In this document: positions 1 through 64,000 of the stretch, in pieces
How the letters are laid out: each line of letters begins with the position of its first letter
Position numbering within the stretch: position 1 is the first letter of the stretch
Origin: Rhodocytophaga aerolata
GTDB taxonomy: Bacteria > Bacteroidota > Bacteroidia > Cytophagales > 172606-1
Direction: 5' to 3'
Assembly (NCBI RefSeq): GCF_030503435.1
Contig: NZ_JAUKPO010000001.1
Coordinates: 940,766 to 1,004,765 of the forward strand
DNA: 64,000 nt
Translations under genes and position numbers: made by a program
The notes under the pieces: generated by a model
The model's input: the letters and a program-made list of their open reading frames with translations, nothing else
Told to the model about the DNA's origin: nothing
The model's database searches: none

Positions 1-2772
1 GTTATCAATTAAGGCACGAAGCCGGGCTTCTTTTTCCTGGATATGTTCTTTTTGCTGCACCAGCGTTTCCTGAATAACCTTTAATTCTTCCAGATTTTGT
101 CTCAATTCTTCTTCCTGCATCCGCAATTCTTCAGCATCTATACTTATTTTTTCGTACAACCGCTTTTTCTCAATTGCATCCTGTACCCGGTCGGTAATAT
201 CAAAAGTAAATTGTATAAGCTTATAGGGTTTTCCCTGTGAATCTAATACCGGGTTATAAGTTGCCTTCATCCACACGATCTCACCTGTTTTGGTTATTCT
301 GCGGAATTCACCACTATAAAATTCACCTTCTTTCAGTTTACTCCATAATTCAAGAGTAGCTTCTGTATTTGTTTCATCTTCAGGTATAAGGATGCGGTAG
401 TTCTGCCCTATTAACTCTTCTCCCGTATAATGCATCAGATGCAGAAAACTTTCGTTCACGTCTAAAATGGTTCCGTTTAAATCCAGTTCCAGTAAATTGT
501 TAGACTTATTAATGGCATTTATCTGGCTGGAAAGCTCAGCTTCTTTTTTCTCTAACTCATCGCGGGTAATCATTAATTCATAGAGGTTATCCCGCATCAT
601 TTCGCCTTGGGCCATCAGTTCTTCTTCCCGGTCTTCGGCCTCTTTTAGCATCTTAGCTTTCTCTTGTTCCTGTTTTCTACGTTCCGTTATATCTCTTATA
701 AATATGGACACACCTACTACTTCGTGTGTATCTGTTTTTACGGGATTGAAGGAAAGTTCATGAAAAACATTCTCCGCATAAGGCGTATCTTCCCAGGTAA
801 TCAGGAACTGCTCACCTTGCAAGGCTTGGTCGAAGCAATGTTTCCAGGCTTGCTTCTTCTCAGAAGGTAAAGCTGCCAGGAAATTAACACCTTCGCTTAT
901 CTCTGCATACCGCAACTTGTATACATCCAGCATTACCTGATTAATTACTGTAATGTTGTATTGTATATCAATAGAGAAAATGGCATCGCCAGTATTATTA
1001 ATTAAGGCTCGTAAGCGGGCTTCTTTTAAACGCAGAATATGCTGGGTCTTTTCTAATTCTTCCTGGGTAGACATTAATTCTTCCAGGTTCTGACGCAGCT
1101 CCTCTTGCTGGGCTTGTAATTCTTCGTTAGTTTCTTGCTCTATGGCATACAACTTCTGTAGCTGATGTTCATGCGTTACTAATTGGGTAATATCATGCGT
1201 AAAGATGCACACCCCGGTGACTTCGCCTTGTTTATTCATTACCGGATGATAGGCTACTTCCAGCATACCTTCCCCAAATAGGTTCTGCACATGATCCATC
1301 ACAAACTTCTCTCCGGCAAAGGCCCGTTCATAATCTGGTTTCCATACTTTCTCCTCTACGCCTTCAAACATTTTTCTGTAATCGCTGCCTTCCCTTATGA
1401 ATATATCCTTACTGGCACACAGCTCTTTTAAGGCTGTATTCATAAAGGTGATCGTATAATTTGTATCAATAGCAACAATCTTATCATCTGTATTGTTAAT
1501 TACTGCCTGTAAATGGGCTTCTTTATGTTGCAGGATTTCTTGCGCCTGCTGCATTTGAACCATGGCAGCGCGTAACTCAGAATCTTTGGTAAGTACTTCC
1601 TCTGAGCGTAGTTGGGCCTCTTTCAATAGTTGCTCGAGTTGTGCTTCATTTTGGTACCTGGGGGTAACATTCTGTATGAACACAGCTACGCCTACTACTT
1701 CTCCACTACTGCATTTAATAGGCTGATAATGGAGTTCTGTATATTCCTTTCCTGCTGCTTGCAGTTGCTGTGTGCTGATGATTGTTCTTTCGCCGGCAAA
1801 AGCCCGTTCAAAGGGTGTTTTCCAAAGGCTTGTTTCTCCTTCAAACATTCGGCTGCAATCCTGCCCTACCTCCAGATAAATACCTTTCTGAGCCAGTCTA
1901 GTCTGCAAAGGTTGATTTATGACGGTTAGCTGATACTGGCGGTTAACAGCATATATGCCATCAGCGGTATTATTGATTACACTGCAAAGGTTTTCTTCTT
2001 TCTCTGTTAATTTTTGCTGGTTTACCTCCAGGGCCTGTTTGGTAATTTGCAGGGATGCCAGTTGTTCTTTTACCACCTTCCGCTGTGCAATCAACTGACG
2101 CACAATAGTACGGGTCAGAAAATAAGAAACGATTCCGCCAATAAGCAATATGCCTACCAAAACCCGTTTTAGTATGGAAATATGCTGAATGGCAAGAATA
2201 TTTTGGTGGGAAAGCGTAGCCTGCAGTAAATTTACCAAATCGTTGATCTGACTGGTAATTTCACCTGCCTGTGGCCGAAGTTCCAGAGCAATCTTGTCTT
2301 GCAGCGGTTTATGTACTTCATAAGTAGTCGTTTGTTTGCTTAAAGCAATCGCTTCTGCCAGAATTTTGTTGTAACGATGTACACTTAGCCGCAAGGCAGT
2401 ACTAAGTTGCAGGGCCTGCGGTTGCTGCCATACTTCCAAAATGGCTTGTAAGGAGTCCAGCGATTTAGCAATTTCCGGTCCTGAATTGATTTCTGCTTGC
2501 GCACCAACAGAGGGCAAGTAAATACGTTGCTCCAGCAACAGCACTTGTTGATTAATCTGTTGCTGAAGGCGGTAGGCCTCCAATTGGGCTACTTTTATAT
2601 ACGTGTTTTTTTCGTAGGAGAGACGGTGGATATAGTCCAGACCAAAAATAAATATTACATATAAGGCAAGTGAAAACAAAAAAATATAGATCGCTACGAA
2701 AAGCAATTTTACGCCAGCCGGTGTAAAACCAGCCCATTGCATTTTAATATGAGGTAACGTAGAATCCGGCAT
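1..2772 (-). CDS. Multi-PAS sensor protein, probably a histidine kinase; 5'-partial in the window, with the C-terminal output domain lying beyond position 1
   Basis: Open frame on the minus strand from ATG 2772..2770 (MPDSTLPHIKMQWAGF...) to the window edge with no stop. Two TM segments flank a roughly 200-aa extracytoplasmic region. At least four PAS-like modules follow, separated by coiled-coil Q/E/L-rich linkers (LQ..QEELRQNLEEL repeats). Absent from the ORF track because no stop codon falls inside the window. Confidence 0.7.
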   Translation of the reverse strand, partial: MPDSTLPHIKMQWAGFTPAGVKLLFVAIYIFLFSLALYVIFIFGLDYIHRLSYEKNTYIKVAQLEAYRLQQQINQQVLLLEQRIYLPSVGAQAEINSGPEIAKSLDSLQAILEVWQQPQALQLSTALRLSVHRYNKILAEAIALSKQTTTYEVHKPLQDKIALELRPQAGEITSQINDLVNLLQATLSHQNILAIQHISILKRVLVGILLIGGIVSYFLTRTIVRQLIAQRKVVKEQLASLQITKQALEVNQQKLTEKEENLCSVINNTADGIYAVNRQYQLTVINQPLQTRLAQKGIYLEVGQDCSRMFEGETSLWKTPFERAFAGERTIISTQQLQAAGKEYTELHYQPIKCSSGEVVGVAVFIQNVTPRYQNEAQLEQLLKEAQLRSEEVLTKDSELRAAMVQMQQAQEILQHKEAHLQAVINNTDDKIVAIDTNYTITFMNTALKELCASKDIFIREGSDYRKMFEGVEEKVWKPDYERAFAGEKFVMDHVQNLFGEGMLEVAYHPVMNKQGEVTGVCIFTHDITQLVTHEHQLQKLYAIEQETNEELQAQQEELRQNLEELMSTQEELEKTQHILRLKEARLRALINNTGDAIFSIDIQYNITVINQVMLDVYKLRYAEISEGVNFLAALPSEKKQAWKHCFDQALQGEQFLITWEDTPYAENVFHELSFNPVKTDTHEVVGVSIFIRDITERRKQEQEKAKMLKEAEDREEELMAQGEMMRDNLYELMITRDELEKKEAELSSQINAINKSNNLLELDLNGTILDVNESFLHLMHYTGEELIGQNYRILIPEDETNTEATLELWSKLKEGEFYSGEFRRITKTGEIVWMKATYNPVLDSQGKPYKLIQFTFDITDRVQDAIEKKRLYEKISIDAEELRMQEEELRQNLEELKVIQETLVQQKEHIQEKEARLRALIDN

Positions 2773-3218
2773 GATATATTTTATTAATCTATAGAAGTAT
2801 ATTCACTACCAATTTGTTGTAAAAAATTAAAAATAGAAGACGATAAATAATCTGTTGAATAAAGTAGCTACTCATGCAATAAGAGTAAAAGACCTATGGA
2901 TAAAAAATAAAAAACAGCTAAAAAGATACTTACCTCAGAACATTATCTGTTTATGTGAGAAGCACTTACTCAAGCAAATTAATGCTAGGGATCAAGTAGT
3001 GGAAGGAAGCTGAGGTTAGGAGGTATCAGGTACATACAACTCCCTTAGAAACGAAAAATGCTTTTATGTTTGCACCTGTATATTTGCACCATATAGGCGG
3101 CCTGTCTTCTTGCAAACTAATCCTGTATCTTTGTAGTAGTTTGATTCTTTGTTGCCAATCAAGTCATAGTCTATATCTACATAAATGCTTGAAGCTAAAA
3201 TAGGTTTGTTTAAAATTT

Positions 3219-3617
3219 ATGAGATTAAAACACTTTAATATCACCTTTGGTAGCCAGATTTTCAAGGCTTTTAGTGAAGAATCCCGTATACGGATTATCT
3301 ACCTGCTCTATAATAATGAAGAAATGTGTATCTCGGATATAGAACATATTCTGGACTTTACACAAGCCAAAACATCGCGTCATCTGATTTATTTGAAGAA
3401 TGCAGGCTTATTAGGTTTTAAAAAAGTAGACCAGTGGGCCTATTATTATTTAAAAGAAGAGGTGAAAGACATTGTACAACAAATATTCCAGTACCTGGGC
3501 AAAGATCCGGTGTTACTCAACGACCAGGAAACATACCGCATCTTATATTCAAACCGGGAGCTGGCTATTTGTAAAAGGCATCAGCATAAGTGGTCGGGAG
3601 GAGTATTGAAACAATAA
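3219..3617 (+). CDS. ArsR/SmtB-family metalloregulatory transcriptional repressor
   Basis: 132 aa. Winged-HTH core EESRIRIIYLL...EMCISDIEHILDFTQAKTSRHLIYLKNAGLL is typical of the ArsR family. Confidence 0.8.
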   Translation: MRLKHFNITFGSQIFKAFSEESRIRIIYLLYNNEEMCISDIEHILDFTQAKTSRHLIYLKNAGLLGFKKVDQWAYYYLKEEVKDIVQQIFQYLGKDPVLLNDQETYRILYSNRELAICKRHQHKWSGGVLKQ

Positions 3618-3699
3618 GTCAATAGAGACGGTTAGTAAAAGAGGCTGAGGTAAGTCAACCCCATTTTATGCCTAACAAACCAAAAACAACCATTTGTAT

Positions 3700-4005
3700 A
3701 TGAAATATAAAAAACATGTATTCATCTGTACCAACCAGAAAGAAGGAGGCAAAAGATGTTGCGGAGAAGAAAAAGGCATGGTGCTTGTAAATGCTTTTAA
3801 AGAAGCCATTAAGACAAGAGGATTACAGATGGAAATGCGGGCACAAAAAACAGGTTGCCTGGATGCCTGTAACTTTGGACCGGCATTAGTAGTATACCCT
3901 GAAGGCACCTACTATGGCCATGTACAGCCAGAAGATGTGCAAGAAATTGTAGAGCAACACTTACTACAAAATCAGCCGGTTACCCGTCTGGTACTTCCTT
4001 ACTAA
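3700..4005 (+). CDS. Thioredoxin-like [2Fe-2S] ferredoxin (NuoE-like fold)
   Basis: Cys pattern C-x9-CC ... C-x3-C (ICTNQKEGGKRCCG ... GCLDAC). The track ORF begins at a TTG (3694); the in-frame ATG at 3700 (MKYKKHVF) is preferred. Confidence 0.6.
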   Translation: MKYKKHVFICTNQKEGGKRCCGEEKGMVLVNAFKEAIKTRGLQMEMRAQKTGCLDACNFGPALVVYPEGTYYGHVQPEDVQEIVEQHLLQNQPVTRLVLPY

Positions 4006-4082
4006 TTATTTATAACAGCCAAGTTAACGTAAAAGCATAGCAAAAAGCTTTTATTATTAACCAGTTATGTAAACCTTATTTT

Positions 4083-4781
4083 ATGCCAGCTTACCAGCAT
4101 ATATTTTTTGACCTGGATCATACCTTATGGGATTTTGAACGATGTTCCTGCGAAACGCTACACGAACTTTTCTATACATACCAGCTGCACACATTAGCGG
4201 ATAATCTTACTGTAGATACCTTTGTTACTGCTTTCCGTAAAGTAAACCGCCGTTTGTGGACTTTATATGGAGCCGGAGACATTACCCAGCAAGAATTACG
4301 TACCACCCGTTTCAACCTGATATTTAAAGAATTGGGCATTAGCAATAAGGAAATGGCAGCCAGGCTTGCTGATGAATATATTCAGCTTTGTCCACAAAAG
4401 CCGCACTTGCTGCCCTATGCCAAGGATATGTTAGATTACCTGAGTAACAAGTACATGTTGCATATTATTACCAATGGCTTTGCTGATGTGCAAATGATTA
4501 AACTGAAAAGTGCCAATATCATGTCGTATTTTTCTGAGATTATCACGTCTGAGAAAGCAGGGTGCCATAAACCAGACAGACGCATATTTGATTTTACCCT
4601 TCAACGGATAAAATCACATCCCAAAGAATGTATCATGATTGGTGACAGTTTAGACTCAGATATTAAAGGAGCCAGAAATGCGCAGTTAGATCATATATTC
4701 TATAACTATGAGAACATAACGCACCAGGAAAGCCCTATGCACGAGATAAAATGCTTGAGTGAGTTGAAGGAGTTACTGTAA
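4083..4781 (+). CDS. HAD-superfamily hydrolase (YjjG-like noncanonical nucleotidase / phosphatase)
   Basis: DxDxT motif I (FFDLDHTLWDF), a HAD cap, and C-terminal motif IV GDSLDSDIKGA. Confidence 0.75.
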   Translation: MPAYQHIFFDLDHTLWDFERCSCETLHELFYTYQLHTLADNLTVDTFVTAFRKVNRRLWTLYGAGDITQQELRTTRFNLIFKELGISNKEMAARLADEYIQLCPQKPHLLPYAKDMLDYLSNKYMLHIITNGFADVQMIKLKSANIMSYFSEIITSEKAGCHKPDRRIFDFTLQRIKSHPKECIMIGDSLDSDIKGARNAQLDHIFYNYENITHQESPMHEIKCLSELKELL

Positions 4782-4881
4782 TTGCGAAATAAGAGAAATG
4801 GAAATTCATAGCTATTTATACTTTCAGAAGTTTAAATAAACTGCTAGCTTTTATTCCTCATTACTATATTTTCCAAGCAGA

Positions 4882-5697
4882 TTACAGTTTCTCTATCAGT
4901 TTTTTGAATAATAAAGATAGCTTTTGGTCGGCTTTAGCAGCTACTTCTATAATTTCCTCTATGCTGATAGGTTGCAGATTGTCCGGGTCACATTCGTCGG
5001 TTACAACAGATATTGCTGCGCAAGGCAAACTCATATGATTGGCCACAATTACTTCCGGCACAGTAGACATACCCACCACATCCGCCCCAATCATGCGCAA
5101 AAAGCGGTATTCAGCACGGGTTTCTAGATTAGGGCCAGCGACCGATACATACACCCCTTGCTTTAAGGGAATATTTTCCTCAAGACTGATTCGTAATAAT
5201 CTGGAAGCAAGTTCTGCTGAATAAGGCTGACTCATATCCGGGAAACGGGGTCCAAACTCATTATTATTCCGTCCAATTAGTGGATTATCTGGTAACAGAT
5301 TTATATGATCTGAGATTAGGATGAGATCGCCTTTTTTGTATTGTAAATTTAATCCGCCGGCTGCATTGGAAAGGAGTAAATGCTGGATGCCCAGTAGCCG
5401 CATTACCCGGATTGGAAAAGTAATTTGCTGCATACTGTAGCCTTCGTAATAATGGAAACGGCCCTGCATAGCCAATACCTTTTTATCACCTATTTTTCCA
5501 TAAATTAGCTTGCCTTTATGCATTTCCACAGTGGCTTCCGGAAAATGTGGAATATCCGTATACTCTATTAGTTGCTCTATGGCAATATACTTGGTAAGCC
5601 AGCCTAACCCTGTCCCCAGCACAATGCCTGTTTCAGCATGCTGTATACCCCGGTTTCTAAGGTAGGAAACAGCCTCCTCATAATGTGTCTTTGTCAT
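4882..5697 (-). CDS. Purine nucleoside phosphorylase (PNP/MTAP family I)
   Basis: 271 aa. GTGLG phosphate-binding loop, MSTVPEV motif and a trimeric-PNP-like length. Confidence 0.8.
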   Translation of the reverse strand: MTKTHYEEAVSYLRNRGIQHAETGIVLGTGLGWLTKYIAIEQLIEYTDIPHFPEATVEMHKGKLIYGKIGDKKVLAMQGRFHYYEGYSMQQITFPIRVMRLLGIQHLLLSNAAGGLNLQYKKGDLILISDHINLLPDNPLIGRNNNEFGPRFPDMSQPYSAELASRLLRISLEENIPLKQGVYVSVAGPNLETRAEYRFLRMIGADVVGMSTVPEVIVANHMSLPCAAISVVTDECDPDNLQPISIEEIIEVAAKADQKLSLLFKKLIEKL

Positions 5698-5782
5698 AAG
5701 TTAATGGAAATTACAATAGTTTTCACAAAAGCGCGTCCGTCCGCAAGTATAAAAAACAAAATATAGCTGTGCACCAGATACC

Positions 5783-6403
5783 CTATAAAGATTTCAGTTG
5801 ATATGTACTCTGTTTCAAAAGGGCTAAATCTTCTTCCCGGTCCACATCCTGCAAAGTAGGTAACAAAGTATATGCTTTATGCAACTTGTGTAGATCAGCC
5901 AGCGTACTGTTAAATACGGTTGGCGAGCTCCAGGCTTTATTAATGAACAGCTCAGGAATACTCTTTACTAAACCTAGCAAATAATAGCCACCATCCGTAG
6001 CAGGTCCAATAACTACATTAGCAGTTGCTAGTGCATCGAAAGCTTGGTGAATAATATGAGTAGTCAGTTCAGGACAATCACTGCCAATAATTACTACTTG
6101 TTGGTACAGTTGTTCAAAAGCCCAGCAAAAGGCATTCTCCATCCGCCGGCCCAGGTCTGCTCCCTGCTGAACCTGTTTGAGATAGTGCTCATTCGGCCAT
6201 ATATCGTTTTCCTCTACAAAATCAGAGTAAAATACGGCCCTGTCTGTATGCACTTCTTTGGTAATATTTACTGTATAGGCTAATAATTGCTCATATATTT
6301 GCAGGGCACTGTTTTCTCCCATCGTTCTGGCAAGCCTGGTTTTTACTTTTCCTTTTATGGGGTTTTTTACAAAAATCAATAACAATCTACGCGGTTGAGA
6401 CAT
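5783..6403 (-). CDS. DUF2064 / TIGR04282-like transferase (rSAM/selenodomain-associated transferase 1, labelled arsenosugar biosynthesis glycosyltransferase)
   Basis: 206 aa. N-terminus LLLIFVKNPIKGKVKTRLA is typical of DUF2064. Directly downstream of ArsS on the same strand. Confidence 0.65.
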   Translation of the reverse strand: MSQPRRLLLIFVKNPIKGKVKTRLARTMGENSALQIYEQLLAYTVNITKEVHTDRAVFYSDFVEENDIWPNEHYLKQVQQGADLGRRMENAFCWAFEQLYQQVVIIGSDCPELTTHIIHQAFDALATANVVIGPATDGGYYLLGLVKSIPELFINKAWSSPTVFNSTLADLHKLHKAYTLLPTLQDVDREEDLALLKQSTYQLKSL

Positions 6404-6461
6404 ATTAGGTGATAAGGCTGAGCCACTCTAGTAGCCATAGCAGTTTAAAAGTAGCTAAGTA

Positions 6462-7526
6462 TTAAGCAGTTGCCCCGCCACAGCTGGAACCTGCGCCAGC
6501 TGTACAGCCATAACAATGTTGCCTCAATACAATTTCCCGTTCATTTAATGTCTGTAAATTAAACGTAGATATGTGTTGAGAACTGGCAGCAGCTACAGGA
6601 AGATCCAACATCTGGTTAAAATCACAGTCATACAAGCCACCATCCCAGCTGACAGATATTGTATTGCGGCACATCACCCCTCTGGCTGCCTGGGCATTGA
6701 AGGAATTAACCAATTTCTCCATATATCCTTCATAATTGCCACTTTGCATCAGAAAATCCAGAAATCGGCTAATGGGCATATTGGTGATAGCATATAAGTT
6801 ATTAAAGTGGATATTGAACTCCTCAAGCAATACTTTTTTAAACTGCTGTTCTAAGGAGTGTTGGGTAGCCGGCAGAAATGCACCACTGGGGTTGTATACT
6901 AAATTCAGCAACAAACCAGTGCCTTCCTGTCCATACCCTTGTTCATTTAACAACTGTAGTGCTTTCATAGAATCTTCAAATACGCCTTTGCCCCGCTGCC
7001 GGTCGGTACGGTCTGCATTGTAAAAAGGCAAGGAACTAACTACTTCTACATTATGCGTGCGGTAAAATTCTGGCAGATCATAATATTTAGGATTAGCTAC
7101 AATAATTGTCAGATTACAGCGGACCATTACTTTCTTGCCCAATTTGGTGCATTCTTCTACAAACCAACGGAAATGTGGATTCATTTCGGGAGCCCCACCG
7201 GTAATATCCACTACAGAAATAACATGGGTAGCTAATACCTTCAGGCACTGCTCCATAGTCTCCTTAGTCATGATCTCTTTCCTGTCTGGCCCGGCATCTA
7301 CATGGCAATGCCGGCAGGTCTGGTTACACATCTTCCCCACATTTACCTGGAATATATCTATCCCGGTAGGCTGCAAAGGATATAATCCGGATTGAGCTAA
7401 TTTTTCCCGGAAATGAGGCAATAGTTTACCGTTTTTTGGCGAAGCTTCTAATAACTCCAGCTGGTAAGCTGCCTGCGCCAATGGGTCATTACTGCTTTTT
7501 AAACTCTTGGTTAATACCTGGGTCAT
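6462..7526 (-). CDS. arsS: Arsenosugar-biosynthesis-type radical SAM protein ArsS (TIGR04167-like, Cys form of the C-terminal selenodomain)
   Basis: CNQTCRHCH radical-SAM CxxxCxxC motif. C-terminal CYGCTAGAGSSCGGATA Cys-rich tail is characteristic of the ArsS family. Confidence 0.75.
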   Translation of the reverse strand: MTQVLTKSLKSSNDPLAQAAYQLELLEASPKNGKLLPHFREKLAQSGLYPLQPTGIDIFQVNVGKMCNQTCRHCHVDAGPDRKEIMTKETMEQCLKVLATHVISVVDITGGAPEMNPHFRWFVEECTKLGKKVMVRCNLTIIVANPKYYDLPEFYRTHNVEVVSSLPFYNADRTDRQRGKGVFEDSMKALQLLNEQGYGQEGTGLLLNLVYNPSGAFLPATQHSLEQQFKKVLLEEFNIHFNNLYAITNMPISRFLDFLMQSGNYEGYMEKLVNSFNAQAARGVMCRNTISVSWDGGLYDCDFNQMLDLPVAAASSQHISTFNLQTLNEREIVLRQHCYGCTAGAGSSCGGATA

Positions 7527-7626
7527 AAAATGAATTTACATAGCAACCCATAGCTGCTGCTATTTTTGAAATTTACTACTTACACTTTCCGGTCGTTATG
7601 GAAAGCATGAAAGCCCATGCACGATG

Positions 7627-7962
7627 TTACATGGAAAGATCTTTCACTTTATTCATCATTTGTACGCCATGAACTAGCGTAGCCCCACCTCTGATAGCTG
7701 CTGCCACATGCACTGCTTCCATCATCTGACCTTCTGTATATCCTTTTTCCATGGCATCTACCGAATAGGCGTCAATACAATAAGGGCATTGTACGGCATG
7801 AGCTACCGCTAAGGCAATTAGTGATTTTTCTCTGGCCGAAAGTTCACCTTCAGCAAACACTTCTCCGTAGTAGCTGAAAAACTTATCGGCCAGCTGCTTT
7901 TGAAATTCACCAATGCTGCCAAATTTTTTAAGGTCTTCGGGGTTATAATAGGTTGGGTTCAT
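7627..7962 (-). CDS. Carboxymuconolactone-decarboxylase/AhpD-like protein (rSAM-associated peroxidase-like protein)
   Basis: 111 aa. CMD-family CxxC (AVQCPYCIDAY). It is the first gene of the minus-strand operon with ArsS. Confidence 0.7.
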   Translation of the reverse strand: MNPTYYNPEDLKKFGSIGEFQKQLADKFFSYYGEVFAEGELSAREKSLIALAVAHAVQCPYCIDAYSVDAMEKGYTEGQMMEAVHVAAAIRGGATLVHGVQMMNKVKDLSM

Positions 7963-8108
7963 ACGAGCGTAACTAAGAAAGAGATTGACTATTTGTTTAA
8001 CTGATACATACGAAGACTTGTTTGAAACAGATGTGTAACGTATATTTTTGTCGAACGATTAATGGACGCCACAAGGAGTCTGTTTACTACTAGGCACGAA
8101 TTCCCAAT

Positions 8109-8828
8109 ATGGAAAAAAAACCTGCAAATGACAAAATTAGTATTATTATCCCCACATATAATGAAGCAGGCACTATCGAAAAATTAGTAAGTTACCTTAT
8201 TGGTTTTAAAGCTGAAGCTATACACGAGATTCTGGTAGCTGATGGCGGTAGTACAGATGATACTTGCCAGCTAGCCCAACAAGCAGGCGCTTCAGTTATT
8301 GTATGTCCTAAAAAAGGCCGCGGTGCACAAATGAATTCCGGAGCAGCCCAGGCGACAGGTGGTATTCTATACTTTTTACATGCCGACTCTTATCCGCCAT
8401 CGGGCTTCTGGCAAGATATTATTACTTCCATCAAATGTGGATATCCCAGTGGCTGCTATCAGCTGGCATTCGACGATCCACATCCTTTTCTGCGTTTCAA
8501 TGCCTGGTTCACCCGATTTAACATAGATGCGGTCCGTTTTGGAGACCAAAGTTTATTTGTTACCAGCGACGTATTTCAGAAAGCCGGGGGCTTCCGGGAA
8601 GATTTGATTGTAATGGAAGATCAGGAAATTATTGGACGGATCCGCAAGTATGCCAAGTTTAAAATTTTGGCAGGCAAAGTAACTACTTCGGCTAGGAAGT
8701 ACCGGGAGAATGGCGTGTATAAACTTCAGGGAATTTTCTTTCTGATTTATTTTCTTTATCAACTAGGTGTACCACAAGAAAAACTGGTAAAGCTCTATAA
8801 ACGGTTGATCCGGCAGAATAAGGTATAA
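8109..8828 (+). CDS. Family-2 glycosyltransferase, TIGR04283-like (rSAM/selenodomain-associated transferase 2)
   Basis: N-terminus ISIIIPTYNEAGTIE matches GT2. Divergent from the ArsS operon across a 146-bp promoter region. Confidence 0.7.
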   Translation: MEKKPANDKISIIIPTYNEAGTIEKLVSYLIGFKAEAIHEILVADGGSTDDTCQLAQQAGASVIVCPKKGRGAQMNSGAAQATGGILYFLHADSYPPSGFWQDIITSIKCGYPSGCYQLAFDDPHPFLRFNAWFTRFNIDAVRFGDQSLFVTSDVFQKAGGFREDLIVMEDQEIIGRIRKYAKFKILAGKVTTSARKYRENGVYKLQGIFFLIYFLYQLGVPQEKLVKLYKRLIRQNKV

Positions 8829-8830
8829 AT

Positions 8831-8873
8831 CAACAACACCTCACAGGTTTTAGAAACCTGTGAGGTGTTGTTA
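8831..8873. terminator. Perfect 19-20 bp palindromic hairpin between convergent genes (bidirectional terminator)
   Basis: caacaacacctcacaggttt / aaacctgtgaggtgttgttag read directly from the sequence. Sits between the + CDS ending at 8828 and the - CDS ending at 8885. Confidence 0.7.
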
Positions 8874-8884
8874 GTTAGCTATTC

Positions 8885-9856
8885 TTAAATGTGGGTGGTA
8901 TAGCCTATTTTATCGCCATCGGCATTGTATAAATCACCATTTTTAGATACATAGATATACTTCTTCTGGTCATTATAAATTACCAGCGGAAAATCTTCGT
9001 TGGTAGATTTAGCTATTTTACCCACAACCGCTATTCCATTCTGGCCTACTTTAATCAGATTCAAGTTTTTAGTGAGGTAATAATCCTCTGAAGCAGCATG
9101 GTTAAACACTACTTTGCCTATCAGGTGCTGCTTATCAATGCCTGTTTTGGGCTGTACTTCTGGCTGATAAACAGGCTCCTCTACAGACGGATACTGCTGA
9201 GCCACTGTTTCTTGCTGTGGAGTTTCCTGCTGCCTGGCTATTACCTCTGTGGACACGGTTTCATCCGCCTGTTTCCAGCCTACCGAAATGGCTTCCAGCC
9301 GGGCATTTTTAGCCGGATGTGTATAAGAACCTTCGTCAGCAGCTAATACGCGCATAGCCGCTTGTGCTTCATGTAAACTTGCCCCCATTTTCCGCAACAC
9401 AAATCCTGAAAACTCGTCGGCCTCCAGTTCGCTGGAAGGGCGGCTACCAGCGTGGTCTAAGGTATGTCCGTTCAGATGATGGCCAATTTCATGAGCTAAT
9501 ATACTAATAGCCGCCCAGTTGGTACGGGTAGCTCCTTCAATCTGGGATATAAAATTCTGGCTGTACAGGATATACCGTTTGCTGTTGTAAATAACAGCAG
9601 CTGCATTATCCACATTAGCAGCCTTCAGTTCGAACCTCGGCTTTAGGCCCACAGCTTCCATAATCCTTCTGACTACCATATTTGCTTCACTACTGGATCT
9701 GAATTCGTACAACTCTCCATTAATTGGTTCTCCGGTATAAGTACAACTCTGCTCTACCTCAACAAGCAAAGGAGTCTGGCTGAAACTCTTACCAAAATTT
9801 AACAACACAAACAGCAAGCAAAATACAATTTTGCCAATATATAGTTGGTTTATCAT
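8885..9856 (-). CDS. Secreted protein with HExxH zinc-metallopeptidase-like motif and a P/Q/E-rich linker plus C-terminal domain
   Basis: Signal peptide MINQLYIGKIVFCLLFVLLNFGKSFSQ. HEIGHHLNGH followed by ELEAD. Family not identified. Confidence 0.45.
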   Translation of the reverse strand: MINQLYIGKIVFCLLFVLLNFGKSFSQTPLLVEVEQSCTYTGEPINGELYEFRSSSEANMVVRRIMEAVGLKPRFELKAANVDNAAAVIYNSKRYILYSQNFISQIEGATRTNWAAISILAHEIGHHLNGHTLDHAGSRPSSELEADEFSGFVLRKMGASLHEAQAAMRVLAADEGSYTHPAKNARLEAISVGWKQADETVSTEVIARQQETPQQETVAQQYPSVEEPVYQPEVQPKTGIDKQHLIGKVVFNHAASEDYYLTKNLNLIKVGQNGIAVVGKIAKSTNEDFPLVIYNDQKKYIYVSKNGDLYNADGDKIGYTTHI

Positions 9857-10093
9857 ACAAAAAATATAGGTATTAACGTGTAGTAGATCTTATATCATCC
9901 AAATATGATACCAAGTTGTGCGGGAGTTTTATTCTATATAACCTTATCCTGTATCTTTTATTGTATCTGCTTTGCAGCCAAATTTTTCTACGTCATTACA
10001 GTAAACAGCTGTTATCCTAACTTCCCGGCATACGTATACTAGTCATCCAATGACCTGCTTGCTCTTCATTCTCTTACTATTTTATGCCGAATT

Positions 10094-11170
10094 ATGACGC
10101 CAAATGACGAAAATGCTACATTACCAACATCTCAACGGCCTTTCCGTGTCTTGCTGATCTCTGGTTCTCAACGCAGACAATACAATTGCCCGGGGGTAGA
10201 TTCCAAATCCCGTACGCTTATGATGCGGATGGCCGAACAACTGCCACCGGACTGGGAAATAGACATGGAAGATCTGGCAAATGTATACGGACGAGAAAAA
10301 ATACAGCCTTGCAATGCTTGTGTATCTACCTCTATGGCTTTGTGTGTATGGCCCTGTAACTGCTATGAGAAGAATAATTCCAAAGAACCTGACTTGATGT
10401 GGAACCTGGATCTGTATAGCCGCCTGGATATGGCTGATTCCTGGGCTATTATTGGCCCGATTAACTGGTATGGGCCGCCCAGTAACCTTAAGCTAATGTT
10501 TGACAGATTAGTATGCATGAATGGCGGCAATCCCCAGGAAGACCTTATTGAGCACAAAGATCCTGAAAAGGCCATGGCTTTGGAACATACAGATCAATGG
10601 AAAGAACTTAGTGTAAATCACCTGGAGGGCCGTACAGCTGCTTTTTTCTGCTATGGCGATGGAGGCGGAGATGAGCTGGATGAAAGCGGCCGGCCAAAAC
10701 TACTGCAACATAAAAACTACTTTAACCCGGAAGCAGAACCTTTCGAAAATGATAGAGAAGCTTTTGCACCTTTAGTATGGCAGTGCCGCTACGGTGGAGT
10801 AGAAGTTCCCGACCATTTGTGGCAGTACAAAGAATTTGGTCATGGCAAAAAATACAGCGATAATCAGGCAGAAGATATGGTAAAAGAAACGGACGTAATG
10901 GCTCAGTTTGATCAATGGGTAGCTGATTTTGCTACATTCGTACAGAACAAAGGAAAAGTAGAACCAGGAAAATACAGGGCTTATGGCTATCAGGCTCCTG
11001 GCCATCAGTGGCGGGACGTCAAACTGGGTGTCCGTTATGCGCGTATGATGGCAGGCATTCCGCCTAAAGATTCATCTCCGTATGAGCAGCAACAGATGGA
11101 TTTAAACAAAGACCAGACTTTTTCACCCAAGAAGGGTGAAGGAGAGAAACTAAGAAAAAGGAAGAATTGA
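10094..11170 (+). CDS. Flavodoxin-like-fold protein (NAD(P)H-dependent FMN reductase / iron-sulfur-flavoprotein-like) with Cys cluster and long C-terminal extension
   Basis: VLLISGSQRR glycine-rich start of a flavodoxin fold. Cys cluster CNACVSTSMALCVWPCNC. 358 aa, longer than typical members. Confidence 0.4.
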   Translation: MTPNDENATLPTSQRPFRVLLISGSQRRQYNCPGVDSKSRTLMMRMAEQLPPDWEIDMEDLANVYGREKIQPCNACVSTSMALCVWPCNCYEKNNSKEPDLMWNLDLYSRLDMADSWAIIGPINWYGPPSNLKLMFDRLVCMNGGNPQEDLIEHKDPEKAMALEHTDQWKELSVNHLEGRTAAFFCYGDGGGDELDESGRPKLLQHKNYFNPEAEPFENDREAFAPLVWQCRYGGVEVPDHLWQYKEFGHGKKYSDNQAEDMVKETDVMAQFDQWVADFATFVQNKGKVEPGKYRAYGYQAPGHQWRDVKLGVRYARMMAGIPPKDSSPYEQQQMDLNKDQTFSPKKGEGEKLRKRKN

Positions 11171-11272
11171 AAGCTCTGGCAGCAAAGCATGGTTATTACA
11201 AAAAATATTTTAACTTTATTTGGGAAGGATAGTATAGTTCTTTTAGCAAATACCTACTTAAGATTTAAGCTC

Positions 11273-11305
11273 AAACCTGTTAGGCTTTGAAAACCTAACA
11301 GGTTT
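11273..11305 (+). terminator. Hairpin (12-bp stem), possible terminator
   Basis: aaacctgttagg ... cctaacaggttt, about 100 bp after the stop at 11170. Confidence 0.3.
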
Positions 11306-11570
11306 CTACTGTTTCTACTTGGGTAATCATTCTCTGTAAAAGCTATAAGTCTCATTCCTTCATCGCATCTTATTTGAATAGAACCCGTATACGGAATTGC
11401 TAAAGCTCGTTGAGCCTCTATAAAACTTTTTATGGGGATCAGGAAACATACTCCGAGCAAATATATACTGCTAGGGAAAGACTACTTGTTATACCTGTAT
11501 AGGAAATAACTGCCTTATGCAGGTTTTTTATTGAGTTTAATGCTTCAATATTTTTAAGATACAGATAGTT

Positions 11571-11897
11571 ATGAATGCAAAAAAAATGTTAACAGGCATA
11601 TTGGTTACAGCCATTACAGCTGCTTTTCAGGAGCAATTGCAAAACTTGTCAGAAAAGCAATCAAAGAAAATAAAGAAAAGAATTACAAAAGAAGCTAAAA
11701 AGTTAGCGAAGCGGTTTGCGGTATTTCTGAAGAAAAAGGAGAAAAAAGCCCTGAAAGCAGCAGGCGCTTTTACTTCCAAACTAACCGATAAAATAATCAC
11801 CAGTGTAGAAAAAACAGCTGATAAACTTGGGCAAACAGCGGCTAACACAACAGACACTTTAGTGAAAGGAGCTCAGAAAATACTTCCCAGTAAATAA
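11571..11897 (+). CDS. Small lysine-rich hypothetical protein with N-terminal hydrophobic segment
   Basis: 108 aa, K-rich (KKIKKRITKEAKKLAKR), with no recognisable domain. Coding status uncertain. Confidence 0.35.
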   Translation: MNAKKMLTGILVTAITAAFQEQLQNLSEKQSKKIKKRITKEAKKLAKRFAVFLKKKEKKALKAAGAFTSKLTDKIITSVEKTADKLGQTAANTTDTLVKGAQKILPSK

Positions 11898-11967
11898 CTG
11901 GCGAAATTTCCTCTAAGGTTTCTACTACCAATTACGCAACGGATAAAGGGGTTTACTTAAAGGTAAG

Positions 11968-12804
11968 CTATTGTTCAATTTTTTTAGAGAGGTCTTCCAG
12001 CATCTTCTTTTCCCGCTTGGTTAGTCCATCTATGCCTTTTTCGCTTACCTTTTCCAACAACCGGTTAAGCAACTCTTCATCATAATAGCTGGACTCGTAA
12101 TAGTCGTTTTTTGGTTTGCTCGTATATCCCCAATAATTTTCGATAAATAGTATTTCGGGCCGTTTCACTAGCAAAATCATAAAACCTATAAACGGCAGTA
12201 AGATTGAGGCAATAACTACGGGATAAATTTCCAGAATGATGGGTTCTATGGCAATAGAAATAAGTACCCCGGCAATAGCACCCCCTAAATGTGCCTCATG
12301 GCCAATGTTGCCAACCTGTGTTTTTATGCCATATATAGCCACTAACACGTAAAGTATACCAAACACCCAGCCCTGAATATGAAAGGGAAGAAAGGCAAAG
12401 GAAATTTCAGCTTCCGGAAACAGCACAATACTTGAAAAAATAACACCGCTAACTGCACCTGACGCGCCAATAGCCCGGTAATCGCCATGGTTCCGGTGTA
12501 TGAATAAAGCCAGAAGATTGCCTGCAATGAGGCAGCTAAAATATAAGAGCAGAAAATTCTTTAAGCCCAGGACATATCCCGTACCGGAACTGAATGAATA
12601 CAAGGCAGCCATGTTAAAGATTAAATGCCACCAGTTAGCATGCAAAAAACCGGAGCTTAACAGCCGGATATACTCTTTATGAATCAGAATAGCATCTACC
12701 TCAAATCCATATTTCTCGAAAAATGATTCGTCGCGGAAGCCTCTGTAAGATATAACGACTGTCGCCAGAATAAGCAGCAGGGAAATACTTTCAATATTAT
12801 TCAT
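11968..12804 (-). CDS. Rhomboid-family intramembrane serine protease
   Basis: GASGAVSGV (GxSG) catalytic motif, HANWWHLIFNM and a multi-TM core. C-terminal soluble tail. Confidence 0.8.
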   Translation of the reverse strand: MNNIESISLLLILATVVISYRGFRDESFFEKYGFEVDAILIHKEYIRLLSSGFLHANWWHLIFNMAALYSFSSGTGYVLGLKNFLLLYFSCLIAGNLLALFIHRNHGDYRAIGASGAVSGVIFSSIVLFPEAEISFAFLPFHIQGWVFGILYVLVAIYGIKTQVGNIGHEAHLGGAIAGVLISIAIEPIILEIYPVVIASILLPFIGFMILLVKRPEILFIENYWGYTSKPKNDYYESSYYDEELLNRLLEKVSEKGIDGLTKREKKMLEDLSKKIEQ

Positions 12805-12944
12805 AGGGAATCATCAGATTTTAGTAACTTTTGCACAAGCCCTATGTAATTTAATGAAAAGTTTTTCAATTCACCAATACCTGAAACTGACTTACCAGCG
12901 ATAAGCAGTAAGCCATAGAAAGCAGCCTGAACTCTTTAGGGTAT

Positions 12945-14339
12945 TTACACACTTTTTAATTCGCTCACCACTTTCGTCAGTGTAGACTTAGCATCGCCAA
13001 ATAGCATAAGGCAGTTTGGAAAGCCAAAAAGTTCATTTTCTATACCAGCATATCCGGCACCCATGCTGCGCTTACTTACAATAACAGTACGCGATTTATC
13101 GGCATTCAGAATAGGCATCCCATAAATCGGACTTTGTGGATTTGTGCGGGCAGCAGGATTTACTACATCATTAGCCCCAATAATCAGGGTGACATCTGTA
13201 TTAGAAAACTCATCGTTGATATCATCCATTTCTATGAGTTTATCATACGATACATTCGCCTCAGCCAGCAATACGTTCATGTGGCCAGGCATACGGCCAG
13301 CCACCGGATGTATGGCAAACTTTACGGATATGTTTTTCTTTTCCAGCAAATCGGTAAACTCACGTACTATGTGCTGTGCCTGCGCTACTGCCATGCCATA
13401 ACCGGGCACAATAATAACAGAGGAAGCAGAATCAAAGATCATGGCAGCTTCTTCAACACCCACTTCTTTTACTACAATATCTGATTTGCCTGCAACCCCG
13501 CTACTGCCCGATGTTTGCCCAAAACCTCCTAATAATACGCTTACCAGAGAGCGGTTCATGGCTTTACACATAATCTGGGTGAGAATAATACCAGATGCAC
13601 CAACCAAAGCCCCAGAAATAATTAACACCTGATTATTCAGAATAAACCCGGTAAAACAGGCAGCTACCCCCGAATAAGAATTCAACAAGGAAATTACTAC
13701 TGGCATATCAGCTCCGCCAATAGGAATAACGGTAAGTATACCCAGCAGCAGAGAAGCGCCTATCAGCATCATCATATATAAGTCATTATTGGGATCTAAA
13801 ATTACCATTACACTCAGTATGACGATACCCAAGAACAGTACGGCATTCAGCGGATGCTGTCCTCCAAAAGTAATGGCCTGTCCGTTTACTTTGCCACTTA
13901 ATTTACCATAGGCTACCAGAGACCCTGTAAGCGTAACCGCTCCGATAAAAACACTTAATACGACCCCAACACCAGTAACAATTGGCATTACAATATCAGC
14001 ATCGTGCACCATCCGCCAGTATTCGGAAGTGGCCACCAGTACCGAAGCGCCTCCACCAAAGCCGTTAAATAAGGCTACCATCTCCGGCATCTGGGTCATT
14101 TCTACTTTTTTTGCTACATACAATCCTACTGCCGATGCCAGAATAATGGTTGCAAAAATTTCTGTATAGCTTAGCACGTTCCGGTCGAGCAGGGTAACTA
14201 CTACAGCAATAAGCATAGCCAGCGCCGAATAGGTATTTCCCTGCCGGGCCGTAGAGGTTTTTCCCAGCATTTTTATGCCAACAACAAACAGAACAGAAGC
14301 AATCAGGTAAGCCAGTTGAATAAGTATGGTTCTATCCAT
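12945..14339 (-). CDS. pntB: NAD(P) transhydrogenase subunit beta
   Basis: 464 aa. Multi-TM N-terminus plus the C-terminal NADP(H)-binding dIII domain. Confidence 0.9.
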   Translation of the reverse strand: MDRTILIQLAYLIASVLFVVGIKMLGKTSTARQGNTYSALAMLIAVVVTLLDRNVLSYTEIFATIILASAVGLYVAKKVEMTQMPEMVALFNGFGGGASVLVATSEYWRMVHDADIVMPIVTGVGVVLSVFIGAVTLTGSLVAYGKLSGKVNGQAITFGGQHPLNAVLFLGIVILSVMVILDPNNDLYMMMLIGASLLLGILTVIPIGGADMPVVISLLNSYSGVAACFTGFILNNQVLIISGALVGASGIILTQIMCKAMNRSLVSVLLGGFGQTSGSSGVAGKSDIVVKEVGVEEAAMIFDSASSVIIVPGYGMAVAQAQHIVREFTDLLEKKNISVKFAIHPVAGRMPGHMNVLLAEANVSYDKLIEMDDINDEFSNTDVTLIIGANDVVNPAARTNPQSPIYGMPILNADKSRTVIVSKRSMGAGYAGIENELFGFPNCLMLFGDAKSTLTKVVSELKSV

Positions 14340-14430
14340 TAAATAGGTGTATTTGGAAAGTGAAGGTTAGAAAAAGAGGCAACTAGCATCCGCAGGATTT
14401 AAAAGCTGGAATGTGCGGAGCTTCCATCTA

Positions 14431-14724
14431 TTATTTTTTCTTTTTAAACATTTGCAACATGCGGTCGGTAACAGCATAGCCACCTACCACATTCAGGGTA
14501 GCTAAAAATAAGGCCACTATACCTAGTATTTTGCTGGTAGGAAAACTACCTGGCAGTGGTCCGGCACAGATTAGCGCCCCTACGATTGTAATACCGGAAA
14601 TGGCATTAGAGCCCGACATTAAGGGGGTATGCAAGGTAGGCGGAACTTTGGCAATCAACTCAAATCCCACAAAACTGGCTAGCACCAGTACATACAACAA
14701 AGCGATAAGTGTTTCTACAGACAT
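14431..14724 (-). CDS. pntAB: NAD(P) transhydrogenase subunit alpha part 2 (membrane)
   Basis: 97-aa membrane protein between pntAA and pntB. Confidence 0.85.
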   Translation of the reverse strand: MSVETLIALLYVLVLASFVGFELIAKVPPTLHTPLMSGSNAISGITIVGALICAGPLPGSFPTSKILGIVALFLATLNVVGGYAVTDRMLQMFKKKK

Positions 14725-14900
14725 GGGTATAATTTGAGAATTTGAAGATTAGAAAATTCAAAAATAAGTATGGACAGTTAGTGTTTGTTGATTAATCGTC
14801 AAAGTGCTTTATTCAGCAGTTACCACCATGCATTGATTTTTCTTGTTGGAAGTATACTATTTCAACAAGAAATTTTTCGCATGTCAGTATTCCCATAGCC

Positions 14901-16058
14901 TCATATTTTTTTCACTTCTGTTTGTTTACTTAGTATATCTTTTGTAAATGTATGCACCAGTTCCCCTTTGTGTGTTATTAGGCTACCCTTGGTAATTTCC
15001 TCCTCCATCTGCCATTTAAAGCCATCTTTGGTAGCCAGGTGTGACAACAAAGTACTGATATTTTTTGCATACAAATCACTTGCATTCATAGAGAGTTGTG
15101 CCGGCAGGTTGGATTCTCCGATAATGGTTACATCATACTTTACCACTTTCTGGTTCAGTTCGCTTAAGGCGCAATTACCACCAGATTCTACAGCCATATC
15201 TACAATTACGGCACCTGGTTTCATGGTTCTCACCATATCTTCTGTAATAAGCACCGGAGCTTTTTTTCCCATCACCAAAGCCGTTGTGATCACTAGATCT
15301 GCTTCGGCCACATGCTTGGAAACAAGTTCTTTCTGCTTCTGTAAATAGTCCGCAGATACTTCTCTGGCATACCCCCCTTCTGTTTTTACCCCCTCATCCG
15401 TTTTTACTTCCAGAAAACGGCCGCCTAATGACTCCACCTGTTCTTTTGTTTCAGGCCGTACATCCGTTACTTCTACTACGGCTCCCAGCCGCTTAGCTGT
15501 GGCAATGGCTTGTAAACCAGCTACACCTGCACCAAATATTAGTACTTTTGCTGGCGTAATGGTGCCGGCTGCTGTCATCATCAGCGGAAAGATTTTGGCT
15601 AAATAGTTAGCGCCTAATAATACCGCTTTGTACCCAGCCAGATTAGCCTGAGAACTCAATGCATCCATTTTCTGTGCCCGGGATATGCGGGGTACGGCAT
15701 CCATAGCAAAAGCAGAAACTTGTTTATCCATTAATGCTTGCACAATACCTGGCACCGTGTACGCATACAGAAAGGAAATCAGCACGGCGCCTGGTTTCAG
15801 CAGGTGAATTTCTTCGGGAGCAGGTGCGTTCACTTTCAATAAGATGTCTGCTTCTTGGTACAGTTCTGTTTTGGCAAGGACAATGGTAGCACCAGCTTTC
15901 TGGTAGGACTCATCCGGATAATTGGATTGGAAACCTGCACCAGTTTCAACCAAACAATTAAAGCCGGCTTTTACTAATGATTTTATAACATCGGGTGTAA
16001 GCGCTACCCTTTTCTCATATAACTTAGTTTCCTTGGGTACAGCTATTTTCAAAACCAT
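14901..16058 (-). CDS. pntAA: NAD(P) transhydrogenase subunit alpha part 1 (alanine-dehydrogenase-like dI domain)
   Basis: 385 aa. Rossmann motif GAGVAGLQAI. First gene in the pnt operon order. Confidence 0.9.
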   Translation of the reverse strand: MVLKIAVPKETKLYEKRVALTPDVIKSLVKAGFNCLVETGAGFQSNYPDESYQKAGATIVLAKTELYQEADILLKVNAPAPEEIHLLKPGAVLISFLYAYTVPGIVQALMDKQVSAFAMDAVPRISRAQKMDALSSQANLAGYKAVLLGANYLAKIFPLMMTAAGTITPAKVLIFGAGVAGLQAIATAKRLGAVVEVTDVRPETKEQVESLGGRFLEVKTDEGVKTEGGYAREVSADYLQKQKELVSKHVAEADLVITTALVMGKKAPVLITEDMVRTMKPGAVIVDMAVESGGNCALSELNQKVVKYDVTIIGESNLPAQLSMNASDLYAKNISTLLSHLATKDGFKWQMEEEITKGSLITHKGELVHTFTKDILSKQTEVKKI

Positions 16059-16203
16059 GCAGATTTAAAGTGACGGGAAAGTGAGTGCTTAGCCAAATTT
16101 TATAAATTCAAGCTAAGCGGCTAAAACAATTTTTGCTCAATATAATTTTTTTTGGATTTGTTTTACAGAATCTTCTAAAAATTTTCGCAAAAGAATAATT
16201 TCT

Positions 16204-17439
16204 TTAGAGAACAAACCCGGCCAGTAAACCTGCCAGAATAATAAATGGGTGAGGAATTTTGGTAAATACCAGTAAGCTAAAAGTACCCAAAACAATGCCT
16301 GCATTAATAGGGCTTTGCGCCATTGGCTGAAAAAGCAAAATGGCAGAGGTAGCAATAAGGCCAACACTGGCAGAGTTTATCCCTTCCAGGGAAGCACGAA
16401 TAACCCTGTACTGCTTCAGCTGATTCCAGAAGCGGTAAACGAAAAAGATAAGGAAGGTGCCGGGAAGAAAAATACCGGCTGTAGCCATAAAACTACCCAG
16501 CAACTCACCCCCTATTCCCCATTTACGCATAGATAAGGTTCCAATAAAGGCAGTAAATGAAAAAACCGGACCAGGTACCACTTGAGCTATTGCCAGGCCG
16601 GATAAAAACTCCTGGGAGGATAGATATTTTTTAAACTGGACAAATTCGGTAAATAACAGCGGAATTAATACTTGCCCGCCACCAAAAATAAAGCTGCCAT
16701 TCCGGTAAAAGTTCTCGAACAAGCGCATAGGTAACCATTTGGTAATTCCTCCGATAATGGCCGCTGCAAATGCTACTGATAAAAACAAAATAAAATTAGC
16801 CCATTGCACTTGTAATGGCTTTTTTTCAACCAGACGTTCATGCTTTTTGTACTGAGAGGCCGTAACCAATCCACCGGCCAGTAAAATAAGCGGGGTTACC
16901 CAGGGAGATTGTAAAAAATACGTAATAATGGCAGCTAAGGCAGCCAGCAGTACACTGGTTTTATTCTGAATAACTTTTAACCCTATTTTATAGCCGGCAT
17001 AAATCATAAACCCTACGGCCATTGGTTGTATGAAGCGGGTAAAATTAAGTGGTATATTATGTTGATGCAGGTAAGAAATACTCAGGCCCATTATAGTCAT
17101 AATACTAACCGCAGGGGCTATCCAGACCAGTAAGGTAAGATAGGCCAAGTTAGGCCCACCTACTTTAAATCCAATGGCAGTAATGGTTTGGGTGGAAGTG
17201 GGGCCGGGAAGTATCTGACAGAGAGCATTCAATTCAATTAGTTCTGCTTCTGTCAGGTACTTCCGCTTACAGACCATGTATTTTAAGAGCATAGCCATAT
17301 GAGCTTGTGGTCCGCCAAAGGCTCCCAAAGCTAAAATGAGTACGTCTTTGAGAAAAATGTAATACCGGATGCGTCCTACGTGTGTAGGAGGTAACAAGGT
17401 TGGTGGAGTAATTGAACGGGTTACACGCTCCAGATACAT
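16204..17439 (-). CDS. chrA: Chromate transporter ChrA (CHR family, duplicated domain)
   Basis: 411 aa. GGPQAHMAM and FGGGQVLIPL motifs in two homologous halves. Confidence 0.75.
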   Translation of the reverse strand: MYLERVTRSITPPTLLPPTHVGRIRYYIFLKDVLILALGAFGGPQAHMAMLLKYMVCKRKYLTEAELIELNALCQILPGPTSTQTITAIGFKVGGPNLAYLTLLVWIAPAVSIMTIMGLSISYLHQHNIPLNFTRFIQPMAVGFMIYAGYKIGLKVIQNKTSVLLAALAAIITYFLQSPWVTPLILLAGGLVTASQYKKHERLVEKKPLQVQWANFILFLSVAFAAAIIGGITKWLPMRLFENFYRNGSFIFGGGQVLIPLLFTEFVQFKKYLSSQEFLSGLAIAQVVPGPVFSFTAFIGTLSMRKWGIGGELLGSFMATAGIFLPGTFLIFFVYRFWNQLKQYRVIRASLEGINSASVGLIATSAILLFQPMAQSPINAGIVLGTFSLLVFTKIPHPFIILAGLLAGFVL

Positions 17440-17448
17440 TCAGTATAG

Positions 17449-18420
17449 TTATTTTTTCAGACCTATTTCTGCTAGCCGTTGCATAAGAAATTCGCCGGCT
17501 GTAATGTCAGAATATTGTTTGGGATGCTGAGCATCTATACAATTTTCCAGGCAAGTTAAATCCATTTCTGAACGGGGATGCATAAAGAAAGGGATAGAAT
17601 ACCGGGATGTGCCCATTTTTTCTCTGGGTGGATTTACTACCCGGTGTATCGTAGATTTTAATTTATTATTGGTAAGCCTGTCGAGCATATCCCCCACGTT
17701 TACCACAATCTGTTCAGGCAGGGCTGTTATGGGTATCCATTTACCATCGCGGCGCAGTACCTGTAAACCATCGGCACTAGCTCCCATCAGTAAAGTAATC
17801 AGGTTAATGTCGCCATGGGCTGCGGCACGGACGGCATCTGCTGGTATGGCATCCGGGTTCTCAATGGGATAGTAGTGAATGGCTCTTAAGATACTATTTC
17901 CATTTTTTATTTTATCGTCAAAATAAAATTCATCCAGATTCAGATAGAGGGCAATGGCACGTAACATTTGTTTGCCGGCGTTTTCCAGGCGGCGGTACAC
18001 ATCCAGGCTCACTTCCCGCATTTCAGGAAATTCCTTTGGAAAAACATTAACCGGATATTCGTTTTTTATCGGATCATTATCAGTCACCTCCTGGCCAATA
18101 TGATAAAACTCTTTCAGGTCTCCGGTGCTACGGCCTTTGGCATGTTCTCTTCCTTTGGGAGTATAACCTCTTTGCCCGTTCAGGCCGGGTATGTCATATT
18201 GCAACTTCAGTTCGTCGGGCGACTGAAAAAAACGTTTAATAATCGCATATAAGCGGTCTGTCAATTCATCGGAAAGGCCATGGTTTTTAATGGCAACAAA
18301 CCCAATATTGTTGAATGCTTCGCCTAATTGTTTGACAAAATTCGTTTTTTGTGTAGCATCTCCGGACGTAAAATGAGATAAATCCAGAGAGGGAACTTCA
18401 CTATATAATATCTGGCTCAT
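17449..18420 (-). CDS. 2-oxoglutarate/Fe(II)-dependent oxygenase (isopenicillin-N-synthase-like)
   Basis: 323 aa. DIOX_N-like N-terminus and an HxD...H facial triad region (HYYP, HGDINLITLL). Confidence 0.75.
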   Translation of the reverse strand: MSQILYSEVPSLDLSHFTSGDATQKTNFVKQLGEAFNNIGFVAIKNHGLSDELTDRLYAIIKRFFQSPDELKLQYDIPGLNGQRGYTPKGREHAKGRSTGDLKEFYHIGQEVTDNDPIKNEYPVNVFPKEFPEMREVSLDVYRRLENAGKQMLRAIALYLNLDEFYFDDKIKNGNSILRAIHYYPIENPDAIPADAVRAAAHGDINLITLLMGASADGLQVLRRDGKWIPITALPEQIVVNVGDMLDRLTNNKLKSTIHRVVNPPREKMGTSRYSIPFFMHPRSEMDLTCLENCIDAQHPKQYSDITAGEFLMQRLAEIGLKK

Positions 18421-18630
18421 GTGGTAAAATTATTGCCGCAAGTTAAGCAGAAAATACCTAAGTACTTACTAGAACTCTCTATAAACGCCTTTGCCATGCC
18501 TGGCCAGGAATGACGACGGGTTGGCCTCAAGGAACATTCTCAGTCAATTTCACTCAAAACGTAACTACCGTTCTTTACAGAAAAAATCTATCACAAAATA
18601 TATAATTAAACACAAAAACAATACTAAAAC

Positions 18631-18672
18631 CAAAAAAATAAAAGCCTGGTACAGTTTGTACAACAGGCTTTT
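18631..18672 (-). terminator. Hairpin plus A/T run downstream of sodC
   Basis: aaagcctggtacag...tgtacaacaggcttt with a flanking A-run (T-run on the minus strand). Confidence 0.4.
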
Positions 18673-18701
18673 ATCAGGTAATGTACGTAAAATCAGTGCA
18701 A

Positions 18702-19349
18702 TTATTTCATAGTGATCACACCGCAACCAACACGGTCACCGGCATTGCCGGCAGGCTGCGACTTGTAATCGTCTGCTTTGGCATGCACAATAATGGCTTT
18801 GTTAATAATGTTTACTGTTGTATCAGCCCCACCTATTTTCCACTCGTTTACAGTTAGTTCCAGCTTGCCTTTTCCATCTTGTCCCACTTCCATGTTAGGC
18901 ATATCGCCAGCGTGGTGCTGTCCTTCGCCGCGTTTGCCATGTGGATTTTTAGTTGGGTTCCAATGTGGTCCGGCAGAAGTAGCATCAGGTTTGCTGCAAT
19001 CGCCATTCTGGTGCAAATGCACAGCATGTGGGCCCGGAGTGGCATTTTCTACAGTTAATACAAGTTTCACACTTCCACCAGTTTCAGTAAAAGTTGCTTT
19101 TCCGGTTAGTCCGCTTCCGCTGGCAGAAGCAATAGTAGCTTCAGCTGTTTTTCCGGCAGCCATCATAGCACCTTCGCCTTCAGCCATCATTCCGGTAGTG
19201 GTGTCAGCTGTTGAATTAGCACCTACGGTAGCATCCGTGGATTGTTCATTGGTATTATCCTGATCTACAGACCGGGTTTCACTACCTCCGCAAGAAGCCA
19301 AAAGTGAGCAAAGGGCAACAGCAGAAAAGAAGGATGTTATTTTGTTCAT
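18702..19349 (-). CDS. sodC: Cu/Zn superoxide dismutase, lipoprotein
   Basis: Lipobox LASCGG. Copper/zinc ligand histidines (HAVHLHQNGDCS, HWNP, GDRVGCGVI). Confidence 0.85.
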   Translation of the reverse strand: MNKITSFFSAVALCSLLASCGGSETRSVDQDNTNEQSTDATVGANSTADTTTGMMAEGEGAMMAAGKTAEATIASASGSGLTGKATFTETGGSVKLVLTVENATPGPHAVHLHQNGDCSKPDATSAGPHWNPTKNPHGKRGEGQHHAGDMPNMEVGQDGKGKLELTVNEWKIGGADTTVNIINKAIIVHAKADDYKSQPAGNAGDRVGCGVITMK

Positions 19350-19471
19350 AAACGTGGTTTTAGGTTTGTAACTAATAAAATGTGCTGCAATTTATAGCAA
19401 ATACATATATCATATACTGATCCTTACTCCTTTTTGTTTATCTAAAACTCAATCCTTTATGTTAGTTTATA

Positions 19472-20038
19472 TTATTCTTTATTTTCGATCAGGCGCACTA
19501 GCTCATTATACCAGCTTTCACCGTATTGGCGGATCAGGGGTTCTTTCAGAAATTTATATAGAGGTACCCCCAGTTTACGTCCATGTTTGCAGGCAGCATT
19601 ACAAATATCCCAGCGGTGGTAGTTAATTGCATGGTAATCTTCATATTTGGTAATGCGAATGGGATATAAGTGGCAAGATATAGGTTTTTTGTATGAAATT
19701 TTGCCATCCAGATAAGCCTGCTCTATACCACATTTAAGTATGCCTTTTTTATCATAAATAGCAAAAGCACATTCTTTATGGTTAATAGTAGGCGTAGAGT
19801 AGTCGCCTTCAAAATCTTTTATATATACCCCTTGCTCTTCAATAGCTTTCCGGCCTTTGGCAGACAAATAGGGTTTTACGTCTTCGTAAATTTGTTCCAA
19901 TATAGCTAATTCTTCTTCTTCCAGCGGCGCTCCCAGGTCGCCTTCCACACAGCAGGCACCTTTGCATTTGTCCAGGTCACACACAAAAAATTGATCAGCG
20001 ATATCGTCGCTGATACAGGTCTTGTCTAATACAATCAT
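19472..20038 (-). CDS. Cysteine-rich hypothetical protein (DUF3109-like)
   Basis: 188 aa with multiple CxxC-type pairs (CKGACC, CNAAC). The family assignment comes from memory and is not verified. Confidence 0.4.
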
Positions 20039-20261
20039 AGGATAAAAACAGTCAACAAAGCTACCAACAAAACCAGCGGCATAATAATTCTTCTACCTAA
20101 AATTTGGTTGAAAATACAGCGTACATCCTGTACGAATCAGGCAAATGATAAATATAATTAACTTTGCATGCGCCAATTTTTAAGCTGTTCACGGATGTGT
20201 TTCTGCATCTAATGGTTTATATTAGCTGTATTATCCGGAATCAGCGATAATTTACTTCGTT

Positions 20262-20813
20262 ATGGAAAAGAATCTGCTTCTTTTTATCGGTTGTATTGGT
20301 TTACTAGCAGGTATGCACGTGCTAAGTGCCTGTGCTGAAAAAAGAGAGACCTCAACAATAGTTGCTGAACAAGCGCCAGCTGATCATTCTCTCCTCAATG
20401 AAGCTACGGAAGAAAAGCTGGATAACCTGTTAACAGATTATGTAGCTGATATGAAAAGTGCTCTGGCCGAGCTAGATGATAAGAAAGCAGCTGCTAAAAT
20501 ACAACGAATGAAGGGGCAATACAGTACGCGGATTGAAGAACTGCAAGCCGAATTAGAAACCTGGGAAAATTCTCTTTCAGAAGAAGAAGTGCGAACTTTT
20601 CAACAGCGGATGGAAAACAAGCCGTATTTTAAAGATCTCTTCGCCACCAGCCTTTCAGCTATGGGCCGGATGACCAAAAGCCCGGAGCTTCGCAAAGCCT
20701 TTGAAGAGCTCAACTCTACTATGAATTTTATTAATGAAGATTTAAATCCGGAAGAAGTCACCGGAGAAGAATATCCGGAAGATATGGTGGAGAAAGAAAA
20801 TAAGCAGAAATAA
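20262..20813 (+). CDS. Hypothetical coiled-coil lipoprotein
   Basis: Signal peptide with lipobox LSAC and an acidic coiled-coil body. Confidence 0.5.
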   Translation: MEKNLLLFIGCIGLLAGMHVLSACAEKRETSTIVAEQAPADHSLLNEATEEKLDNLLTDYVADMKSALAELDDKKAAAKIQRMKGQYSTRIEELQAELETWENSLSEEEVRTFQQRMENKPYFKDLFATSLSAMGRMTKSPELRKAFEELNSTMNFINEDLNPEEVTGEEYPEDMVEKENKQK

Positions 20814-20896
20814 AGGTATCCGTAAGTTCTTACAAACAACTCTATCTCAAACTACCCAACTTAAAAACAGGTAGTGACAGACTCCTGGTGAGGCTT

Positions 20897-21277
20897 TTAC
20901 TCTTTAACAACCCCAGAAGAATCTCTTCTTTGAAAGATATGGTGAATATACCCTTCTTTGCCAACCGCATAGGTAGTTTCGTGAATCCATCCGTTTCTAT
21001 ATAGAAAATTAAAAATATCCATTTCGCTACCAAACGGACGATCTTTCCCTTGTATATTTTTTATACGGTTCTGCCGTAAATTTCGAAGCCGGATAACCTG
21101 TCCATAGTCAATTATAGCAAATACTTCTCCTTGTCCGAAAAGCCGCTGATCTATAATTAGTTCGATGTACCTGATGTCCTCATTCTTATTTATATCCTGG
21201 TTATTTACAATCACCTGAGCTTGCGAGAATACAGGCAAGCAGGCTATTGTGAAAAACAGCCAACACAATTGCTTCAT
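20897..21277 (-). CDS. Small secreted hypothetical protein
   Basis: The track ORF starts at a GTG overlapping the floA stop. The in-frame ATG at 21277 gives a clean signal peptide, MKQLCWLFFTIACLPVFSQAQ. Confidence 0.45.
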   Translation of the reverse strand: MKQLCWLFFTIACLPVFSQAQVIVNNQDINKNEDIRYIELIIDQRLFGQGEVFAIIDYGQVIRLRNLRQNRIKNIQGKDRPFGSEMDIFNFLYRNGWIHETTYAVGKEGYIHHIFQRRDSSGVVKE

Positions 21278-21333
21278 AGCAGACAGAACTTGATTACTAT
21301 AAAACTTTGCATAGCATAGGAAAGCAGCTATAC

Positions 21334-22320
21334 TCACGATTTCTTAGTGTCTTTGCCAGGATTAGCTATTGCATCCCGCATATCTGTATCGGCCTGGATA
21401 TTCTGCATCCGGTAATAATCCATGATACCTAGATTACCATTTCTGAAAGCTTCTGCCAGCGCTTTAGGTACTTCCGACTCTGCCTCAATTACTTTGGCAC
21501 GCGCTTCCTGCGCTTTGGCACGCATCTCCTGCTCCACAGCTACAGCCATTGCCCTCCGTTCTTCTGCTTTGGCTTCGGCAACTTTCAGATCGGCATTAGC
21601 CTGGTCTATTTGTAGTTTTGCGCCAATGTTTGCACCCACATCTATATCGGCAATATCAATGGAGAGAATTTCATAGGCTGTGCCAGCATCCAAGCCTTTT
21701 TGTAATACCAGACGTGAGATTTTATCCGGATTCTCCAGTACTTCTTTATGCGATGTAGACGAACCAATAGAGGTAACAATGCCCTCTCCTACCCTTGCCA
21801 GAATAGTTTCCTCTCCGGCTCCTCCTACCAACTGTGAAATATTTACACGTACCGTTACTCTGGCTTTGGCTACCAGTTGAATGCCATCCTGTGCTACGGC
21901 AGCTACATTGGGTGTGTTTATCACTCTGGGATTTACTGAGATTTGCACTGCTTCAAATACATCTCTTCCGGCCAGATCAATAGCGGCCGCCTGTTTAAAA
22001 GATAGATTAATATTTGCTTTATCCGCAGAAATCAGGGCTTTTATGACAGAAGGCACATGTCCGCCAGCCAGATAATGCGTTTCCAGATCAGCAGTAGTTA
22101 AGTTCAATCCTGCTTTGGTAGAAGTAATAAGGGATTGTACAATTAAGCTTGGGGGCACTTTCCGTATCCGCATAAAGACCAGTTCGAATAAGCCCACTTT
22201 TACGCCGGAAAAGATAGCGGTAATCCAAAGATTGACAGGTACAAAATATAAGAAAACAAAAAAGGCTACAATAGCCCCTAATATCAAAAATATAAGGTAA
22301 ACACCGGATGCTTCGCCCAT
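21334..22320 (-). CDS. floA: Flotillin-like protein FloA (YqfA/UPF0365, SPFH family)
   Basis: 328 aa. Near-colinear similarity to the B. subtilis FloA pattern ([37 protein letters not shown]). Confidence 0.9.
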
Positions 22321-22462
22321 AGCTTAAAAGAATTATATGTGAAGGAGTTAAAACTAAACTGCAAGTAGCCGCCTTGTTTTGGTATTGGAAGGCAGTATGC
22401 CATGTCTACCTGCTGTTTTTTCAAACAAGGTACACTCTTTTATAGACATATACTATTGAAAC

Positions 22463-22930
22463 CTATTCAGAAGCTGTAACAAAAATTTTATTTGTATCAA
22501 ACCGTACAATTCTAACCAGGCAACCAGCTTCTAAAAAGGGGCCTAAGGTATGCACTTCTACAATGGCTTCATTAAATTGAGCTTTTCCGGAAGGTTTCAA
22601 GGTAGATATTGCCTTGCCCATATCCCCAATTTTCAAAAGTACTTTGTTTTCGTCATTTACCTTACTGCTGATTGTGTGGTTCAGGGCAAACTTGCGCCAA
22701 ACGCCAGACCGTAAGCCATATACTAAGGCAATGCCAGTAAGGGCAACAAAGCCGCCAAGAATACTGAAACCCATTACAGCGCCTAAGCTTTTAAAGCTGA
22801 TAAATATACCAATGACAGCTAATATGAGCCCGGCAAGCCCAAAAATGGTGGTACCTGGTATAAAAATTATTTCTAATACAATAAGTGCTAAGCTAAACAC
22901 CAATAACACTATTATAGCCATCCATTCCAT
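22463..22930 (-). CDS. NfeD-family membrane protein (YqeZ/YqfB-like, OB-fold C-terminus)
   Basis: 155 aa. Two TM segments plus a C-terminal beta domain. Immediately upstream of floA on the same strand. Confidence 0.8.
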   Translation of the reverse strand: MEWMAIIVLLVFSLALIVLEIIFIPGTTIFGLAGLILAVIGIFISFKSLGAVMGFSILGGFVALTGIALVYGLRSGVWRKFALNHTISSKVNDENKVLLKIGDMGKAISTLKPSGKAQFNEAIVEVHTLGPFLEAGCLVRIVRFDTNKIFVTASE

Positions 22931-23040
22931 ATACAGTTCAAATTAAAGGTGCATTTTTATAATTAAATATAGCAAAAAGATATGAATAAATTCTACAGAA
23001 CTCAAACAATAGTTCATACAAGTATAGCCAAGCAAACAGG

Positions 23041-24675
23041 CTATTTTTTAGCTTTGTCCGCTTGTTTAACTCTATACAATATTACTGAATCTACGTCAGC
23101 TAGTTTTTCAAGCGGTGGTTTATTTTTTTTCTTCCATTGATCCCATTCCATAAAACTGCCAAAGGTTTCGCGGAAAGTATGTGGATTATACAGGACAAAT
23201 GTGCTGCTATAGGCTTCAGAATGTAGTCCATCTGCTTTGGCAAAGTCGGTAAACGTATAATTCGCTGGCGGCTGAAACTGGTAAAACCAGTTATAGGTTA
23301 AGGCTAAACGCTGGTCGGTAATTACCAGATGAGTACCGTTTGTATGGCTGAGATAGGTATTGAATAACTTTTTTTCGGCCTGGTACCCCCATTGCTGCGG
23401 ACGAAACATGCGGTATAATGGAATAGATAAACCGATAAGAACAAACAACAGGTGCATCGTCTGTAAGAAATACTTAAACCGATTAATGGCAGGCAATAAA
23501 GCTACAAAGGCGTAGGCAGTATATATCAACGTATATTTAGATTGCACCCAGAAGCAATAACCGGCAACGGCAGCAAACAATATAAACAACCAGATACGTG
23601 CTTTGGACGAATTTTCTGCTTTTACCCAAAAAAAGCCTGCTAATATAGCGAAGGGCGGCAGTAACGGAAAATACATCCTGGGCAGCAAGTTAAGCGGATT
23701 ATAATACCGCAGACTAGTAGTGCCAAAGTAAAAACACAAGAGAAACAGAACAGCAAACCAGCTCCAGAAATTCTCCATCGTTCCAAGACTGAATTTCTCT
23801 TTCCTGATACTGGCTAGAGCCATAACCAATCCTGGCAATATAGCCACCAACAACCCTGATTCAGTAAACATTTGCCAGGGTGCATAGGTAAGCCGTACAA
23901 GCAAGTAGGAAAAAGGTTTATCGTAATAACTTTCCGCATGCGTATAGTGGTTATCCATAATACTATTGAAGCGGTAAAAAGCATCGCCTGTATATAGATA
24001 ATAGATTAAAAAATAAGCAAAAAATAATACCAAGCCAGACAGGACAGTGCTATATGTAAATTGATGAGCAGCTTTGCTTCGTTGTAGCCATGCTTGTACT
24101 ACCAGAAAGCCGAAAAAGGGCCAGCAATACAGGCTGGTTTCTTTGGTCAGAAAAGCAGCAAAAAGCAAAGCAGCTATCCCTATGCCAGATTTTACCGGAT
24201 AAAGTTGCCTGTATTGCTGGGCAATAATTCCTGCCAAAAGACAAAAGAGGGTAACTAAGGTATCTGGAATGAGTTTATCAATAAAGAAAAGAAAATAGGA
24301 ATTTAACCCAGTAATTGCTACTGCATATAGGCATAGTGCCTTTTGTTTTCTCAGGTATAGAAAAAGTATGGTTAAAGTGCCTAAGAAAGCAGTTGCAGGT
24401 ATTAGTACAGCTGAAAAGTCATTGATACCAAATAAGGAAAAGGAACAAGCTAGTAGGGCGATAAAAACCAACCGATGTGTAAATGTATCATATATAACAG
24501 AAAAGCTGCCCTTCGTCAACTGAAAGGCAGCTCTTGCATATTCATAATCATCATAGAAATAATATCCACTGAATGTCCGCCAGATATACGTGCTGTAGCA
24601 TAAGATAATGCCAATGGCTACTAAGAAAGTATAGATAGATTGTGCTTTACTTATTCTTCCTTTTACCAGAGACAT
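23041..24675 (-). CDS. GT-C-fold glycosyltransferase (ArnT/PMT-like, family 39/83)
   Basis: 544 aa with about 12 TM segments. DDYEYARAA in the first periplasmic loop resembles the ArnT/PMT DE motif. Confidence 0.55.
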   Translation of the reverse strand: MSLVKGRISKAQSIYTFLVAIGIILCYSTYIWRTFSGYYFYDDYEYARAAFQLTKGSFSVIYDTFTHRLVFIALLACSFSLFGINDFSAVLIPATAFLGTLTILFLYLRKQKALCLYAVAITGLNSYFLFFIDKLIPDTLVTLFCLLAGIIAQQYRQLYPVKSGIGIAALLFAAFLTKETSLYCWPFFGFLVVQAWLQRSKAAHQFTYSTVLSGLVLFFAYFLIYYLYTGDAFYRFNSIMDNHYTHAESYYDKPFSYLLVRLTYAPWQMFTESGLLVAILPGLVMALASIRKEKFSLGTMENFWSWFAVLFLLCFYFGTTSLRYYNPLNLLPRMYFPLLPPFAILAGFFWVKAENSSKARIWLFILFAAVAGYCFWVQSKYTLIYTAYAFVALLPAINRFKYFLQTMHLLFVLIGLSIPLYRMFRPQQWGYQAEKKLFNTYLSHTNGTHLVITDQRLALTYNWFYQFQPPANYTFTDFAKADGLHSEAYSSTFVLYNPHTFRETFGSFMEWDQWKKKNKPPLEKLADVDSVILYRVKQADKAKK

Positions 24676-24733
24676 TCACAGATATACTTAGTAAACAGAC
24701 GGGACTAGCGTATAGACTTTCTACTTTTTCCGC

Positions 24734-26209
24734 TTAATACGCCCTGGCAAATACTACTCTTCTGCTGGAGGGTTTACCGCTATACATACATTTACCCTCT
24801 TCCGGCTGGGCATTTATTGGAATACACCGGATAGTAGCTTTGGTTTCGTCCTTTATTATTTCTTCTGTTTCGGAAGTACCATCCCAGTGTGCTAGAACAA
24901 AACCACCTTTGCTATCCAGCACTTCTTTAAATTCTGCATAGGAATCTACTTTTGTGGTGTTCGCCTGGCGGAAAGCTAGTGCTTTATTATAAATATTCTG
25001 TTGTATATCTTCGAGCAAGGTTTCTATATGGTTTGCCAGACCTTCCAGGGCATATACTTTTTTCTCCTTAGTATCGCGGCGGGCTACTTCAGCTGTTCCG
25101 TTTTCCAGGTCGCGTGGGCCTATTGCAATACGTACAGGCACGCCCTTCAACTCATAATCAGCAAATTTATAGCCTGGCGAATGCGTATCGCGGGTATCAA
25201 ACTTCACACTAATGCCCTTTGCTAACAGTTCATTCCTTACTACCTGCACCTTTTCGGAAATTTTGGCTAATTGCTCCTCGCCTTTAAAAATCGGCACAAT
25301 TACTACTTGGATAGGAGCCAGTTTAGGGGGTAACACCAATCCTTCATCATCAGAATGCGCCATAATTAAAGCTCCCATCAGCCTGGTACTTACGCCCCAA
25401 GAAGTACCCCACACATAATCTAATTTACCCTCCTTATTGGCAAACTTTACATCAAAAGCTTTCGCAAAATTCTGTCCCAAAAAGTGAGAAGTGCCAGCCT
25501 GTAAGGCTTTGCCATCTTGCATCAGCGCTTCAATGCAATACGTATCTTCAGCACCAGCGAAACGCTCATTGGGTGTTTTAACCCCTCGGATAACCGGCAA
25601 TGCCAAATGTTGTTCAGCAAAGGTAGCATAGACCTCTAGCATTTGCAGCGTTTCTTCTTGGGCTTCTTTTGCTGTAGCATGTGCTGTATGGCCCTCCTGC
25701 CAAAGGAATTCCGCTGTACGCAAAAATATTCTGGTCCGCATTTCCCAGCGTACTACGTTTGCCCACTGATTAAGTAGAATTGGCAGATCCCGGTATGATT
25801 GTACCCAGTTTTTATACGCACTCCATATAACTGTTTCTGAAGTAGGCCGGATAATTAGTTCCTCTTCCAGCTTTGCTTCCGGATCTACAATAACCCCGCT
25901 TCCATCGGGTGCATTTTTTAAGCGATAGTGTGTAACTACTGCACATTCTTTAGCAAATCCTTCTACGTGACTGGCCTCTTTACTCAGGTAAGATTTAGGA
26001 ATAAAAATTGGAAAATAGGCATTGGTATGCCCAGTATCTTTAAACATTTTATCTAATGCAGCCTGCATCTTTTCCCAAATAGAAAAACCATAGGGCTTTA
26101 TAATCATACAACCTCTAACAGGCGAATTTTCAGCCAAGTCCGCTCTTTTTACTAATTCGTTATACCACAGTGAGTAATCCTCATTTCTTTTAGGAAGTCC
26201 CTTGCTCAT
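24734..26209 (-). CDS. proS: Proline--tRNA ligase (archaeal/eukaryote-like type)
   Basis: 491 aa. Class II aaRS motifs and a C-terminal zinc-binding-like domain. Confidence 0.9.
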
Positions 26210-26440
26210 TGTATTATCTGATAAATTTAGTAGAATTTTTCTGGTATAAATTTTGTTTAATTTGATAGGGCAAAAGTCTTATAATTTCATAACTTTAGGT
26301 AATATTTTTGCAAATTATTCACTTTTGCCGGTAACAGTACAGGGGCAAATATAGTTTATTATATAAACAACCACCCAACTATTAAAAAAACCGTATAAAT
26401 TATAAATTTCCGGGCATTGCCTACGTTAACTATAGTACTT

Positions 26441-27865
26441 ATGAAAACTACTCAATCATTAAAATACTTATTATTTGCGGGAATTGTTGGCGTCTGGGGA
26501 TGCAGTAGCCAGCAGTACTCGCAGAACCAGGAATATGATGACTTATATTTCTCCTCTAAAGATAGAGAGCAAGTAACGCTTACAGCTTCTGCCTCTTCCA
26601 CCGACTATTCCAATATTGAAAATAAAGGAGTAGCTAGTGAAGATTACAGTCAGAAAAACGTAAACCCAGAGTATATTCAGCAATATGCCGATCAGAACCG
26701 GCAAAATTCCAGCACAACTAATAATGATAGTTACAGTGCAGACGACAATTCTTATTACGATGAGAATTACAGCCGGAATAATAACCCGATCGGCTTAGCC
26801 AGAGGCTACGAAAGGTACAACAATGGCGGTACCACTGTTAATGTATTTCCTAGCATTGGCTTCGGTGGCGGATACTATGGTGGCTCTGCTTTTTACGATC
26901 CATTCTATGATCCTTATTTCTTTAATAATGGTTTTTACGATCCATTCTTCAACCGTCCATTTTATGGCCGACCAGGCTGGAATATCAACATAAGCTATAA
27001 CTATGGATGGGGAAACCCATGGGGCTGGGGAAGAAGTGCCTATTGGTATGATCCATTCTACAATCCTTACAGATCTTGGGGTTACTGGGGAGATCCGTAT
27101 TACAGTGGATTTTATAACAGACCTTACTACGGATGGGGTGGCGGATGGAATCGCAACAATGTGATAATTGTCAATCCAGGTAACGATAATGGTTCCCGTC
27201 AGGTACGGACTAGTCCACGTAGTAACAGAGGTTCCGCTGTTGTGAATGATAACTTCAACAATACACCAAGAACTACACGCGACACCCGTGGTGGAAGAGT
27301 AGATCAATCGGAAGGTGCTGCTGGTACTAATACATCCCCTAACTATTCTGATAATACAAACAGGAGACCGTCTAATGTCAGCACAGATGAAAGCAGACCT
27401 GCCAGAGCCATACGGCCTAGAAGTGATGCTAATCCTGACTATCAGCCACAAAACACTCAGCCGAGTTATAACAATAATTCAGGCAACAGAACATATTCTC
27501 CGAATGTGAATAATGGTTCTAACGATGGTGGTATAACAAATCCGCGTGCTGTACGTCCACGTAGTAATAATGATAGTTATCAGAACCAAAATAGCAACAG
27601 ATCCTACGATAATAATTCCAATAGATCCAGTGCGCCAACGTATAACAGCACACCTTCTTCCGGAAGATCACCCAGAACGTATGACAACTCCAGAAGCAAC
27701 AATAGCTGGAACAACAACTCTAGTAACGACAGCTATCGTTCAAATGGAAGTTTCAACAATAATTCGTCTGGTGGCTCTTATTCAAGTCCAAGTTCTGCAC
27801 CTAGCAGAAGCAGCAGTAGTGGTAGCAGCAGCGGCGGCAGTTCTCCACGAAGATCACCTAGATAG
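26441..27865 (+). CDS. Low-complexity N/S/Y/W/G/R-rich disordered lipoprotein
   Basis: The track start is a TTG; the ATG at 26441 gives MKTTQSLKYLLFAGIVGVWGCSS, a lipobox. Aromatic-Gly block with YDPFY / WGxxW repeats, then an S/N/R-rich tail with RPRS repeats and a poly-Ser end. Confidence 0.6.
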   Translation: MKTTQSLKYLLFAGIVGVWGCSSQQYSQNQEYDDLYFSSKDREQVTLTASASSTDYSNIENKGVASEDYSQKNVNPEYIQQYADQNRQNSSTTNNDSYSADDNSYYDENYSRNNNPIGLARGYERYNNGGTTVNVFPSIGFGGGYYGGSAFYDPFYDPYFFNNGFYDPFFNRPFYGRPGWNINISYNYGWGNPWGWGRSAYWYDPFYNPYRSWGYWGDPYYSGFYNRPYYGWGGGWNRNNVIIVNPGNDNGSRQVRTSPRSNRGSAVVNDNFNNTPRTTRDTRGGRVDQSEGAAGTNTSPNYSDNTNRRPSNVSTDESRPARAIRPRSDANPDYQPQNTQPSYNNNSGNRTYSPNVNNGSNDGGITNPRAVRPRSNNDSYQNQNSNRSYDNNSNRSSAPTYNSTPSSGRSPRTYDNSRSNNSWNNNSSNDSYRSNGSFNNNSSGGSYSSPSSAPSRSSSSGSSSGGSSPRRSPR

Positions 27866-27899
27866 TGACAGCCGCTATTGTTGATTAGACATTCTAGCT

Positions 27900-29435
27900 A
27901 TGCATAAAAGATTAATTATTGCCAGTATAGGAATTTTACTTCCTGTACTGGCTAGTTACGCCCAGACTGCAGAAGATGCATTACTGTTTTCTAATACCTC
28001 TGTTAATGGCACGGCCAGGTTTCAGGGAATGGGAGGTGCTCAAACAGCCTTGGGGGCTGATATCAGTTCTATTTCAGGCAACCCCGCTGGCTTAGGTTTT
28101 TTCCGCAAATCTGAATGGAGCATTACCCCTAGTATAGGTTTTTCCAATACCCAGTCTAATTACTTAAATACAGTTACATCAGATGGCAAAAGTTATCTAA
28201 ATGTAGCAAATATGGGTATTGTGTTTGCCAAGCCAAAAGATGCAATTGTTGGAGGAAAATGGCGCGGAGGTGCTTTCGGTATAAGCTTTAACCGGATGAG
28301 CAGTTATCAGAGACAGGTTTCTTATCAGGGTGTAAACAATGTAAATTCTCTTCTGGACTCCTTCACAGACCAGGCTACAGGTATTACATTAGGTGATTTT
28401 GAAGGAAGCCTGGGTCCTCCACGACTTCAAGCCGCTTTTGATACTTATCTGATCAATCCTTTCTCTAATGATATCAATGAAGATAGATGGTTCAGTTCAA
28501 TTGGAGAAATAGAAACTTCGCCGGGTCAATATATCCAGGCGCCGGTACAGCAAAATGAAACTATTAACTACACCGGAGCCCGTAATCAGTGGAATTTATC
28601 TTATGGAGGCAACTATGATGACAAGTTATATTTTGGCGCTTCTGTAGGAATTTCAAACATCCGTTTTGGCCAGCAGAACCGGTATAGAGAAGTAGTACAA
28701 GCAAGACCTGAAGATCTTATTGTAGATAATTTTACTCTTACAGAAGATATAGATGTGAGAGGCACCGGTGTTAATTTAACGGCGGGTATAATTTATAAAG
28801 CAAATGATATTATTCGCTTCGGAGCTTCGTTTACTAGCCCAACTTGGTACAGACTAACGGACAATTACATTCCTAGAATCCAAGCTAATTTTGAATATCC
28901 GGAATTTTTTGATCCTGCTATAGAACGTTACCAAGACAAGACTATTGAGGTGGAACCTTTACGGTATAACCTAACTACTCCTTTAAGTATATCTGGCGGT
29001 CTGGCTTTGTTTGCAGGTAAAAATGGCTTTATTACAGCAGATGTTACTTATAGCACCTATAATAGTATTCGCTTTGGCAATAGCAATGAAGTAGATTTTG
29101 GGTCAGAAAATGAATTCATCAGCCGAAATTATCAGCCTACCGTTAATGCCAGAATAGGAGGCGAGTTCCGGAAAGATATTTTCAGGCTACGTGCGGGCGC
29201 AGGTTATCAAACAGATCCTTACAAAGATTTAGTGGATGATTTAAATAGACAAGTATTAAATTTTAGCGCTGGCGCTGGTATTCGCCTGCCGGAGTTTTAT
29301 ATTGATTTAGCTGTAGTGCATAATCGTTTTGACAACGGATATACACCCTATACTATTTCAAATCAGGCTACACCTTCAGTCATTATAAAAAACCGGTTAA
29401 CGAATGCTGTGTTATCTTTTGGAATGTTCTTTTAA
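27900..29435 (+). CDS. Outer-membrane beta-barrel protein (FadL/OmpP1/PorV-like)
   Basis: Signal peptide ...LASYAQ. N-terminal FQGMGGAQTALGADISSISGNPAGLGF motif. Alternating beta-strand pattern ending in a terminal aromatic (GMFF). Confidence 0.55.
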   Translation: MHKRLIIASIGILLPVLASYAQTAEDALLFSNTSVNGTARFQGMGGAQTALGADISSISGNPAGLGFFRKSEWSITPSIGFSNTQSNYLNTVTSDGKSYLNVANMGIVFAKPKDAIVGGKWRGGAFGISFNRMSSYQRQVSYQGVNNVNSLLDSFTDQATGITLGDFEGSLGPPRLQAAFDTYLINPFSNDINEDRWFSSIGEIETSPGQYIQAPVQQNETINYTGARNQWNLSYGGNYDDKLYFGASVGISNIRFGQQNRYREVVQARPEDLIVDNFTLTEDIDVRGTGVNLTAGIIYKANDIIRFGASFTSPTWYRLTDNYIPRIQANFEYPEFFDPAIERYQDKTIEVEPLRYNLTTPLSISGGLALFAGKNGFITADVTYSTYNSIRFGNSNEVDFGSENEFISRNYQPTVNARIGGEFRKDIFRLRAGAGYQTDPYKDLVDDLNRQVLNFSAGAGIRLPEFYIDLAVVHNRFDNGYTPYTISNQATPSVIIKNRLTNAVLSFGMFF

Positions 29436-29474
29436 TTAGTAGTGTTTTCTTTTATATAAAGAAAGGAAAGTAAA

Positions 29475-29738
29475 GTGGATAATAAAGTATATGCAAGCTT
29501 AAAACAGAAACTAGACGAGCAATTTGCTTGGCCTATGTTGTATATGTTCAAGTTCATTGTTCCGGAAGCTAACAAAGATAAAGTAATCACTTTGTTTAAT
29601 AAACACGATGTTAGCAGCCGGGATTCTAAAAATGGGAATTACGTGAGCCTGACAATTCAGATGTTTATGAAATCAAGCGAAGACGTAATTGATGTGTATA
29701 AAAAAGCTTCTACTATAGAAGGTTTAATTGCTTTGTAA
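29475..29738 (+). CDS. DUF493/YbeD-family (UPF0250) protein
   Basis: 87 aa with a GTG start. Colinear with E. coli YbeD (FAWPMLYMFKFIVP ~ FPTPFTYKVMG; SKNGNYVSLTIQM ~ SKGNYHSVSITI). Confidence 0.7.
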   Translation: MDNKVYASLKQKLDEQFAWPMLYMFKFIVPEANKDKVITLFNKHDVSSRDSKNGNYVSLTIQMFMKSSEDVIDVYKKASTIEGLIAL

Positions 29739-29765
29739 AAACTAAATAATATAGGTATCAGGGAA

Positions 29766-29797
29766 AAGGATGAAGTTTAGACTTCATCCTTTTTTGT
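29766..29797 (+). terminator. Rho-independent terminator
   Basis: aaggatgaagt-ttag-acttcatcctt followed by TTTTTGTTTC. Confidence 0.75.
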
Positions 29798-30191
29798 TTC
29801 TATCTAATAGGTTTTCTTAACATTCGTAAAAAGCTACATTCAATAACTGTGAACATTGCAAGCTTAGGTTACCATTACCTGGTTTTTCCATTAACTATAA
29901 AATCAGTAGAATTGGCAGCACAAAAATTTATAAAAATTATTATACTTTATTAATCCGTATACATTGCCAATATCAAAATTATTTATATCTTAAAGCAATA
30001 ATTCATCACACATGAAAATGGCCAAAGACCCTTTCCTGGAACAAATGCTTACCCGATGCCCCTGGTCAGGTAAGAAATAGTGTGATATTCTTATGCCCGG
30101 ATATTCCTAAAACTCTATATTGAGGCCGGAAAATAGGTTCTACCCTTTGTCTGTATATCTTACAGCCTAACATTATTAAATTAAATTTCCT

Positions 30192-30893
30192 ATGAAAGAG
30201 TTACTAGAAGCTTCTGTTTCACTAGTAAATGTTATTCCTACGACTTTACTGGTTTTTGTGATTCTGTATTGGCTCATAGTTATACTCGGGCTGATAGATA
30301 TGGATGCCATAAATTTAGATCTGGACCACGATGTAACGGTGGAACATGAAATTCATACTACTTTCCACACACATGCCGATATTCCAACAAAAGATGTAGC
30401 TGTGAAGGAAATGCACAACACAGAAGTAGCCAACTCTGGTAATTGGATGCAGGCTGCGCTTGTATTTTTTAACCTGGGTAAAGTGCCTTTTATGGTATTT
30501 ATGAGCTTTCTGATTCTACCTATATGGGCTATTTCTATCCTAGTGAATCATTATTTGGGAAACAGTTCGATACTTGTTGCTATAGCATTATTGATTCCGA
30601 ATATACTTATCAGTTTCTTTATAGCAAAAATTTTGACTACCCCTTTTGTCAAGGTATTCAGTTACTTGCAAAACGATCCGGATAAACAGCAAGTTTTAGG
30701 GCAAATTTGTACAGTGCTCCTGCCTGCCGGTTCTGGAAAATTAGGCCAGGCGGTTATCAACAACAAAGGCAATACCATACTTTTAAATGTAAAGTCGGCA
30801 GATGGCCATACATTAGAAAAAGGAAAAAGTGCCCTTGTTCTTGAGTTTAATAAAGAAAAACAATACTATTTAATTCAATCCTTTGATCAATAA
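30192..30893 (+). CDS. NfeD-like / YuaF-like membrane protein with C-terminal OB-fold-like domain
   Basis: 233 aa. Three to four TM segments, a His/acidic loop (DLDHDVTVEHEIHTTFHTH) and a C-terminal beta-rich soluble domain. 7 bp upstream of the flotillin gene. Confidence 0.6.
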   Translation: MKELLEASVSLVNVIPTTLLVFVILYWLIVILGLIDMDAINLDLDHDVTVEHEIHTTFHTHADIPTKDVAVKEMHNTEVANSGNWMQAALVFFNLGKVPFMVFMSFLILPIWAISILVNHYLGNSSILVAIALLIPNILISFFIAKILTTPFVKVFSYLQNDPDKQQVLGQICTVLLPAGSGKLGQAVINNKGNTILLNVKSADGHTLEKGKSALVLEFNKEKQYYLIQSFDQ

Positions 30894-30899
30894 ACAACT

Positions 30900-33101
30900 A
30901 TGTTCACATCTGTAACTTTCGCGGTTATAATTTTTATAGCCTTTTTTCTGATTGCCACCCTTATTTTTATAGCCAACTGCTATCACAAAGCAGAGCAAGG
31001 CATGGCCTTGATAAAAACTGGTGTTGGCGGTACGCATGTTTCTTTTTCAGGTATGATTGTCATTCCGGTAATGCACAGACTAGAGATGATGGATATTTCC
31101 CTGAAAACAGTAGTTATTTCCCGGCAGGGTAAAGAAGGATTGATTTGTAAGGACAATTTACGGGCAGATATTAAAGTAACTTTCTTTGTGCGGGTAAACA
31201 AAACAGAGCAAGATGTTATTCAGGTAGGCCAGTCTATTGGTTGCCGTAGAGCCTCCGATACTAAAGCATTGGAAGACCTATTTGATGCTAAATTCTCCGA
31301 AGCCCTGAAAACAGTAGGTAAAAAATTTGACTTTATTGAACTGTATAATTCCAGAGAACTCTTTAAGCAAGAAATTCTGCAAATTATAGGTACAGATTTG
31401 AATGGCTATATCCTCGACGATTGTGCCATTGATTACCTGGAACAAACTCATATTGAGGCATTGAATGAAAATAATATTATGGATGCGGAAGGCATCAAAA
31501 AGATTATTGAACTGACTGCCAAACAAAAAATAATGGCCAATCATTTTGAGCGGGAAAAAGAAAAAACCATTACCCAGCAGAACGTGCAAGCGAAGGAAGC
31601 TATACTGGAACTGAACCGGCAGTTGGCAGAAACCGAAGAAAAGCAAAAGCGGGAAATTGCTTCTATCCGTGCCCGTGAAGAAGCTGAAATCGCTGTAATT
31701 CAGCAGCAAGAACGGCTGAAAGCAGAAAAAGCACGCATTCAAACTGAAGAAGAATCCCGTGTAGCCGAAGAAAATCGCGACCGTCAGATTATAGTAGCGC
31801 AGAAGAATAAAGAACGCGTAGAAGCTGTAGAAAAAGAAAGAGTAGATAAAGACCGTTTACTGGAAGTTACAGAAAAACAACGGATCGTTACACTTGCTGA
31901 CATTGCCAAAGAGAAAGCCATTGAAGAAGAACGCAAGAATATTCAGGAAGTAATCCGCGAAAGAGTAGCTGTACAAAAAGCAGTAGTGGCCGAAGAAGAA
32001 AAGATAAAAGATACCCAAGCATTTGCTCAGGCAGACCGTGAAAAATCCGTAGCTATCAAACGTGCGGAAATGCTAGCGGAAGAATCATTGGTTCAACAAA
32101 TAAAAGCTGCCGAAGCTGACCGCCAGTCTGCCGAATTGAAAGCCAAACGCCTAGTAGTAGAAGCTGAAGCAGAGCAAGCCACTGCCGGCAAAAAAGCAGA
32201 AGCCATTAAAATACTGGCCGATGCTGAAGCCGCCAAAGCAGCCGCTGTAGGAGTAGCAGAAGCCCAGGTAATTCAAGCTAAAGCCTTGGCCAAAGAAAAA
32301 GATGGTAAGGCGGATGCTACGGTTATAGAGAACAAAGCCATAGCTGAAGCTAAAGGCATAGAGGTGATGGCGAAAGCGCAGGCAGAGGCTGATGAAAAAT
32401 TAGGCTTAGTGGCTGCCAAGATCAACAAAGAGAAAGGCTTATCCGATGCCAATGTAATTGAAGTAAAAGCGCAGGCAGAAGAGAAAAAAGGCTTAACAGA
32501 AGCTAAAATTATGCATGAGAAGTTCACAGCGGAAGCCAAAGGTATTGAAAGCAAGGCAGATGCTATGCGTAAATTAGACGGCGTAGGCAAGGAACACGAA
32601 GAGTTTAAGTTGAGATTACAGAAAGAAAAAGACGTTGAACTGGCTATGATCAACATTCAGAAAGCAATTGCCGATGCACAAGCTACCGTATTGGGAGAAG
32701 CCCTGAAAGTATCTAAAATTGATATTGTGGGTGGCGAAACTATGTTCTTCGACAAACTGGTGAATTCCATTAGCAATGGAAAGTCTGTAGATAAACTGTT
32801 TACCAATAGCCATGTACTGACAGATGTTAAAAACACGTTCTTTACCAATGGAAACGGCAATGGACACAGTAATGGAAAAGATGACCCCAAAGCTATATTC
32901 AGAGATAATCTGAAGAAGCTGGTAGATCAGTTTGGCATTACATCAGAAGATGTAAAAAACCTGAGTGTGGCTGCCCTCCTGATGCAGATGTCTAAGTTGG
33001 CTGACGATAAAGAATCCAAAGGCTTGCTTAATCAACTGATGCAAATGGCTAAAAAGAAAGGCGTTTCTGACGATGCTGCGCAGACTTTAGGTATCTGGTA
33101 A
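30900..33101 (+). CDS. Flotillin-family protein (FloT/YuaG-like: TM hairpin, SPFH domain, EA-repeat flotillin domain, about 200-aa C-terminal extension)
   Basis: 733 aa. N-terminal TM, a band-7 core and long AEAEA/KAEAEK coiled-coil repeats. Confidence 0.8.
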   Translation: MFTSVTFAVIIFIAFFLIATLIFIANCYHKAEQGMALIKTGVGGTHVSFSGMIVIPVMHRLEMMDISLKTVVISRQGKEGLICKDNLRADIKVTFFVRVNKTEQDVIQVGQSIGCRRASDTKALEDLFDAKFSEALKTVGKKFDFIELYNSRELFKQEILQIIGTDLNGYILDDCAIDYLEQTHIEALNENNIMDAEGIKKIIELTAKQKIMANHFEREKEKTITQQNVQAKEAILELNRQLAETEEKQKREIASIRAREEAEIAVIQQQERLKAEKARIQTEEESRVAEENRDRQIIVAQKNKERVEAVEKERVDKDRLLEVTEKQRIVTLADIAKEKAIEEERKNIQEVIRERVAVQKAVVAEEEKIKDTQAFAQADREKSVAIKRAEMLAEESLVQQIKAAEADRQSAELKAKRLVVEAEAEQATAGKKAEAIKILADAEAAKAAAVGVAEAQVIQAKALAKEKDGKADATVIENKAIAEAKGIEVMAKAQAEADEKLGLVAAKINKEKGLSDANVIEVKAQAEEKKGLTEAKIMHEKFTAEAKGIESKADAMRKLDGVGKEHEEFKLRLQKEKDVELAMINIQKAIADAQATVLGEALKVSKIDIVGGETMFFDKLVNSISNGKSVDKLFTNSHVLTDVKNTFFTNGNGNGHSNGKDDPKAIFRDNLKKLVDQFGITSEDVKNLSVAALLMQMSKLADDKESKGLLNQLMQMAKKKGVSDDAAQTLGIW

Positions 33102-33316
33102 AAAATGAGTACATAGATGCTCATAGGTAGGAATGTTACTATATAAAAAAGCTAGTAACATATGCCTTCAATTTAACAAAAGTAATTTTTCTGACTGTGT
33201 GCTGTTATCAAAAATGACAGCATACAGTCTTCTACCTATCTTACAGATCATTCACCGAAGAATGGTCAACTAGCTTTATAGATAAGCTAATCTTCAAGTA
33301 AAGATTTATTAGCTCC

Positions 33317-36300
33317 ATGGCAAATCCAACCCCAGCAATAAAAGAAAATCCGGTAAAAGAAGCACATCTGGAAGAAGGCACTTATGAAATAATCCGGAAC
33401 CGCTTGCGTAAACAAGGAAACGAACTGCGCACCCGACTCGATACATTGAATCACAAAAGGCGTGAAGTATTTGGTTCTATTGAAACACGTTTGCTGGCTA
33501 CCGAACGCATTACTACCGACAACAACTGTGTCCCAGTAGACATGGTTCCTGTAAATGACCTGTTCATTTTTGGATACAATGTACACATGGGCCTAAAAAC
33601 AGAGACTAGTATTAGTGATGTATTTAGTGTTTACCGGTATCAAAACCACAGTTTCGTTCAACAGCCTTTAGATTTAATTGCAGACAAACGTTTTGAAGAA
33701 GATTTTAAGAATCTCTACAAATACTACCGGAATACACAGTTTGCCAAATTTGCTTTATTAGGTCAGCGGCTGTTTATGATTTTTCAGGTTGGAAAAAGCC
33801 AGGATGATATCAAAACCTTTAAATGGGTAATAGAAGGAGACAAACTAACCTATGTGGATAACCGCAGTGAAGGCGAATTTTCATATCCGGACCAGTACCA
33901 GTTTAAATGGAAACGAACCTCCCGCGAAGCACGCAGAGAAGGAAAGTTCCCACATATATCTATCGCTGACCGGGTATTTGTTGAAACCATCGGCGGCGAT
34001 CTTACGATCAAAATAGAAAATAACACAGCCAGTGGAGAGGGCATTTATTCAGAAGAGGTAAAACACAAAGACCAGACCCTGGACGATGCGGAAATCTTCT
34101 ATGCCATAATTGGGAGCATTGTGGTACTCAAAATCAAACCATTTCAGGAAAATGAGTATCGCTATATTGTATACAATGAAAAAATCCGGCAGGCACGCCG
34201 CATAGATTCCCTGAAAGATTCCTGCGTATTTCTACCCGACGACCACGGAATTATTTTCGCAAATGGGTATTATCTGCAAACTGGAGAATACAAGCTATTC
34301 GATACTCAAATGGCTAATATGCTTTTTGAAAAACGTATTGCTTCTCCCAATGGCGAAGATTTTCTATATATATTTTATAGCAAGGTTACCGGCATTTATG
34401 AGTTACTCTCCTATAACCTCATAGAACAAAAAGTGGCCATTCCAATTATTTGCCATGGCTATTCCATCTTTGAAAATGGCGAACTCTGCTATTTTAAAGG
34501 AGAAGACGAGCCTAAGAAACATCATGTTGTACAAATCTGGCAGACACCCTATGTAGACCCTAACTTTCCCCTGCACACAAGCAATAGTGAGTCCTATTTG
34601 TATAAAATCGGCAATAAAGATGTAGTTAGGGCAATGGCCGAATGCAACGAACTGCTCACGTTAATCGACCGGGACGACAGTTATGCCAACTTGTATCTGG
34701 ATCTGGTAAAGATGTCTACCGATATTATAGACTCTTACCACTGGCTTAATAAAGAAGAAACCCTTCGTTTGATTGAGCCGCTAGCAGAGCTAAAGCAATC
34801 GGCCTCAACGGCCATTGAGGAGTTTGAAAAAGTAACCCGTATCAAAAAGAATACAGCTGTTGAGGTAGAACGGGTAACTGGCAAAATCACAAAAGTATTT
34901 GCAGATGTCAAACGGCAACAGCCCGAAAGTATTGATTATTTTGTACATTTTCTGGCTGAACTGCGCACCCTACGAGGAGAAACTATTTCGCTAAAAAGCC
35001 TGCGGTATGTAGCCATTTCTTCCATTGAAAGTAAGGAAAAAGAAATTGAAGCATATACTACAAAACTATCTGATGAGTGTGTGCAGTTTTTATTAAAAGA
35101 CGATGCGTTACTGCCCTACCACCAGAAAGTTACACTGCTGCAAGAGCATATCAACAAAATAGAAAAAGTAATAGATGCCAGCAAAACAGAAGAAGAAATA
35201 ACCAAAACATCGCAGGAACTGGAGATGTTGATAGAGGTGGTAAGTAACCTCAAAATTGAGGATGCTACCCAAACCACGCGGATCATTGACAATATTTCTT
35301 CTATTTATGCCCATTTCAACCAGATTAAAGCTGCCCTTAAACGCAAAAGACAGGAATTAGTAGGTATAGAAGGCAAAGCTGAGTTCGCCTCCCAGTTAAA
35401 ACTTATAGATCAGGGAGTGGCCAATTATCTGGATATTAGTGAAACACCTCAGAAATGCGATGAATACATCACTAAGCTAATGGTGCAACTGGAAGAGCTG
35501 GAAGGAAAATTCACCGAATTTGAAGAGTTTACGGAAAAAATTACAGAAAAGCGGGAAGAAATATACAATGCCTTTGAAAGCAAAAAACTAAGCCTGATTG
35601 AAGCCAGAAATAAACGTGCCACTAGCCTGCTGCAATCAGCCGAACGGATACTCAAAGGGATTAATAACCGGGTAACTTCTTTTGCTACCAGCTCAGAAAT
35701 TAACGGCTACTTCGCCTCTGATCTCATGGTAGATAAGGTACGCGATATTATTAAGCAATTAATTGAAATTGGCGATACCGTAAAATCAGATGACATCCAA
35801 AGCCGTCTAAAAACTGCCCAGGAAGAAGCCATACGCCAGCTGAAAGACCGCCAGGAATTATTTGTAGATGGAGCCTCTATTATTAAGTTTGGCGACTTTA
35901 AGTTTTCTGTCAATACGCAGCCATTAGATCTGACGATGGTCTACCGCAACGGAGATATGTATTACCATTTAACAGGGACTAATTTCTTTGAGAAAGTAAC
36001 CAATGCCGCTTTTAACAACTCCCGTAACGTATGGGAACAAAGCTTAGTGTCGGAAAACAAACAAGTATACCGCGCCGAATATCTGGCTTATCAGATAATT
36101 AAGAAGGCACAAGAAGCTGAAAAAACTTCTGTATCTAACGGAATGCAATACCTGACTCTGGAAGTTCTACATAAGTTAACCGATGAAGAGTTACTTGCCT
36201 ACATTCAGAAGTTTATGGCTCCCAGGTACAATGAAGGCTATATAAAAGGAGTGCATGACCATGATACACGGATATTACTCCGGGCATTGCTGAACTTTAC

Positions 36301-38257
36301 TCAAACAATAGATCTGCTGAGGTACCCTTCTGCAGCCCGTGCCTGTGCTTCGCTTTACTGGCAATACTTTGCCGATGCCGGCCACAAACAACTTATGTAT
36401 CACCGGCTGAAAGGGGTGGGCATTATTTTACAAGTATTTCCGAAAACCCGGGAATTTGGCGGAATTATAGAAGAACTACAGGCTGAGATAGCTGCATTTA
36501 GCCGGGAGAATAAATTATTTAGTGAGACTTTTGCACCCGAAGCTGGGGAGTACCTATTCTACGAAATTACCCGCAGCGACAGTTTTATTGCGGATGCTGA
36601 GGCGGCGGATTTGTATAATCAGTTTATGCACTATTTGGCATCCAACCATTCTGCCGACAGATACCACAGTTCCATAGAAGCGCTGGAAAATACACCCATT
36701 GCCCGGTTTAAATTAATTAAAAAATGGCTGGGCGCTTATATTGATTTTATTTATCAGGAAGCTAAACGGGAGTATTTAGATGAAACGGCTGTCCTGTTAT
36801 ATGGGGAAGATCTGGAGAAAAAGAAAGTGATTCAGCTATCTCTTAAGTCTGAAATAGAAGGCTTGCAAGGTTCACATGCTGTAATAGAAAATGGCCGGTA
36901 TCAGCTGGATTATAACAGCTTCATGACTAAACTGAAACTATTTGATACGCAACTAGTACCTGAGTTCAGCCAATTTCAGGATACAAAGAAAAAGCTATTG
37001 GAAGAATTTAAACAAGATCTGCGGTTGGAAGAATTTAAATCTCACGTTCTGACTTCCTTCATCCGGAACAAACTGATAGATCAGGTATATCTTCCATTGA
37101 TTGGAGCTAACTTAGCCAAGCAGATTGGTACGGCTGGCGATACTAAACGTACCGACCGTATGGGTATGTTGCTATTAATTTCACCTCCGGGATATGGTAA
37201 AACCACCTTAATGGAGTACATAGCCAACCGTCTGGGAATTATTTTTATGAAGATCAACGGACCAGCTATAGGACATAAAGTTACTTCATTAGATCCTGCA
37301 GAAGCACCGAATGCCTCAGCCCGGGAAGAAATTGAAAAGCTTAGTCTGGCCCTTGAAATGGGTGATAATGTCATGTTGTATCTGGATGATATTCAGCATT
37401 GTAATCCGGAGTTTTTACAGAAATTCATTTCCCTGTGCGATGCTCAACGTAAAATAGAGGCTGTATACAAAGGCAAAAGCCGCACCTATGACTTACGTGG
37501 CAAAAAAGTATGTGTAGTCATGGCCGGTAATCCCTATACCGAAAGTGGTGAAAAGTTCCAGATTCCGGATATGCTAGCCAACCGGGCTGACATTTACAAC
37601 CTCGGCGACATTATTGGCAATGCAAGTGAGGCTTTCAAACTGAGCTACATAGAAAACAGCCTGACCTCTAACCCGGTTATGCAAAGGTTGAGCAATAAGA
37701 GCCATGCAGATGTGTTGGCGATAGTCCGACTAGCTCAGACTGGTAGCAAAGATGGCATTACCTATGAAGCAAGTCATTCGGCAGAAGAAATTAATGAATA
37801 TGTAGCGGTACTGAAAAAGTTATTAGTTATTCAGGAAGTTATTTTGAAAGTAAACAAAGAATATATTCATTCGGCTGCACAGGCAGATGAGTTCCGTACA
37901 GAACCTCCTTTCAAACTACAAGGTTCTTACCGGAATATGAATAAAATGGCTGACAAAGTGGTAGCCTTAATGAATGACCAGGAATTGGAGATGGTTATCC
38001 AGACGCATTACGAAAATGAAGCCCAGACATTAACTACCGGAGCTGAGGCCAATCTGTTAAAATTTAAAGAACTCATAGGAAAATTAACACCCACAGAACA
38101 ACAACGATGGGAAAATATTAAGGCTACTTACGTAAAGAATAAGAAGATGAGAGGATTAGGCACTGATAATCAGGTAGGGCAAGTAGTTTTAACTATGGAA
38201 TCTATTTCGGAAGGCTTGCAAGGTATAAAACAAGCTCTTTTAACAAAGGAAGAATAA
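33317..38257 (+). CDS. Giant (1,646 aa) coiled-coil protein with C-terminal MoxR/AAA_5-like AAA+ ATPase core
   Basis: Walker A LLLISPPGYGKTT (about nt 37180-37215). Walker B VMLYLDDIQH (about nt 37365-37395). Sensor/Arg region MAGNP...NRADIYNLGD. The upstream 1,250 aa or so have no recognisable motif and include a long E/K/L-rich heptad region (aa about 480-900). Automated pipelines may label such proteins DNA repair ATPase; that is from memory and unverified. Confidence 0.7.
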   Translation: MANPTPAIKENPVKEAHLEEGTYEIIRNRLRKQGNELRTRLDTLNHKRREVFGSIETRLLATERITTDNNCVPVDMVPVNDLFIFGYNVHMGLKTETSISDVFSVYRYQNHSFVQQPLDLIADKRFEEDFKNLYKYYRNTQFAKFALLGQRLFMIFQVGKSQDDIKTFKWVIEGDKLTYVDNRSEGEFSYPDQYQFKWKRTSREARREGKFPHISIADRVFVETIGGDLTIKIENNTASGEGIYSEEVKHKDQTLDDAEIFYAIIGSIVVLKIKPFQENEYRYIVYNEKIRQARRIDSLKDSCVFLPDDHGIIFANGYYLQTGEYKLFDTQMANMLFEKRIASPNGEDFLYIFYSKVTGIYELLSYNLIEQKVAIPIICHGYSIFENGELCYFKGEDEPKKHHVVQIWQTPYVDPNFPLHTSNSESYLYKIGNKDVVRAMAECNELLTLIDRDDSYANLYLDLVKMSTDIIDSYHWLNKEETLRLIEPLAELKQSASTAIEEFEKVTRIKKNTAVEVERVTGKITKVFADVKRQQPESIDYFVHFLAELRTLRGETISLKSLRYVAISSIESKEKEIEAYTTKLSDECVQFLLKDDALLPYHQKVTLLQEHINKIEKVIDASKTEEEITKTSQELEMLIEVVSNLKIEDATQTTRIIDNISSIYAHFNQIKAALKRKRQELVGIEGKAEFASQLKLIDQGVANYLDISETPQKCDEYITKLMVQLEELEGKFTEFEEFTEKITEKREEIYNAFESKKLSLIEARNKRATSLLQSAERILKGINNRVTSFATSSEINGYFASDLMVDKVRDIIKQLIEIGDTVKSDDIQSRLKTAQEEAIRQLKDRQELFVDGASIIKFGDFKFSVNTQPLDLTMVYRNGDMYYHLTGTNFFEKVTNAAFNNSRNVWEQSLVSENKQVYRAEYLAYQIIKKAQEAEKTSVSNGMQYLTLEVLHKLTDEELLAYIQKFMAPRYNEGYIKGVHDHDTRILLRALLNFTQTIDLLRYPSAARACASLYWQYFADAGHKQLMYHRLKGVGIILQVFPKTREFGGIIEELQAEIAAFSRENKLFSETFAPEAGEYLFYEITRSDSFIADAEAADLYNQFMHYLASNHSADRYHSSIEALENTPIARFKLIKKWLGAYIDFIYQEAKREYLDETAVLLYGEDLEKKKVIQLSLKSEIEGLQGSHAVIENGRYQLDYNSFMTKLKLFDTQLVPEFSQFQDTKKKLLEEFKQDLRLEEFKSHVLTSFIRNKLIDQVYLPLIGANLAKQIGTAGDTKRTDRMGMLLLISPPGYGKTTLMEYIANRLGIIFMKINGPAIGHKVTSLDPAEAPNASAREEIEKLSLALEMGDNVMLYLDDIQHCNPEFLQKFISLCDAQRKIEAVYKGKSRTYDLRGKKVCVVMAGNPYTESGEKFQIPDMLANRADIYNLGDIIGNASEAFKLSYIENSLTSNPVMQRLSNKSHADVLAIVRLAQTGSKDGITYEASHSAEEINEYVAVLKKLLVIQEVILKVNKEYIHSAAQADEFRTEPPFKLQGSYRNMNKMADKVVALMNDQELEMVIQTHYENEAQTLTTGAEANLLKFKELIGKLTPTEQQRWENIKATYVKNKKMRGLGTDNQVGQVVLTMESISEGLQGIKQALLTKEE

Positions 38258-38615
38258 TAGATAAAAACCATTGGTAGAAGAATGTGAACAGGAAAATTAG
38301 AGAAACTGATTCCTTTCAACGGCTTCTTACGTAATATTTTATACAGAATTAGGCGAATTCTCCGTAGGTGAGTATAAATTAAAGATTATTTATGCAGGTT
38401 TATTTATTCTGTTACAAGTAATATACAGGAAATTTTGCTAATCTAAAGGCTTTTTCTTCTTTGGGCTTTAGGAGTAAGCCATCTGCTGCTTTTTTAAGCT
38501 AAAACAATTCTAATGTAAGCATACCATCGTATTTATTTAGTAAAAACTATAAATCCTGACGAACTTTCGGATATAAAACAAGCAAGATCTATAACATTAC
38601 AAAATATATACGGCA

Positions 38616-38897
38616 ATGACCAGAGAACAATTAGAACAAAAAATTAAAGAGATGGAAGCTACCATTAACCAGCTGAAACTGGAAAAAGAAGAAGCTCAGC
38701 AACTGGTAGAAGTAGTATATGAATGTGTACAAAAATTAGAAAACAAATACAGAAAGTCTGTAAACCGGGAATTGAGTTACCGCGAAATGCTGTTCCATTT
38801 CAATCACCAGAAAGCACAGGATTTATTAAGAGATTATATCAGCAAAGATGCCCTGAAAGTACAGTTCTATGGTGCTTACAACTATCGTTCTAACTAG
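38616..38897 (+). CDS. Small coiled-coil hypothetical protein
   Basis: 93 aa. Heptad-like N-terminus. Followed by a strong terminator. Confidence 0.4.
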   Translation: MTREQLEQKIKEMEATINQLKLEKEEAQQLVEVVYECVQKLENKYRKSVNRELSYREMLFHFNHQKAQDLLRDYISKDALKVQFYGAYNYRSN

Positions 38898-38930
38898 TAA
38901 ATAGAAATAAAAACAATAAGCTATGGAAAG

Positions 38931-38960
38931 AAACCTGCTCTAGAGCAGGTTTTTATTTTT
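38931..38960 (+). terminator. Rho-independent terminator
   Basis: aaacctgctct/agagcaggttt perfect stem followed by TTTTATTTTT. Confidence 0.8.
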
Positions 38961-38970
38961 AACGCCATAC

Positions 38971-38998
38971 AAAAGCCTCCAAATATTTGGAGGCTTTT
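38971..38998 (-). terminator. Palindromic hairpin downstream of the convergent minus-strand gene
   Basis: aaaagcctccaaatatttggaggctttt. Perfect 11-bp arms flanked by A/T runs on both sides. Confidence 0.65.
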
Positions 38999-39022
38999 GT
39001 ATACGAATAGTAAGGAGTTCAT

Positions 39023-40987
39023 CTACTTTCTGCGCACAGAGAATTTGGCATCTTTTACATACAGATCATACCACTGATTGGTTTTACTGTCATGACGGGT
39101 AACAACTCCAGAGAATGTACCTTCAATTAATTTATCGTCATAACGAGTAACTGTAATTTTATTTTGCTTGATCTTTTCAGGTCCATTTGGCCCATAGGCA
39201 GTATAATAATTCAGCCGCTTCCCATCTTTCACTACCGTTACATTTATGCTCGGCCTGCAACCATAGGTGCCATTTACTGTACTGCATAAACCGTTAAATT
39301 CTCCTTTTTCACAACCGGGCCACTGTAATACCAAAGAAACAGGATCTGTCTGGTCGTTGCCTACACTGGCTCTGGTACTTTCCTCATTTGTACAATACCC
39401 AATCATGGCATTATCTGATGCTGAAAGTTTATTTAAATCCATCACTTCGTTGGTAAATCCATCTCCATTCAATGTTACAGTATTTTCATTAAGTACAGCT
39501 TTAGGAGGTTCACATAATTCTACATTGCCCAACTCTACAGTAACGCCATCTTCATTAGGAGCTTTAAATGTTATATCTCGCATTTTTCCGGTTGTATGAT
39601 CAATGATAGTGATGGAAGACTCATATCCTGGTGCTACTGTCACCCGGAAAACGCCTCTTTCATCAGTAGGACGCTTGCCATATGAGAAAATTTCTGATGT
39701 ATTAAGAACAAAATTGGCTTGAATTGGATTGCCATTGCAAACGGTACGGCCCACCACGAATACCGGACATGGAACTTTAAACGTCCGTTTTTCGGGTTTT
39801 TGCCCCAAAGTAAATGGACCAATATCCGCTACTTTTCGAATCAAACCAGGGCCCTGATATAGTAGTACAGGCAATACCCGGTTATCTGGCACACGGCGTA
39901 TTACTACTCCATTTTCGTCTGAACTAGCCCATGCCTGCCCAATGGTCATGAATACTTTTCTTACCGGATAACCTGTACAAGGAATTCCCCCAGTAGTAAT
40001 TGGTTCTCCCGGATTTTCAGGGTCTATAGGAGTCCGTTCTACTTTACCTTCACCACTACCAGTTCCATCAGTTTCTATGACAAACTCAACTTCTACTCCA
40101 GTTCCAGGTACATCACAGTTCCAATCAGTGAAGTGTTTCACTTTGCCAATGTAGCGGCTACCTTCTCGTGCTGCTTCACCTTCTTCCATCCATAACCCTT
40201 TCTGTTCATCAAAGTACCACAATGGTATGGTAGATGGCGCATCTGATGTCTGTTTAGATGAGATAGCCACTGTAAGGGTAGCTTCTTTCCCGTTTGCAAG
40301 TTGCAGGTCATTGCCATTACTGTCGCGTAGGAGTACACGCAGTATACCATATGAATATAGCATACTACCACTTTCATCTGTGCGTTGGGCTGCTAAATCG
40401 CCTCCTGGTACAATGGCTGGAAATGCCTCATCTGTTGGATCTAAATGGCGTAGTGTGACATTTACTTGCCCGGAGTATAAGCTACCATCTGCTTTTACAA
40501 TACCATTTGCCGGAATTTGCACGGAAGATCCGTTAGGTAAATTAGCGGTACCACCTGTATTAGCATCTAACTGATGAGTAGCTGTGGCACCCATTAATAC
40601 CATTTGCACAAAAGCTTCGCCATTCGCTTTGGGTATAAGGGCTGTAGAACCAGTAAAATAGCCTTGTTTGGTACATTTTAAATAACACCGGTTAGCCGGT
40701 ACTTGTATGTTAGATAATGTAAACTCTCCTGCAGCATCTGTGGTGATAGTTTTACCATACACCTCCACTTGCGCACCAGACACTGGCCGCTGATTTTCAT
40801 CAAGAACTAAACCCGATAAAGTGGTACTGATTTTAGGACCATCATCAGAAATATACTGGCTATCTGTTGATGAATTAAAAGACGGCACATGTGTATCGTC
40901 TTTTTTACAATGTGAAAGGAATAATCCAGTAGAAATCAATGAGGCGATTACAAATGGACGGGAGAAAGAAAAGTACTTTTGAAACAT
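39023..40987 (-). CDS. Large secreted lipoprotein with carboxypeptidase-regulatory-like (Ig/transthyretin-fold) domain
   Basis: The track start is a GTG. The ATG at 40987 gives MFQKYFSFSRPFVIASLISTGLFLSHC with a lipobox. VSGAQVEVYGKTITTDAAGEFTLSNIQ matches the CarbopepD_reg pattern. Confidence 0.55.
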   Translation of the reverse strand: MFQKYFSFSRPFVIASLISTGLFLSHCKKDDTHVPSFNSSTDSQYISDDGPKISTTLSGLVLDENQRPVSGAQVEVYGKTITTDAAGEFTLSNIQVPANRCYLKCTKQGYFTGSTALIPKANGEAFVQMVLMGATATHQLDANTGGTANLPNGSSVQIPANGIVKADGSLYSGQVNVTLRHLDPTDEAFPAIVPGGDLAAQRTDESGSMLYSYGILRVLLRDSNGNDLQLANGKEATLTVAISSKQTSDAPSTIPLWYFDEQKGLWMEEGEAAREGSRYIGKVKHFTDWNCDVPGTGVEVEFVIETDGTGSGEGKVERTPIDPENPGEPITTGGIPCTGYPVRKVFMTIGQAWASSDENGVVIRRVPDNRVLPVLLYQGPGLIRKVADIGPFTLGQKPEKRTFKVPCPVFVVGRTVCNGNPIQANFVLNTSEIFSYGKRPTDERGVFRVTVAPGYESSITIIDHTTGKMRDITFKAPNEDGVTVELGNVELCEPPKAVLNENTVTLNGDGFTNEVMDLNKLSASDNAMIGYCTNEESTRASVGNDQTDPVSLVLQWPGCEKGEFNGLCSTVNGTYGCRPSINVTVVKDGKRLNYYTAYGPNGPEKIKQNKITVTRYDDKLIEGTFSGVVTRHDSKTNQWYDLYVKDAKFSVRRK

Positions 40988-41194
40988 ACAATACAGGTAA
41001 ATCAATAATATTAATGAGTTAGAGTAACTTTCTGTAGAAAAAATAGTCACAGAGAGGTACTCGGAAGCTTAGTAAAAAGAATAGCTAGAAAGTAACCTAC
41101 TAACTCAAAATAATACTACGATTTAGTGCATCTACGAACGTTGATAAATGGATAATAACAAAAAAATTAAACTACTAATTTGATTGCCTACTAG

Positions 41195-42106
41195 TTATAA
41201 ATTTCTATTCTCCTCTTCATCCGGAAGAATATCAATATCCTGAATCAATACTTTTTTTGAAATTGCTTGTCCGGTAAGTGTGGCGGCAAGGCCTCCCAGT
41301 GCTGTTTCCTTGTATCGGCTTTCCATACTTTGTCCAATTTCTCCCAAAGCCATTACACATTCATCAACCGGGATTACCGGATTAACACCTGCCAACGCAA
41401 TTTGAGCCGATGAATAGGCAATAGCTGCCCCACTGGCATTCCGCACAATACAGGGAACTTCCACCAAGCCAGCTACCGGATCGCATACCAACCCCAGCAT
41501 GCATTGAATAGTAATAGCTACGGCTGCAAAAACCTCCTCAATACTTCCACCCAGACAATATACTACAGCCCCGGAACCCATCGCCGCCGCACTGCCAGTT
41601 TCGGCCTGGCAACCACCCACTGCACCGGCAAGTGAAGCATTCTGCTCTATTATTAGCGCTATTCCGGCTGCTACCAGCAAACCCTCTAAAATAGTTTGAT
41701 CTGGTAATTCATGTATTTCCTGAATGGTTGTAAGAATGCCCGGAAGTATCCCGGAGGCACCAGCTGTAGGCGCTGCTACAATTCTACCCATGCAGGAATT
41801 TACCTCTTTGGCAGCCAATGCCCGGGCAACGAGTTTCTGGAATTCAGGAGAAAGCACAGTTTTGGCCTTATAAACTTTTTTTGCTCCATTATTTACCATG
41901 CCGGAACGCGAAATCATATCTTCTTCCAGGCCTGTACGCACGGCATCTTTCATCACTTGATAGGCCTTTTGCATACCTTCCCATATCTGCTCTCTGTTAC
42001 GGCCTTTTTGCTCTATTTCATAGGTTAGTACCGGCTCAAAAAGAGGTTGCTTCTGCTCTTCACAGTACTGATGCCATTCTTTAAAACTATCAAATAATAG
42101 TGCCAT
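41195..42106 (-). CDS. sdaAA: L-serine dehydratase (Fe-S type) alpha-subunit-like protein
   Basis: 303 aa. GASGILPG and GGCQAE motifs of the SDH alpha family. No adjacent beta subunit. Confidence 0.65.
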   Translation of the reverse strand: MALLFDSFKEWHQYCEEQKQPLFEPVLTYEIEQKGRNREQIWEGMQKAYQVMKDAVRTGLEEDMISRSGMVNNGAKKVYKAKTVLSPEFQKLVARALAAKEVNSCMGRIVAAPTAGASGILPGILTTIQEIHELPDQTILEGLLVAAGIALIIEQNASLAGAVGGCQAETGSAAAMGSGAVVYCLGGSIEEVFAAVAITIQCMLGLVCDPVAGLVEVPCIVRNASGAAIAYSSAQIALAGVNPVIPVDECVMALGEIGQSMESRYKETALGGLAATLTGQAISKKVLIQDIDILPDEEENRNL

Positions 42107-42220
42107 AGGTTGGGGTATATAAGCTAACAGAACAAGGTTACAGATAAGCCATGGGCTTTGAAAATAAGTTGCTTCTGCTTATTCCTAAAGTTACGTATAA
42201 TCCCACAGTTACCGTAGAAA

Positions 42221-42260
42221 ACAAAACAGCTTATGCCAAATGCATAAGCTGTTTTGTTTT
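42221..42260. terminator. Palindromic bidirectional terminator
   Basis: aaaacagcttatgc-caaa-gcataagctgtttt with T/A runs on both sides. Confidence 0.7.
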
Positions 42261-42283
42261 GATTAAAAAAGTAATTAATTAAA

Positions 42284-42589
42284 CTAGGCCCTACGTTTTC
42301 TTGGATTCCTGGGCCGGTCATTATTTCTTGGATTGGTATCATCATCCTGGTCAGGGGTATTAGGTACCCGGTTAGGATGCATTATTTTCACATTGGCGGC
42401 AGGTGTATCCGGACCTTCGGTGTACTTATCGGCAATTTCATAATGTTCATCCAGATTTTCCAGATCGTTTACTGATTTTAAGCCTGCTTTGCTAGTACCT
42501 TCCCCGGATGGTTTACCTTTAGGTGGTACATATGTACCATTCGCATTCTTACCTATTACCACTTTGCTATCTTTATTATCTTTTCTCAT
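42284..42589 (-). CDS. Small basic/disordered hypothetical protein
   Basis: 101 aa. G/P/K/N/D-rich with a C-terminal RNPRKRRA tail. No domain recognised. Confidence 0.4.
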   Translation of the reverse strand: MRKDNKDSKVVIGKNANGTYVPPKGKPSGEGTSKAGLKSVNDLENLDEHYEIADKYTEGPDTPAANVKIMHPNRVPNTPDQDDDTNPRNNDRPRNPRKRRA

Positions 42590-42694
42590 AATTACCTCCT
42601 TAAAATTTAAATAACCTATTTAATAAGCCAGATAAAATATTTGGCTATATGCATTAATAAACTAATTGTCAGTTATATAGTTGAAAGTTGTTTT

Positions 42695-43957
42695 TTAATC
42701 AGCGTTTCCGGTGGCTCCTTCATTGGTAAATCCGCTACCTCCTTTACTACCGCCACTATTATTTAAACTATTATTTGCTGGGTTGTTTGCTGGATTTTCA
42801 TCCATCTTTTTCTCCCATCCAGATGAAGCATTGCTGGGGGCCGCAGATTTATTTTCCTGTCCGGACTGACCAGATGAACTTGCAACATCTTCATCTACGT
42901 GGCCAAATTCTTCTTCATTCGACCGGCCTTTCCGGGTGAGATTCCAGACCATACCGGCCACAGCCAAGCCTGCCGATAATCCCACTAATGCTTTTGAAAC
43001 ACTATTTTTCAACTGGCCGCCATTAGCATGCAAAGCTTCCGTAATAGCATTGCTGTTGTTTTCACTAGATGGCGTATATCCATAAGTATTAGCGAACCGG
43101 TTCTTAGCAGTATCGCCTTCCATAGAATGCTTCAGGTTAAGTTCACCTGCAGGTTCTGATTTCATAGAATCGTCAGCCATAGACCCAGTTGCACCTTTAT
43201 TAATTGTTACCCCTCCATCTACCGAGTAAAGTGAACCGGTAACATACGAAGCTTCATCGGATGCCAGAAACAAGTATACATTGGCTACTTCTTCAGGCGT
43301 ACCTCTTCTGCCCATAGGAGTTGCTTCTACTACCATTTTTTCCGTTTTTGTAGACATGGGCCCTGTTTCTTTATGAGTCCAGGCAGTGTCTATAGCACCT
43401 GGGCAAACTACATTAGCGCGTACGCCATATTGTGCTTGCTCTACAGCTACCCCTTTTATAAAAGCGTGAATAAATCCTTTGGTTCCTCCATACGGAGCAT
43501 TTTCAGCAATGCCCAAGAGGCCTGATTCAGAACCGGCAGAAACAATGTTGCCTTTTGTTTTTTGCAGGTGTGGAATGGCAAACTTTGTCATCATGAAGGT
43601 GCTCTGGATATTGTTTTTTACCAGATATTGGAATGCTTCTGTTGGGTAACTATCAATGGTTTCCATAACCGGAAATACACCAGCATTATTAATAAGAATA
43701 TCCAGTTTACCCCAGGTTTCTATAGCTGTTTCTACACACATTCTGGCATGTTCGGCCATCGAAATATCGCCTTTATAGGCAATAGCTGTTCCACCTTTAG
43801 CAGCTATTTCCTGAGCTACTGCCTCAACTGGGTCATCTGGAAAGCCACATACTACTACTTTTGCTCCATTTAAAGCAAATTTTTTGCAGATGGCTTCTCC
43901 TATTCCGGCACCGCCACCTGTAACAATGGCTACTTTGTTTTTTAATCGTTGTTCCAT
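42695..43957 (-). CDS. SDR-family oxidoreductase fused to a C-terminal TM anchor and N/S/G-rich tail
   Basis: TGGGAGIGEA Rossmann motif. NNAG. Catalytic YGGTK (YxxxK). Then about 170 extra residues including a TM segment (LVGLSAGLAVAGMVW) and an Asn-rich low-complexity end. Confidence 0.75.
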   Translation of the reverse strand: MEQRLKNKVAIVTGGGAGIGEAICKKFALNGAKVVVCGFPDDPVEAVAQEIAAKGGTAIAYKGDISMAEHARMCVETAIETWGKLDILINNAGVFPVMETIDSYPTEAFQYLVKNNIQSTFMMTKFAIPHLQKTKGNIVSAGSESGLLGIAENAPYGGTKGFIHAFIKGVAVEQAQYGVRANVVCPGAIDTAWTHKETGPMSTKTEKMVVEATPMGRRGTPEEVANVYLFLASDEASYVTGSLYSVDGGVTINKGATGSMADDSMKSEPAGELNLKHSMEGDTAKNRFANTYGYTPSSENNSNAITEALHANGGQLKNSVSKALVGLSAGLAVAGMVWNLTRKGRSNEEEFGHVDEDVASSSGQSGQENKSAAPSNASSGWEKKMDENPANNPANNSLNNSGGSKGGSGFTNEGATGNAD

Positions 43958-44324
43958 GGGTTTTAAGGTGTTTGTACTATCAATTATAAATATTTATATA
44001 TGAACTTGTTTAACAAGTAGAAAAACTAATACAAGTCCATACTATTTTCTCAAAAGCAGTATTATCCTGCCTGCTACCTAATAAAGGGCATATAGTATTG
44101 TCTTTGCAAAGCAAAATTTCATTTATGGTAACGTAATTACAAAGCATAGGTTAGACATTAGTTTGTAAAAAATTTAAATACTGCCAACTCCTGCTATTAT
44201 TCATTTTCATTATTTTCAAAACAAATCAGTAAAATATACTTATTAAGTACTTGTTTAGTAGATAGTCTGTTTTATAATCCTTACGTGATATTTTACGTAC
44301 TAAGAACATTGCCAAATTGGATCT

Positions 44325-45227
44325 ATGAACAACCTGTATGATGTGATAATTGCCGGTGGCGGCCCTGCCGGATTAAGTGCGGCTCTGGTGCTGGGAAGGT
44401 GTTTACGAAAAGTACTTATCTGTGATGTTGGAGAATACCGCAATGCCAGTTCAAATGCTTCCTGGGGATTTTTTACCAGAGATGGCACACCTCCTCACGA
44501 ACTCATCCGCCTTGGCCGGGAACAATTAAAGCCCTATGATGTGGATTTCCTTCCGGTAAGGATAACAACCGCCCGAAAAACAACTACCTATTTTGAAATA
44601 GAAACGGAAGATGGCAACCGCTACACAAGCCGCCGTTTTCTGATCGCCACTGGTGTCAAAGATTTTTTACCAGAAGTACGGGACATTGAAAAATATTATG
44701 GAAAAAGTGTACATCATTGCCCTTACTGTGATGGCTGGCAGGTACGGCATCAGCCACTAGTAGCGTATGGCAAAGGCCGGGTAGCGGTAGGATTAGCTCT
44801 ATCGCTGAAAACCTGGAGTGCTGATGTAACTTTAGTAACAGATGGAAAAAATAAGCTTCAGCTAGAAGATATGGATCGGCTGGAGCGGAATGAAGTAAAG
44901 ATAAAATGTGAAAGAATAGCCAGGCTGGAAGGCACAGTACCCAAACTGGAAGCCATTCACTTTAGTGATGGAATCTCTATACCATGCAAAGCTATTTTCT
45001 TCAACTTAAGTTTTATTCAACAATCCGACCTATCTAAACAATTAGGATGCAGCTTTTCTGGCAAAGGCATGGTTAAAACGGATGGACAACAGCAAACCTC
45101 AGTTAAAGGAGTGTATGCGGCTGGTGACGTAGACCATGATTTGCAACAAGTAGTAGTAGCCGCAGCGGAAGGAACCAAAGCTGCTATCAATATCAACAAA
45201 AGTTTGCAGGAAGAAGACAGAAAGTAG
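44325..45227 (+). CDS. FAD/NAD(P)-dependent oxidoreductase, thioredoxin-reductase-like
   Basis: DVIIAGGGPAGLSAA FAD motif. CPYCDG redox CxxC. A second dinucleotide motif. Confidence 0.75.
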   Translation: MNNLYDVIIAGGGPAGLSAALVLGRCLRKVLICDVGEYRNASSNASWGFFTRDGTPPHELIRLGREQLKPYDVDFLPVRITTARKTTTYFEIETEDGNRYTSRRFLIATGVKDFLPEVRDIEKYYGKSVHHCPYCDGWQVRHQPLVAYGKGRVAVGLALSLKTWSADVTLVTDGKNKLQLEDMDRLERNEVKIKCERIARLEGTVPKLEAIHFSDGISIPCKAIFFNLSFIQQSDLSKQLGCSFSGKGMVKTDGQQQTSVKGVYAAGDVDHDLQQVVVAAAEGTKAAININKSLQEEDRK

Positions 45228-45331
45228 CCGTATTGATATGGATCACTGTTTTCTATTATAAATATCATCCTTTGTAGCTATCTGGCGGCCTACCTTTGCA
45301 ACTGTTCACCCATTGTTGCCATTAAACGCAT

Positions 45332-46699
45332 ATGTTGCTACAGGAAGAATTAATTCAAAAATACAATGTACCTGCTCCACGGTATACCAGCTACCCTACG
45401 GTACCTTATTGGAATGATCAAAAGCCTACTGAACGGGACTGGTTCAAGGCGGTAAAACGTACTTTCGATGCTACGAACACAACCAAAGGAATTAGTTTAT
45501 ATGTTCATCTGCCTTTCTGCGAAAGCTTATGTACCTATTGTGGATGCAATACGCGTATTACCAGAAACCATCAGGTAGAGCCCAAATACATAAAAGCTAT
45601 CCTGGCAGAATGGCAATTATATGTTGACCAGCTGGGCAGCTGGCCTATTATCCGGGAGTTGCATCTGGGGGGTGGTACGCCTACTTTCTTTAGTCCTGAA
45701 AACCTGGCATTTTTGCTAAATGGCTTATTTGATAAGGCCGACATTCATCCGGAACATGAGTTTAGTTTTGAAGGACATCCCAATAACACCACCGCTGCTC
45801 ATTTACAAACCTTATATGACCTGGGTTTTCGCAGAGTAAGTTATGGTATTCAGGATTTTGATGAGAAAGTACAAAAAGCCATCAACCGGATACAACCTTA
45901 TGCAAATGTGGAAAGAGCTACCCAGGAAGCACGTAAAATTGGTTATGAATCTGTTAACTTCGACCTGGTATATGGCCTGCCTTTCCAGACCCAGGAAAGC
46001 ATAGCCCGTACGCTGGAATATGTAGCTCAGCTAAAACCAGACCGGATTGCTTTTTATAGTTATGCTCATGTGCCCTGGCTTAAGCCCGGCCAGAGAGGGT
46101 ATGATGAAAAAGATTTACCAGTAGATGCAGAAAAAAGAGCTTTATATGAATTAGGTTTAGAAAAATTTACCCAGCTAGGGTATACTGATATTGGCATGGA
46201 CCATTTTGCTCTACCAACGGATGCTCTGTATAAAGCCATGCAGCACAAAACTCTACACCGCAACTTTATGGGGTATACTACCTGTGCTACAGACCTACTT
46301 ATCGGCTTGGGTACTTCTGCGATTAGTGATGCCGGGAATGCCTATTTACAGAATGTTAAAAAAGTAGAAGAATACCAGCAAGCAGTATTTTCCGGAGAGT
46401 TACCCATATTAAAAGGGCATTTACTTACCAAACAAGATTCCGTAATCAAGCAACTAATATTACAGATTATTTGCAAAGGCGAAGTAAACTGGACACCCGG
46501 CTTCTGGTATTCGCTGGAGCCTGAAGCCCGGGCAGAACTAGCCGCAATGAAGAAAGAAGGGTTACTTAGGCTTACAGAAGAAGGGTTGTGGGTGACGCCA
46601 CTCGGTAAAACGTTTGTCCGGAATATCTGTATGGTGTTTGATGTACTGCACCGAAAAAAGGCAAATCAAACCAAGCAGCTATTCAGCAAGGCAATTTAA
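45332..46699 (+). CDS. hemN: Oxygen-independent coproporphyrinogen III oxidase (radical SAM)
   Basis: 455 aa. CESLCTYCGC radical-SAM motif. HemN C-terminal domain. Confidence 0.85.
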   Translation: MLLQEELIQKYNVPAPRYTSYPTVPYWNDQKPTERDWFKAVKRTFDATNTTKGISLYVHLPFCESLCTYCGCNTRITRNHQVEPKYIKAILAEWQLYVDQLGSWPIIRELHLGGGTPTFFSPENLAFLLNGLFDKADIHPEHEFSFEGHPNNTTAAHLQTLYDLGFRRVSYGIQDFDEKVQKAINRIQPYANVERATQEARKIGYESVNFDLVYGLPFQTQESIARTLEYVAQLKPDRIAFYSYAHVPWLKPGQRGYDEKDLPVDAEKRALYELGLEKFTQLGYTDIGMDHFALPTDALYKAMQHKTLHRNFMGYTTCATDLLIGLGTSAISDAGNAYLQNVKKVEEYQQAVFSGELPILKGHLLTKQDSVIKQLILQIICKGEVNWTPGFWYSLEPEARAELAAMKKEGLLRLTEEGLWVTPLGKTFVRNICMVFDVLHRKKANQTKQLFSKAI

Positions 46700-46872
46700 G
46701 TATATTCATTTTCGTAAACAGACCCATAACTTGTGCAGTAGGGCTCAAGTCATGGGTCTGTTTGCTTTTTATAAGTCTTCAAAACTGACCAATATCATTT
46801 TTTTGTCTGATGGCAGTCATGAGAAAAAAAGCTAGTAAAGCCCATTTTTACAGCTGAAATACAAAAGTTCCT

Positions 46873-47220
46873 ATGTCTATATCAACCAGTAAACCTACTT
46901 TTCTTCAACGCCTGAAAATGAAATGGGGTGTTGAATCTGCCCTACAGGTATTATTAATTTTTATTGTATTCAGCTTGGCCGGAAGCACAGCTGTTCTGTT
47001 GCGCAAATCCTTTTTTTCGCTCATCGGGTTTGATGGCTATACAGCCTTCTGGCTAAAAACAGTTGTATACATTCTCTTTTTATTTCCTACTTACCAGCTG
47101 TTGCTACTTGTTTACGGTACGTTATTCGGGCAGTTTAAATTTTTCTGGGCCAAAGAACGCAAGATGCTGCTGGCTGTACGGAAAGCATTTGCAAGCCGGG
47201 AAACAGACGGAAGAAATTAA
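46873..47220 (+). CDS. Small membrane protein, unknown function
   Basis: 115 aa with two or three TM segments. Immediately upstream of ccoI. Confidence 0.4.
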   Translation: MSISTSKPTFLQRLKMKWGVESALQVLLIFIVFSLAGSTAVLLRKSFFSLIGFDGYTAFWLKTVVYILFLFPTYQLLLLVYGTLFGQFKFFWAKERKMLLAVRKAFASRETDGRN

Positions 47221-47309
47221 CCAATTTGAAAATTTGGGATGAGGAAGTTTCAAACCAACAGTTAATCCTTTTCCCATTTTTCAAATCATCACATTTCAAA
47301 TTATTCACC

Positions 47310-49718
47310 ATGGAAGCACTGATTGCCGAAGATATAAAATGCCAGCACTGTGGAGATACCTGTCCGGATACCCATATTCATCAGGATACTGATAAATTTT
47401 TCTGCTGCGAGGGATGTAAAACGGTGTACGAGATATTGTCGCAAAACGGCATGTGTTCATACTATGATCTGGACAAAAATCCAGGCATTAGCCTGAAGGG
47501 AAAGAGTTTTGGTACCCGTTATGCCTTCTTAAACAATCAGGAAATAGCAAAGCCGCTGTTGGACTATGCCAGTGAAAATCTTTGCAAAATAACATTACAT
47601 ATTCCGGCTATTCATTGTAGTTCCTGCATATGGCTGCTGGAAAATCTATACAAACTACGGGAAGGAATTACCATGTCGCGAGTGAATTTTATGAAGAAAG
47701 AACTCGCCCTTGGTTTCGACCCAACAATCATCAGCTTGCAGCAACTGGTAGAATTGCTGGCAACTCTGGGCTATGCACCTCAGATAAGCCTGGAGGAATA
47801 TAGCCATAAAGCACAACGAAAAGCGAATAATGGCATTTTCTTAAAAATTGGCATAGTTGGCTTTTGTACCGGCAATGTTATGCTGCTGAGTTTCCCAGAA
47901 TACTTCGGCCTGGATTATGTAATGGAGGGGGAGCTAAAACACTATTTTACCTGGCTCAATGTCCTGCTTACATTGCCTGTGATTTTTTATGGTGCTTCCG
48001 GTTATTTTATATCTGCTTATAAATCGCTTAAAGAAAAAGTAATTAACCTGGATGTACCGATTTCTATAGGTGTTTCAGCACTGTTTATCAGAAGTGCCTA
48101 TGAAACTTTTACAGCTACCGGACCTGGCTATTGGGATAGCCTTTGTGGACTGGTATTTTTTCTGTTGATCGGTAAATGGTTGCAGCATAAAACCTACGAA
48201 AATCTATCCTTTGAACGGAACTACAAATCATATTTTCCACTGGCAGCAGCCGTAGTAAAAGATGGCAAAGAAGAAAGTATGCCAGTATCCCAATTGCAAC
48301 CCGGCGACAAAATCTTAATCCGCAACCAGGAGCTGATTCCAGCAGATAGTTTATTGCTGAGTGGCCAGGCATGGATAGATTATAGTTTTGTTACTGGCGA
48401 GTCGCAACCAGTAGAAAAAAAAGCAGGAGAATATATTTACGCCGGTGGCAGGCAAATAGGAACACAGATAGAACTTACTGTACAAAAGCCTGTCTCGCAG
48501 AGTTATCTTACCCAGTTATGGAACAACGAGACTTTTGCCAAGGAAAAGATTACACCTGTTACAAAACTAGCCTCTAACTTTAGTAAGTATTTCACTTATA
48601 TAACTATATCCATAGCTCTGCTGGCAGCAACCTTCTGGTATTTTACTGACCAGTCGGTTATATGGAATGCGTTTACGGCGGTATTGATTGTGGCTTGCCC
48701 TTGTGCCTTAACACTATCTATGCCTTTTACTATGGAGAATACCATGCGTATTTTTGGCAAAAATGGAGTTTATGTAAAAAATCCCGGGGTTATTCAGCAT
48801 CTGGCTACTATCACGCATGTGGTATTCGACAAAACCGGCACCCTTACTCATGATAATAAAGCCAGCATTACGTTTATTGGCAACCCGCTGACTGCAGAAG
48901 AAAAACAGTTGATTAAAGCTGTTGCAAGTCAATCTACTCATCCGCTAAGCCGCAAAATCAATAGGTATTTAGGAAAGACACCCTCTGTCCCTGTAAGAAA
49001 TTATTATGAAACCACTGGCGCAGGCATAGAAGGGATAGTACAGGATACGTATGTACGTATAGGTTCCGGAAACTATGTTGGCATAGAAGAGACCCCTGAT
49101 ACTGTTAAAGCAACCTCCAGAGTGTATGTGTCTATAAACTATGCCTATAAAGGATATTTCGAATTACAAAACCAGTACCGCACTGGCTTTGCTGATGTAT
49201 TGAATAAACTTAAATCAAGGCTTAAGCTCTCGTTGCTTTCTGGCGACCATGTGGTGGATTTGCCTGTACTGCTGCCTGTGTTTGAACAAAGAAAGAATTT
49301 GCATTTTGAGCAAAGCCCGGCTGACAAGTTGCAATACATCCAGAAACTGCAAACTCAGGGCGACCATGTACTTATGATAGGCGATGGTTTAAATGATGCA
49401 GGAGCACTAAAGCAAAGTGATGTGGGCATGGTGCTTACCGAAGATGTACATGCTTTCTTCCCGGCTTGCGATGTACTGGTGGATGCCCGCAATTTCAACC
49501 GGCTGGATAATTTTATCCGGTTCAGCCGGACCAGTGTAAATATTGTAAAAGCAAGTTTTCTGCTTTCCCTGGTCTATAATTTCATTGGTGTAGGGTTGGC
49601 TGCAGCCGGTCAGTTGTCGCCGGTGTTTGCTGCCTTGTTTATGCCGCTTAGTTCTATGTCCGTAGTAGCATTTGCGGTAGGTATGAGTAGTTTATTTGCC
49701 CAGTGGAGAAAGTTGTAA
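47310..49718 (+). CDS. ccoI: Copper-translocating P1B-type ATPase CcoI/FixI for cbb3 oxidase maturation
   Basis: N-terminal CQHCGDTC metal-binding site. CPC transmembrane motif (ACPCAL). DKTGT phosphorylation site. GDGLND hinge. The track ORF starts at TTG 47226; ATG 47310 is preferred. Confidence 0.85.
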   Translation: MEALIAEDIKCQHCGDTCPDTHIHQDTDKFFCCEGCKTVYEILSQNGMCSYYDLDKNPGISLKGKSFGTRYAFLNNQEIAKPLLDYASENLCKITLHIPAIHCSSCIWLLENLYKLREGITMSRVNFMKKELALGFDPTIISLQQLVELLATLGYAPQISLEEYSHKAQRKANNGIFLKIGIVGFCTGNVMLLSFPEYFGLDYVMEGELKHYFTWLNVLLTLPVIFYGASGYFISAYKSLKEKVINLDVPISIGVSALFIRSAYETFTATGPGYWDSLCGLVFFLLIGKWLQHKTYENLSFERNYKSYFPLAAAVVKDGKEESMPVSQLQPGDKILIRNQELIPADSLLLSGQAWIDYSFVTGESQPVEKKAGEYIYAGGRQIGTQIELTVQKPVSQSYLTQLWNNETFAKEKITPVTKLASNFSKYFTYITISIALLAATFWYFTDQSVIWNAFTAVLIVACPCALTLSMPFTMENTMRIFGKNGVYVKNPGVIQHLATITHVVFDKTGTLTHDNKASITFIGNPLTAEEKQLIKAVASQSTHPLSRKINRYLGKTPSVPVRNYYETTGAGIEGIVQDTYVRIGSGNYVGIEETPDTVKATSRVYVSINYAYKGYFELQNQYRTGFADVLNKLKSRLKLSLLSGDHVVDLPVLLPVFEQRKNLHFEQSPADKLQYIQKLQTQGDHVLMIGDGLNDAGALKQSDVGMVLTEDVHAFFPACDVLVDARNFNRLDNFIRFSRTSVNIVKASFLLSLVYNFIGVGLAAAGQLSPVFAALFMPLSSMSVVAFAVGMSSLFAQWRKL

Positions 49719-49810
49719 GAAAGGTATTATCCTGTTAACATGCAGATACAACCACTACTTGAAAAACTATTTCAAAATTCATTTGTCATTCATTAGTAAC
49801 TATTATTCCC

Positions 49811-49990
49811 ATGTCTGTTATTTTAGTTTTAGTCACATTAAGCATGCTTGTAGCTGGAAGTTTTCTGGGAGCTTTTATTTGGGCTATGAAAAGCGGACAG
49901 TATGAAGATACGTTTTCCCCTTCTGTACGCATGTTGTTTGAAGAAAAGACGGAAGAAGATACAGCGCCTAAAAAAGGGCTCAAAAAATAA
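49811..49990 (+). CDS. ccoS: cbb3-type cytochrome oxidase assembly protein CcoS (59 aa, absent from ORF track)
   Basis: MSVILVLVTLSMLVAGSFLGAFIWAMKSGQYEDTFSPSVRMLFEE... matches the CcoS/FixS consensus (single TM plus SGQYDD box). It is in the expected position after ccoI. Confidence 0.8.
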   Translation: MSVILVLVTLSMLVAGSFLGAFIWAMKSGQYEDTFSPSVRMLFEEKTEEDTAPKKGLKK

Positions 49991-50129
49991 ATCTTTAGGC
50001 AGCTTAAGAACACAGGCTACAGAGGAATCAGTGTGGTGGGGAAATTAGCAATTTGTATACCTCGTCTGCCATTTATTAAGCATCCATTTTCACCTGATAA
50101 TTTATTCTTTTCTTAATCTACAAACCTTT

Positions 50130-50876
50130 ATGATTATACTTGCCTTTTTCCTGGCTCATTGGTACCTGTCGTTGTTTGCGCAAACTTTCTTTCTACACCG
50201 CTATGCAGCACATCAAATGTTTACCATGAATAAAACCTGGGAAAAAATATTCTACATTCTTACGTTCATCTTCCAGGGTTCTTCCTTTTTAAGTCCGCGG
50301 GCGTATGGCATTATGCACCGCCTGCACCATGCCTATGCTGATACGGAAAATGATCCCCACTCTCCGCGTTACTCCGACAACCTGTTCGATATGATGTGGA
50401 AGACCAAAAGTATTTACAATGATATCTTAAAAGACAAAGCTAAATTTGATAAGAAGTTTTATAAGAATATACCCAACTGGCAATTTATGGAACGCCTGGG
50501 TGATACTTGGGCAGTTCGGGTAGGCTGGGGCGTTTTGTAATCTCTTTTCTATATTCAGTTTGCTACCGAGTGGTGGATGTTTTTATTACTGCCTATACAT
50601 TTCTTTATGGGGCCTGTGCATGGGGCCATTATTAATTGGTTTGCTCATAAGTTTGGCTATGTAAATTACAAAGTTGGCGATACAGCCAAAAACCTGTTGC
50701 CATTCGACTTTTTAATGATGGGCGAAAGCTACCATAACAACCATCATAAATTTGGAGGCAGGGCAAATTTTGGCATTAAGTGGCATGAATTTGATCCAAC
50801 GTATCCGGTCATCCTGCTGCTCAATAGCCTGAAAGTAATTAAACTCAAAAAGAATAATGACTTAATATATATGTAA
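50130..50876 (+). pseudogene. Acyl-lipid/acyl-CoA fatty-acid desaturase interrupted by an in-frame TAA (50538-50540)
   Basis: His boxes HRYAAH and HRLHH sit in the 5' part. HNNHH sits in the 3' part. Both parts are in the same reading frame, separated only by a TAA. Confidence 0.65.
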
Positions 50877-50941
50877 TAAGCAAAAGGCAGAAGTTATACT
50901 ACGGCTTTTTGCTTTCTTGTTCAACTCAAAACGACGGCATC

Positions 50942-51808
50942 ATGCAGAAGCATAGCTTAGTATATTTTACACTGTTGGCCTACCTCCTTTCCTGGCTGGT
51001 ATGGTTACTATTGTATTTGCCTTACTTTGGTATATCTGTTCTCCCTGTGCTTCCTTACCATCATGCATTAGGAGCCATAGGTCCCATTGCAGCGGCGTTT
51101 ATTGTAACCTACCACTTCCATGGAAAGGAAGCAACTAAAGAGTTAGCTTCCAGAGTAGTTAAGTGGAATGTGCCCGTAAAATGGCATATACTTGTATGAG
51201 TTAGTCCATTTGTTATGCTGTTAGGCGCAGCTTGCCTTGTATACATGCAGGAAGGAGAGTTCATCCAGTGGAGAGATCTGTTTACCTCCCGTGAGTTTCC
51301 TTATATGTCTTTTGGCGTATTTGTGCTTTATAACCTGTTTACTTTCGGATTCGGAGAAGAGACTGGCTGGTGTGGATTTGCCTTGCCTCGGCTACAAGCC
51401 AACTATAATTCATGGTGGGCCACTGTTATTCTGACGGGTATATGGGCGGGGTGGCACATTCCTTTGTTTCTTTACCGGCCAGGCTATGTTAGCATGGATA
51501 TAGCCGGCATTTTTGGCTGGGGACTTAGCTTACTGACAGGAAGTTTTTTATTATCCTGGTTTTATAATTCGTCCGGTGGTAGTATTCTTATTGTAAGTAT
51601 TTTTCATGCTACCATTGATCTTGCCTTCACATCCAAAGCTTCGGATGGCAATGTTACCATGTATATGGGAATGTTTATCACTATGTGGGCTATTAGTGTT
51701 ATCGGGATACAAAGGTTTTACTCTGTTAAAGTAAAAAGCAGTTCTCTGCCCCCAACCACCACGCGTAAGGATGCTAAGGATACTACTCAGCACTATGAAT
51801 ATCAGTAG
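50942..51808 (+). pseudogene. CPBP-family (CAAX) intramembrane protease interrupted by an in-frame TGA (51197-51199)
   Basis: FGEETGWCGFALPRLQ (EExxxR motif) and FHATIDL (His motif) lie downstream of the stop. The N-terminal TM segments lie upstream, in the same frame. The local reading is KWHILV*VSPFVM. Confidence 0.6.
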
Positions 51809-51974
51809 CAAATCCTTTCAATAAAGATAGATCTCTTTTTGATTGTTGGTGTTCTACAATAAATTCATCAAAGGAAAGAATATCTGATTGTATTTTACTG
51901 ATTTGTTCTTTCAAGAGTAAATTCGTACTGGCAATTGCTTCTAAAAAATGACCAATGGTGTATTGATTTTCCAT
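51783..51974 (-). CDS. Possible small protein co-transcribed downstream of the histidine kinase
   Basis: 63-aa ORF 9 bp after the kinase stop. No recognisable domain. It overlaps the 3' end of the convergent CPBP remnant. Confidence 0.2.
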   Translation of the reverse strand: MENQYTIGHFLEAIASTNLLLKEQISKIQSDILSFDEFIVEHQQSKRDLSLLKGFATDIHSAE

Positions 51975-51982
51975 AAAACGTA

Positions 51983-53659
51983 TTATAATTTTTGTTGATT
52001 AGGCAATACTACTTCTAAGCGGGTGCCTTCACCTAAGGCACTGTATAAGCGTACGGTACCACCTATTTTATCGATTGCTTTTTTTACTAAATATAATCCA
52101 AGTCCTGACCCTTTAGAACGCTCGTCTCCTCTGCAGAACATGTCAAATACTTTTTCTTGTAACTGTTCAGGAATGCCTACCCCATTATCCTCAAAAACAA
52201 TTACCAGATCTTTCTGCTGACTCTCAGCAAACCAGATATTTATGTAAGGGTTTGAAATATTGTTCTTTTTATACTGCAAGGCATTTTCCAGAATGTGCTT
52301 ACAGATAATTTTTAGTGAAAAATGATCAGCGTACACATGAATATCTTGCTCACATTCCAATCGTATATCTACGGCTTTATCAGTTTCTTGCAGAAAATCT
52401 AATTCTGAAGCTGTTTCTTTCAGGAGCGTATTCAGGTTAATAGAAGTCTTTTCCGGGTAGTTACTTTTGATGTTACTTACTTCCATAAGATTAGTCAAGA
52501 CCCGGTTTGCCTGGGCTGCCTTTGCTGAAATCATCTGGAAGTATGTTCGCACTTTATCATCAGTAAATTCCATTAAGGCGATGTCGCACAAACCTAAAAA
52601 AGAAGCCAGAGGCCCTCTTAGATCATGGGAGGCGCGGTAGATAAATGTATCTAACTCTTGATTAATTTCGAGCAGATTTCTGTTAGATTGCTCCAGCTGA
52701 GCCGTTCTCTCTTTTACCCTGTTTTCTAACTCTTGCTTTGCTTTTAGTAAGAATTGTTTTGCCTGATGCCGCTCTGTAATGTCCATTGCCGAACCTATAA
52801 TATACGGTTCACATCCTTCCTCCTCGAACCGGAAAGTCCGGTATTCCCAGAAATATTCTTCCCCATCTTTTCCCAACAAGTGCATAATACCTGAACTTGC
52901 CTCAACCTGGCTTACTTTGTTGATATATTCATCATAGCAACCTACCGCTTTGGGAGCAAGCAAATCGCGTACATTCTTCCCTACAAGTTCTTCGTCAGAA
53001 TATTTTAATAGTTTACAGACAGCCGGGTTCACAGATAATATGCGGCCTTGCAGATCATGCGTACATATAAACCCCTGGTTATTTTCTACCAGATCACGGT
53101 ATTTCTTTTCACTGTTTAGGGCATGTTTTTTCTCTTCTTCTAAGCGCTTTTTCTGCCGCTGAAGCTCAAAGAATGTGGTAGCATTTTTGCCCAGAGTCTC
53201 CAAAGCTAGTTTCTGTTGGATGGTAAGTTCTTTAGGCTTAAAATCAATTACGCATAAACAGCCAATCGGATATCCTTCAGGAGCAAGTAAGGGTACGCCA
53301 CAATAAAAACGAATGGCAGAATGATGGGCAAATTTGTCATCAAGCCAGGTATCCTTTACTTCATAACTACTACGCTGCTCAATGGTATACTGGCAAAAGG
53401 AAATACTTTTCTCGGTTTGAGGAATACGTAACCCGTATTTAGGCTTAAGCCACTGCCCGGTGTCATCAAGCAAATTGATAAGCGCGGCAGGTGTATCGCA
53501 AATAAGGGCAGCCAGTTTGGTGATATCATTTAATTGCTGTTCCTCTGGTGCATCAAAAATAGGATAACTTTCGATAGCCGTCATTCTCGCCTGCTTATGG
53601 AAACCAGGTGTGTGCGCTGCAGCTATCGTTTCATCGAATAGTGGGTAAAAGTTCTCCAT
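51983..53659 (-). CDS. GAF- and PAS-domain sensor histidine kinase
   Basis: 558 aa. H-box SHDLRGPL. HATPase N, G1 and G2 motifs (NALQY, DNGVGIP, GSGLGL). No TM segments, so it is cytoplasmic. Confidence 0.85.
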   Translation of the reverse strand: MENFYPLFDETIAAAHTPGFHKQARMTAIESYPIFDAPEEQQLNDITKLAALICDTPAALINLLDDTGQWLKPKYGLRIPQTEKSISFCQYTIEQRSSYEVKDTWLDDKFAHHSAIRFYCGVPLLAPEGYPIGCLCVIDFKPKELTIQQKLALETLGKNATTFFELQRQKKRLEEEKKHALNSEKKYRDLVENNQGFICTHDLQGRILSVNPAVCKLLKYSDEELVGKNVRDLLAPKAVGCYDEYINKVSQVEASSGIMHLLGKDGEEYFWEYRTFRFEEEGCEPYIIGSAMDITERHQAKQFLLKAKQELENRVKERTAQLEQSNRNLLEINQELDTFIYRASHDLRGPLASFLGLCDIALMEFTDDKVRTYFQMISAKAAQANRVLTNLMEVSNIKSNYPEKTSINLNTLLKETASELDFLQETDKAVDIRLECEQDIHVYADHFSLKIICKHILENALQYKKNNISNPYINIWFAESQQKDLVIVFEDNGVGIPEQLQEKVFDMFCRGDERSKGSGLGLYLVKKAIDKIGGTVRLYSALGEGTRLEVVLPNQQKL

Positions 53660-54168
53660 TAAAAAATACTTTTCGTGATCCTGGTATTTCTGAATTACAG
53701 GTAAGATTTAATTGGATTACTTCTTTCCTTACTTGTAATTTCTGCTTCAAATTTTGAATAGTGAAAGATAAAACAACAGTTAAACACCTTTATCTACTGA
53801 AAATTCAACTATTAATAAGGTTCAGCTAGCGAGAAGTAAGCCAGTTTGGAAAAGTTTTTAGTGGATTGCTGCTTTTGATACATACGTAAGGTCAGTTGCT
53901 AAAATTAGTAAGCACACAAGAACAGGATATTCGCTTTAAATTAAGCCTTGCTTACTTTTTTAATTCAGGTACTTTTTATAGTAAACCGGCTTTCATAACC
54001 AAAATCAAGCCTACCAGCATACGCTTTATTAGTCACCCGAATAGAGCGCTCAGCCAGCCACAGGTAAAAACTGACATATATCATCCTTTGCTCTAATGCC
54101 TGTCATTCCCAGCCTAAACCCTGTCATCTACCTTTACAGACGAAAATAATATAATTCAACAGGGTAAT

Positions 54169-56301
54169 ATGGAATTACAAAAGTTTAGTTACGACAATAA
54201 GATAGTAAAGTATTTTGCTATCGCTACGGTTGTCTGGGGGGTAGTAGGTATGAGTGTGGGATTAATTGTTGCACTGCAAATGGTTTTTCCGGCACTTAAT
54301 TTCGACTTACAGTACACCACCTTCGGACGCATCAGGCCATTACATACCAATGCGGTAATATTCGCTTTTGTAGGGAATGGTATTTTTGCAGGAGTATACT
54401 ACTCTTTGCAGCGCCTGCTCAAAGCACGCATGTTCAGCGACACCTTAAGCTGGATTAACTTCTGGGGATGGCAATTAATAATTCTGTCAGCAGCTATTAC
54501 CCTGCCTTTGGGTATTACTACCTCTAAAGAATATGCAGAACTTGAGTGGCCAATAGACATAGCCATTACCTTAATCTGGGTAGTATTTGGCTGGAACCTG
54601 ATTGGCACTATTGTTAAACGTCGCGAAAAGCATATGTATGTAGCCATCTGGTTTTACATTGCTACATTCGTAACAGTGGCTGTGCTGCACGTAGTTAATT
54701 CATTTGAACTTCCCCTGCATGCCTTTAAAAGCTACTCCTTATATGCCGGTGTACAAGATGCCCTGGTACAATGGTGGTACGGACATAATGCAGTGGCATT
54801 CTTCCTGACTACCCCTTACTTAGGCTTAATGTACTACTTTTTGCCTAAGGCTGCTAATCGTCCGGTATATTCTTATAAGTTATCTATCGTACACTTTTGG
54901 GCACTAATTTTTATCTACATCTGGGCAGGCCCTCACCACTTATTATATACTTCCTTACCAGACTGGGCACAGGCCATGGGTACTGCGTTCTCTATCATGC
55001 TAATTGCTCCTTCCTGGGGTGGGATGATGAATGGTTTGCTTACCCTGCGTGGTGCCTGGGATAGAGTTCGCGAGGAGCCAGTATTAAAATTTATGGTGGT
55101 AGCTATTACTGCTTATGGTATGGCAGTATTCGAAGGCCCAATGCTTTCACTGAAAAATGTAAATGCTATTGGCCACTTTACCGATTGGATTGTAGCACAC
55201 GTACACGTAGGCGCCCTGGGATGGAACGGTTTCTTAACCTTTGGCATGCTCTACTGGCTGATCCCACAGATGTGGAAAACGTCTTTATACTCTAAAAAAT
55301 TAGCGAACGTACACTTCTGGTTAGGTACCCTGGGTATATTATTCTATGCATTACCCCTGTACTGGGCCGGTATTACTCAAAGCTTAATGTGGAAAGAATT
55401 TACACAGGAAGGCTTTCTAAAGTATCCGAACTTCCTGGAAACGGTACAGCAGATTCTACCTATGTATATGACACGTGCGGCTGGTGGAGCTTTATACTTA
55501 TCAGGTGTGTTTGTGATGGTATATAATTTATTCAAAACGGCTGCCCAGGGTACTTTCGTAGCCAATGAAGCGGCTGAAGCTCCTGCCTTAACACAGGAAG
55601 TAAGTGAGCATAAAGAATATTGGCACCGCGTACTGGAGAAAAAACCCATCGTATTCACGGTATTAGCTACCGTAGCTATCCTGATCGGTGGAGTATTTGA
55701 GCTGATCCCTACTTTCTTAATCAAGTCTAACGTACCTACGATTACAGCCGTGAAACCTTATACGCCACTTGAGCTGCATGGACGCGACTTATATATCAAA
55801 GAAGGTTGCGTAAACTGCCACTCTCAGATGGTACGGCCGTTCCGCTCTGAAACAGAACGGTATGGGGAATACTCTAAAGCCGGTGAATTTGTGTACGACC
55901 ATCCATTCTTGTGGGGTTCTAAACGTACCGGTCCGGATCTGCAGCGTCTGGGTCAGAAATATCCGGATAGCTGGCATTATCACCACATGGTAGATCCTAC
56001 CTCTATGTCGCCAGGCTCTATTATGCCGCCCTATCCTTGGTTAGTAGAACAGACCTACGATAAATCGCTGACTCCGGATATGATCAATGTGATGCGTACG
56101 TTAGGTGTTCCTTATGAAGAAGGATATGAGAATCAGGCCAATGCCGATGTAGAAAAGCAAGCCGATCAGATTGTGAAAAACTTGAAAGATGCCGGCATAG
56201 ATGTAAAATCTGACAGAGAAATTGTAGCCTTAATTGCTTATCTGCAACGCCTGGGTACCGACATTAAAGTAAAACCCAATGTAATTGTAACCAATGAGTA
56301 A
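54169..56301 (+). CDS. ccoN: cbb3-type cytochrome c oxidase subunits I and II fused (CcoNO)
   Basis: 710 aa. Heme-copper oxidase TM core followed by a monoheme CcoO-like domain with CVNCHSQ (CxxCH). Confidence 0.9.
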   Translation: MELQKFSYDNKIVKYFAIATVVWGVVGMSVGLIVALQMVFPALNFDLQYTTFGRIRPLHTNAVIFAFVGNGIFAGVYYSLQRLLKARMFSDTLSWINFWGWQLIILSAAITLPLGITTSKEYAELEWPIDIAITLIWVVFGWNLIGTIVKRREKHMYVAIWFYIATFVTVAVLHVVNSFELPLHAFKSYSLYAGVQDALVQWWYGHNAVAFFLTTPYLGLMYYFLPKAANRPVYSYKLSIVHFWALIFIYIWAGPHHLLYTSLPDWAQAMGTAFSIMLIAPSWGGMMNGLLTLRGAWDRVREEPVLKFMVVAITAYGMAVFEGPMLSLKNVNAIGHFTDWIVAHVHVGALGWNGFLTFGMLYWLIPQMWKTSLYSKKLANVHFWLGTLGILFYALPLYWAGITQSLMWKEFTQEGFLKYPNFLETVQQILPMYMTRAAGGALYLSGVFVMVYNLFKTAAQGTFVANEAAEAPALTQEVSEHKEYWHRVLEKKPIVFTVLATVAILIGGVFELIPTFLIKSNVPTITAVKPYTPLELHGRDLYIKEGCVNCHSQMVRPFRSETERYGEYSKAGEFVYDHPFLWGSKRTGPDLQRLGQKYPDSWHYHHMVDPTSMSPGSIMPPYPWLVEQTYDKSLTPDMINVMRTLGVPYEEGYENQANADVEKQADQIVKNLKDAGIDVKSDREIVALIAYLQRLGTDIKVKPNVIVTNE

Positions 56302-56421
56302 TCACCGGTTACGGTCCACAGTACTAATCTTGATTATCTGGTAACTGACATTTAGCAAACAAGATTGTTCTGTGGACTAATACAGCGGGTCATTCATCAA
56401 TCACTACTAATCATTATTCCT

Positions 56422-56610
56422 ATGTTTAAATATTATTTCGAGCGGGTACAGGATGTGGAAATTTTCCCGGTAATCTCGCTGCTCATCTTTGTCATATTCT
56501 TCATTACCCTGTTGATATGGGTAGTAAAAGCCGATAAAAAATACATAAAGTCTATGGAGCATCTGCCTTTAAGTGAGGAAACTCCCGGAGACGAAAAACT
56601 GATTCGCTAA
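56422..56610 (+). CDS. ccoQ: CcoQ/FixQ-like small membrane subunit
   Basis: The track start is a TTG. ATG 56422 gives MFKYYFERVQDVEIFPVISLLIFVIFFITLLIWVV, a single TM segment typical of CcoQ. Confidence 0.65.
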   Translation: MFKYYFERVQDVEIFPVISLLIFVIFFITLLIWVVKADKKYIKSMEHLPLSEETPGDEKLIR

Positions 56611-56629
56611 GCAACACAAGTATACACCC

Positions 56630-57556
56630 ATGACAACAAAATGCTTGAAATCCAATTGGAAGGCAGTAGGCCTGGCAGCTCTCGCCACTTGCCTGCATGG
56701 AAACCTGTTTGCCCAGGGCTCTGCATCCTCTACACAAACAGGTGTATCTGAGCAAGAAATCCTGTTCTTGGTAGTGTCCGGTATGCTGATATTTGTAAGT
56801 ATAGCTGTATTGGTAGTAGCCCTGTATATTCTGCAAGTGATGCGGATTATTATGCAGAAAGATACCGTGACTGCTCCTGTAGAAGTAATAGCCACAGAAA
56901 GTTTCTGGCTTACTTTTAAGAAGAAATTTATCACCGGCGATGTATTGCCAGTAGAACAAGAGGGCGCAGTAGCCATGGACCACATATACGATGGCATCCA
57001 GGAGCTGGATAACCACATGCCGCCTTGGTTAAAATACACCTTCTATGGCACCATTGCTTTTGCTATTATCTATTGCATTAACTTCTTCTCTCTCGGATTG
57101 GTGCAAACCAGTGAACAAGAGTACGTGGCAGAAATGGCACAGGCAGAAAAAGAAGTAGGTGAGTTCCGCAAACTAGCGGCTGCCAGTATTGATGAGAACA
57201 GCGCAAAACAAGTAACAGACGAAGCTGCTCTGACCAGTGCGAAAGCTATCTACTCACAAAACTGTAGTGCCTGCCATGGCGCTGCCGGTGAAGGGGGCGT
57301 AGGACCCAACTTAACTGATGAATACTGGATACATGGCGGCTCCGTAAAAGATGTATTCAAAACTATTAAATACGGTATTCCACAAAAAGGGATGATTGCC
57401 TGGCAGCAGAAGCTGAAGCCAGACGAAATTCAGAATGTATCCAGCTACATTTTATCGCTGCAAGGCACTAAACCTGCAAATGGAAAAGAGCCTCAGGGAG
57501 ATAGAGTAGTAAGCGCTGAAACAACGCCAGAAAGCAAAACAATGTCAAGTTTATAA
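56630..57556 (+). CDS. ccoP: cbb3 oxidase c-type cytochrome subunit III (CcoP-like)
   Basis: Signal sequence plus TM, a CcoP N-terminal-like region (PPWLKYTFYGTIAFAIIY) and CSACHG heme c site. Confidence 0.75.
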   Translation: MTTKCLKSNWKAVGLAALATCLHGNLFAQGSASSTQTGVSEQEILFLVVSGMLIFVSIAVLVVALYILQVMRIIMQKDTVTAPVEVIATESFWLTFKKKFITGDVLPVEQEGAVAMDHIYDGIQELDNHMPPWLKYTFYGTIAFAIIYCINFFSLGLVQTSEQEYVAEMAQAEKEVGEFRKLAAASIDENSAKQVTDEAALTSAKAIYSQNCSACHGAAGEGGVGPNLTDEYWIHGGSVKDVFKTIKYGIPQKGMIAWQQKLKPDEIQNVSSYILSLQGTKPANGKEPQGDRVVSAETTPESKTMSSL

Positions 57557-57638
57557 TACTACTGAACCTGGATTCATAGAGATTTTAAGTGATTTTAAGA
57601 TCCTATGAATTCAGGTTTCAGACCAAACTATACCAGCC

Positions 57639-59174
57639 ATGGCAACCATCACCGATAACAAAGAGACGTTCCGCGATCATATATCTACAGTAAATGAGAA
57701 GGGAGAACGTGTCTGGGTATATCCTAAGAAACCCAAAGGCAGATTGCATCAGTTGCGGGTGGTGGTTGCCATTGTGCTGTTAGGCTTATTATTCGGAGCT
57801 CCTTTTATAAAAGTAAATGGACTACCCTTGTTTCTGTTCAATATATTCGAGCGGAAGTTTGTCATCTTGGGGTTTCCTTTCTTCCCGCAAGATTTTTACC
57901 TGTTTGGCCTAGCCATGCTTACGTTTTTTGTATTCGTAATCTTGTTTACGGTCGTGTATGGGAGAGTTTGGTGTGGATGGGCTTGTCCGCAAACCATTTT
58001 TATGGAAATGGTTTTCCGGAAAATTGAATACTTTATTGAAGGGGATGCCAACCAGCAGAAAGTATTAGACAAAGCTCCCTGGACAGCAGATAAGCTACTA
58101 AAGAAATCTGCCAAACACCTCATTTTCTTATTTATTTCATTAATAATAGCCCATACCTTAATGGCTTACCTGATTGGTGTGGATGAGGTATATGCTATTA
58201 TTACCCAATCTCCGGCACAGCATCTGGCAGGGTTTATCGGACTGGTAGGTTTTACCGGAATTTTTTATCTGGTATTTGCCAAACTACGGGAGCAGGCTTG
58301 CACTGTTATTTGTCCGTATGGCCGTTTGCAGGGAGTATTACTAACCAGGGAAACCATTGTTGTAGCCTATGACTTTATCAGAGGTGAACCCAGAGGAAGG
58401 TTAAAGAAACCGGCAAAGAAAGTTGAAAAAACAGAAGACCCATCCTGCTCCGGCGGTTGTTCAGGCTGTGTGCATCAGGCAAGCCACGAAAAACCAGGCA
58501 CCGTAGCCGATGCAAAAGCTGTAGAAACAAGACCCTTAAAACTGGAAGATCTGCTAACGCAAGGCGACTGTATTGATTGTAAACTGTGTGTTCAGGTATG
58601 CCCTACTGGTATAGATATCCGGAATGGCGTGCAGCTGGAATGTGTGAATTGTACCGCCTGTATAGATGCCTGCGACGAAGTAATGACCAAAATCGGCAAA
58701 CCTACCGGGCTAATCCGGTTCGACTCTCACAAAGGTATTACCGAAAAAGTAAAACTGACATTTAGCTCCCGTATGGCGGCTTATACGGCTGTGCTGCTTT
58801 TACTGCTTTCATTGCAAGGTTTTTTACTGCTTAACCGCAGCCAGGTAGAAGCAACGGTACTGCGTGTACCCGGCATGTTATACCAGGAACAACCCGGTAA
58901 CCGGATCAGCAACTTGTATAATGTACAACTGGTAAACAAAACAACCGAGCCTATGCATATTACCCTGCAACTGGAAGATCAGCCGGAAGGGACATTAAAA
59001 GTAGTTGGCGATAAAATCTATATTCCGGAGAGTGGTTCAGCGGAAGTAGTATTATTTGTAGAGTTGCCCAGAAGTAGTATCCGCGCTGTAAAAACACCCA
59101 TCAAAATTGGGGTGTATGCAAATGGCAAGCGACTGGAACAAAGTAAAACCAACTTTCTGGGTCCTGCTAAGTAA
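57639..59174 (+). CDS. ccoG: Cytochrome c oxidase accessory protein CcoG (polyferredoxin)
   Basis: 511 aa. CGWACPQ plus CIDCKLCVQVCP and CVNCTACIDAC 4Fe-4S motifs. Confidence 0.85.
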   Translation: MATITDNKETFRDHISTVNEKGERVWVYPKKPKGRLHQLRVVVAIVLLGLLFGAPFIKVNGLPLFLFNIFERKFVILGFPFFPQDFYLFGLAMLTFFVFVILFTVVYGRVWCGWACPQTIFMEMVFRKIEYFIEGDANQQKVLDKAPWTADKLLKKSAKHLIFLFISLIIAHTLMAYLIGVDEVYAIITQSPAQHLAGFIGLVGFTGIFYLVFAKLREQACTVICPYGRLQGVLLTRETIVVAYDFIRGEPRGRLKKPAKKVEKTEDPSCSGGCSGCVHQASHEKPGTVADAKAVETRPLKLEDLLTQGDCIDCKLCVQVCPTGIDIRNGVQLECVNCTACIDACDEVMTKIGKPTGLIRFDSHKGITEKVKLTFSSRMAAYTAVLLLLLSLQGFLLLNRSQVEATVLRVPGMLYQEQPGNRISNLYNVQLVNKTTEPMHITLQLEDQPEGTLKVVGDKIYIPESGSAEVVLFVELPRSSIRAVKTPIKIGVYANGKRLEQSKTNFLGPAK

Positions 59175-59277
59175 CAACATAATGCAAAGTGTATATTTCA
59201 ACTTTATGGAGGCTATTGCTGCTAGTGTTAGCCTCCATCTTTCAAAAAGAATACTGTTAAATTAAACGAATAAAGAC

Positions 59278-59724
59278 ATGACCATGAACTGGGGCACAAA
59301 AATAGCATTGATATACGGCGGATTTGTAGCATTTATTATAGGTATGGTAGTGCTATGTATCAGGCAAAACGACATACATCTGGTAAGCAAAGAATATTAC
59401 AAAGAAGAAATTGCCTACCAGGATCAGATAGATAAGCTGACCAATGCACAACAATTACACGGCCAGATGGGCTTTCAATACATTGGTGAAAAACAAGTGG
59501 TAGAGTTTTTCTTTCCAAAATCATTAGCAAATGCCACAGGTGAGATATTGTTTTTCCGCCCATCGGATGCCCGCAAAGATGTAAAGATATCCGTAGACAT
59601 GGACGCAACAGGCCGCCAGGTTGTTCCTGTATCTTCCCTGGATAAAGGGTTATGGAAAGTAAAAGTAAGATGGAATGCAAACAACAAAGACTATTTCAGT
59701 GAACAAGTATTAGTTATTAACTAG
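59278..59724 (+). CDS. fixH: FixH/CcoH-family protein
   Basis: 148 aa. N-terminal TM plus a periplasmic beta domain, in the conserved position after ccoG. Confidence 0.7.
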   Translation: MTMNWGTKIALIYGGFVAFIIGMVVLCIRQNDIHLVSKEYYKEEIAYQDQIDKLTNAQQLHGQMGFQYIGEKQVVEFFFPKSLANATGEILFFRPSDARKDVKISVDMDATGRQVVPVSSLDKGLWKVKVRWNANNKDYFSEQVLVIN

Positions 59725-59777
59725 TCCACAGTTTATAGCCCCATTACTCATCCATTAATACTTATCACTCCTTACTC

Positions 59778-60491
59778 ATGCTTTACTCTGCTTTTATTGT
59801 TGGTTTGCTAGGAAGTTTCCATTGCCTGGGGATGTGCGGCCCCTTGGTGCTGGCATTGCCGGTGCATGCCCAGGACAAAGTAAAAGCAGTATCTGGAAGG
59901 CTCATTTATAATACCGGCAGGATTGCCACCTACTCACTCGTAGGATTACTTATGGGAATGTTCGGGCAAAGTTTATCTTTTGTCAGTTCCCAGCAAGCGC
60001 TCTCAGTAGCAGTGGGTGTTCTTATGTTGATGCTGATAGTATCCCCCAACCAACTCTCTCAAAAATTTAGTTTTGTTAGTCCTTTAGCCAGGTTTACTTC
60101 CAAAGTAAAACAACAGTTTGCCTTGGAGTTCAAGAAAAAAACCTACCGCGCCTATTTTTTCAGTGGCATGCTCAATGGGTTATTGCCCTGTGGCCTGGTA
60201 TATATCGCTTTAGCAGGAGCCATTGCAACCGGCAACAGTGTAAGTGGGATGGCCTATATGGCATTATTCGGCTTGGGTACCTTACCTATGATGCTGGTCG
60301 TATCTTTTGCTGGTCAATATATTACTTTACAGTGGCGAACCCGGTTAACCAAAGTAGTGCCTGTATTTACCATAACTATTGCTTGTTTGTTTATTCTGCG
60401 TGGGTTAAATCTGGGTATTCCTATGCTCAGCCCTTCAGCGGTGGCAGATACCAAAGCCACCATCCAGGTAAACTGCTGCCATAAAAAATAG
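59778..60491 (+). CDS. TauE/SafE-like (DsbD_2-type) membrane protein, cco-cluster associated
   Basis: 237 aa. N-terminal GSFHCLGMCGP motif. Six predicted TM segments. Confidence 0.65.
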   Translation: MLYSAFIVGLLGSFHCLGMCGPLVLALPVHAQDKVKAVSGRLIYNTGRIATYSLVGLLMGMFGQSLSFVSSQQALSVAVGVLMLMLIVSPNQLSQKFSFVSPLARFTSKVKQQFALEFKKKTYRAYFFSGMLNGLLPCGLVYIALAGAIATGNSVSGMAYMALFGLGTLPMMLVVSFAGQYITLQWRTRLTKVVPVFTITIACLFILRGLNLGIPMLSPSAVADTKATIQVNCCHKK

Positions 60492-60535
60492 GTACATTTT
60501 ATCATTCTTGCATCTGGTTCCGTATCATTTAAAAC

Positions 60536-60571
60536 CCAAACGGATCCTGTACCGGTACAGGATCCGTTTGG
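60536..60571. terminator. Perfect 18+18 bp palindrome between convergent genes (bidirectional terminator)
   Basis: ccaaacggatcctgtacc / ggtacaggatccgtttgg read directly from the sequence. Confidence 0.7.
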
Positions 60572-60692
60572 ATTAACTAGTTATTCAGGAGCCTGCATAG
60601 TTTTCCATAGTCCCGAAAAAAATAAACCCACCGGGCAAGTAGTCCGGTGGGTCTGATAAAAAATAGCAAAAAATCAATCTCCTATTTGGTAA

Positions 60693-61295
60693 CTACTTGC
60701 TGTAAGGAGAAGAATAATTAACTACTAAACCGCCTGGTTGCCAGTTGGCAGGTGTAGCTATGTTCCGTAAATCAGAAATTTGCAGGGCTTGCACCAACCG
60801 CAGAATTTCTTCTGTATTGCGTCCGGTTGGAACCGGATAACACGAAAAAGCACGTATTTTCCGCGCAGGATCTATAATAAATACACTTCTGTTAACTTCC
60901 TGCCCGTATTCCTCCGGCATGATCATACCATACCTGGAAGCAATTTTTTTGTCTTCATCAGCAATAATGGGGAAGCCTATTTTCTCGCCCGTAAATTCTT
61001 CTATGGTTTGTATCCAGATAATATGCGAACGGCTGGAATCCGTACTTAAGCCCATAAGCACACAATTATTTTCTGCCAGTTTAGGATGTAAGGCGGCAAA
61101 AGCCAGTATTTCGCTGGTACAAATAGGCGTAAAATCTTCCGGATGCGAAAACAGCACTACCCATTTGCCTGCAAAATCTGAAAGACTGATTAAACCACGC
61201 GTAGAATCTGCCTTAAAATCCGGTGCTAGCTCACCTATTCGCGGAAAACTGTAGAGGTTTTCCACAACAGAGGGAGTAGGTTGAATTGACTTCAT
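60693..61295 (-). CDS. Peroxiredoxin (Prx6-like 1-Cys / AhpC-TSA family)
   Basis: 200 aa. Peroxidatic Cys in the FTPICTSE motif. Thioredoxin fold. Confidence 0.85.
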   Translation of the reverse strand: MKSIQPTPSVVENLYSFPRIGELAPDFKADSTRGLISLSDFAGKWVVLFSHPEDFTPICTSEILAFAALHPKLAENNCVLMGLSTDSSRSHIIWIQTIEEFTGEKIGFPIIADEDKKIASRYGMIMPEEYGQEVNRSVFIIDPARKIRAFSCYPVPTGRNTEEILRLVQALQISDLRNIATPANWQPGGLVVNYSSPYSK

Positions 61296-61773
61296 AAATC
61301 AGAACTTTAATAATAATCAAAGTTCACTTTTTCCGGGCCGGAAATGAATGACTAAAGTCATACCTGTTTATGATTTACCTGCAAATTTCCGGATAAGCAC
61401 AAAAGTGTAAGCAAATTTTCCTTTTGCAAGGCAATGCAAAATCTGAAAAGAAGCTATTGTTGTAAGAAGACAATTTTTAGAATGGTTTGCTGCATCTGGT
61501 AAAAAGCTTTCATTTTTCAGCTCAAATTTGTATCTTTAATAAAACCCAATGCAGTTTATTTTTCTTCAACATAAATACTGTTTCTGGAAGAAATCGCCTT
61601 TGTATCCGGAACTTACTTAAATACAATCTGATTAGCTCTTTTTACATCCGTTAGTAAGTTCTTTTAGTATCTGTATTTCTGGATAAACTTTCCTATAAAC
61701 TAAGCCGTATATGCTCATTATATGGCTTTAATCATATTTTTTATCCTTAAAGTCAAACAAACTATTGTATGTT

Positions 61774-62592
61774 ATGCAAACGATTTTATGCCCGATAGAT
61801 TTTTCAGAAAACTCAACCAAAGTGCTGTTGTATGCCTATGATATAGCATTGGCTACAGGAGCTGAGTTATTTTTATTGCATACGTACCACATTCCCAGAG
61901 TTGTTCCTTTGATGGAGCAGTACCAGCATCCGGAAGTGGAAGCCCATATAACTTACGAAAGAGAAGCCAGAGAGAAGTTGGAAAACCTGATGAACTGGCT
62001 TAATAAAATTCATGCACCGGCAACCGTAAAAGCAGTCTATAAAATTGGGTCTGCCTTTGCTGTGGATGAAATTGTTAAAACAACCTATGAGCAGGGTGTA
62101 GACCTGATTGTGTTAGGAACCAGATATATAAAAGATCTCAAAAGTATATTTTTCGGAAGCACTATTGTACGCGTAATTGAAGAAACCCACCGCCCCGTAT
62201 TGGTAATACCAGCCGCGGCACCTTATGCTAAAATAAACCATTTGCTATTTACTTCTCATCAATTTCCGCAGCAAGAAATGCTGTTGATCAAAGAACTGGC
62301 AAAAGCTTTTGAGGCGCAGGTTACACTAATGCTTATGCGGGAAAAGAGTATGGCTGCTTCCCATGGAGCCCAAGCGATCTCCGGGAACGACGACACATCC
62401 GAAAACACCCAGTTTCAGCATACCCAGGTACTCCATACCGGACATGATATACAGCGGTCGATCAGTAGTTTTATGGAAGAGCACCCCTCTACTCTACTCG
62501 CTATTTCTGCTAGCAGAAGGCATTTGCTCGACGAAGTGAATGCAGGCCAGGCATCGTATCCGCTATATACCCCTGTGCTTATTTTACGGTAA
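61774..62592 (+). CDS. Universal stress protein, tandem UspA domains
   Basis: The track start is a TTG. ATG 61774 gives MQTILCPIDFSENS. Two Usp-like halves (LHTYHIP..., DLIVLGTRY). Confidence 0.7.
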   Translation: MQTILCPIDFSENSTKVLLYAYDIALATGAELFLLHTYHIPRVVPLMEQYQHPEVEAHITYEREAREKLENLMNWLNKIHAPATVKAVYKIGSAFAVDEIVKTTYEQGVDLIVLGTRYIKDLKSIFFGSTIVRVIEETHRPVLVIPAAAPYAKINHLLFTSHQFPQQEMLLIKELAKAFEAQVTLMLMREKSMAASHGAQAISGNDDTSENTQFQHTQVLHTGHDIQRSISSFMEEHPSTLLAISASRRHLLDEVNAGQASYPLYTPVLILR

Positions 62593-62692
62593 TCCTTCTC
62601 ACCCTTTCAGGCTTTTCTCTTTTTTTACTCTCAGCTTATTGATTCATATCTTTATTTTTTTCAATATTATAGCCTGATAACCAGCCAGGCCT

Positions 62693-63682
62693 ATGAAAAC
62701 CCTTTTTTTCAATACAAAACCATACGATAAACAATACTTCAGCACATTTAATGAAGAGCACCATCATGAACTGCACTTTACGGATGTGCCTTTGCATAAA
62801 GATACCGCTGTACTGGCCAAAAGCTTTGACTGTGTGTGTATATTTGTAAACGATACAGCGGATGCAAAAGTAATAGAAATACTAGCTCAGCAGGGAGTAA
62901 AGCTTCTGGCATTGCGTTGCGCCGGTTATAACAATGTAGATATACCAGCAGCAAAAAAACAAGGAATAACGGTTGTCAGAGTACCTGCCTACTCTCCTTA
63001 CTCCGTAGCCGAACACACCCTTGCCTTAATTCTGGGTCTTAACCGCAAAACACACCGGGCATACAACCGGGTAAAAGAAGGCAATTTCGCTCTGAGCGGA
63101 TTGATGGGATTTGATTTGCATGGCAGGTCAGCCGGCATTATTGGACTGGGTAAAATTGGTTTGGTAACCGGCCAGATTCTGAAGGGATTTGGTTGCCGGG
63201 TGTTGGGATATGATATTGCTAAAAATCCGGAATGCGATGCCCTGGGTATAGAATTTACCAGCCTGGATCAGATTTATGAGCAATGCGATATAATTTCGCT
63301 GCATTGCCCGTTAACGCCTCAAACCTATCACCTCATAAATGCAGATTCTATTGCAAAAATGAAAAAAGGAGTAATGCTGATCAACACCAGCAGAGGTGGC
63401 CTGATAGATACCAAAGCCGTAATACAAGCCTTGAAGAAGGAACAGATTGGATACCTGGGGCTGGATGTATATGAAGAAGAAGCCGATTTGTTTTTTGAAG
63501 ACCTGTCCGGAAAAGTAATTCAGGATGACCTATTTATGCGATTGCTGTCTTTCCCCAATGTACTGATTACTGGCCACCAGGCTTTCTTTACAGAAAATGC
63601 CCTGCAGAAAATAGCTCAGGTAACCTTACAAAACATTACGGACTATGAAACCCATAAACCACTACTTAATGTAGTAAATTAA
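62693..63682 (+). CDS. D-isomer-specific 2-hydroxyacid dehydrogenase (D-lactate dehydrogenase-like)
   Basis: 329 aa. GLGKIGLVTG NAD motif and a catalytic R/E/H arrangement. Confidence 0.8.
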   Translation: MKTLFFNTKPYDKQYFSTFNEEHHHELHFTDVPLHKDTAVLAKSFDCVCIFVNDTADAKVIEILAQQGVKLLALRCAGYNNVDIPAAKKQGITVVRVPAYSPYSVAEHTLALILGLNRKTHRAYNRVKEGNFALSGLMGFDLHGRSAGIIGLGKIGLVTGQILKGFGCRVLGYDIAKNPECDALGIEFTSLDQIYEQCDIISLHCPLTPQTYHLINADSIAKMKKGVMLINTSRGGLIDTKAVIQALKKEQIGYLGLDVYEEEADLFFEDLSGKVIQDDLFMRLLSFPNVLITGHQAFFTENALQKIAQVTLQNITDYETHKPLLNVVN

Positions 63683-63756
63683 GTAGGCTGGTTGCTTGGC
63701 TTTGTTTGATTTCTTGTGTAAATACCTGCCGGTTTTAATTGGCTGGTGTACATTTG

Positions 63757-64000
63757 ATGAAGAAAATTCTTAGCTATCTGCGGGACCATATCCGCACCGA
63801 TTTTCATCTGGCTACTTATATATTGGTAGCCATTTTTCTTGTCACTACTATTGTTATTAATTACTGGCTCGATTTTGAGGATAGCATTATAGATTCTTAT
63901 TACGGGCAGCCAGTTTATTTTCTTTGGTATTTTCTGTTTTATAGTTTCGCCTACTTTGGTACCGTGCTATTAATGGCGGTTGATCCTGCTAATCGAGCTT
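63757..64000 (+). CDS. Membrane protein, 3'-truncated at the window edge
   Basis: ATG at 63757 and hydrophobic segments. It continues past position 64000. Confidence 0.4.
   Translation, partial: MKKILSYLRDHIRTDFHLATYILVAIFLVTTIVINYWLDFEDSIIDSYYGQPVYFLWYFLFYSFAYFGTVLLMAVDPANRA

Follow-up and report, generated by a model that had tools for sequence, protein, structure and literature searches.

The core of a 64-kb stretch of DNA from the soil bacterium Rhodocytophaga aerolata (the whole stretch that was analysed, hereafter the window) very probably encodes an arsenosugar-type biosynthesis cluster, occupying positions 4882-8828. The best explanation of its gene content, to which we give a probability of roughly 0.55, is that a purine nucleoside phosphorylase (PNP), a TIGR04282 protein and a TIGR04283 glycosyltransferase would act in this order after the radical SAM enzyme ArsS.

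The ArsS operon comprises four genes on the minus strand, separated by gaps of 100, 58 and 85 bp. It begins with an AhpD-like CxxC protein (TIGR04169; 7627-7962; 187.6 bits against a cut-off of 120), followed by ArsS (TIGR04167; 6462-7526; 455.6 bits, cut-off 300) and a CofC-like putative nucleotidyltransferase (TIGR04282, or DUF2064; 5783-6403; 209.8 bits, cut-off 134), and ends with the PNP-family phosphorylase (NF006054; 4882-5697; 355 bits, cut-off 218). Divergent from it on the plus strand is a GT2 glycosyltransferase gene (TIGR04283; 8109-8828; 232.1 bits, cut-off 182; Pfam Glycos_transf_2), with a Bacteroidota-type TAnnTTTG element, read by eye, about 60 bp upstream. None of the TIGR04169, TIGR04282 and TIGR04283 genes is more than 1.3 kb from ArsS, and together with TIGR04167 they form the NCBIfam/TIGRFAMs set now named “arsenosugar biosynthesis”, which is present in full and in its usual arrangement. 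An earlier, sequence-only reading had assigned these four genes to radical-SAM-associated families, and all four exceed their NCBIfam cut-offs. Convergent with the PNP are plus-strand genes for an ArsR/SmtB-family HTH regulator (3219-3617; NF033788, 68.8 bits), a thioredoxin-like 2Fe-2S ferredoxin (3694-4005) that scores below the ferredoxin equivalog cut-offs and matches Suc_Fer-like, and a HAD protein (4083-4781); all eight genes were found where that reading had placed them, with the PNP closing the operon. Window proteins have exact matches from R. aerolata, WP_302036153 among others.

ArsS carries a CX3CX2C motif (Cys67/71/74) and the Pfam domains Radical_SAM and DUF3641 (189 bits for the latter). 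The CxxC motif of the AhpD-like protein is formed by Cys59/62, and in 63 of 81 loci its gene immediately precedes ArsS. The Synechocystis ArsM/ArsS pathway shares the ArsS family TIGR04167 with the window (Xue et al., 2019; Cheng et al., 2021, cited in PMC12159101; PMC13598754). There, ArsS adenosylates dimethylarsenite to DDMAA (PMC13598754; Cheng et al., 2021, cited in PMC12159101), chemistry that would equally apply to the family of the window ArsS, and the orthologous clusters have a dedicated ArsM. The adenosylation is reported to be redox-neutral, and the deoxyadenosyl group ends up in the product (PMC13598754). Characterisation of that pathway stops after its first two steps; the window cluster, in contrast, has no nearby arsM and includes PNP, TIGR04282 and TIGR04283.

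A tblastn search of the 64-kb window with an arsenosugar-type ArsM query found no arsM (best E = 1.2). The arsenosugar-type ArsM family NF038099 is not present in the 64 kb, a syntenic relative (L081) shows none further to the left, and the window ORFs showed neither Acr3 nor ArsB, a chromate transporter (16204-17439) being the sole recognised metal or metalloid efflux gene. The claim that the window holds neither arsM nor an arsenic efflux gene was thus borne out. The suggestion drawn from it, that the native substrate is not arsenic, finds no positive support, because a nearby ArsM is lacking in 53 of 80 orthologous species-level ArsS loci and the window ArsS interleaves in the tree with ArsM-linked orthologues of 59-69% identity. 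We infer that R. aerolata has its arsenite methyltransferase gene at another place in the genome.

Membership of the PNP in an ArsS cluster is not confined to R. aerolata. When linkage is defined as placement within ~4.5 kb of ArsS, a PNP is linked in 25 of 80 species-representative ArsS loci, and the arsenosugar-type ArsM NF038099 is also present in 10 of these 25. Such linkage recurs in Cytophagales, Chitinophagales and Flavobacteriales, with several gene orders. At least four architectures occur, with the PNP directly after ArsS (L015, L038, L078, L079, L165), after TIGR04282 (the window, L070, L080, L061), upstream and divergent (L021, L031, L036, L050, L057) or upstream on the same strand (L004, L016). 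Two of the ten loci with ArsM serve as examples: the order in L165 is AhpD, ArsS, PNP, ArsM, and that in L082 is ArsS, rhodanese, DUF2064, GT2, PNP, PHO4, DUF547, GT2, with ArsM further on. The other 55 of the 80 loci have no PNP nearby, so it is not an obligatory linked component. In the reciprocal test, arsenosugar genes were found in 24 of 79 PNP-seeded metagenome loci, and in 9 of 35 among those with long flanks. We consider it likely that the PNP is functionally part of the arsenosugar cluster.

Active-site mapping places Asp at the position of Asn243 of human PNP and Ile at that of His257. The phosphate and ribose ligands are otherwise conserved (His64, Arg84, His86, Tyr88, Asn115, Ala116, Gly118, Glu201, Met219, Ser220 and Thr242), with substitutions of Ser33 by Thr and Phe200 by Leu. 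Despite a score of 313.2 bits against TIGR01700, the trimeric PNP model for inosine/guanosine-specific enzymes (cut-off 293.35), the Asp and Ile mean that the protein should not be filed under that specificity. A trimeric PNP is switched to adenosine by an Asn-to-Asp change (PMC5074518), and Asp at this purine-specificity position makes adenine nucleosides plausible substrates. The pair also matches Asp220 of the base site and Val233 of the 5' pocket in MTAP, the methionine salvage enzyme of the same fold superfamily, and the predicted reaction type is alike, namely phosphorolytic cleavage of a 5'-substituted adenosine that leaves a ribose-1-phosphate derivative. However, the window enzyme is a PunA-type PNP by sequence, its resemblance to MTAP is limited to the two specificity positions, and membership of the MTAP family was rejected (TIGR01694, 90.6 bits against a cut-off of 274.85). 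The NCBIfam scan returned generic PNP and MTAP models only, and no cluster-specific PNP model. The Asp-plus-aliphatic signature is carried by the nearest PNP structures (4lna and 4m1e) and is common to unlinked orthologues at similar identity (L083 from Bacteroidales and 26 unlinked metagenome loci), which makes it a property of the clade and not a cluster-specific adaptation. The linked PNP may be no more than the general adenosine/MTA phosphorylase of the genome.

The MTAP-like pocket would plausibly fit a 5'-substituted adenosine. The earlier proposal that the PNP removes adenine after ArsS is supported by linkage and by the pocket, but not by any restriction of the signature to clusters. 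The accessible literature assigns no enzyme to the adenine-removal step of arsenosugar synthesis (bioRxiv 10.64898/2026.04.29.721666), for which the cluster PNP is a good candidate, and on balance we lean towards DDMAA as its substrate.

In the route that we favour, the PNP would phosphorolyse DDMAA to adenine and 5-deoxy-5-dimethylarsinoyl-alpha-D-ribose-1-phosphate, the CofC-like TIGR04282 protein would join this arsenoribose-1-phosphate to a nucleotide to give an NDP-sugar, and the inverting GT2 TIGR04283 would move the sugar onto a glycerol or lipid acceptor, forming the beta-riboside of natural arsenosugars. Phosphorolysis by a PNP inverts the anomeric centre to the alpha-1-phosphate and a GT2 enzyme inverts it once more, so the two steps would yield a beta-ribofuranoside as in nature. 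We know of no NDP-ribofuranose donors of this type. The natural arsenosugar is, from its compound name, a beta-ribofuranoside (PMC6656958). It is a speculative proposal, and on present evidence doubtful, that PNP, TIGR04282 and TIGR04283, joined in some lineages by DUF547 and rhodanese, supply the second half that arsenosugar biosynthesis still lacks, via NDP-5-deoxy-5-(dimethylarsinoyl)-ribofuranose; if true, phosphorolysis of DDMAA and then nucleotidyl transfer would create an activated donor not known before.

Among 26 homologues of the TIGR04282 protein, K21, R23, L24, D109 and DGGYYL are invariant. Its N-terminal K-T-R-L motif, which is also that of FbiD, and its matches to CofC models (TIGR03552, 5e-10, below the cut-off of that model; Pfam CofC, 1e-7) recall the CofC/FbiD 2-phospho-L-lactate (or PEP) guanylyltransferases. 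The likeness is a weak one at family level (E 1e-7 to 5e-10); among solved structures PDB 3cgx comes closest, and the CofC match in the PDB profile search (2i5e, E = 0.5) is non-significant. A nucleotidyltransferase acting on the PNP product is a possible role, with the odds somewhat against it. The weak similarity of the TIGR04283 GT2 to glucosyl-3-phosphoglycerate synthases makes GpgS/GpgP-type pathways a further comparison; these pair a GT-A synthase that uses a phosphorylated acceptor with a subsequent phosphatase step. The window HAD could in principle dephosphorylate such a phospho-acceptor product, but it differs in belonging to a nucleotidase family and in not being conserved with the cluster.

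The sequence-only reading had envisaged a self-contained scheme, perhaps with a non-arsenic substrate, in which the PNP would release a ribose-1-phosphate derivative, the HAD would dephosphorylate it and the ferredoxin would re-reduce ArsS. The window and L081, a 94%-identical relative, both have all of these genes side by side, and arsM is missing from the 64 kb, yet the full scheme now appears very improbable. Most loci have no arsM nearby, and the orthologues at 59-69% identity among which the window ArsS falls adjoin arsenosugar-type ArsM. HAD, ferredoxin and ArsR recur as a set only in L081: the ferredoxin is found there alone among 168 loci, ArsR does not adjoin the cluster outside L081 and is represented elsewhere only by two weak family matches (L023 and L147), and the HAD by one (L014, E = 3e-4). 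Linkage to ArsS across Bacteroidota holds for the PNP, which recurs in three orders, and fails for the HAD. The latter, with a DxDxT motif of DLDHT (residues 10-14), passes the cut-off of the YjjG nucleotidase equivalog TIGR02254 (207 bits against 159.9), and removal of the 1-phosphate is disfavoured because the activated anomeric carbon would be lost to the downstream transferase. Since the ArsS reaction is reported as redox-neutral (PMC13598754), the enzyme would not require its own ferredoxin for every turnover. The ArsR has two Cys residues only, Cys37 and Cys118, and its helix-3 region reads EEMCISDIEH. An As(III)-binding Cys triad such as CVCDLC in helix 3 of R773 ArsR is missing, so the protein does not match an As(III)-sensing ArsR of this type. 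We infer that ArsR, ferredoxin and HAD belong to an unrelated neighbouring operon.

More credible, though still unlikely, is that the PNP leaves the arsenic intermediate untouched and clears 5'-deoxyadenosine from abortive radical-SAM cleavage, MTA and SAH-derived adenosine, which would inhibit ArsS or ArsM. 5'-Deoxyadenosine is a recognised substrate of MTAP-type enzymes (the DHAP shunt), the Asp/aliphatic site, shared by unlinked orthologues, would suit any 5'-deoxy or 5'-thio adenosine, and the PNP adjoins the SAH-producing ArsM in 11 of 19 loci. Its usual immediate neighbour, however, is TIGR04282 (gap of at most 250 bp in 27 of 39 loci) and not the radical SAM gene ArsS (9 of 36), and the PNP-DUF2064 pair persists without ArsS within 8 kb in L133, L139 and L143, the last with a rhodanese, DUF2064, PNP, DUF547 and GT2 module. 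Little 5'-deoxyadenosine by-product is expected, moreover, because ArsS puts the deoxyadenosyl group into its product (PMC13598754). Inherited synteny of a housekeeping PNP, with no functional meaning, is less probable again. Orthologues of ~70% identity occur in unrelated contexts (L083), and part of the tree mixes linked with unlinked PNPs; against this stand several independent gene orders and orientations in three Bacteroidota orders, a rank as fifth most recurrent neighbour family, level with ArsM and TIGR04283, and linkage in 31% of loci compared with ~0.2% expected by chance for placement within 5 kb (one PNP in a ~5 Mb genome). Least probable of all is arsenate reduction, in which PNP arsenolysis of nucleosides would give ribose-1-arsenate and thiols would release arsenite to feed ArsM. 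ArsC is the normal bacterial enzyme for this step, and neither the Asp/Ile substitutions nor the TIGR04282 adjacency would be explained, even if some clusters include a PHO4-type phosphate/arsenate transporter (L082). PNP-dependent arsenate reduction has an in vitro precedent in the mammalian enzyme (PMC12608789, citing Gregus and Nemeti, 2002; Radabaugh, 2002), but that review calls its occurrence in vivo unknown.

Beyond TIGR04283, the window encodes an M48-like secreted protein (8885-9856, minus strand; weak Pfam M48 match), present elsewhere only in L081, and then an FMN_red-like flavoprotein of 358 aa (10094-11170, plus strand), a possible accessory redox partner. The flavoprotein gene adjoins TIGR04283 in L006, L015, L026, L038, L060, L116, L127 and L166; L167 and L168 also have it, apart from the cluster.

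The ArsS locus of the window includes four minus-strand genes encoding an AhpD-like CxxC protein (7627-7962; TIGR04169, 187.6 bits against a cut-off of 120), ArsS (6462-7526; TIGR04167, 455.6 bits against a cut-off of 300), a TIGR04282/DUF2064 protein (5783-6403; 209.8 bits against a cut-off of 134) and a PNP-family phosphorylase (4882-5697; NF006054, 355 bits), separated by 100, 58 and 85 bp. ArsS contains Radical_SAM and DUF3641 domains, and its CX3CX2C motif is formed by Cys67/71/74. A GT2 glycosyltransferase (TIGR04283; 8109-8828, plus strand, 232.1 bits against a cut-off of 182) diverges from this operon. Convergent with the PNP gene on the plus strand are genes for an ArsR-family regulator (3219-3617), a thioredoxin-like 2Fe-2S ferredoxin (3694-4005) and a HAD hydrolase (4083-4781), the last scoring above the cut-off of the YjjG nucleotidase equivalog. 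All genes named in the sequence-only reading are present in the region, as these coordinates and NCBIfam/Pfam matches show, and the cluster is of a known kind already named by NCBI. The divergent intergenic region and the DNA upstream of ArsR showed no inverted repeat resembling an operator, and a promoter/terminator scan, using a model not built for Bacteroidota promoters, gave results at the level of shuffled sequence.

Linkage of the PNP to arsenosugar genes was assessed in 80 species-representative genome loci carrying ArsS homologs of 59-69% identity, nearly all from Bacteroidota. In 25 of these the PNP is no more than ~4.5 kb from ArsS, and it ranks fifth among recurrent families when neighboring ORFs are clustered, on a par with TIGR04283, found in 26 loci, and a methyltransferase of 323 aa, found in 27, that corresponds to the NCBIfam “arsenosugar biosynthesis arsenite methyltransferase ArsM” (NF038099, 576 bits). 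PNP and this ArsM occur together in 10 loci. The position of the PNP gene varies: it may directly follow ArsS, follow TIGR04282 as in the window, or lie upstream in either divergent or same-strand orientation. One locus (L082) has the order ArsS, rhodanese, DUF2064, GT2, PNP, PHO4, DUF547 and GT2, with ArsM farther along; another (L165; candidate P0159, obtained from a database search with Adhaeribacter ArsM and not from the R. aerolata genome) reads AhpD, ArsS, PNP, ArsM. In the reciprocal test, 79 metagenome loci were collected using the PNP as seed. Arsenosugar genes were found in 24 and not in 26 others flanked by 4 kb or more on each side, and the remaining 29 were too short; among long-flank loci 9/35 were linked. 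Close orthologs also sit in unrelated gene contexts, such as a Bacteroidales PNP of 70% identity (L083). Together, these counts and the unlinked orthologs show that the linkage is genuine and recurs, without being universal. The sequence-only reading had tentatively placed both a PNP and a HAD phosphatase in the ArsS pathway; the PNP half of that linkage is borne out in several gene orders, and the HAD half is not, since it recurs in a single locus.

Which gene does the PNP accompany most closely? Counting genes separated by no more than 250 bp as immediate neighbors, TIGR04282 adjoins the PNP in 27 of the 39 loci that have both, and ArsM in 11/19, while ArsS does so in only 9/36. In three loci (L133, L139, and L143) the PNP-DUF2064 pair is present with ArsS absent within 8 kb; the order in L143 is rhodanese, DUF2064, PNP, DUF547, GT2. 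This adjacency, and the persistence of the pair without nearby ArsS, suggest two modules: ArsM, AhpD-like protein and ArsS for making DDMAA, and PNP, TIGR04282 and TIGR04283 for processing it, the latter joined in some lineages by DUF547 and rhodanese proteins. These adjacencies, together with the variety of architectures, also speak against the view that the PNP linkage is inherited synteny without meaning. Among the recurrent cluster genes (L016, L032, L071, L082, L143, and others) are those for a rhodanese-domain protein (NF045521, “rhoda_near_glyco”) and a DUF547 protein, which often lie between ArsS and TIGR04282. In L139 a second, remoter PNP_UDP_1-superfamily gene (10133-11035, minus strand; 300 aa, 1.1e-24) lies ~1.3 kb from the DUF2064-linked PNP, giving this locus two genes of phosphorylase fold close to the module.

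The window PNP was aligned to what we take to be the human PNP and human MTAP sequences, in which the mapped positions give the expected catalytic residues. Phosphate and ribose ligands are retained in the alignment. Asp replaces human PNP Asn243, matching MTAP Asp220, and Ile replaces His257, where MTAP has Val233. In a trimeric PNP, the Asn-to-Asp change is known to shift specificity from 6-oxopurines to adenosine (PMC5074518). The nearest solved structures, 4lna and 4m1e, carry Asp and an aliphatic residue as does the window PNP, 8swt carries Asp and His, and in 4ns1 and 8swu the canonical Asn remains; the closest PDB entries named “purine nucleoside phosphorylase” are divided at the base-specificity site into Asp-type and Asn-type enzymes. 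From the retained ligands, the Asp and Ile replacements and the structure comparison, the window enzyme is by sequence a PunA-type PNP with MTAP-like specificity positions, and it should not carry the “inosine/guanosine-specific” label of TIGR01700; this annotation is probably wrong for the Asp-plus-aliphatic Bacteroidota clade. The signature is found in 107/107 clade members examined, linked and unlinked alike. It points to a capacity for 5′-substituted adenosines but gives no sign of specialization for the cluster, and a specialized, linked paralog with active-site residues of its own is ruled out.

Arsenosugars are the chief arsenic species of algae and seafood, and to our knowledge enzymes have been assigned only for the first two steps of their formation, ArsM and ArsS. 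In the accessible literature no enzyme is assigned to adenine removal or glycoside formation, and nothing on DUF2064 function was found. Formation of DDMAA by ArsS is established. The PNP would then phosphorolyze DDMAA to adenine and an α-ribose-1-phosphate derivative, TIGR04282 would form an NDP-sugar, and the inverting GT2 TIGR04283 would yield a β-riboside. TIGR04282 gives weak matches to CofC models and has invariant K21, R23, L24, D109 and DGGYYL; its only solved relative by family profile against the PDB is 3cgx, and a single-sequence AlphaFold model was unusable (pLDDT 46.7). Two inversions, by PNP and GT2, would give the β configuration of natural arsenosugars, as recorded in the compound name (PMC6656958), and the proposed reaction order is stereochemically consistent and testable with purified proteins. 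Less probably, the PNP could salvage by-products (5′-deoxyadenosine, MTA or adenosine) or, less probably still, serve arsenate reduction by arsenolysis (PMC12608789). No earlier description could be found of clusters that include a PNP, of the coupling between PNP and TIGR04282, or of the MTAP-like active site; these features make the steps after ArsS testable and, with the recurrence of the PNP, provide concrete candidates for adenine removal and glycoside formation. Genes for a PlsC-like acyltransferase, an OlsE-like fatty-acid hydroxylase, an SDR and a glyoxalase-fold protein are frequent in Bacteroidota and Acidobacteriota arsenosugar clusters (L003, L031, L036, L050, L052, L057, L006, L028, L166, and others), which hints at an arsenolipid, and not a free arsenosugar, as the possible end product.

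The model in which a HAD phosphatase follows the PNP and a ferredoxin re-reduces ArsS fares less well. Apart from the window, HAD, ferredoxin, ArsR and an M48-like gene are shared only by L081, a relative of 94% identity whose gene order agrees throughout; even at E = 1e-3 the remaining 160-plus loci lack them, bar a few weak ArsR and HAD matches. The window ArsR contains just two cysteines, without the triad that binds As(III), and adenosylation by ArsS is reported to be redox-neutral (PMC13598754). Given also the YjjG-type HAD, the ArsR-ferredoxin-HAD genes are read as an unrelated neighboring operon. As redox partner, an FMN_red-like flavoprotein (358 aa; 10094-11170, plus strand) is a stronger candidate than the ferredoxin, which is not conserved. 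The flavoprotein keeps 72-77% identity in Bacteroidota, Acidobacteriota, Armatimonadota and Proteobacteria, matched no NCBIfam model or solved structure, and recurs in L006, L015, L026, L038, L060, L116, L127, and L166. Its neighbors in arsenosugar clusters, one of them from Pyrinomonadaceae, are TIGR04283 or fatty-acid hydroxylase, and it is also found outside such clusters.

A tblastn search of the 64 kb with arsenosugar-type ArsM gave a best E of 1.2, and neither Acr3 nor ArsB was found in the window, in agreement with the sequence-only reading. Its suggestion of a non-arsenic substrate is not supported: ArsM is absent within 10 kb in 53/80 ArsS loci, which makes its absence here ordinary, and in the ArsS tree ArsM-linked and unlinked sequences are interleaved, with the window ArsS among the linked ones. 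An arsM gene just beyond the window on the ArsR side is unlikely by analogy with L081, which carries PAS kinase, SusD and SusC genes past ArsR. No Rhodocytophaga protein was among the best 120 matches of the Adhaeribacter ArsM search. The only metal or metalloid efflux gene recognized in the window encodes a chromate transporter (16204-17439, minus strand; TIGR00937, 196 bits), 8 kb from the cluster.

Elsewhere in the window, a plus-strand gene (26417-27865) encodes a 482-aa protein with a signal-like N-terminal segment and a low-complexity body extremely rich in Asn, Ser, Tyr, Arg and Gly. Three further plus-strand genes lie in a run at 30192-38257; as read from their translations, they encode a small membrane protein, a 733-aa flotillin-like coiled-coil protein and a 1646-aa protein.

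Follow-up and report, generated by a model that had tools for sequence, protein, structure and literature searches.

The lipoprotein and outer-membrane barrel genes located between positions 26,441 and 29,435 of a 64,000-nucleotide stretch of the Rhodocytophaga aerolata genome (GCF_030503435.1, NZ_JAUKPO010000001.1:940766-1004765; hereafter the window, from whose first letter all positions are counted, with features on the + strand unless stated) constitute an uncharacterised envelope module, which is a conserved two-gene unit of Cytophagales and Sphingobacteriales alongside proS. The same module is probably present in Flavobacteriales. The two genes are genuine coding sequences under purifying selection, are strictly adjacent and have products that co-vary. 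The reading that we prefer, with a probability of about 0.4, is that the lipoprotein would be an outer-membrane-tethered, disordered periplasmic partner docked at the FadL-type barrel and would participate in lipid or outer-membrane homeostasis. The basic observation of the original prediction, a 474-aa lipoprotein precursor followed 34 bp on by a 511-aa barrel gene, was confirmed.

The lipoprotein gene (26441..27865, + strand, including the stop codon) encodes 474 aa from an ATG start. An alternative TTG start is present at 26417; the ATG is favoured by conservation, as the alignment with a 78%-identical relative (locus L081) starts at MKT.QSLKY. Comparison of these two sequences gave a pS of 0.72 and a pN of 0.12, that is, a pN/pS of 0.17 (0.22 for the barrel and 0.065 for proS), and constraint within the gene was strongest in the aromatic block described below (0.13). 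A word-seeded search identified 171 homologues, and a profile search returned 234, 1489 and 3094 clusters at E<=1e-30, 1e-10 and 1e-3, respectively, all of the 234 being full-length and collinear. Thus, the coding signal and the homologues on which the original prediction depended were both present. Two overlapping open reading frames, 26795-27451 (- strand) and 27546-27884 (+ strand), are by-products of the low-complexity sequence.

Members of the lipoprotein family are collinear in layout: a signal peptide, which in most members carries a lipobox Cys, is followed by the D-D-L-Y-F motif, an acidic block, an aromatic/Gly block and an Arg/Ser-rich basic block. In R. aerolata, the signal peptide (aa 1-21, 26441..26503), recognised from sequence and modelled by AlphaFold as a helix, ends in ...GIVGVWG-C21, in which VWGC is an SPII-type lipobox. 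A Cys occupies the lipobox position in 64 of the 73 family members; lipidation is not universal, because the other nine lack the Cys and carry a signal-peptidase-I site (AxA|Q) instead. The conserved N-terminal motif E-Y-D-D-L-Y-F (aa 31-37, 26531..26551) contains the invariant residues D33 and Y36. Its core, D(D/N)xY, was found in all 73 members, and the Cys-to-motif spacing was 11-14 residues in each of the 59 members in which both were matched. By composition and alignment, this motif lies within an acidic, S/N/Q/D-rich block (about aa 22-135, 26504..26845, pI 4.2), which also carries the conserved short motifs NVNPEY (26657-26674) and YYDENY (26753-26770), NP(D/E)(Y/F) being detected in 64 of 73 members. 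The following aromatic/Gly/Pro/Asn block (aa 136-237, 26846..27151), delimited by composition, contains repeated (D/N)-P-aromatic turns; residues 138-237 are 39% aromatic (Y+F+W), 20% Gly and 10% Pro, and D167-P168-F169 is nearly invariant in the family. The remaining half (aa 238-474, 27152..27862) is rich in Arg, Ser, Asn and Pro, with RPRS/PSRS-type repeats, a pI of 11.2 (about aa 250-474) and a conserved C-terminal ...SSGGSSPRRSPR tail, the C-termini in the family being ...GGSRGGRG(N/R) or SRGPR. Over the whole protein, Ser (16%), Asn (15.4%), Gly (9.7%), Tyr (9.1%), Arg (8.2%) and Pro (7%) predominate, and Arg accounts for 92% of K+R residues.

All motifs quoted in the original prediction could be located in the sequence, including YDPFY (aa 152-156 and 203-207), WGNPWGWG (aa 190-197), FYNRPYYGWGGGWN (aa 224-237), RPRS (aa 325-328 and 372-375) and the Ser-rich tail (aa 455-474). 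Its description of the first half as aromatic-Gly repeats holds for about aa 136-237 but not for the acidic aa 22-135. The claim that the protein has no ordinary globular sequence is supported by modelling: AlphaFold2, run with a 67-sequence alignment, gave a mean pLDDT of 45.7, with values below 50 at 379 of 474 residues, and the model contained no secondary structure except the signal-peptide helix (aa 5-19) and no DSSP strand. No tandem repeat was found in the gene at the DNA level, and searches of the lipoprotein against Pfam and NCBIfam gave no match. The block pattern of charge and composition is maintained across the 73 family members, the longer of which differ by no more than an extra charged helix or a duplication of the basic block. 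The mature lipoprotein is therefore predicted to be disordered from end to end, with a block architecture.

The barrel gene (27900..29435, + strand, including the stop codon) encodes 511 aa, with a signal peptide at aa 1-21 (cleavage at ...SYA|Q22). The AlphaFold model (pLDDT 84) supplied the strand count and plug domain asked of a structure prediction: a hatch (plug) domain at aa 22-71 (27963..28112), also seen in the alignment, and fourteen strands at aa 72-511 (28113..29432), ending in a C-terminal Phe. The modelled fold is that of FadL, the FadL superfamily being matched by Foldseek at E about 1e-16. Family alignments place an invariant G-N-P-A-G-L-G in the hatch (28077-28097), and the FadL 'NPA' motif within it (N61-P62-A63) was invariant in both barrel alignments. 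Conservation within the barrel family peaks in the hatch (0.73) and is also among the highest at the strand ends proximal to the periplasm. The model further contains a large extracellular L2 insertion (aa 147-215, 28338-28544). The N-terminal motif had been called FadL/PorV-like; the FadL part of this description stood, with the NPA hatch and 14 strands, whereas the protein scored below the NCBIfam PorV_fam (90-bit) and PorQ (220-bit) thresholds and was rejected as a PorV/PorQ shuttle of the T9SS.

The linkage of the two genes was analysed in 80 loci retrieved by searching with the barrel, of which 5 had too little upstream DNA and 75 were informative. A partner gene was found directly upstream of the barrel gene and on the same strand in 74 of the 75 (72 intact and 2 frameshifted), and the context differed in the remaining one. 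In the reverse direction, the barrel gene adjoined all three weak partner homologues that were checked. The predicted pairing therefore recurs in other genomes. The term 'dedicated' is partly supported: at locus L015, a barrel paralogue follows SusC-SusD and a small surface lipoprotein and lacks the disordered partner. The gap between the two genes is 34 bp in R. aerolata (27866-27899), with both genes on the + strand, and is short across loci (median <100 bp); no terminator-like site was found between them. The order proS(-)|partner(+)|barrel(+) was present in 70 of the 80 loci, with a convergent aroK next in 61, and the same proS/partner/barrel arrangement occurs in Pedobacter, Daejeonella and Sporocytophaga. 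The distance matrices of partner and barrel were strongly correlated (r 0.93; 0.74 and 0.75 for each against the adjacent proS), and the partial correlation given proS was 0.84 (Mantel p about 0.001), values that may be inflated because partner and barrel evolve fast and proS evolves slowly with saturating distances.

In the window, the divergent proS (prolyl-tRNA synthetase; 24734..26209, - strand) anchors the conserved synteny of the module. The intergenic region between proS and the lipoprotein gene contains TATTTTTG (26303..26310), which fits the -7 promoter consensus of Bacteroidota, TAnnTTTG, by pattern only and lies about 130 nt upstream of the ATG; a sigma-70 scan found sites no commoner than in shuffled sequence. 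Downstream of the barrel gene, a DUF493/YbeD-like gene of 87 aa (Pfam PF04359; 29475..29738) is probably co-transcribed with the pair in this genome, and a terminator-like hairpin with a 15-bp stem and a T-run (29762..29795) ends the transcription unit. The DUF493/YbeD-like gene was found at this place only in the close relative L081 and is outside the conserved unit.

Surface lipoproteins of Bacteroidota carry an export signal, at least two acidic residues among the first six that follow the Cys (PMC12578637), a rule that was defined in Bacteroidia and Flavobacteriia and is calibrated only indirectly for Cytophagales, by lipoproteins in the same loci. In the R. aerolata protein, Cys21 is followed by SSQQYS, with no acidic residue. 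Of the 64 lipidated family members, 61 had none and 3 had one, and at least two were present in 9 of 15 other lipoproteins of the same loci used as a control; at L015, both SusD (CGEEFLD) and the small lipoprotein (CDKEFEDD) follow the rule. Judged by sequence, the general export signal is absent from the family, and the lipoprotein probably faces the periplasm rather than the cell surface. Surface exposure, as originally proposed, is disfavoured by these counts and by the nine of 73 members without a Cys.

A syntenic gene pair has been mentioned in passing in Flavobacterium johnsoniae, where Fjoh_4939 is proS, Fjoh_4940 is an SPII lipoprotein of unassigned function without a Pfam domain that the authors classed as 'periplasm-facing', and Fjoh_4941 is an SPI FadL-type barrel (PMC12045153). 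Both proteins were found by proteomics and increased 2.6-fold and 5.6-fold, respectively, on TamL depletion, and their proximity 'might indicate a functional link' (PMC12045153). The gene order is the same as in Rhodocytophaga, the two pairs being likened here by synteny and description only. The disorder of the lipoprotein and the conservation of the pair are absent from that description.

On the basis of these results, we suggest that the partner, of roughly 45 kDa, would be exported by Sec, usually lipidated on Cys21, and, lacking the signal by which Bacteroidota lipoproteins are exported, retained at the periplasmic side of the outer membrane. The conserved D-D-L-Y-F peptide, 11-14 residues from the lipid, might then dock on the barrel, much as the N-terminal tail of BamH binds a groove of the FadL-like BamG (PMC12611786, PMC12578637); the two proteins would then be in physical contact. 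The plug domain and NPA motif that the barrel retains are typical of transporters with a lateral gate for hydrophobic molecules. The remainder of the partner chain would hang into the periplasm as an acidic block, an aromatic/Gly 'sticker' block and an Arg/Ser-rich basic block, a series that may suit multivalent contacts of low affinity with peptidoglycan, hydrophobic cargo or membrane interfaces. The pair would serve outer-membrane or lipid homeostasis and not adhesion. This role is a suggestion: no domain, neighbour or fusion hinting at the physiological role of the pair was found.

The original prediction had also proposed a substrate plus channel or surface anchor. In this model, the barrel would export the disordered protein or display it as an adhesive, matrix or coat, and D-D-L-Y-F would be a private signal for export, recognised by the partner barrel. 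We consider this possible but doubtful. The strict pairing, the co-variation of both proteins and the fixed spacing between Cys and motif count in its favour; the spacing could itself be a sorting signal, and a dedicated barrel might stand in for the general route of export. An unfolded chain would also be the easiest cargo for a narrow barrel, and the Tyr/Gly/Arg composition resembles that of adhesive or elastomeric proteins. In Proteobacteria, lipoproteins are threaded through barrels (RcsF-OmpA) or exported in a barrel-dependent manner (Slam), and RcsF-OmpA/C/F and the Slam-dependent systems couple the function of a lipoprotein that has a disordered segment to that of an outer-membrane barrel; those lipoproteins, however, have folded domains and belong to unrelated families, and the present pair gave no sign of threading or surface exposure. 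The missing export signal and the nine non-lipidated members count against export or display, as does the periplasm-facing class of the syntenic F. johnsoniae lipoprotein. Moreover, Pfam and NCBIfam searches detected no T9SS C-terminal domain in the partner, and its model has no folded C-terminal domain. The substrate-plus-channel idea is further weakened by the plug and NPA motif being the most conserved parts of the barrel, and we know of no FadL-family member that translocates a protein. A functional amyloid, which had likewise been envisaged, found no support in the lipoprotein, in which no beta structure was predicted and regular repeats are absent, and whose aromatic block is Pro/Gly-rich. 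Curli (CsgA/CsgG) and Fap (FapC/FapF) also encode an unfolded, low-complexity secreted protein beside an outer-membrane protein, but the partner lacks imperfect beta-solenoid repeats, and there is no cognate CsgG- or FapF-type channel.

It is also conceivable, if unlikely, that the barrel simply imports a hydrophobic nutrient or lipid in the usual FadL manner and that the disordered protein is a periplasmic accessory, with the aromatic block receiving or buffering cargo from the lateral gate, or the partner regulating the hatch, and the basic tail reaching towards the inner membrane. The barrel shares with FadL/TodX/TbuX (PF03349) the 14-strand fold, the N-terminal hatch and the invariant NPA motif, and its N-terminus is of roughly the same short length as that of E. 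coli FadL. Strand S3, whose kink creates the lateral opening in the FadL superfamily, is broken at aa 136-137 in the DSSP assignment (predicted structure only), constraint in the partner is strongest in its aromatic block, and TamL depletion, under which Fjoh_4941 and Fjoh_4940 rise, is a lipid and outer-membrane homeostasis stress. In contrast to the known transporters of this type, which need no lipoprotein partner, the barrel of this module has an obligatory disordered partner gene (one paralogue, at L015, being without it) and is about 90 residues longer, mainly in the extracellular L2 insertion. It scored 28.1 bits against Pfam Toluene_X (PF03349; E 9.5e-7, aa 241-443 only), below the 29.7 gathering threshold, although some of its homologues have a precomputed PF03349 match. 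The barrel profile matched no PDB chain at E<=1, and phmmer at E<=10 gave four chance YTHDC2 matches only, with no solved FadL and no BamG chain. Finally, no fatty-acid or aromatic-compound catabolic genes were linked to the pair, the neighbours being proS, aroK, folP and MauE/DoxX.

That the pair is an alternative BamG/BamH-like ('BamG2H2'-type) accessory of BAM, helping to assemble a subset of outer-membrane proteins, appears very unlikely. The logic is similar: a FadL-fold 14-strand barrel and a lipoprotein with a conserved, lipid-proximal N-terminal tail, encoded by often adjacent genes, bamG2-bamH2 lying in one operon (PMC12611786, PMC12578637), and the best NCBIfam match of the barrel was BamG (NF053685). 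However, this match reached 38.7 bits against an equivalog cut-off of 250, and solved BamG was not recovered by phmmer, as noted above. BamG has a conserved N-terminal extension of ~10-12 residues that fills the lateral opening; the R. aerolata barrel lacks it, and in its family the N-terminal stretch of the mature protein ahead of the DAL(R)FS motif is unconserved and ranges from ~3 to ~20 residues. A folded scaffold of two domains with a carbohydrate-binding-like fold, BamH is surface-exposed and has an export signal, whereas the partner is predicted to be fully disordered and has no such signal. In addition, Cytophagales have separate BamG candidates of about 400-430 aa that match BtBamG at 1e-29 to 1e-41 (PMC12578637 Supplementary Table 3); in C. 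hutchinsonii, BamG is CHU_3271 and BamH is CHU_3837. Least probable of all is that the two genes are functionally unrelated neighbours in a housekeeping region: the whole region (SPFH/NfeD, proS, the pair, aroK, MauE/DoxX, folP) is syntenic across the order, so that adjacency alone could be inherited gene order, but the genes share a strand with short gaps and no terminator, stay together where the flanks change (Rhodocytophaga, Pedobacter and Daejeonella) and remain correlated once the proS signal is removed, and the syntenic pair of F. johnsoniae is co-regulated.

A bolder and quite improbable reading comes from the composition of the partner. FUS-family proteins combine prion-like (Tyr/Gly/Ser/Asn) and RGG (Arg/Gly/Ser) low-complexity regions, and resilin is an elastomer. 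The partner resembles the FUS family in that an Arg-rich block comes after a 'sticker' block rich in Tyr, a likeness that is compositional and drawn from sequence, and differs in being secreted and lipid-anchored in the bacterial envelope. It might be an envelope counterpart of such 'sticker-and-spacer' proteins, forming a condensate-like or hydrogel layer with the barrel under or on the outer membrane, in which the lipid and the D-D-L-Y-F peptide would tether the Tyr/Gly-rich and Arg-rich blocks to the FadL-type barrel. Through such a layer, the lateral gate of the barrel could be coupled to the periplasm, the layer acting for instance as a lipid buffer or greasy conduit, or as an elastic tether between outer membrane and cell wall in these flexible gliding rods. 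If true, it would represent a new way of organising the periplasm, and the barrel would be the first of the FadL family with an obligatory disordered subunit.

The disordered lipoprotein, hereafter the partner, is encoded at 26441–27865 (+; 474 aa from ATG) and is followed after 34 bp by the gene for the outer-membrane barrel at 27900–29435 (+; 511 aa), exactly as the original prediction had described, and every partner motif that it quoted could be found. Alignment to L081, the locus of a close relative with a 78%-identical partner, supported ATG 26441 as the start, and the barrel matches Rhodocytophaga aerolata Q0590_03945 with 100% identity. The partner is composed largely of Ser (16%), Asn (15%), Gly (10%), Tyr (9%), Arg (8%) and Pro (7%). 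An ORF lacking homologs and any coding signal had been raised as a possibility; a word-seeded search returned 171 homologs, and comparison with L081 (pS 0.72, with synonymous sites saturated; pN 0.12) gave a pN/pS of 0.17 for the partner overall and 0.13 for its aromatic block, with 0.22 for the barrel and 0.065 for proS. The partner gene is under purifying selection. A profile of 67 homologs, searched against 1.84 billion representatives, retrieved 234, 1489 and 3094 clusters at E≤1e-30, 1e-10 and 1e-3, respectively, and the best 150 matches were all collinear and full-length (211–571 aa, most of them 390–570 aa). Searches of the partner in Pfam, NCBIfam and PADLOC gave no match. AlphaFold2 with the 67-homolog alignment (mean pLDDT 45.7) predicted the protein to be fully disordered. 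The suggestion of a functional amyloid did not hold up, since no structure was predicted beyond the signal-peptide helix and no tandem repeats could be detected in the gene at the DNA level.

One common plan was read from 73 partner orthologs. A signal peptide, with a Cys in 64 of them and an AxA↓Q signal-peptidase-I site without Cys in nine, is followed 11–14 residues past the Cys by a D-(D/N)-(L/M/V)-Y-(F/Y/G) motif (DDLYF, within aa 31–37, E-Y-D-D-L-Y-F, of the window partner), in which D33 and Y36 are invariant. Next come an acidic S/T/N/Q-rich block with an internal NP(D/E)Y motif, a center containing ∼30% aromatic residues and ∼25% Gly as well as (D/N)-P-aromatic turns, and a basic half with 13–15% Arg (92% of K+R) and PSRS-type repeats, which ends in a conserved C-terminus (final residues ...GGSRGGRG(N/R)). 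In the window partner, the three blocks have pI values of 4.2, 6.2 and 11.2 in this order. Domain fusions offered no functional clue: the extra length of the longer members consists of either a charged helix that follows the motif or a repeated basic block, which again ends in SRSRGGN, and no folded extra domain was found in them; one longer member carries the wrong source label 'Lpp'. In the Cys-less partners (loci L012, L013, L016, L025 (Imperialibacter), plus L009, L017, L019, L032 and L080), the AxA↓Q site lies directly before DDLYF. In many lipidated orthologs, '...QYAQ' is retained shortly downstream of the Cys and resembles a relic of, or a precursor to, such a site. It was also observed that D-(S/T) dipeptides are depleted ∼3- to 6-fold in the window partner and 72 orthologs, where the O-glycosylation sequon D-(S/T)-(A/I/L/V/M/T) occurs 10 times versus 58±7 expected. 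Specific avoidance of this Bacteroidota sequon was rejected, as D-(S/T)-(G/N/Q) is depleted to an equal degree.

The occurrence of the pair was analyzed in 80 loci from one-genome-per-species contigs, collected with a 10-sequence barrel alignment as query; five were excluded because their upstream DNA was too short to judge. An intact partner lay directly upstream of the barrel gene on the same strand in 72 of the 75 informative loci (gaps of 6–372 bp), a frameshifted copy in two and a different context in one (L015). It should be noted that phmmer detects only 47 of the partners, the remainder being recognized by architecture. Divergent proS is present upstream in 70 of the 80 loci and convergent aroK at the end of the unit in 61, and thus the conserved unit is exactly partner plus barrel. 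A reverse test from three weak partner homologs recovered the proS–partner–barrel–aroK context in all three. Pairwise distances of barrel and partner across 68 genomes were strongly correlated (r=0.93), whereas each correlated with those of proS at only 0.74–0.75; given proS, the partial r was 0.84 (Mantel P∼0.001), with the caveat that any two fast-evolving proteins agree more closely with each other than with one that evolves slowly. Extending the search outward from the most diverged locus led to Sphingobacteriales, and we found proS(−)–partner(+)–barrel(+) in Pedobacter and Daejeonella, as well as in Sporocytophaga, with shorter partners (304–439 aa) of the same plan. No description of such a pair in Cytophagales turned up in the literature searched. 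The predicted pairing is real and conserved, and the two proteins co-evolve. Its dedicated nature was borne out by 74 of the 75 loci (72 intact, two frameshifted) but not by L015 (L015:349–7509), where a barrel paralog (38% identical) without a disordered partner comes last in a PUL-like cluster with SusC (1043 aa), SusD (497 aa) and a 171-aa lipoprotein bearing a clear export signal (CDKEFEDD). Barrels of this subfamily are thus also used in at least one other setting. In Rhodocytophaga rosea (CP048222.1; L082:4440–5896), a frameshift splits the partner into 305-aa and 121-aa calls, the frame switching near L082:5350 and the ...SSPRSPR C-terminal tail being read from a different frame. In this complete genome, the break reflects either a sequencing error or a pseudogene. 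Two MAG loci, L008 and L065, have partners split in a comparable way.

In the window, proS (24734–26209, −) lies divergently upstream of the partner, and a TAnnTTTG sequence of the Bacteroidota −7 promoter type, a pattern match only, is present at 26303–26310. A terminator scan found no terminator-like site between partner and barrel genes; a small DUF493/YbeD gene (29475–29738, +) and then a strong terminator-like hairpin (29762–29795) follow the barrel gene. Beyond proS, a FloA/SPFH (328 aa) and NfeD (155 aa) pair (21334–22930, −) keeps the same position in 40 of the 80 loci, which marks the whole region as an old syntenic block. Between NfeD and proS lies a 544-aa polytopic membrane protein (23041–24675, −) whose L081 counterpart has a weak PMT_2 (ArnT-like glycosyltransferase) match; it is missing from the other 80 loci and is thus a Rhodocytophaga-specific insertion. 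Downstream, a three-gene cluster (30192–38257, +), also found downstream of the pair in L081, encodes a 233-aa membrane protein, a 733-aa coiled-coil flotillin-like protein without a Pfam match and a 1646-aa DUF3686+DUF7902+AAA ATPase. A defense-system role was not retained, PADLOC giving no match for the pair or this trio. The window also holds a cbb3-type oxidase region (47226–59174) with a CcoI-like P-type ATPase (47226–49718), a fused CcoN–CcoO (54169–56301) and a FixG/CcoG ferredoxin (57639–59174), and a PAS histidine kinase (51983–53659) on the strand opposite to the oxidase genes.

The AlphaFold2 model of the barrel (pLDDT 84) has a hatch (aa 22–71) and 14 strands; DSSP breaks strand S3, and the extracellular L2 insertion comprises ∼70 residues. 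Fold comparison ranked E. coli FadL first (33.4), followed by TodX (32.9), the P. aeruginosa FadL homolog (32.6), three solved BamG chains (31.4–31.9), PorV (25.4) and FapF (12.4), and Foldseek was concordant with this order. At the sequence level, the family profile had no match to PDB chains at E≤1, phmmer against solved structures at E≤10 gave only chance matches to YTHDC2, and Pfam Toluene_X scored 28.1 bits, just below threshold; by such searches, the barrel is remote from everything solved or curated. The NPA motif of FadL (GNPAGLG) is invariant in the family, and conservation is highest in the hatch (0.73), followed by periplasm-proximal strand ends (0.68), extracellular ends (0.46) and loops (0.37). 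The strands, the hatch and this motif agree with a FadL-like barrel, for which the original prediction had noted a FadL/PorV-like N-terminal motif. Identity with PorV/PorQ was rejected on the PorV_fam score (26.4 versus a cut-off of 90) and the fold comparison. Identity with BamG was likewise rejected: the NCBIfam score was 38.7 versus a cut-off of 250, solved BamG gave no sequence match, and the BamG-defining N-terminal extension varies across this family and is not conserved. Furthermore, Cytophagales genomes own separate BamG candidates, proteins of ∼400–430 aa that match B. thetaiotaomicron BamG by BLAST at 1e-29 to 1e-41 (PMC12578637, Supplementary Table 3); in C. hutchinsonii, BamG is CHU_3271 and BamH is CHU_3837 (PMC12611786, Supplementary Table 1).

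The conserved periplasmic turn T2 of the barrel, 'YDDKLYF' (28614–28634, aa 239–245), resembles 'YDDLYF' of the partner (26531–26551, aa 31–37). When DDLYF was compared with the barrel family profile to profile, this turn ('NYDDKLYFGA') was the best match (10.3; next, 5.8), a score attained by 1.8% of column-shuffled motifs, and the hatch N-terminus 'YxEDALRFS' ranked sixth. The comparison was post hoc, and the turn match is not universal ('NFNHKLF' in Algoriphagus). Mimicry of a barrel peptide was not taken as evidence; the likeness may reflect chance or strand mimicry.

By the published rule, a surface lipoprotein of Bacteroidota needs two or more acidic residues among the six that follow the Cys (PMC12578637). 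The window partner reads C-SSQQYS; of 64 members, 61 lack acidic residues at these positions and three have a single one. Among other lipoproteins in the same loci, 9 of 15 conform to the rule, as do the SusD (CGEEFL) and the small lipoprotein of L015, which indicates that the rule discriminates in these genomes. The missing export signal, the nine unlipidated orthologs and the lack of a detectable T9SS C-terminal domain would, by default, place the partner in the periplasm, contrary to the surface exposure first proposed; a protein channel also found no support.

The same gene order is present in Flavobacterium johnsoniae (Fjoh_4939 proS, Fjoh_4940 lipoprotein, Fjoh_4941 FadL-type barrel), a pair probably orthologous to ours as judged by synteny and description only. 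Fjoh_4940, described as a 'periplasm-facing' SPII lipoprotein without an assigned function, and Fjoh_4941 were both seen in membrane proteomes, and increased 2.6-fold and 5.6-fold, respectively, upon TamL depletion; the sole remark of the authors was that their proximity 'might indicate a functional link' (PMC12045153). No further mention was found in the literature searched.

Our main reading, to which we give a probability of about 40%, is a docked, periplasm-facing partner at the FadL-type barrel. The two proteins would form a complex at the outer membrane, in which the partner would be kept at the barrel by its lipid and by the DDLYF peptide, set at a constant distance from that lipid; docking is proposed by analogy with BamH, whose N-terminal tail sits in the BamG groove (PMC12611786, PMC12578637). 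The three disordered blocks would reach into the periplasm, with Tyr-rich and Arg-rich blocks suited to bind membrane interfaces, peptidoglycan or hydrophobic cargo. Such blocks are classic ingredients of multivalent 'sticker' interactions. The FadL transport hallmarks of the barrel and the response of the probable Flavobacterium orthologs to TamL depletion point towards a role in outer-membrane or lipid homeostasis. Foremost among the alternatives, though unlikely, is export or surface display of the partner by a private route through its cognate barrel, against which stands the acidic signal missing from nearly all family members. Ranked next and likewise improbable is an ordinary importer of hydrophobic compounds with the partner as periplasmic accessory, which the same transport hallmarks would favor. 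An alternative BAM accessory is very unlikely in view of the low BamG score and the separate BamG of Cytophagales. That the two are mere neighbors is the least credible, given their partial correlation.

The outer membrane of Bacteroidota is built around barrel–lipoprotein pairs, such as SusCD and BamGH. The module described here would be a third, widespread type beside them, but differs in combining a FadL-fold barrel with a 45-kDa partner that is predicted to lack any fold and yet is constrained like the barrel. The partner family is unnamed and unstudied, apart from one passing mention of a probable ortholog. The module is widespread and occurs in species amenable to genetics, including Pedobacter, Cytophaga relatives and, provided that the pair there is orthologous, F. 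johnsoniae, in which case the module would also be an expressed one. If the periplasmic tether is wrong and the partner is exported, it would bear on the unsolved lipoprotein export route of Bacteroidota. As a tether, the module may bear on how hydrophobic molecules exit FadL-type channels and cross the periplasm, on the roles of disordered proteins in the bacterial envelope and on the response of the outer membrane to lipid stress (TamL depletion, for example).

Follow-up and report, generated by a model that had tools for sequence, protein, structure and literature searches.

The YqiJ-like, flotillin and giant AAA+ ATPase genes of Rhodocytophaga aerolata: a further example of a known operon, with a structured flotillin-ATPase junction

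The three genes and their surroundings

The DNA analysed here (the window) is a 64-kb stretch of the Rhodocytophaga aerolata genome. It contains three genes in a row on the + strand: a YqiJ/NfeD-like gene at 30192-30893 (233 aa), a YqiK-type flotillin gene at 30900-33101 (733 aa) and, at 33317-38257, a giant AAA+ ATPase gene (1646 aa) of the family variously called "DNA repair ATPase", BacE or PA3728. An earlier, sequence-only reading of this DNA had reported the same three same-strand open reading frames, and all were found at the coordinates given there. It had placed 7 bp between the first two genes, which we measured as 6 bp, and its figure of 215 bp between the flotillin and ATPase genes was confirmed.

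The preceding gene (DUF493, 29475-29738) ends in a terminator-like hairpin with a T-tract at 29762-29795 on the + strand, formed by a stem of 15 pairs and then a run of T, which is the probable upstream limit of the transcription unit. A second terminator-like hairpin with a T-tract, at 38929-38954 on the + strand, is the probable downstream limit; the only Rfam matches, at these two flanking terminators, were sub-threshold. Between the ATPase gene and the second terminator lies an open reading frame for a 93-aa coiled-coil protein (38616-38897, + strand), which is also found in a relative whose ATPase is 96% identical and has no homologue in the other loci searched; it is lineage-specific, and its membership of the module is doubtful. 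This reading frame, a J-domain gene seen in one locus and a PLD gene seen in 10 loci were considered as core components of the module and rejected. The other neighbours in the window are housekeeping genes, and no mobile or defence genes, no PLD gene and no PspA or CesT homologue (E<=1) were found within the 64 kb. In a promoter scan, sigma-70-like sites and the Bacteroidetes motif TAnnTTTG occurred at chance level, the latter with no instance on the + strand upstream of the genes, and no sigma-54-like site was found upstream in the window.

The 233-aa protein has about three predicted membrane segments (at about aa 4-42, 88-122 and 116-156) followed by a soluble domain that takes up the last 80 or so residues, at the C terminus. 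Pfam and NCBIfam gave zero matches for it and for four orthologues. A hidden Markov model built from 60 orthologues nevertheless matched E. coli YqiJ (DUF1449) end to end (aa 2-195, E=6e-13; hhalign probability 96%), and the Hymenobacter orthologue is labelled DUF1449 by NCBI. Its multi-pass N-terminal part, its soluble C-terminal domain and the position of its gene directly 5' of an SPFH gene agree with the earlier reading of an NfeD-like membrane protein, and on profile evidence only it probably belongs to the YqiJ/NfeD-like family.

The 733-aa protein begins with a hydrophobic membrane segment (aa 1-31). Its SPFH/Band_7 domain (PF01145; aa 47-205, nt 31038-31514) was detected with E=5.4e-11 when aa 1-220 were scanned alone; this trimming was needed, since a Pfam scan of the whole protein missed the domain and gave zero matches. 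Residues 206-600, 62% of which are E, K, A, Q or R, form a long predicted coiled coil, and beyond it lie a conserved "IVGGE..FF" region and a C-terminal tail. The protein shares 31% identity with E. coli YqiK across 444 aa (E=1e-43), the family model matches YqiK with E=1e-74, and identity to Flavobacteriaceae orthologues is 54%. By homology it is a YqiK-type (SPFH2) flotillin, and the assignment of the second gene in the sequence-only reading is upheld by both the SPFH domain and the match to YqiK.

Architecture of the giant ATPase

The first 1,250 or so residues of the 1,646-aa protein had been described as free of recognisable motifs. This is not the case: they contain DUF3686 (PF12458; aa 36-475, nt 33422-34741, + strand, Pfam E=8e-190) and DUF7902 (PF25472; aa 596-680, nt 35102-35356, + strand, Pfam E=1e-29). 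The DUF3686 region is modelled as an N-terminal helix followed by a beta-propeller, and the domain is almost confined to proteins of about 1600-1900 aa. DUF7902 sits within a long helical region (about aa 416-840). Next comes a conserved middle region (aa 841-1240, nt 35837-37036, + strand) composed of a small beta domain and a helical one, in which the motif G978-x-H980-D981-x-D983 is invariant. In a profile search of the PDB this region had no relative, the only matches being near Walker A.

The AAA+ ATPase reported near the C terminus is real. Pfam, the alignment, the model and the fold neighbours place the AAA+ module at about aa 1250-1480 (nt 37064-37756, + strand), with Walker A (GYGKT, 1292-1296), Walker B (LYLDD, 1354-1358), N1405 and R1423 all invariant in 14 sequences from four or more phyla. 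Walker B ends in DD, not DE, which could make hydrolysis slow or switch-like. The model shows a predicted beta-hairpin before the sensor-1 strand, and the Foldseek neighbours of the module include RuvB, ClpB, ClpA, spastin, Rix7 and Vps4, and further FtsH, Lon and Cdc48. No membrane segment is predicted in the ATPase, which is cytoplasmic.

The more specific assignment to the MoxR/AAA_5 type, which is also the JGI name, fared less well. An AAA_5 match does exist, but it is marginal (23.4 bits vs a cutoff of 22) and is outscored in Pfam by PF00004. The model has no helix-2 insert (no beta-hairpin between beta2 and alpha2), the MoxR protein CbbQ comes only 46th in the list of fold neighbours, and there is no VWA-domain gene nearby. 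We regard the MoxR label as weak.

The Pfam and NCBI names suggest instead a DNA repair ATPase that acts on DNA like RuvB or SbcC/Rad50, its place beside a flotillin gene having no bearing on its function. A weak RuvB_N match (24.4 bits vs a cutoff of 27) points the same way, and among the Foldseek neighbours of the AAA+ module RuvB comes first (E=6e-5, TM 0.33). However, these matches span only the generic P-loop/AAA+ core, those in the PDB covering about 35-100 residues around Walker A, and the NCBIfam ruvB models score 21-24 bits against cutoffs of 282-299. No SMC, Rad50, SbcC or DNA-binding domain was matched and there is no nuclease partner; the genes linked to the ATPase encode membrane proteins and PspA (see below). 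The literature searched yielded nothing on DUF3686 / PF12458, nor on "DNA repair ATPase" together with flotillin. We regard a role in DNA repair as extremely improbable, and the name of the family is probably misleading.

Linkage across genomes and the flotillin-ATPase junction

A search of genome contigs with the single protein recovered only two true loci, and the breadth of the comparison comes from tblastn against plasmids and from scanning metagenomes with an alignment as the seed. A query for sequences identical to the window protein had no match. It was found that a flotillin gene lies directly 5' of the ATPase gene, on the same strand, in all 11 annotated loci (Bacteroidota, Gammaproteobacteria, Actinomycetota and Deinococcota), nine of which also have a YqiJ-like gene. 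Among the metagenome loci, the flotillin gene is directly upstream in 69 of 71 informative cases (the exceptions being L032 and L035), and the YqiJ-like gene is directly 5' of the flotillin gene in 48 of 51. The Planctomycetes contig carrying the homologue P0118 is too short to show neighbours. The three-gene linkage is near-obligate across phyla. Conserved linkage to flotillin genes was the test that the sequence-only reading had proposed for the giant gene, and these counts bear it out; judged from sequence, the ATPase holds as a dedicated third component of the NfeD-like/flotillin module.

The longer operons start with genes for PspA (Pfam E=2e-42) and CesT_Tir_1 (E=3e-53). This CesT/Tir-PspA pair was present in 20 of 44 metagenome loci, and the full five-gene form was recovered in these as well as in Flavobacteriaceae and Hymenobacter. 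A PLD-family gene accompanies the module in 10 loci and in P. aeruginosa, and in several lineages the module is plasmid-borne.

The dependency is one-way. Pairs of NfeD-like and SPFH2 flotillin genes have been described (Hinderhofer et al. 2009, PMC2636767), and in E. coli yqiJK and B. subtilis yuaF-floT the two genes are homologous to the first two in the window and in the same order, but the giant ATPase gene is absent from both pairs. The ATPase-linked flotillins are also longer (640-770 aa vs 553 aa), and their C-terminal ~250 residues fail to align with YqiK.

In P. aeruginosa, the homologue P0123 (1746 aa, DUF3686+DUF7902+AAA) is encoded between flotillin-like and PLD genes, upstream of recJ and lasB, in the order DUF2170-PspA-BacC-BacD-giant-PLD. 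The two giant proteins are about 40% identical, and sequence comparison identifies BacE (PA3728 / PA14_16190) as the orthologue of the window ATPase and BacC and BacD as those of the other two proteins. The operon, bacABCDEF, corresponds to PA3732-PA3727, and BacE was given only as a "hypothetical protein" and left unanalysed (PMC10948618). Compared to the window, it has the additional genes for BacA (DUF2170), BacB (PspA) and BacF (PLD). A sigma-54 promoter has been proposed for it (PMC10948618), whereas no such motif was found in the window. When bacA is mutated, the level of every Bac protein goes up 6- to 13-fold; BacB abundance rises on osmotic shock, and bacA and bacB mutants have biofilm, rhamnolipid and virulence phenotypes (PMC10948618).

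The intercistronic region between the flotillin and ATPase genes (33102-33316, + strand) is predicted to fold into four hairpins with no T-tract behind them; one of the stems, at 33191-33229, is 16 bp long. The minimum free energy is -62.6 kcal/mol (z=-6.35). In a close relative, the stems are kept through compensatory and wobble changes, and the loops diverge. No Rfam match was found within the region. A structured flotillin-ATPase gap without a T-tract was seen in 39 of 46 other loci, and the P. aeruginosa gap likewise holds a long hairpin. This structured, T-tract-less junction is apparently a new detail.

Such a gap might contain a terminator and a separate promoter, which would make the giant gene an independent transcription unit, and the strong structure together with the family-typical gap length of about 150 nt could be read in this way. 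However, order and strand are kept in the 69 of 71 and 11 of 11 loci noted above, some loci have the two genes overlapping or at most 30 bp apart, hairpins lack a T-tract in 43 of 45 loci, and promoter-like motifs in the gap are no more frequent than expected by chance. Furthermore, published RT-PCR showed read-through in P. aeruginosa, whose gap also has the long hairpin, the ATPase gene being co-transcribed with the flotillin gene bacD (PMC10948618). The published primers map to 7665 in the flotillin gene and 8202-8221 in the ATPase gene, giving exactly the reported 557-bp product, which spans the junction. An independent unit is very unlikely. The earlier reading had left co-transcription in doubt because of the 215-bp gap, and this doubt is answered for Pseudomonas, where co-transcription of the operon and co-regulation with PspA are shown.

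Relation to described systems and proposed function

The sequence-only reading had suggested that a giant ATPase would be new to SPFH biology. This novelty does not stand, because Ravi et al. (mSystems 2024, PMC11237479; preprint 2020) describe a YqiJ-flotillin-AAA+ operon, including an abbreviated version without PspA, and in the passages retrieved from that paper give ANH61663.1 of Dokdonia donghaensis as an example and propose that the operon carries out ATP-dependent sub-membrane remodelling. Going by those passages, the three window proteins agree with those of the operon in identity and architecture, and the window differs from the full operon in lacking the CesT/Tir-PspA pair and the PLD gene. 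Since no PspA or CesT homologue was detected, the locus corresponds to the abbreviated form. It adds an instance to a module already known, and the linkage itself is no discovery. The passages retrieved present purely comparative genomics and contain no structure or intercistronic-RNA data (PMC11237479).

A role in anti-phage defence or abortive infection was also considered, in which the flotillin and YqiJ-like proteins would detect the disturbance that phage cause in the membrane, with the ATPase as effector or switch, joined in some lineages by the PLD-family enzyme. Phage infection induces PA3728-PA3732 in all phage-infected P. aeruginosa samples, and the plasmid carriage and the nearby PLD-family genes (10 loci and P. 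aeruginosa) are consistent with this role. On the other hand, phage infection induces PspA as a generic response to envelope stress, the window has no PLD gene, and its context is housekeeping, with island features absent. At 58-62% identity across Bacteroidota families the proteins are strongly conserved, in contrast to fast-evolving defence genes. PADLOC gave no significant match: none for the YqiJ-like and flotillin proteins, and for the ATPase at best mad8, in the P-loop region (E=0.0067, 14 bits). We consider defence quite unlikely.

Membrane-protein quality control is a further alternative, in which the flotillin would corral client membrane proteins, and these clients, not the scaffold, would be what the AAA+ motor extracts or unfolds. 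Unfoldases are among the fold neighbours (ClpB, ClpA, FtsH, Lon and Cdc48), and the modelled beta-hairpin before the sensor-1 strand resembles that of HCLR-type unfoldases. Assignment to the HCLR clade by that hairpin is established AAA+ classification. Pairings of an SPFH scaffold with an AAA+ machine are themselves established, as in HflK/C-FtsH and prohibitin with the m-AAA protease, according to work cited in PMC2636767. In these pairs too, an SPFH scaffold is functionally coupled to an AAA+ machine at the membrane, although the likeness is an analogy only: compared to FtsH and m-AAA, the window ATPase is a cytoplasmic protein that lacks a protease domain and carries a predicted beta-propeller, and its homology to FtsH is confined to the AAA+ core. 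Neither a protease domain nor a protease partner is conserved in the operon, no membrane segment is predicted for the ATPase, and the recurrent partner is PspA, itself a polymer needing remodelling. Quality control of clients is therefore judged unlikely.

From the protein identities, the linkage and the ATPase architecture shown above, we infer a remodelling function. With modest confidence, we favour the interpretation that the locus is an abbreviated envelope-stress operon of the BacC-BacD-BacE type, in which the AAA+ motor remodels flotillin or PspA assemblies. The link to stress is drawn from the PspA and CesT_Tir_1 genes of the longer operons and, in P. aeruginosa, from the joint rise of the Bac proteins in a bacA mutant, the induction of PA3728-PA3732 by phage and the increase of BacB on osmotic shock. 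The housekeeping surroundings and the remodelling proposed by Ravi et al. also speak for this interpretation, and the DD of Walker B and the two loci with no flotillin gene upstream speak against it. The flotillin, anchored by its N terminus and assisted by the YqiJ-like protein, would oligomerise into a scaffold on the cytoplasmic side of the inner membrane, on which the ATPase would dock through its propeller and helical regions. The oligomeric motor would then spend ATP on the assembly, disassembly or recycling of flotillin and/or PspA (ESCRT-III-like) polymers during membrane damage, in a manner functionally analogous to that of Vps4 on ESCRT-III. PspA/Vipp1 is the bacterial ESCRT-III, and in the long operons the gene for PspA, a membrane-remodelling polymer, lies beside that for the AAA+ ATPase. 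The fold neighbours include Vps4, from which the ATPase differs in having no MIT domain and an entirely different N-terminal region. [quoted passage not shown] A more tentative and rather doubtful extension is that the ATPase is the missing ATP-driven, Vps4-like motor of flotillin/PspA membrane repair, with its dosage relative to the scaffold set by the recurring T-tract-less hairpin, through partial termination or through stabilised mRNA of the upstream cistron. We know of no energy source for bacterial flotillin/PspA dynamics, though both proteins are widely studied.

The value of these results is that the "DNA repair" annotation is corrected and the family is tied to BacE (PA3728), for which genetic tools are available, and that they provide a domain map of the ATPase and point to an RNA feature, where the flotillin and ATPase genes meet, that can be tested.

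The YqiJ-like, flotillin and ATPase genes of the window

Three genes lie on the plus strand of the window, as the sequence-only reading had stated: a YqiJ/NfeD-like gene (30192-30893; 233 aa), a flotillin gene (30900-33101; 733 aa) and a giant AAA+ ATPase gene (33317-38257; 1646 aa). The spacers between them measure 6 bp (given as 7 bp in that reading) and 215 bp, respectively. The base composition across the three-gene region is unremarkable. On either side of the unit, at 29762-29795 and 38929-38954, there is a terminator-like hairpin with a T-tract, and no canonical hairpin plus T-tract terminator was found between the three genes. The genes flanking the module are of a housekeeping type (ProRS, a FadL-like outer-membrane protein, DUF493, a CarboxypepD_reg protein and serine dehydratase), and no PspA, CesT, PLD or J-domain genes were found in the window. 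A 93-aa coiled-coil ORF (38616-38897) is located between the ATPase gene and the downstream terminator-like hairpin; it is kept in the close relative with a 96% identical ATPase (locus L015), whereas a search of the remaining loci gave no homologue, and it may be a lineage-specific add-on or a non-gene.

The 733-aa protein has a single hydrophobic segment at its N-terminus and an E/K/A-rich coiled coil of 400 residues. A whole-protein scan gave zero Pfam matches, even at E ≤ 10, and SPFH/Band_7 was matched with E = 5e-11 when residues 1-220 were scanned alone. The SPFH domain is visible only after trimming of the coiled coil. The precomputed Pfam annotation is blank ('-') for the window flotillin and for its orthologues in L015 and in the P. 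aeruginosa locus L097, so that automated neighbourhood surveys will under-count SPFH linkage. Aligned over 444 residues, the 733-aa protein is 31% identical to YqiK, the E. coli flotillin (E = 1e-43). The 233-aa protein has about three membrane segments followed by a soluble tail and matched neither Pfam nor NCBIfam, and an HMM built from 60 orthologues matched E. coli YqiJ (DUF1449) over its full length (E = 6e-13, hhalign probability 96%). YqiJ and YuaF are NfeD-like partners of SPFH2 flotillins (Hinderhofer et al. 2009, PMC2636767). Therefore, on the SPFH match, the YqiK identity, the YqiJ profile match and this published pairing, the interpretation of the two genes as an NfeD-like and flotillin pair was right.

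Domain architecture of the giant ATPase

The first 1,250 or so residues of the ATPase had been described as free of recognisable motifs, which was wrong, because both PF12458/DUF3686 (residues 36-475, E = 8e-190) and PF25472/DUF7902 (residues 596-680, E = 1e-29) were matched in Pfam. Essentially all proteins with DUF3686 are 1600-1900 aa long (797 representatives after clustering at 50%), and the shorter ones are probably fragments. Clustered at 90% identity, the ATPase family forms more than 5,000 groups, and identity between Bacteroidota families is 57-62%. No membrane segment was found in the ATPase, nor was a solved structure found that matches it beyond the Walker A region.

A predicted model of residues 841-1646 (pLDDT 81.3) contains a small β domain, a helical domain, the AAA+ module and a helical C-terminus. 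The structural neighbours of the AAA+ module were RuvB, ClpB, spastin, Rix7, ClpA and Vps4 (E 6e-5 to 2e-3), with the first MoxR protein at rank 46; the model has a β-hairpin ahead of the sensor-1 strand, and the helix-2 insert is absent. Taken with the established AAA+ classification, the model points to an HCLR-type clade rather than MoxR, and the previous MoxR/AAA_5 label is disfavoured by the rank of the MoxR neighbour and the missing insert.

The residues GYGKT (1292-1296), N1405 and R1423 are invariant across phyla. The Walker B motif LYLDD (aa 1354-1358; window 37376-37390) has DD instead of DE and is invariant in at least four phyla; AAA+ proteins usually carry a catalytic Glu at the position of this Asp. 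The middle domain contains G978-x-H980-D981-x-D983 (KGVHDHD; window 36248-36265), also invariant in at least four phyla. Either motif, LYLDD or G-x-H-D-x-D, could point to hydrolysis that is slow and switch-like, or to a second site that binds metal.

The NCBI product name for most of the family is 'DNA repair ATPase'. It was found that RuvB models scored far under their cutoffs and that there were no SMC or SbcC matches, and the family-wide name ('ATPase involved in DNA repair / DNA repair ATPase') is unsupported by the domains, the gene context and the literature searched. The name is likely a misnomer across thousands of records, probably derived from RuvB_N or coiled-coil similarity below the threshold, and a true role of the ATPase in DNA repair, being likewise unsupported, is extremely improbable.

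Linkage across phyla and the P. aeruginosa bac operon

Annotated homologous loci were obtained as tblastn matches in plasmids or chromids of Hymenobacter, Pseudomonas, Proteus, Vibrio, Halomonas, Streptomyces, Nonomuraea and Deinococcus; two Flavobacteriaceae genomes were added to them. A flotillin-family gene lies directly upstream of the ATPase gene on the same strand in 11/11 of these loci, and a YqiJ-like gene precedes the flotillin gene in 9/11. Scanning metagenomes with an alignment from several phyla as the seed gave 80 loci; among those with sufficient upstream sequence, a flotillin gene was present upstream of the ATPase in 69 of 71, a YqiJ-like gene in 48 of 51, and CesT/Tir and PspA genes as well in 20 of 44 (PspA and CesT models checked with Pfam). 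The only exceptions among the 71 were loci L032 (1-1495) and L035 (1-1743), which have the giant ATPase and no flotillin gene in the upstream 1.5-1.7 kb. The dependency is one-way, because E. coli has yqiJK without such an ATPase. The predicted proximity of flotillin genes to ATPase homologues was thus confirmed in both sets of loci, and the view of a dedicated module was correct.

In 10 loci, among them L097 (13260-13952), L012, L021, L025, L026, L027 and L041, the module comes with a gene for a PLD-family (PLDc_2) protein of about 230 aa. This gene may follow the ATPase gene, precede the YqiJ-like gene or lie on the other strand; it corresponds to BacF in P. aeruginosa, and the window lacks it. 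In the P. fluorescens plasmid pQBR103 (L007, 16-13220), YqiJ-like, SPFH and giant ATPase genes form a same-strand array with a PspA cluster (YjfI-PspA, rhomboid, DUF2491, DUF350, DUF1190 and glutathionylspermidine-synthase), merging two PspA operon classes that Ravi et al. (mSystems 2024) treat separately. In the Maribacter locus only (L001, 14949-15419), the next gene 3′ of the ATPase encodes a protein of 156 aa that carries a J-domain-like motif (KEWHPDKF).

The claim that the ATPase is a new component of SPFH biology fails, because the module was already described: the passages on CesT/Tir-PspA operons in Ravi, Anantharaman, Aravind et al. (mSystems 2024, PMC11237479; bioRxiv 2020) report three further proteins, one of them a 3TM YqiJ/YuaF protein, and abbreviated operons without PspA that are more widely distributed and may act with PspA encoded elsewhere, with Dokdonia as an example locus. 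The window locus adds one more example of the abbreviated YqiJ-flotillin-AAA+ operon.

The gene order around the P. aeruginosa homologue (P0123) is DUF2170, PspA, 213 aa, 688 aa, the giant ATPase, PLD, YaeQ, RecJ and LasB. The genes PA3732 to PA3727 at this locus are the bacABCDEF operon described in PMC10948618, and P0123 is BacE (PA3728). The published bac primers were mapped to the flotillin gene (7665) and the ATPase gene (8202-8221), reproducing exactly the 557-bp RT-PCR product reported over this junction (PMC10948618); the two genes are therefore co-transcribed in Pseudomonas. They are also co-regulated, a bacA mutant having a 6- to 13-fold rise of all Bac proteins, BacE included (PMC10948618). 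The possibility that the ATPase gene is an independent neighbour of the flotillin pair is contradicted by the conserved synteny and the RT-PCR, and is very improbable.

PA3728 has been listed as an 'ATPase' with recurrent mutation in cystic fibrosis isolates, and phage infection induces PA3728-PA3732. This induction, and the occurrence of the module on plasmids or with a PLD gene in some loci, would fit an anti-phage system, but there were no PADLOC matches, the context in the window is housekeeping and conservation is high, so that such a role is quite unlikely.

Spacer RNA structure and proposed function

The flotillin-ATPase spacer of the window (33102-33316, 215 nt) has a folding energy of -62.6 kcal/mol (z = -6.35 versus shuffled versions). 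It lacks a T-tract, its hairpin sequence is present at no other place in the window, and no Rfam match was found within the spacer. Relative to the window, L015 has a compensatory stem change (GTTACTA/TAGTAAC to GTTGCTA/TAGCAAC) and wobble changes that also keep the stems, and the loops diverge. Besides the window, the feature was noted in flotillin-ATPase spacers of loci L019-L095 and of P. aeruginosa (L097, 7852-8000). With shuffles that kept mononucleotide content only, and in loci that are phylogenetically related, spacers of 60-450 nt had a median z of -4.13 (z < -2 in 39/46), compared with -0.21 (2/46) for coding windows of equal length and -0.71 (18/60) for other same-strand intergenic gaps; the difference from the latter gave a Fisher p = 1.6e-8, subject to the same relatedness. 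A T-rich tail followed the strongest spacer hairpin in only 2/45, and although the P. aeruginosa bacD-bacE spacer forms a long hairpin (z = -2.5), the transcript reads through it by RT-PCR. We infer that the spacer structure may be a stoichiometry device, giving much scaffold and little motor.

The best-supported interpretation is an envelope-stress module in which a cytoplasmic AAA+ motor, recruited via its propeller and helical regions, would remodel or recycle flotillin and/or PspA assemblies; we infer how the motor docks, what it acts on and in which direction. By analogy with HflK/C-FtsH, the module could instead be a machine for client extraction or quality control, which seems somewhat unlikely. 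The YqiJ-flotillin-AAA+ module itself was already known; to it are added here the identification of the ATPase family with BacE (PA3728), a domain map of the ATPase, findings that speak against both its MoxR and its DNA-repair label, and a recurrent intercistronic RNA structure at the flotillin-ATPase junction.
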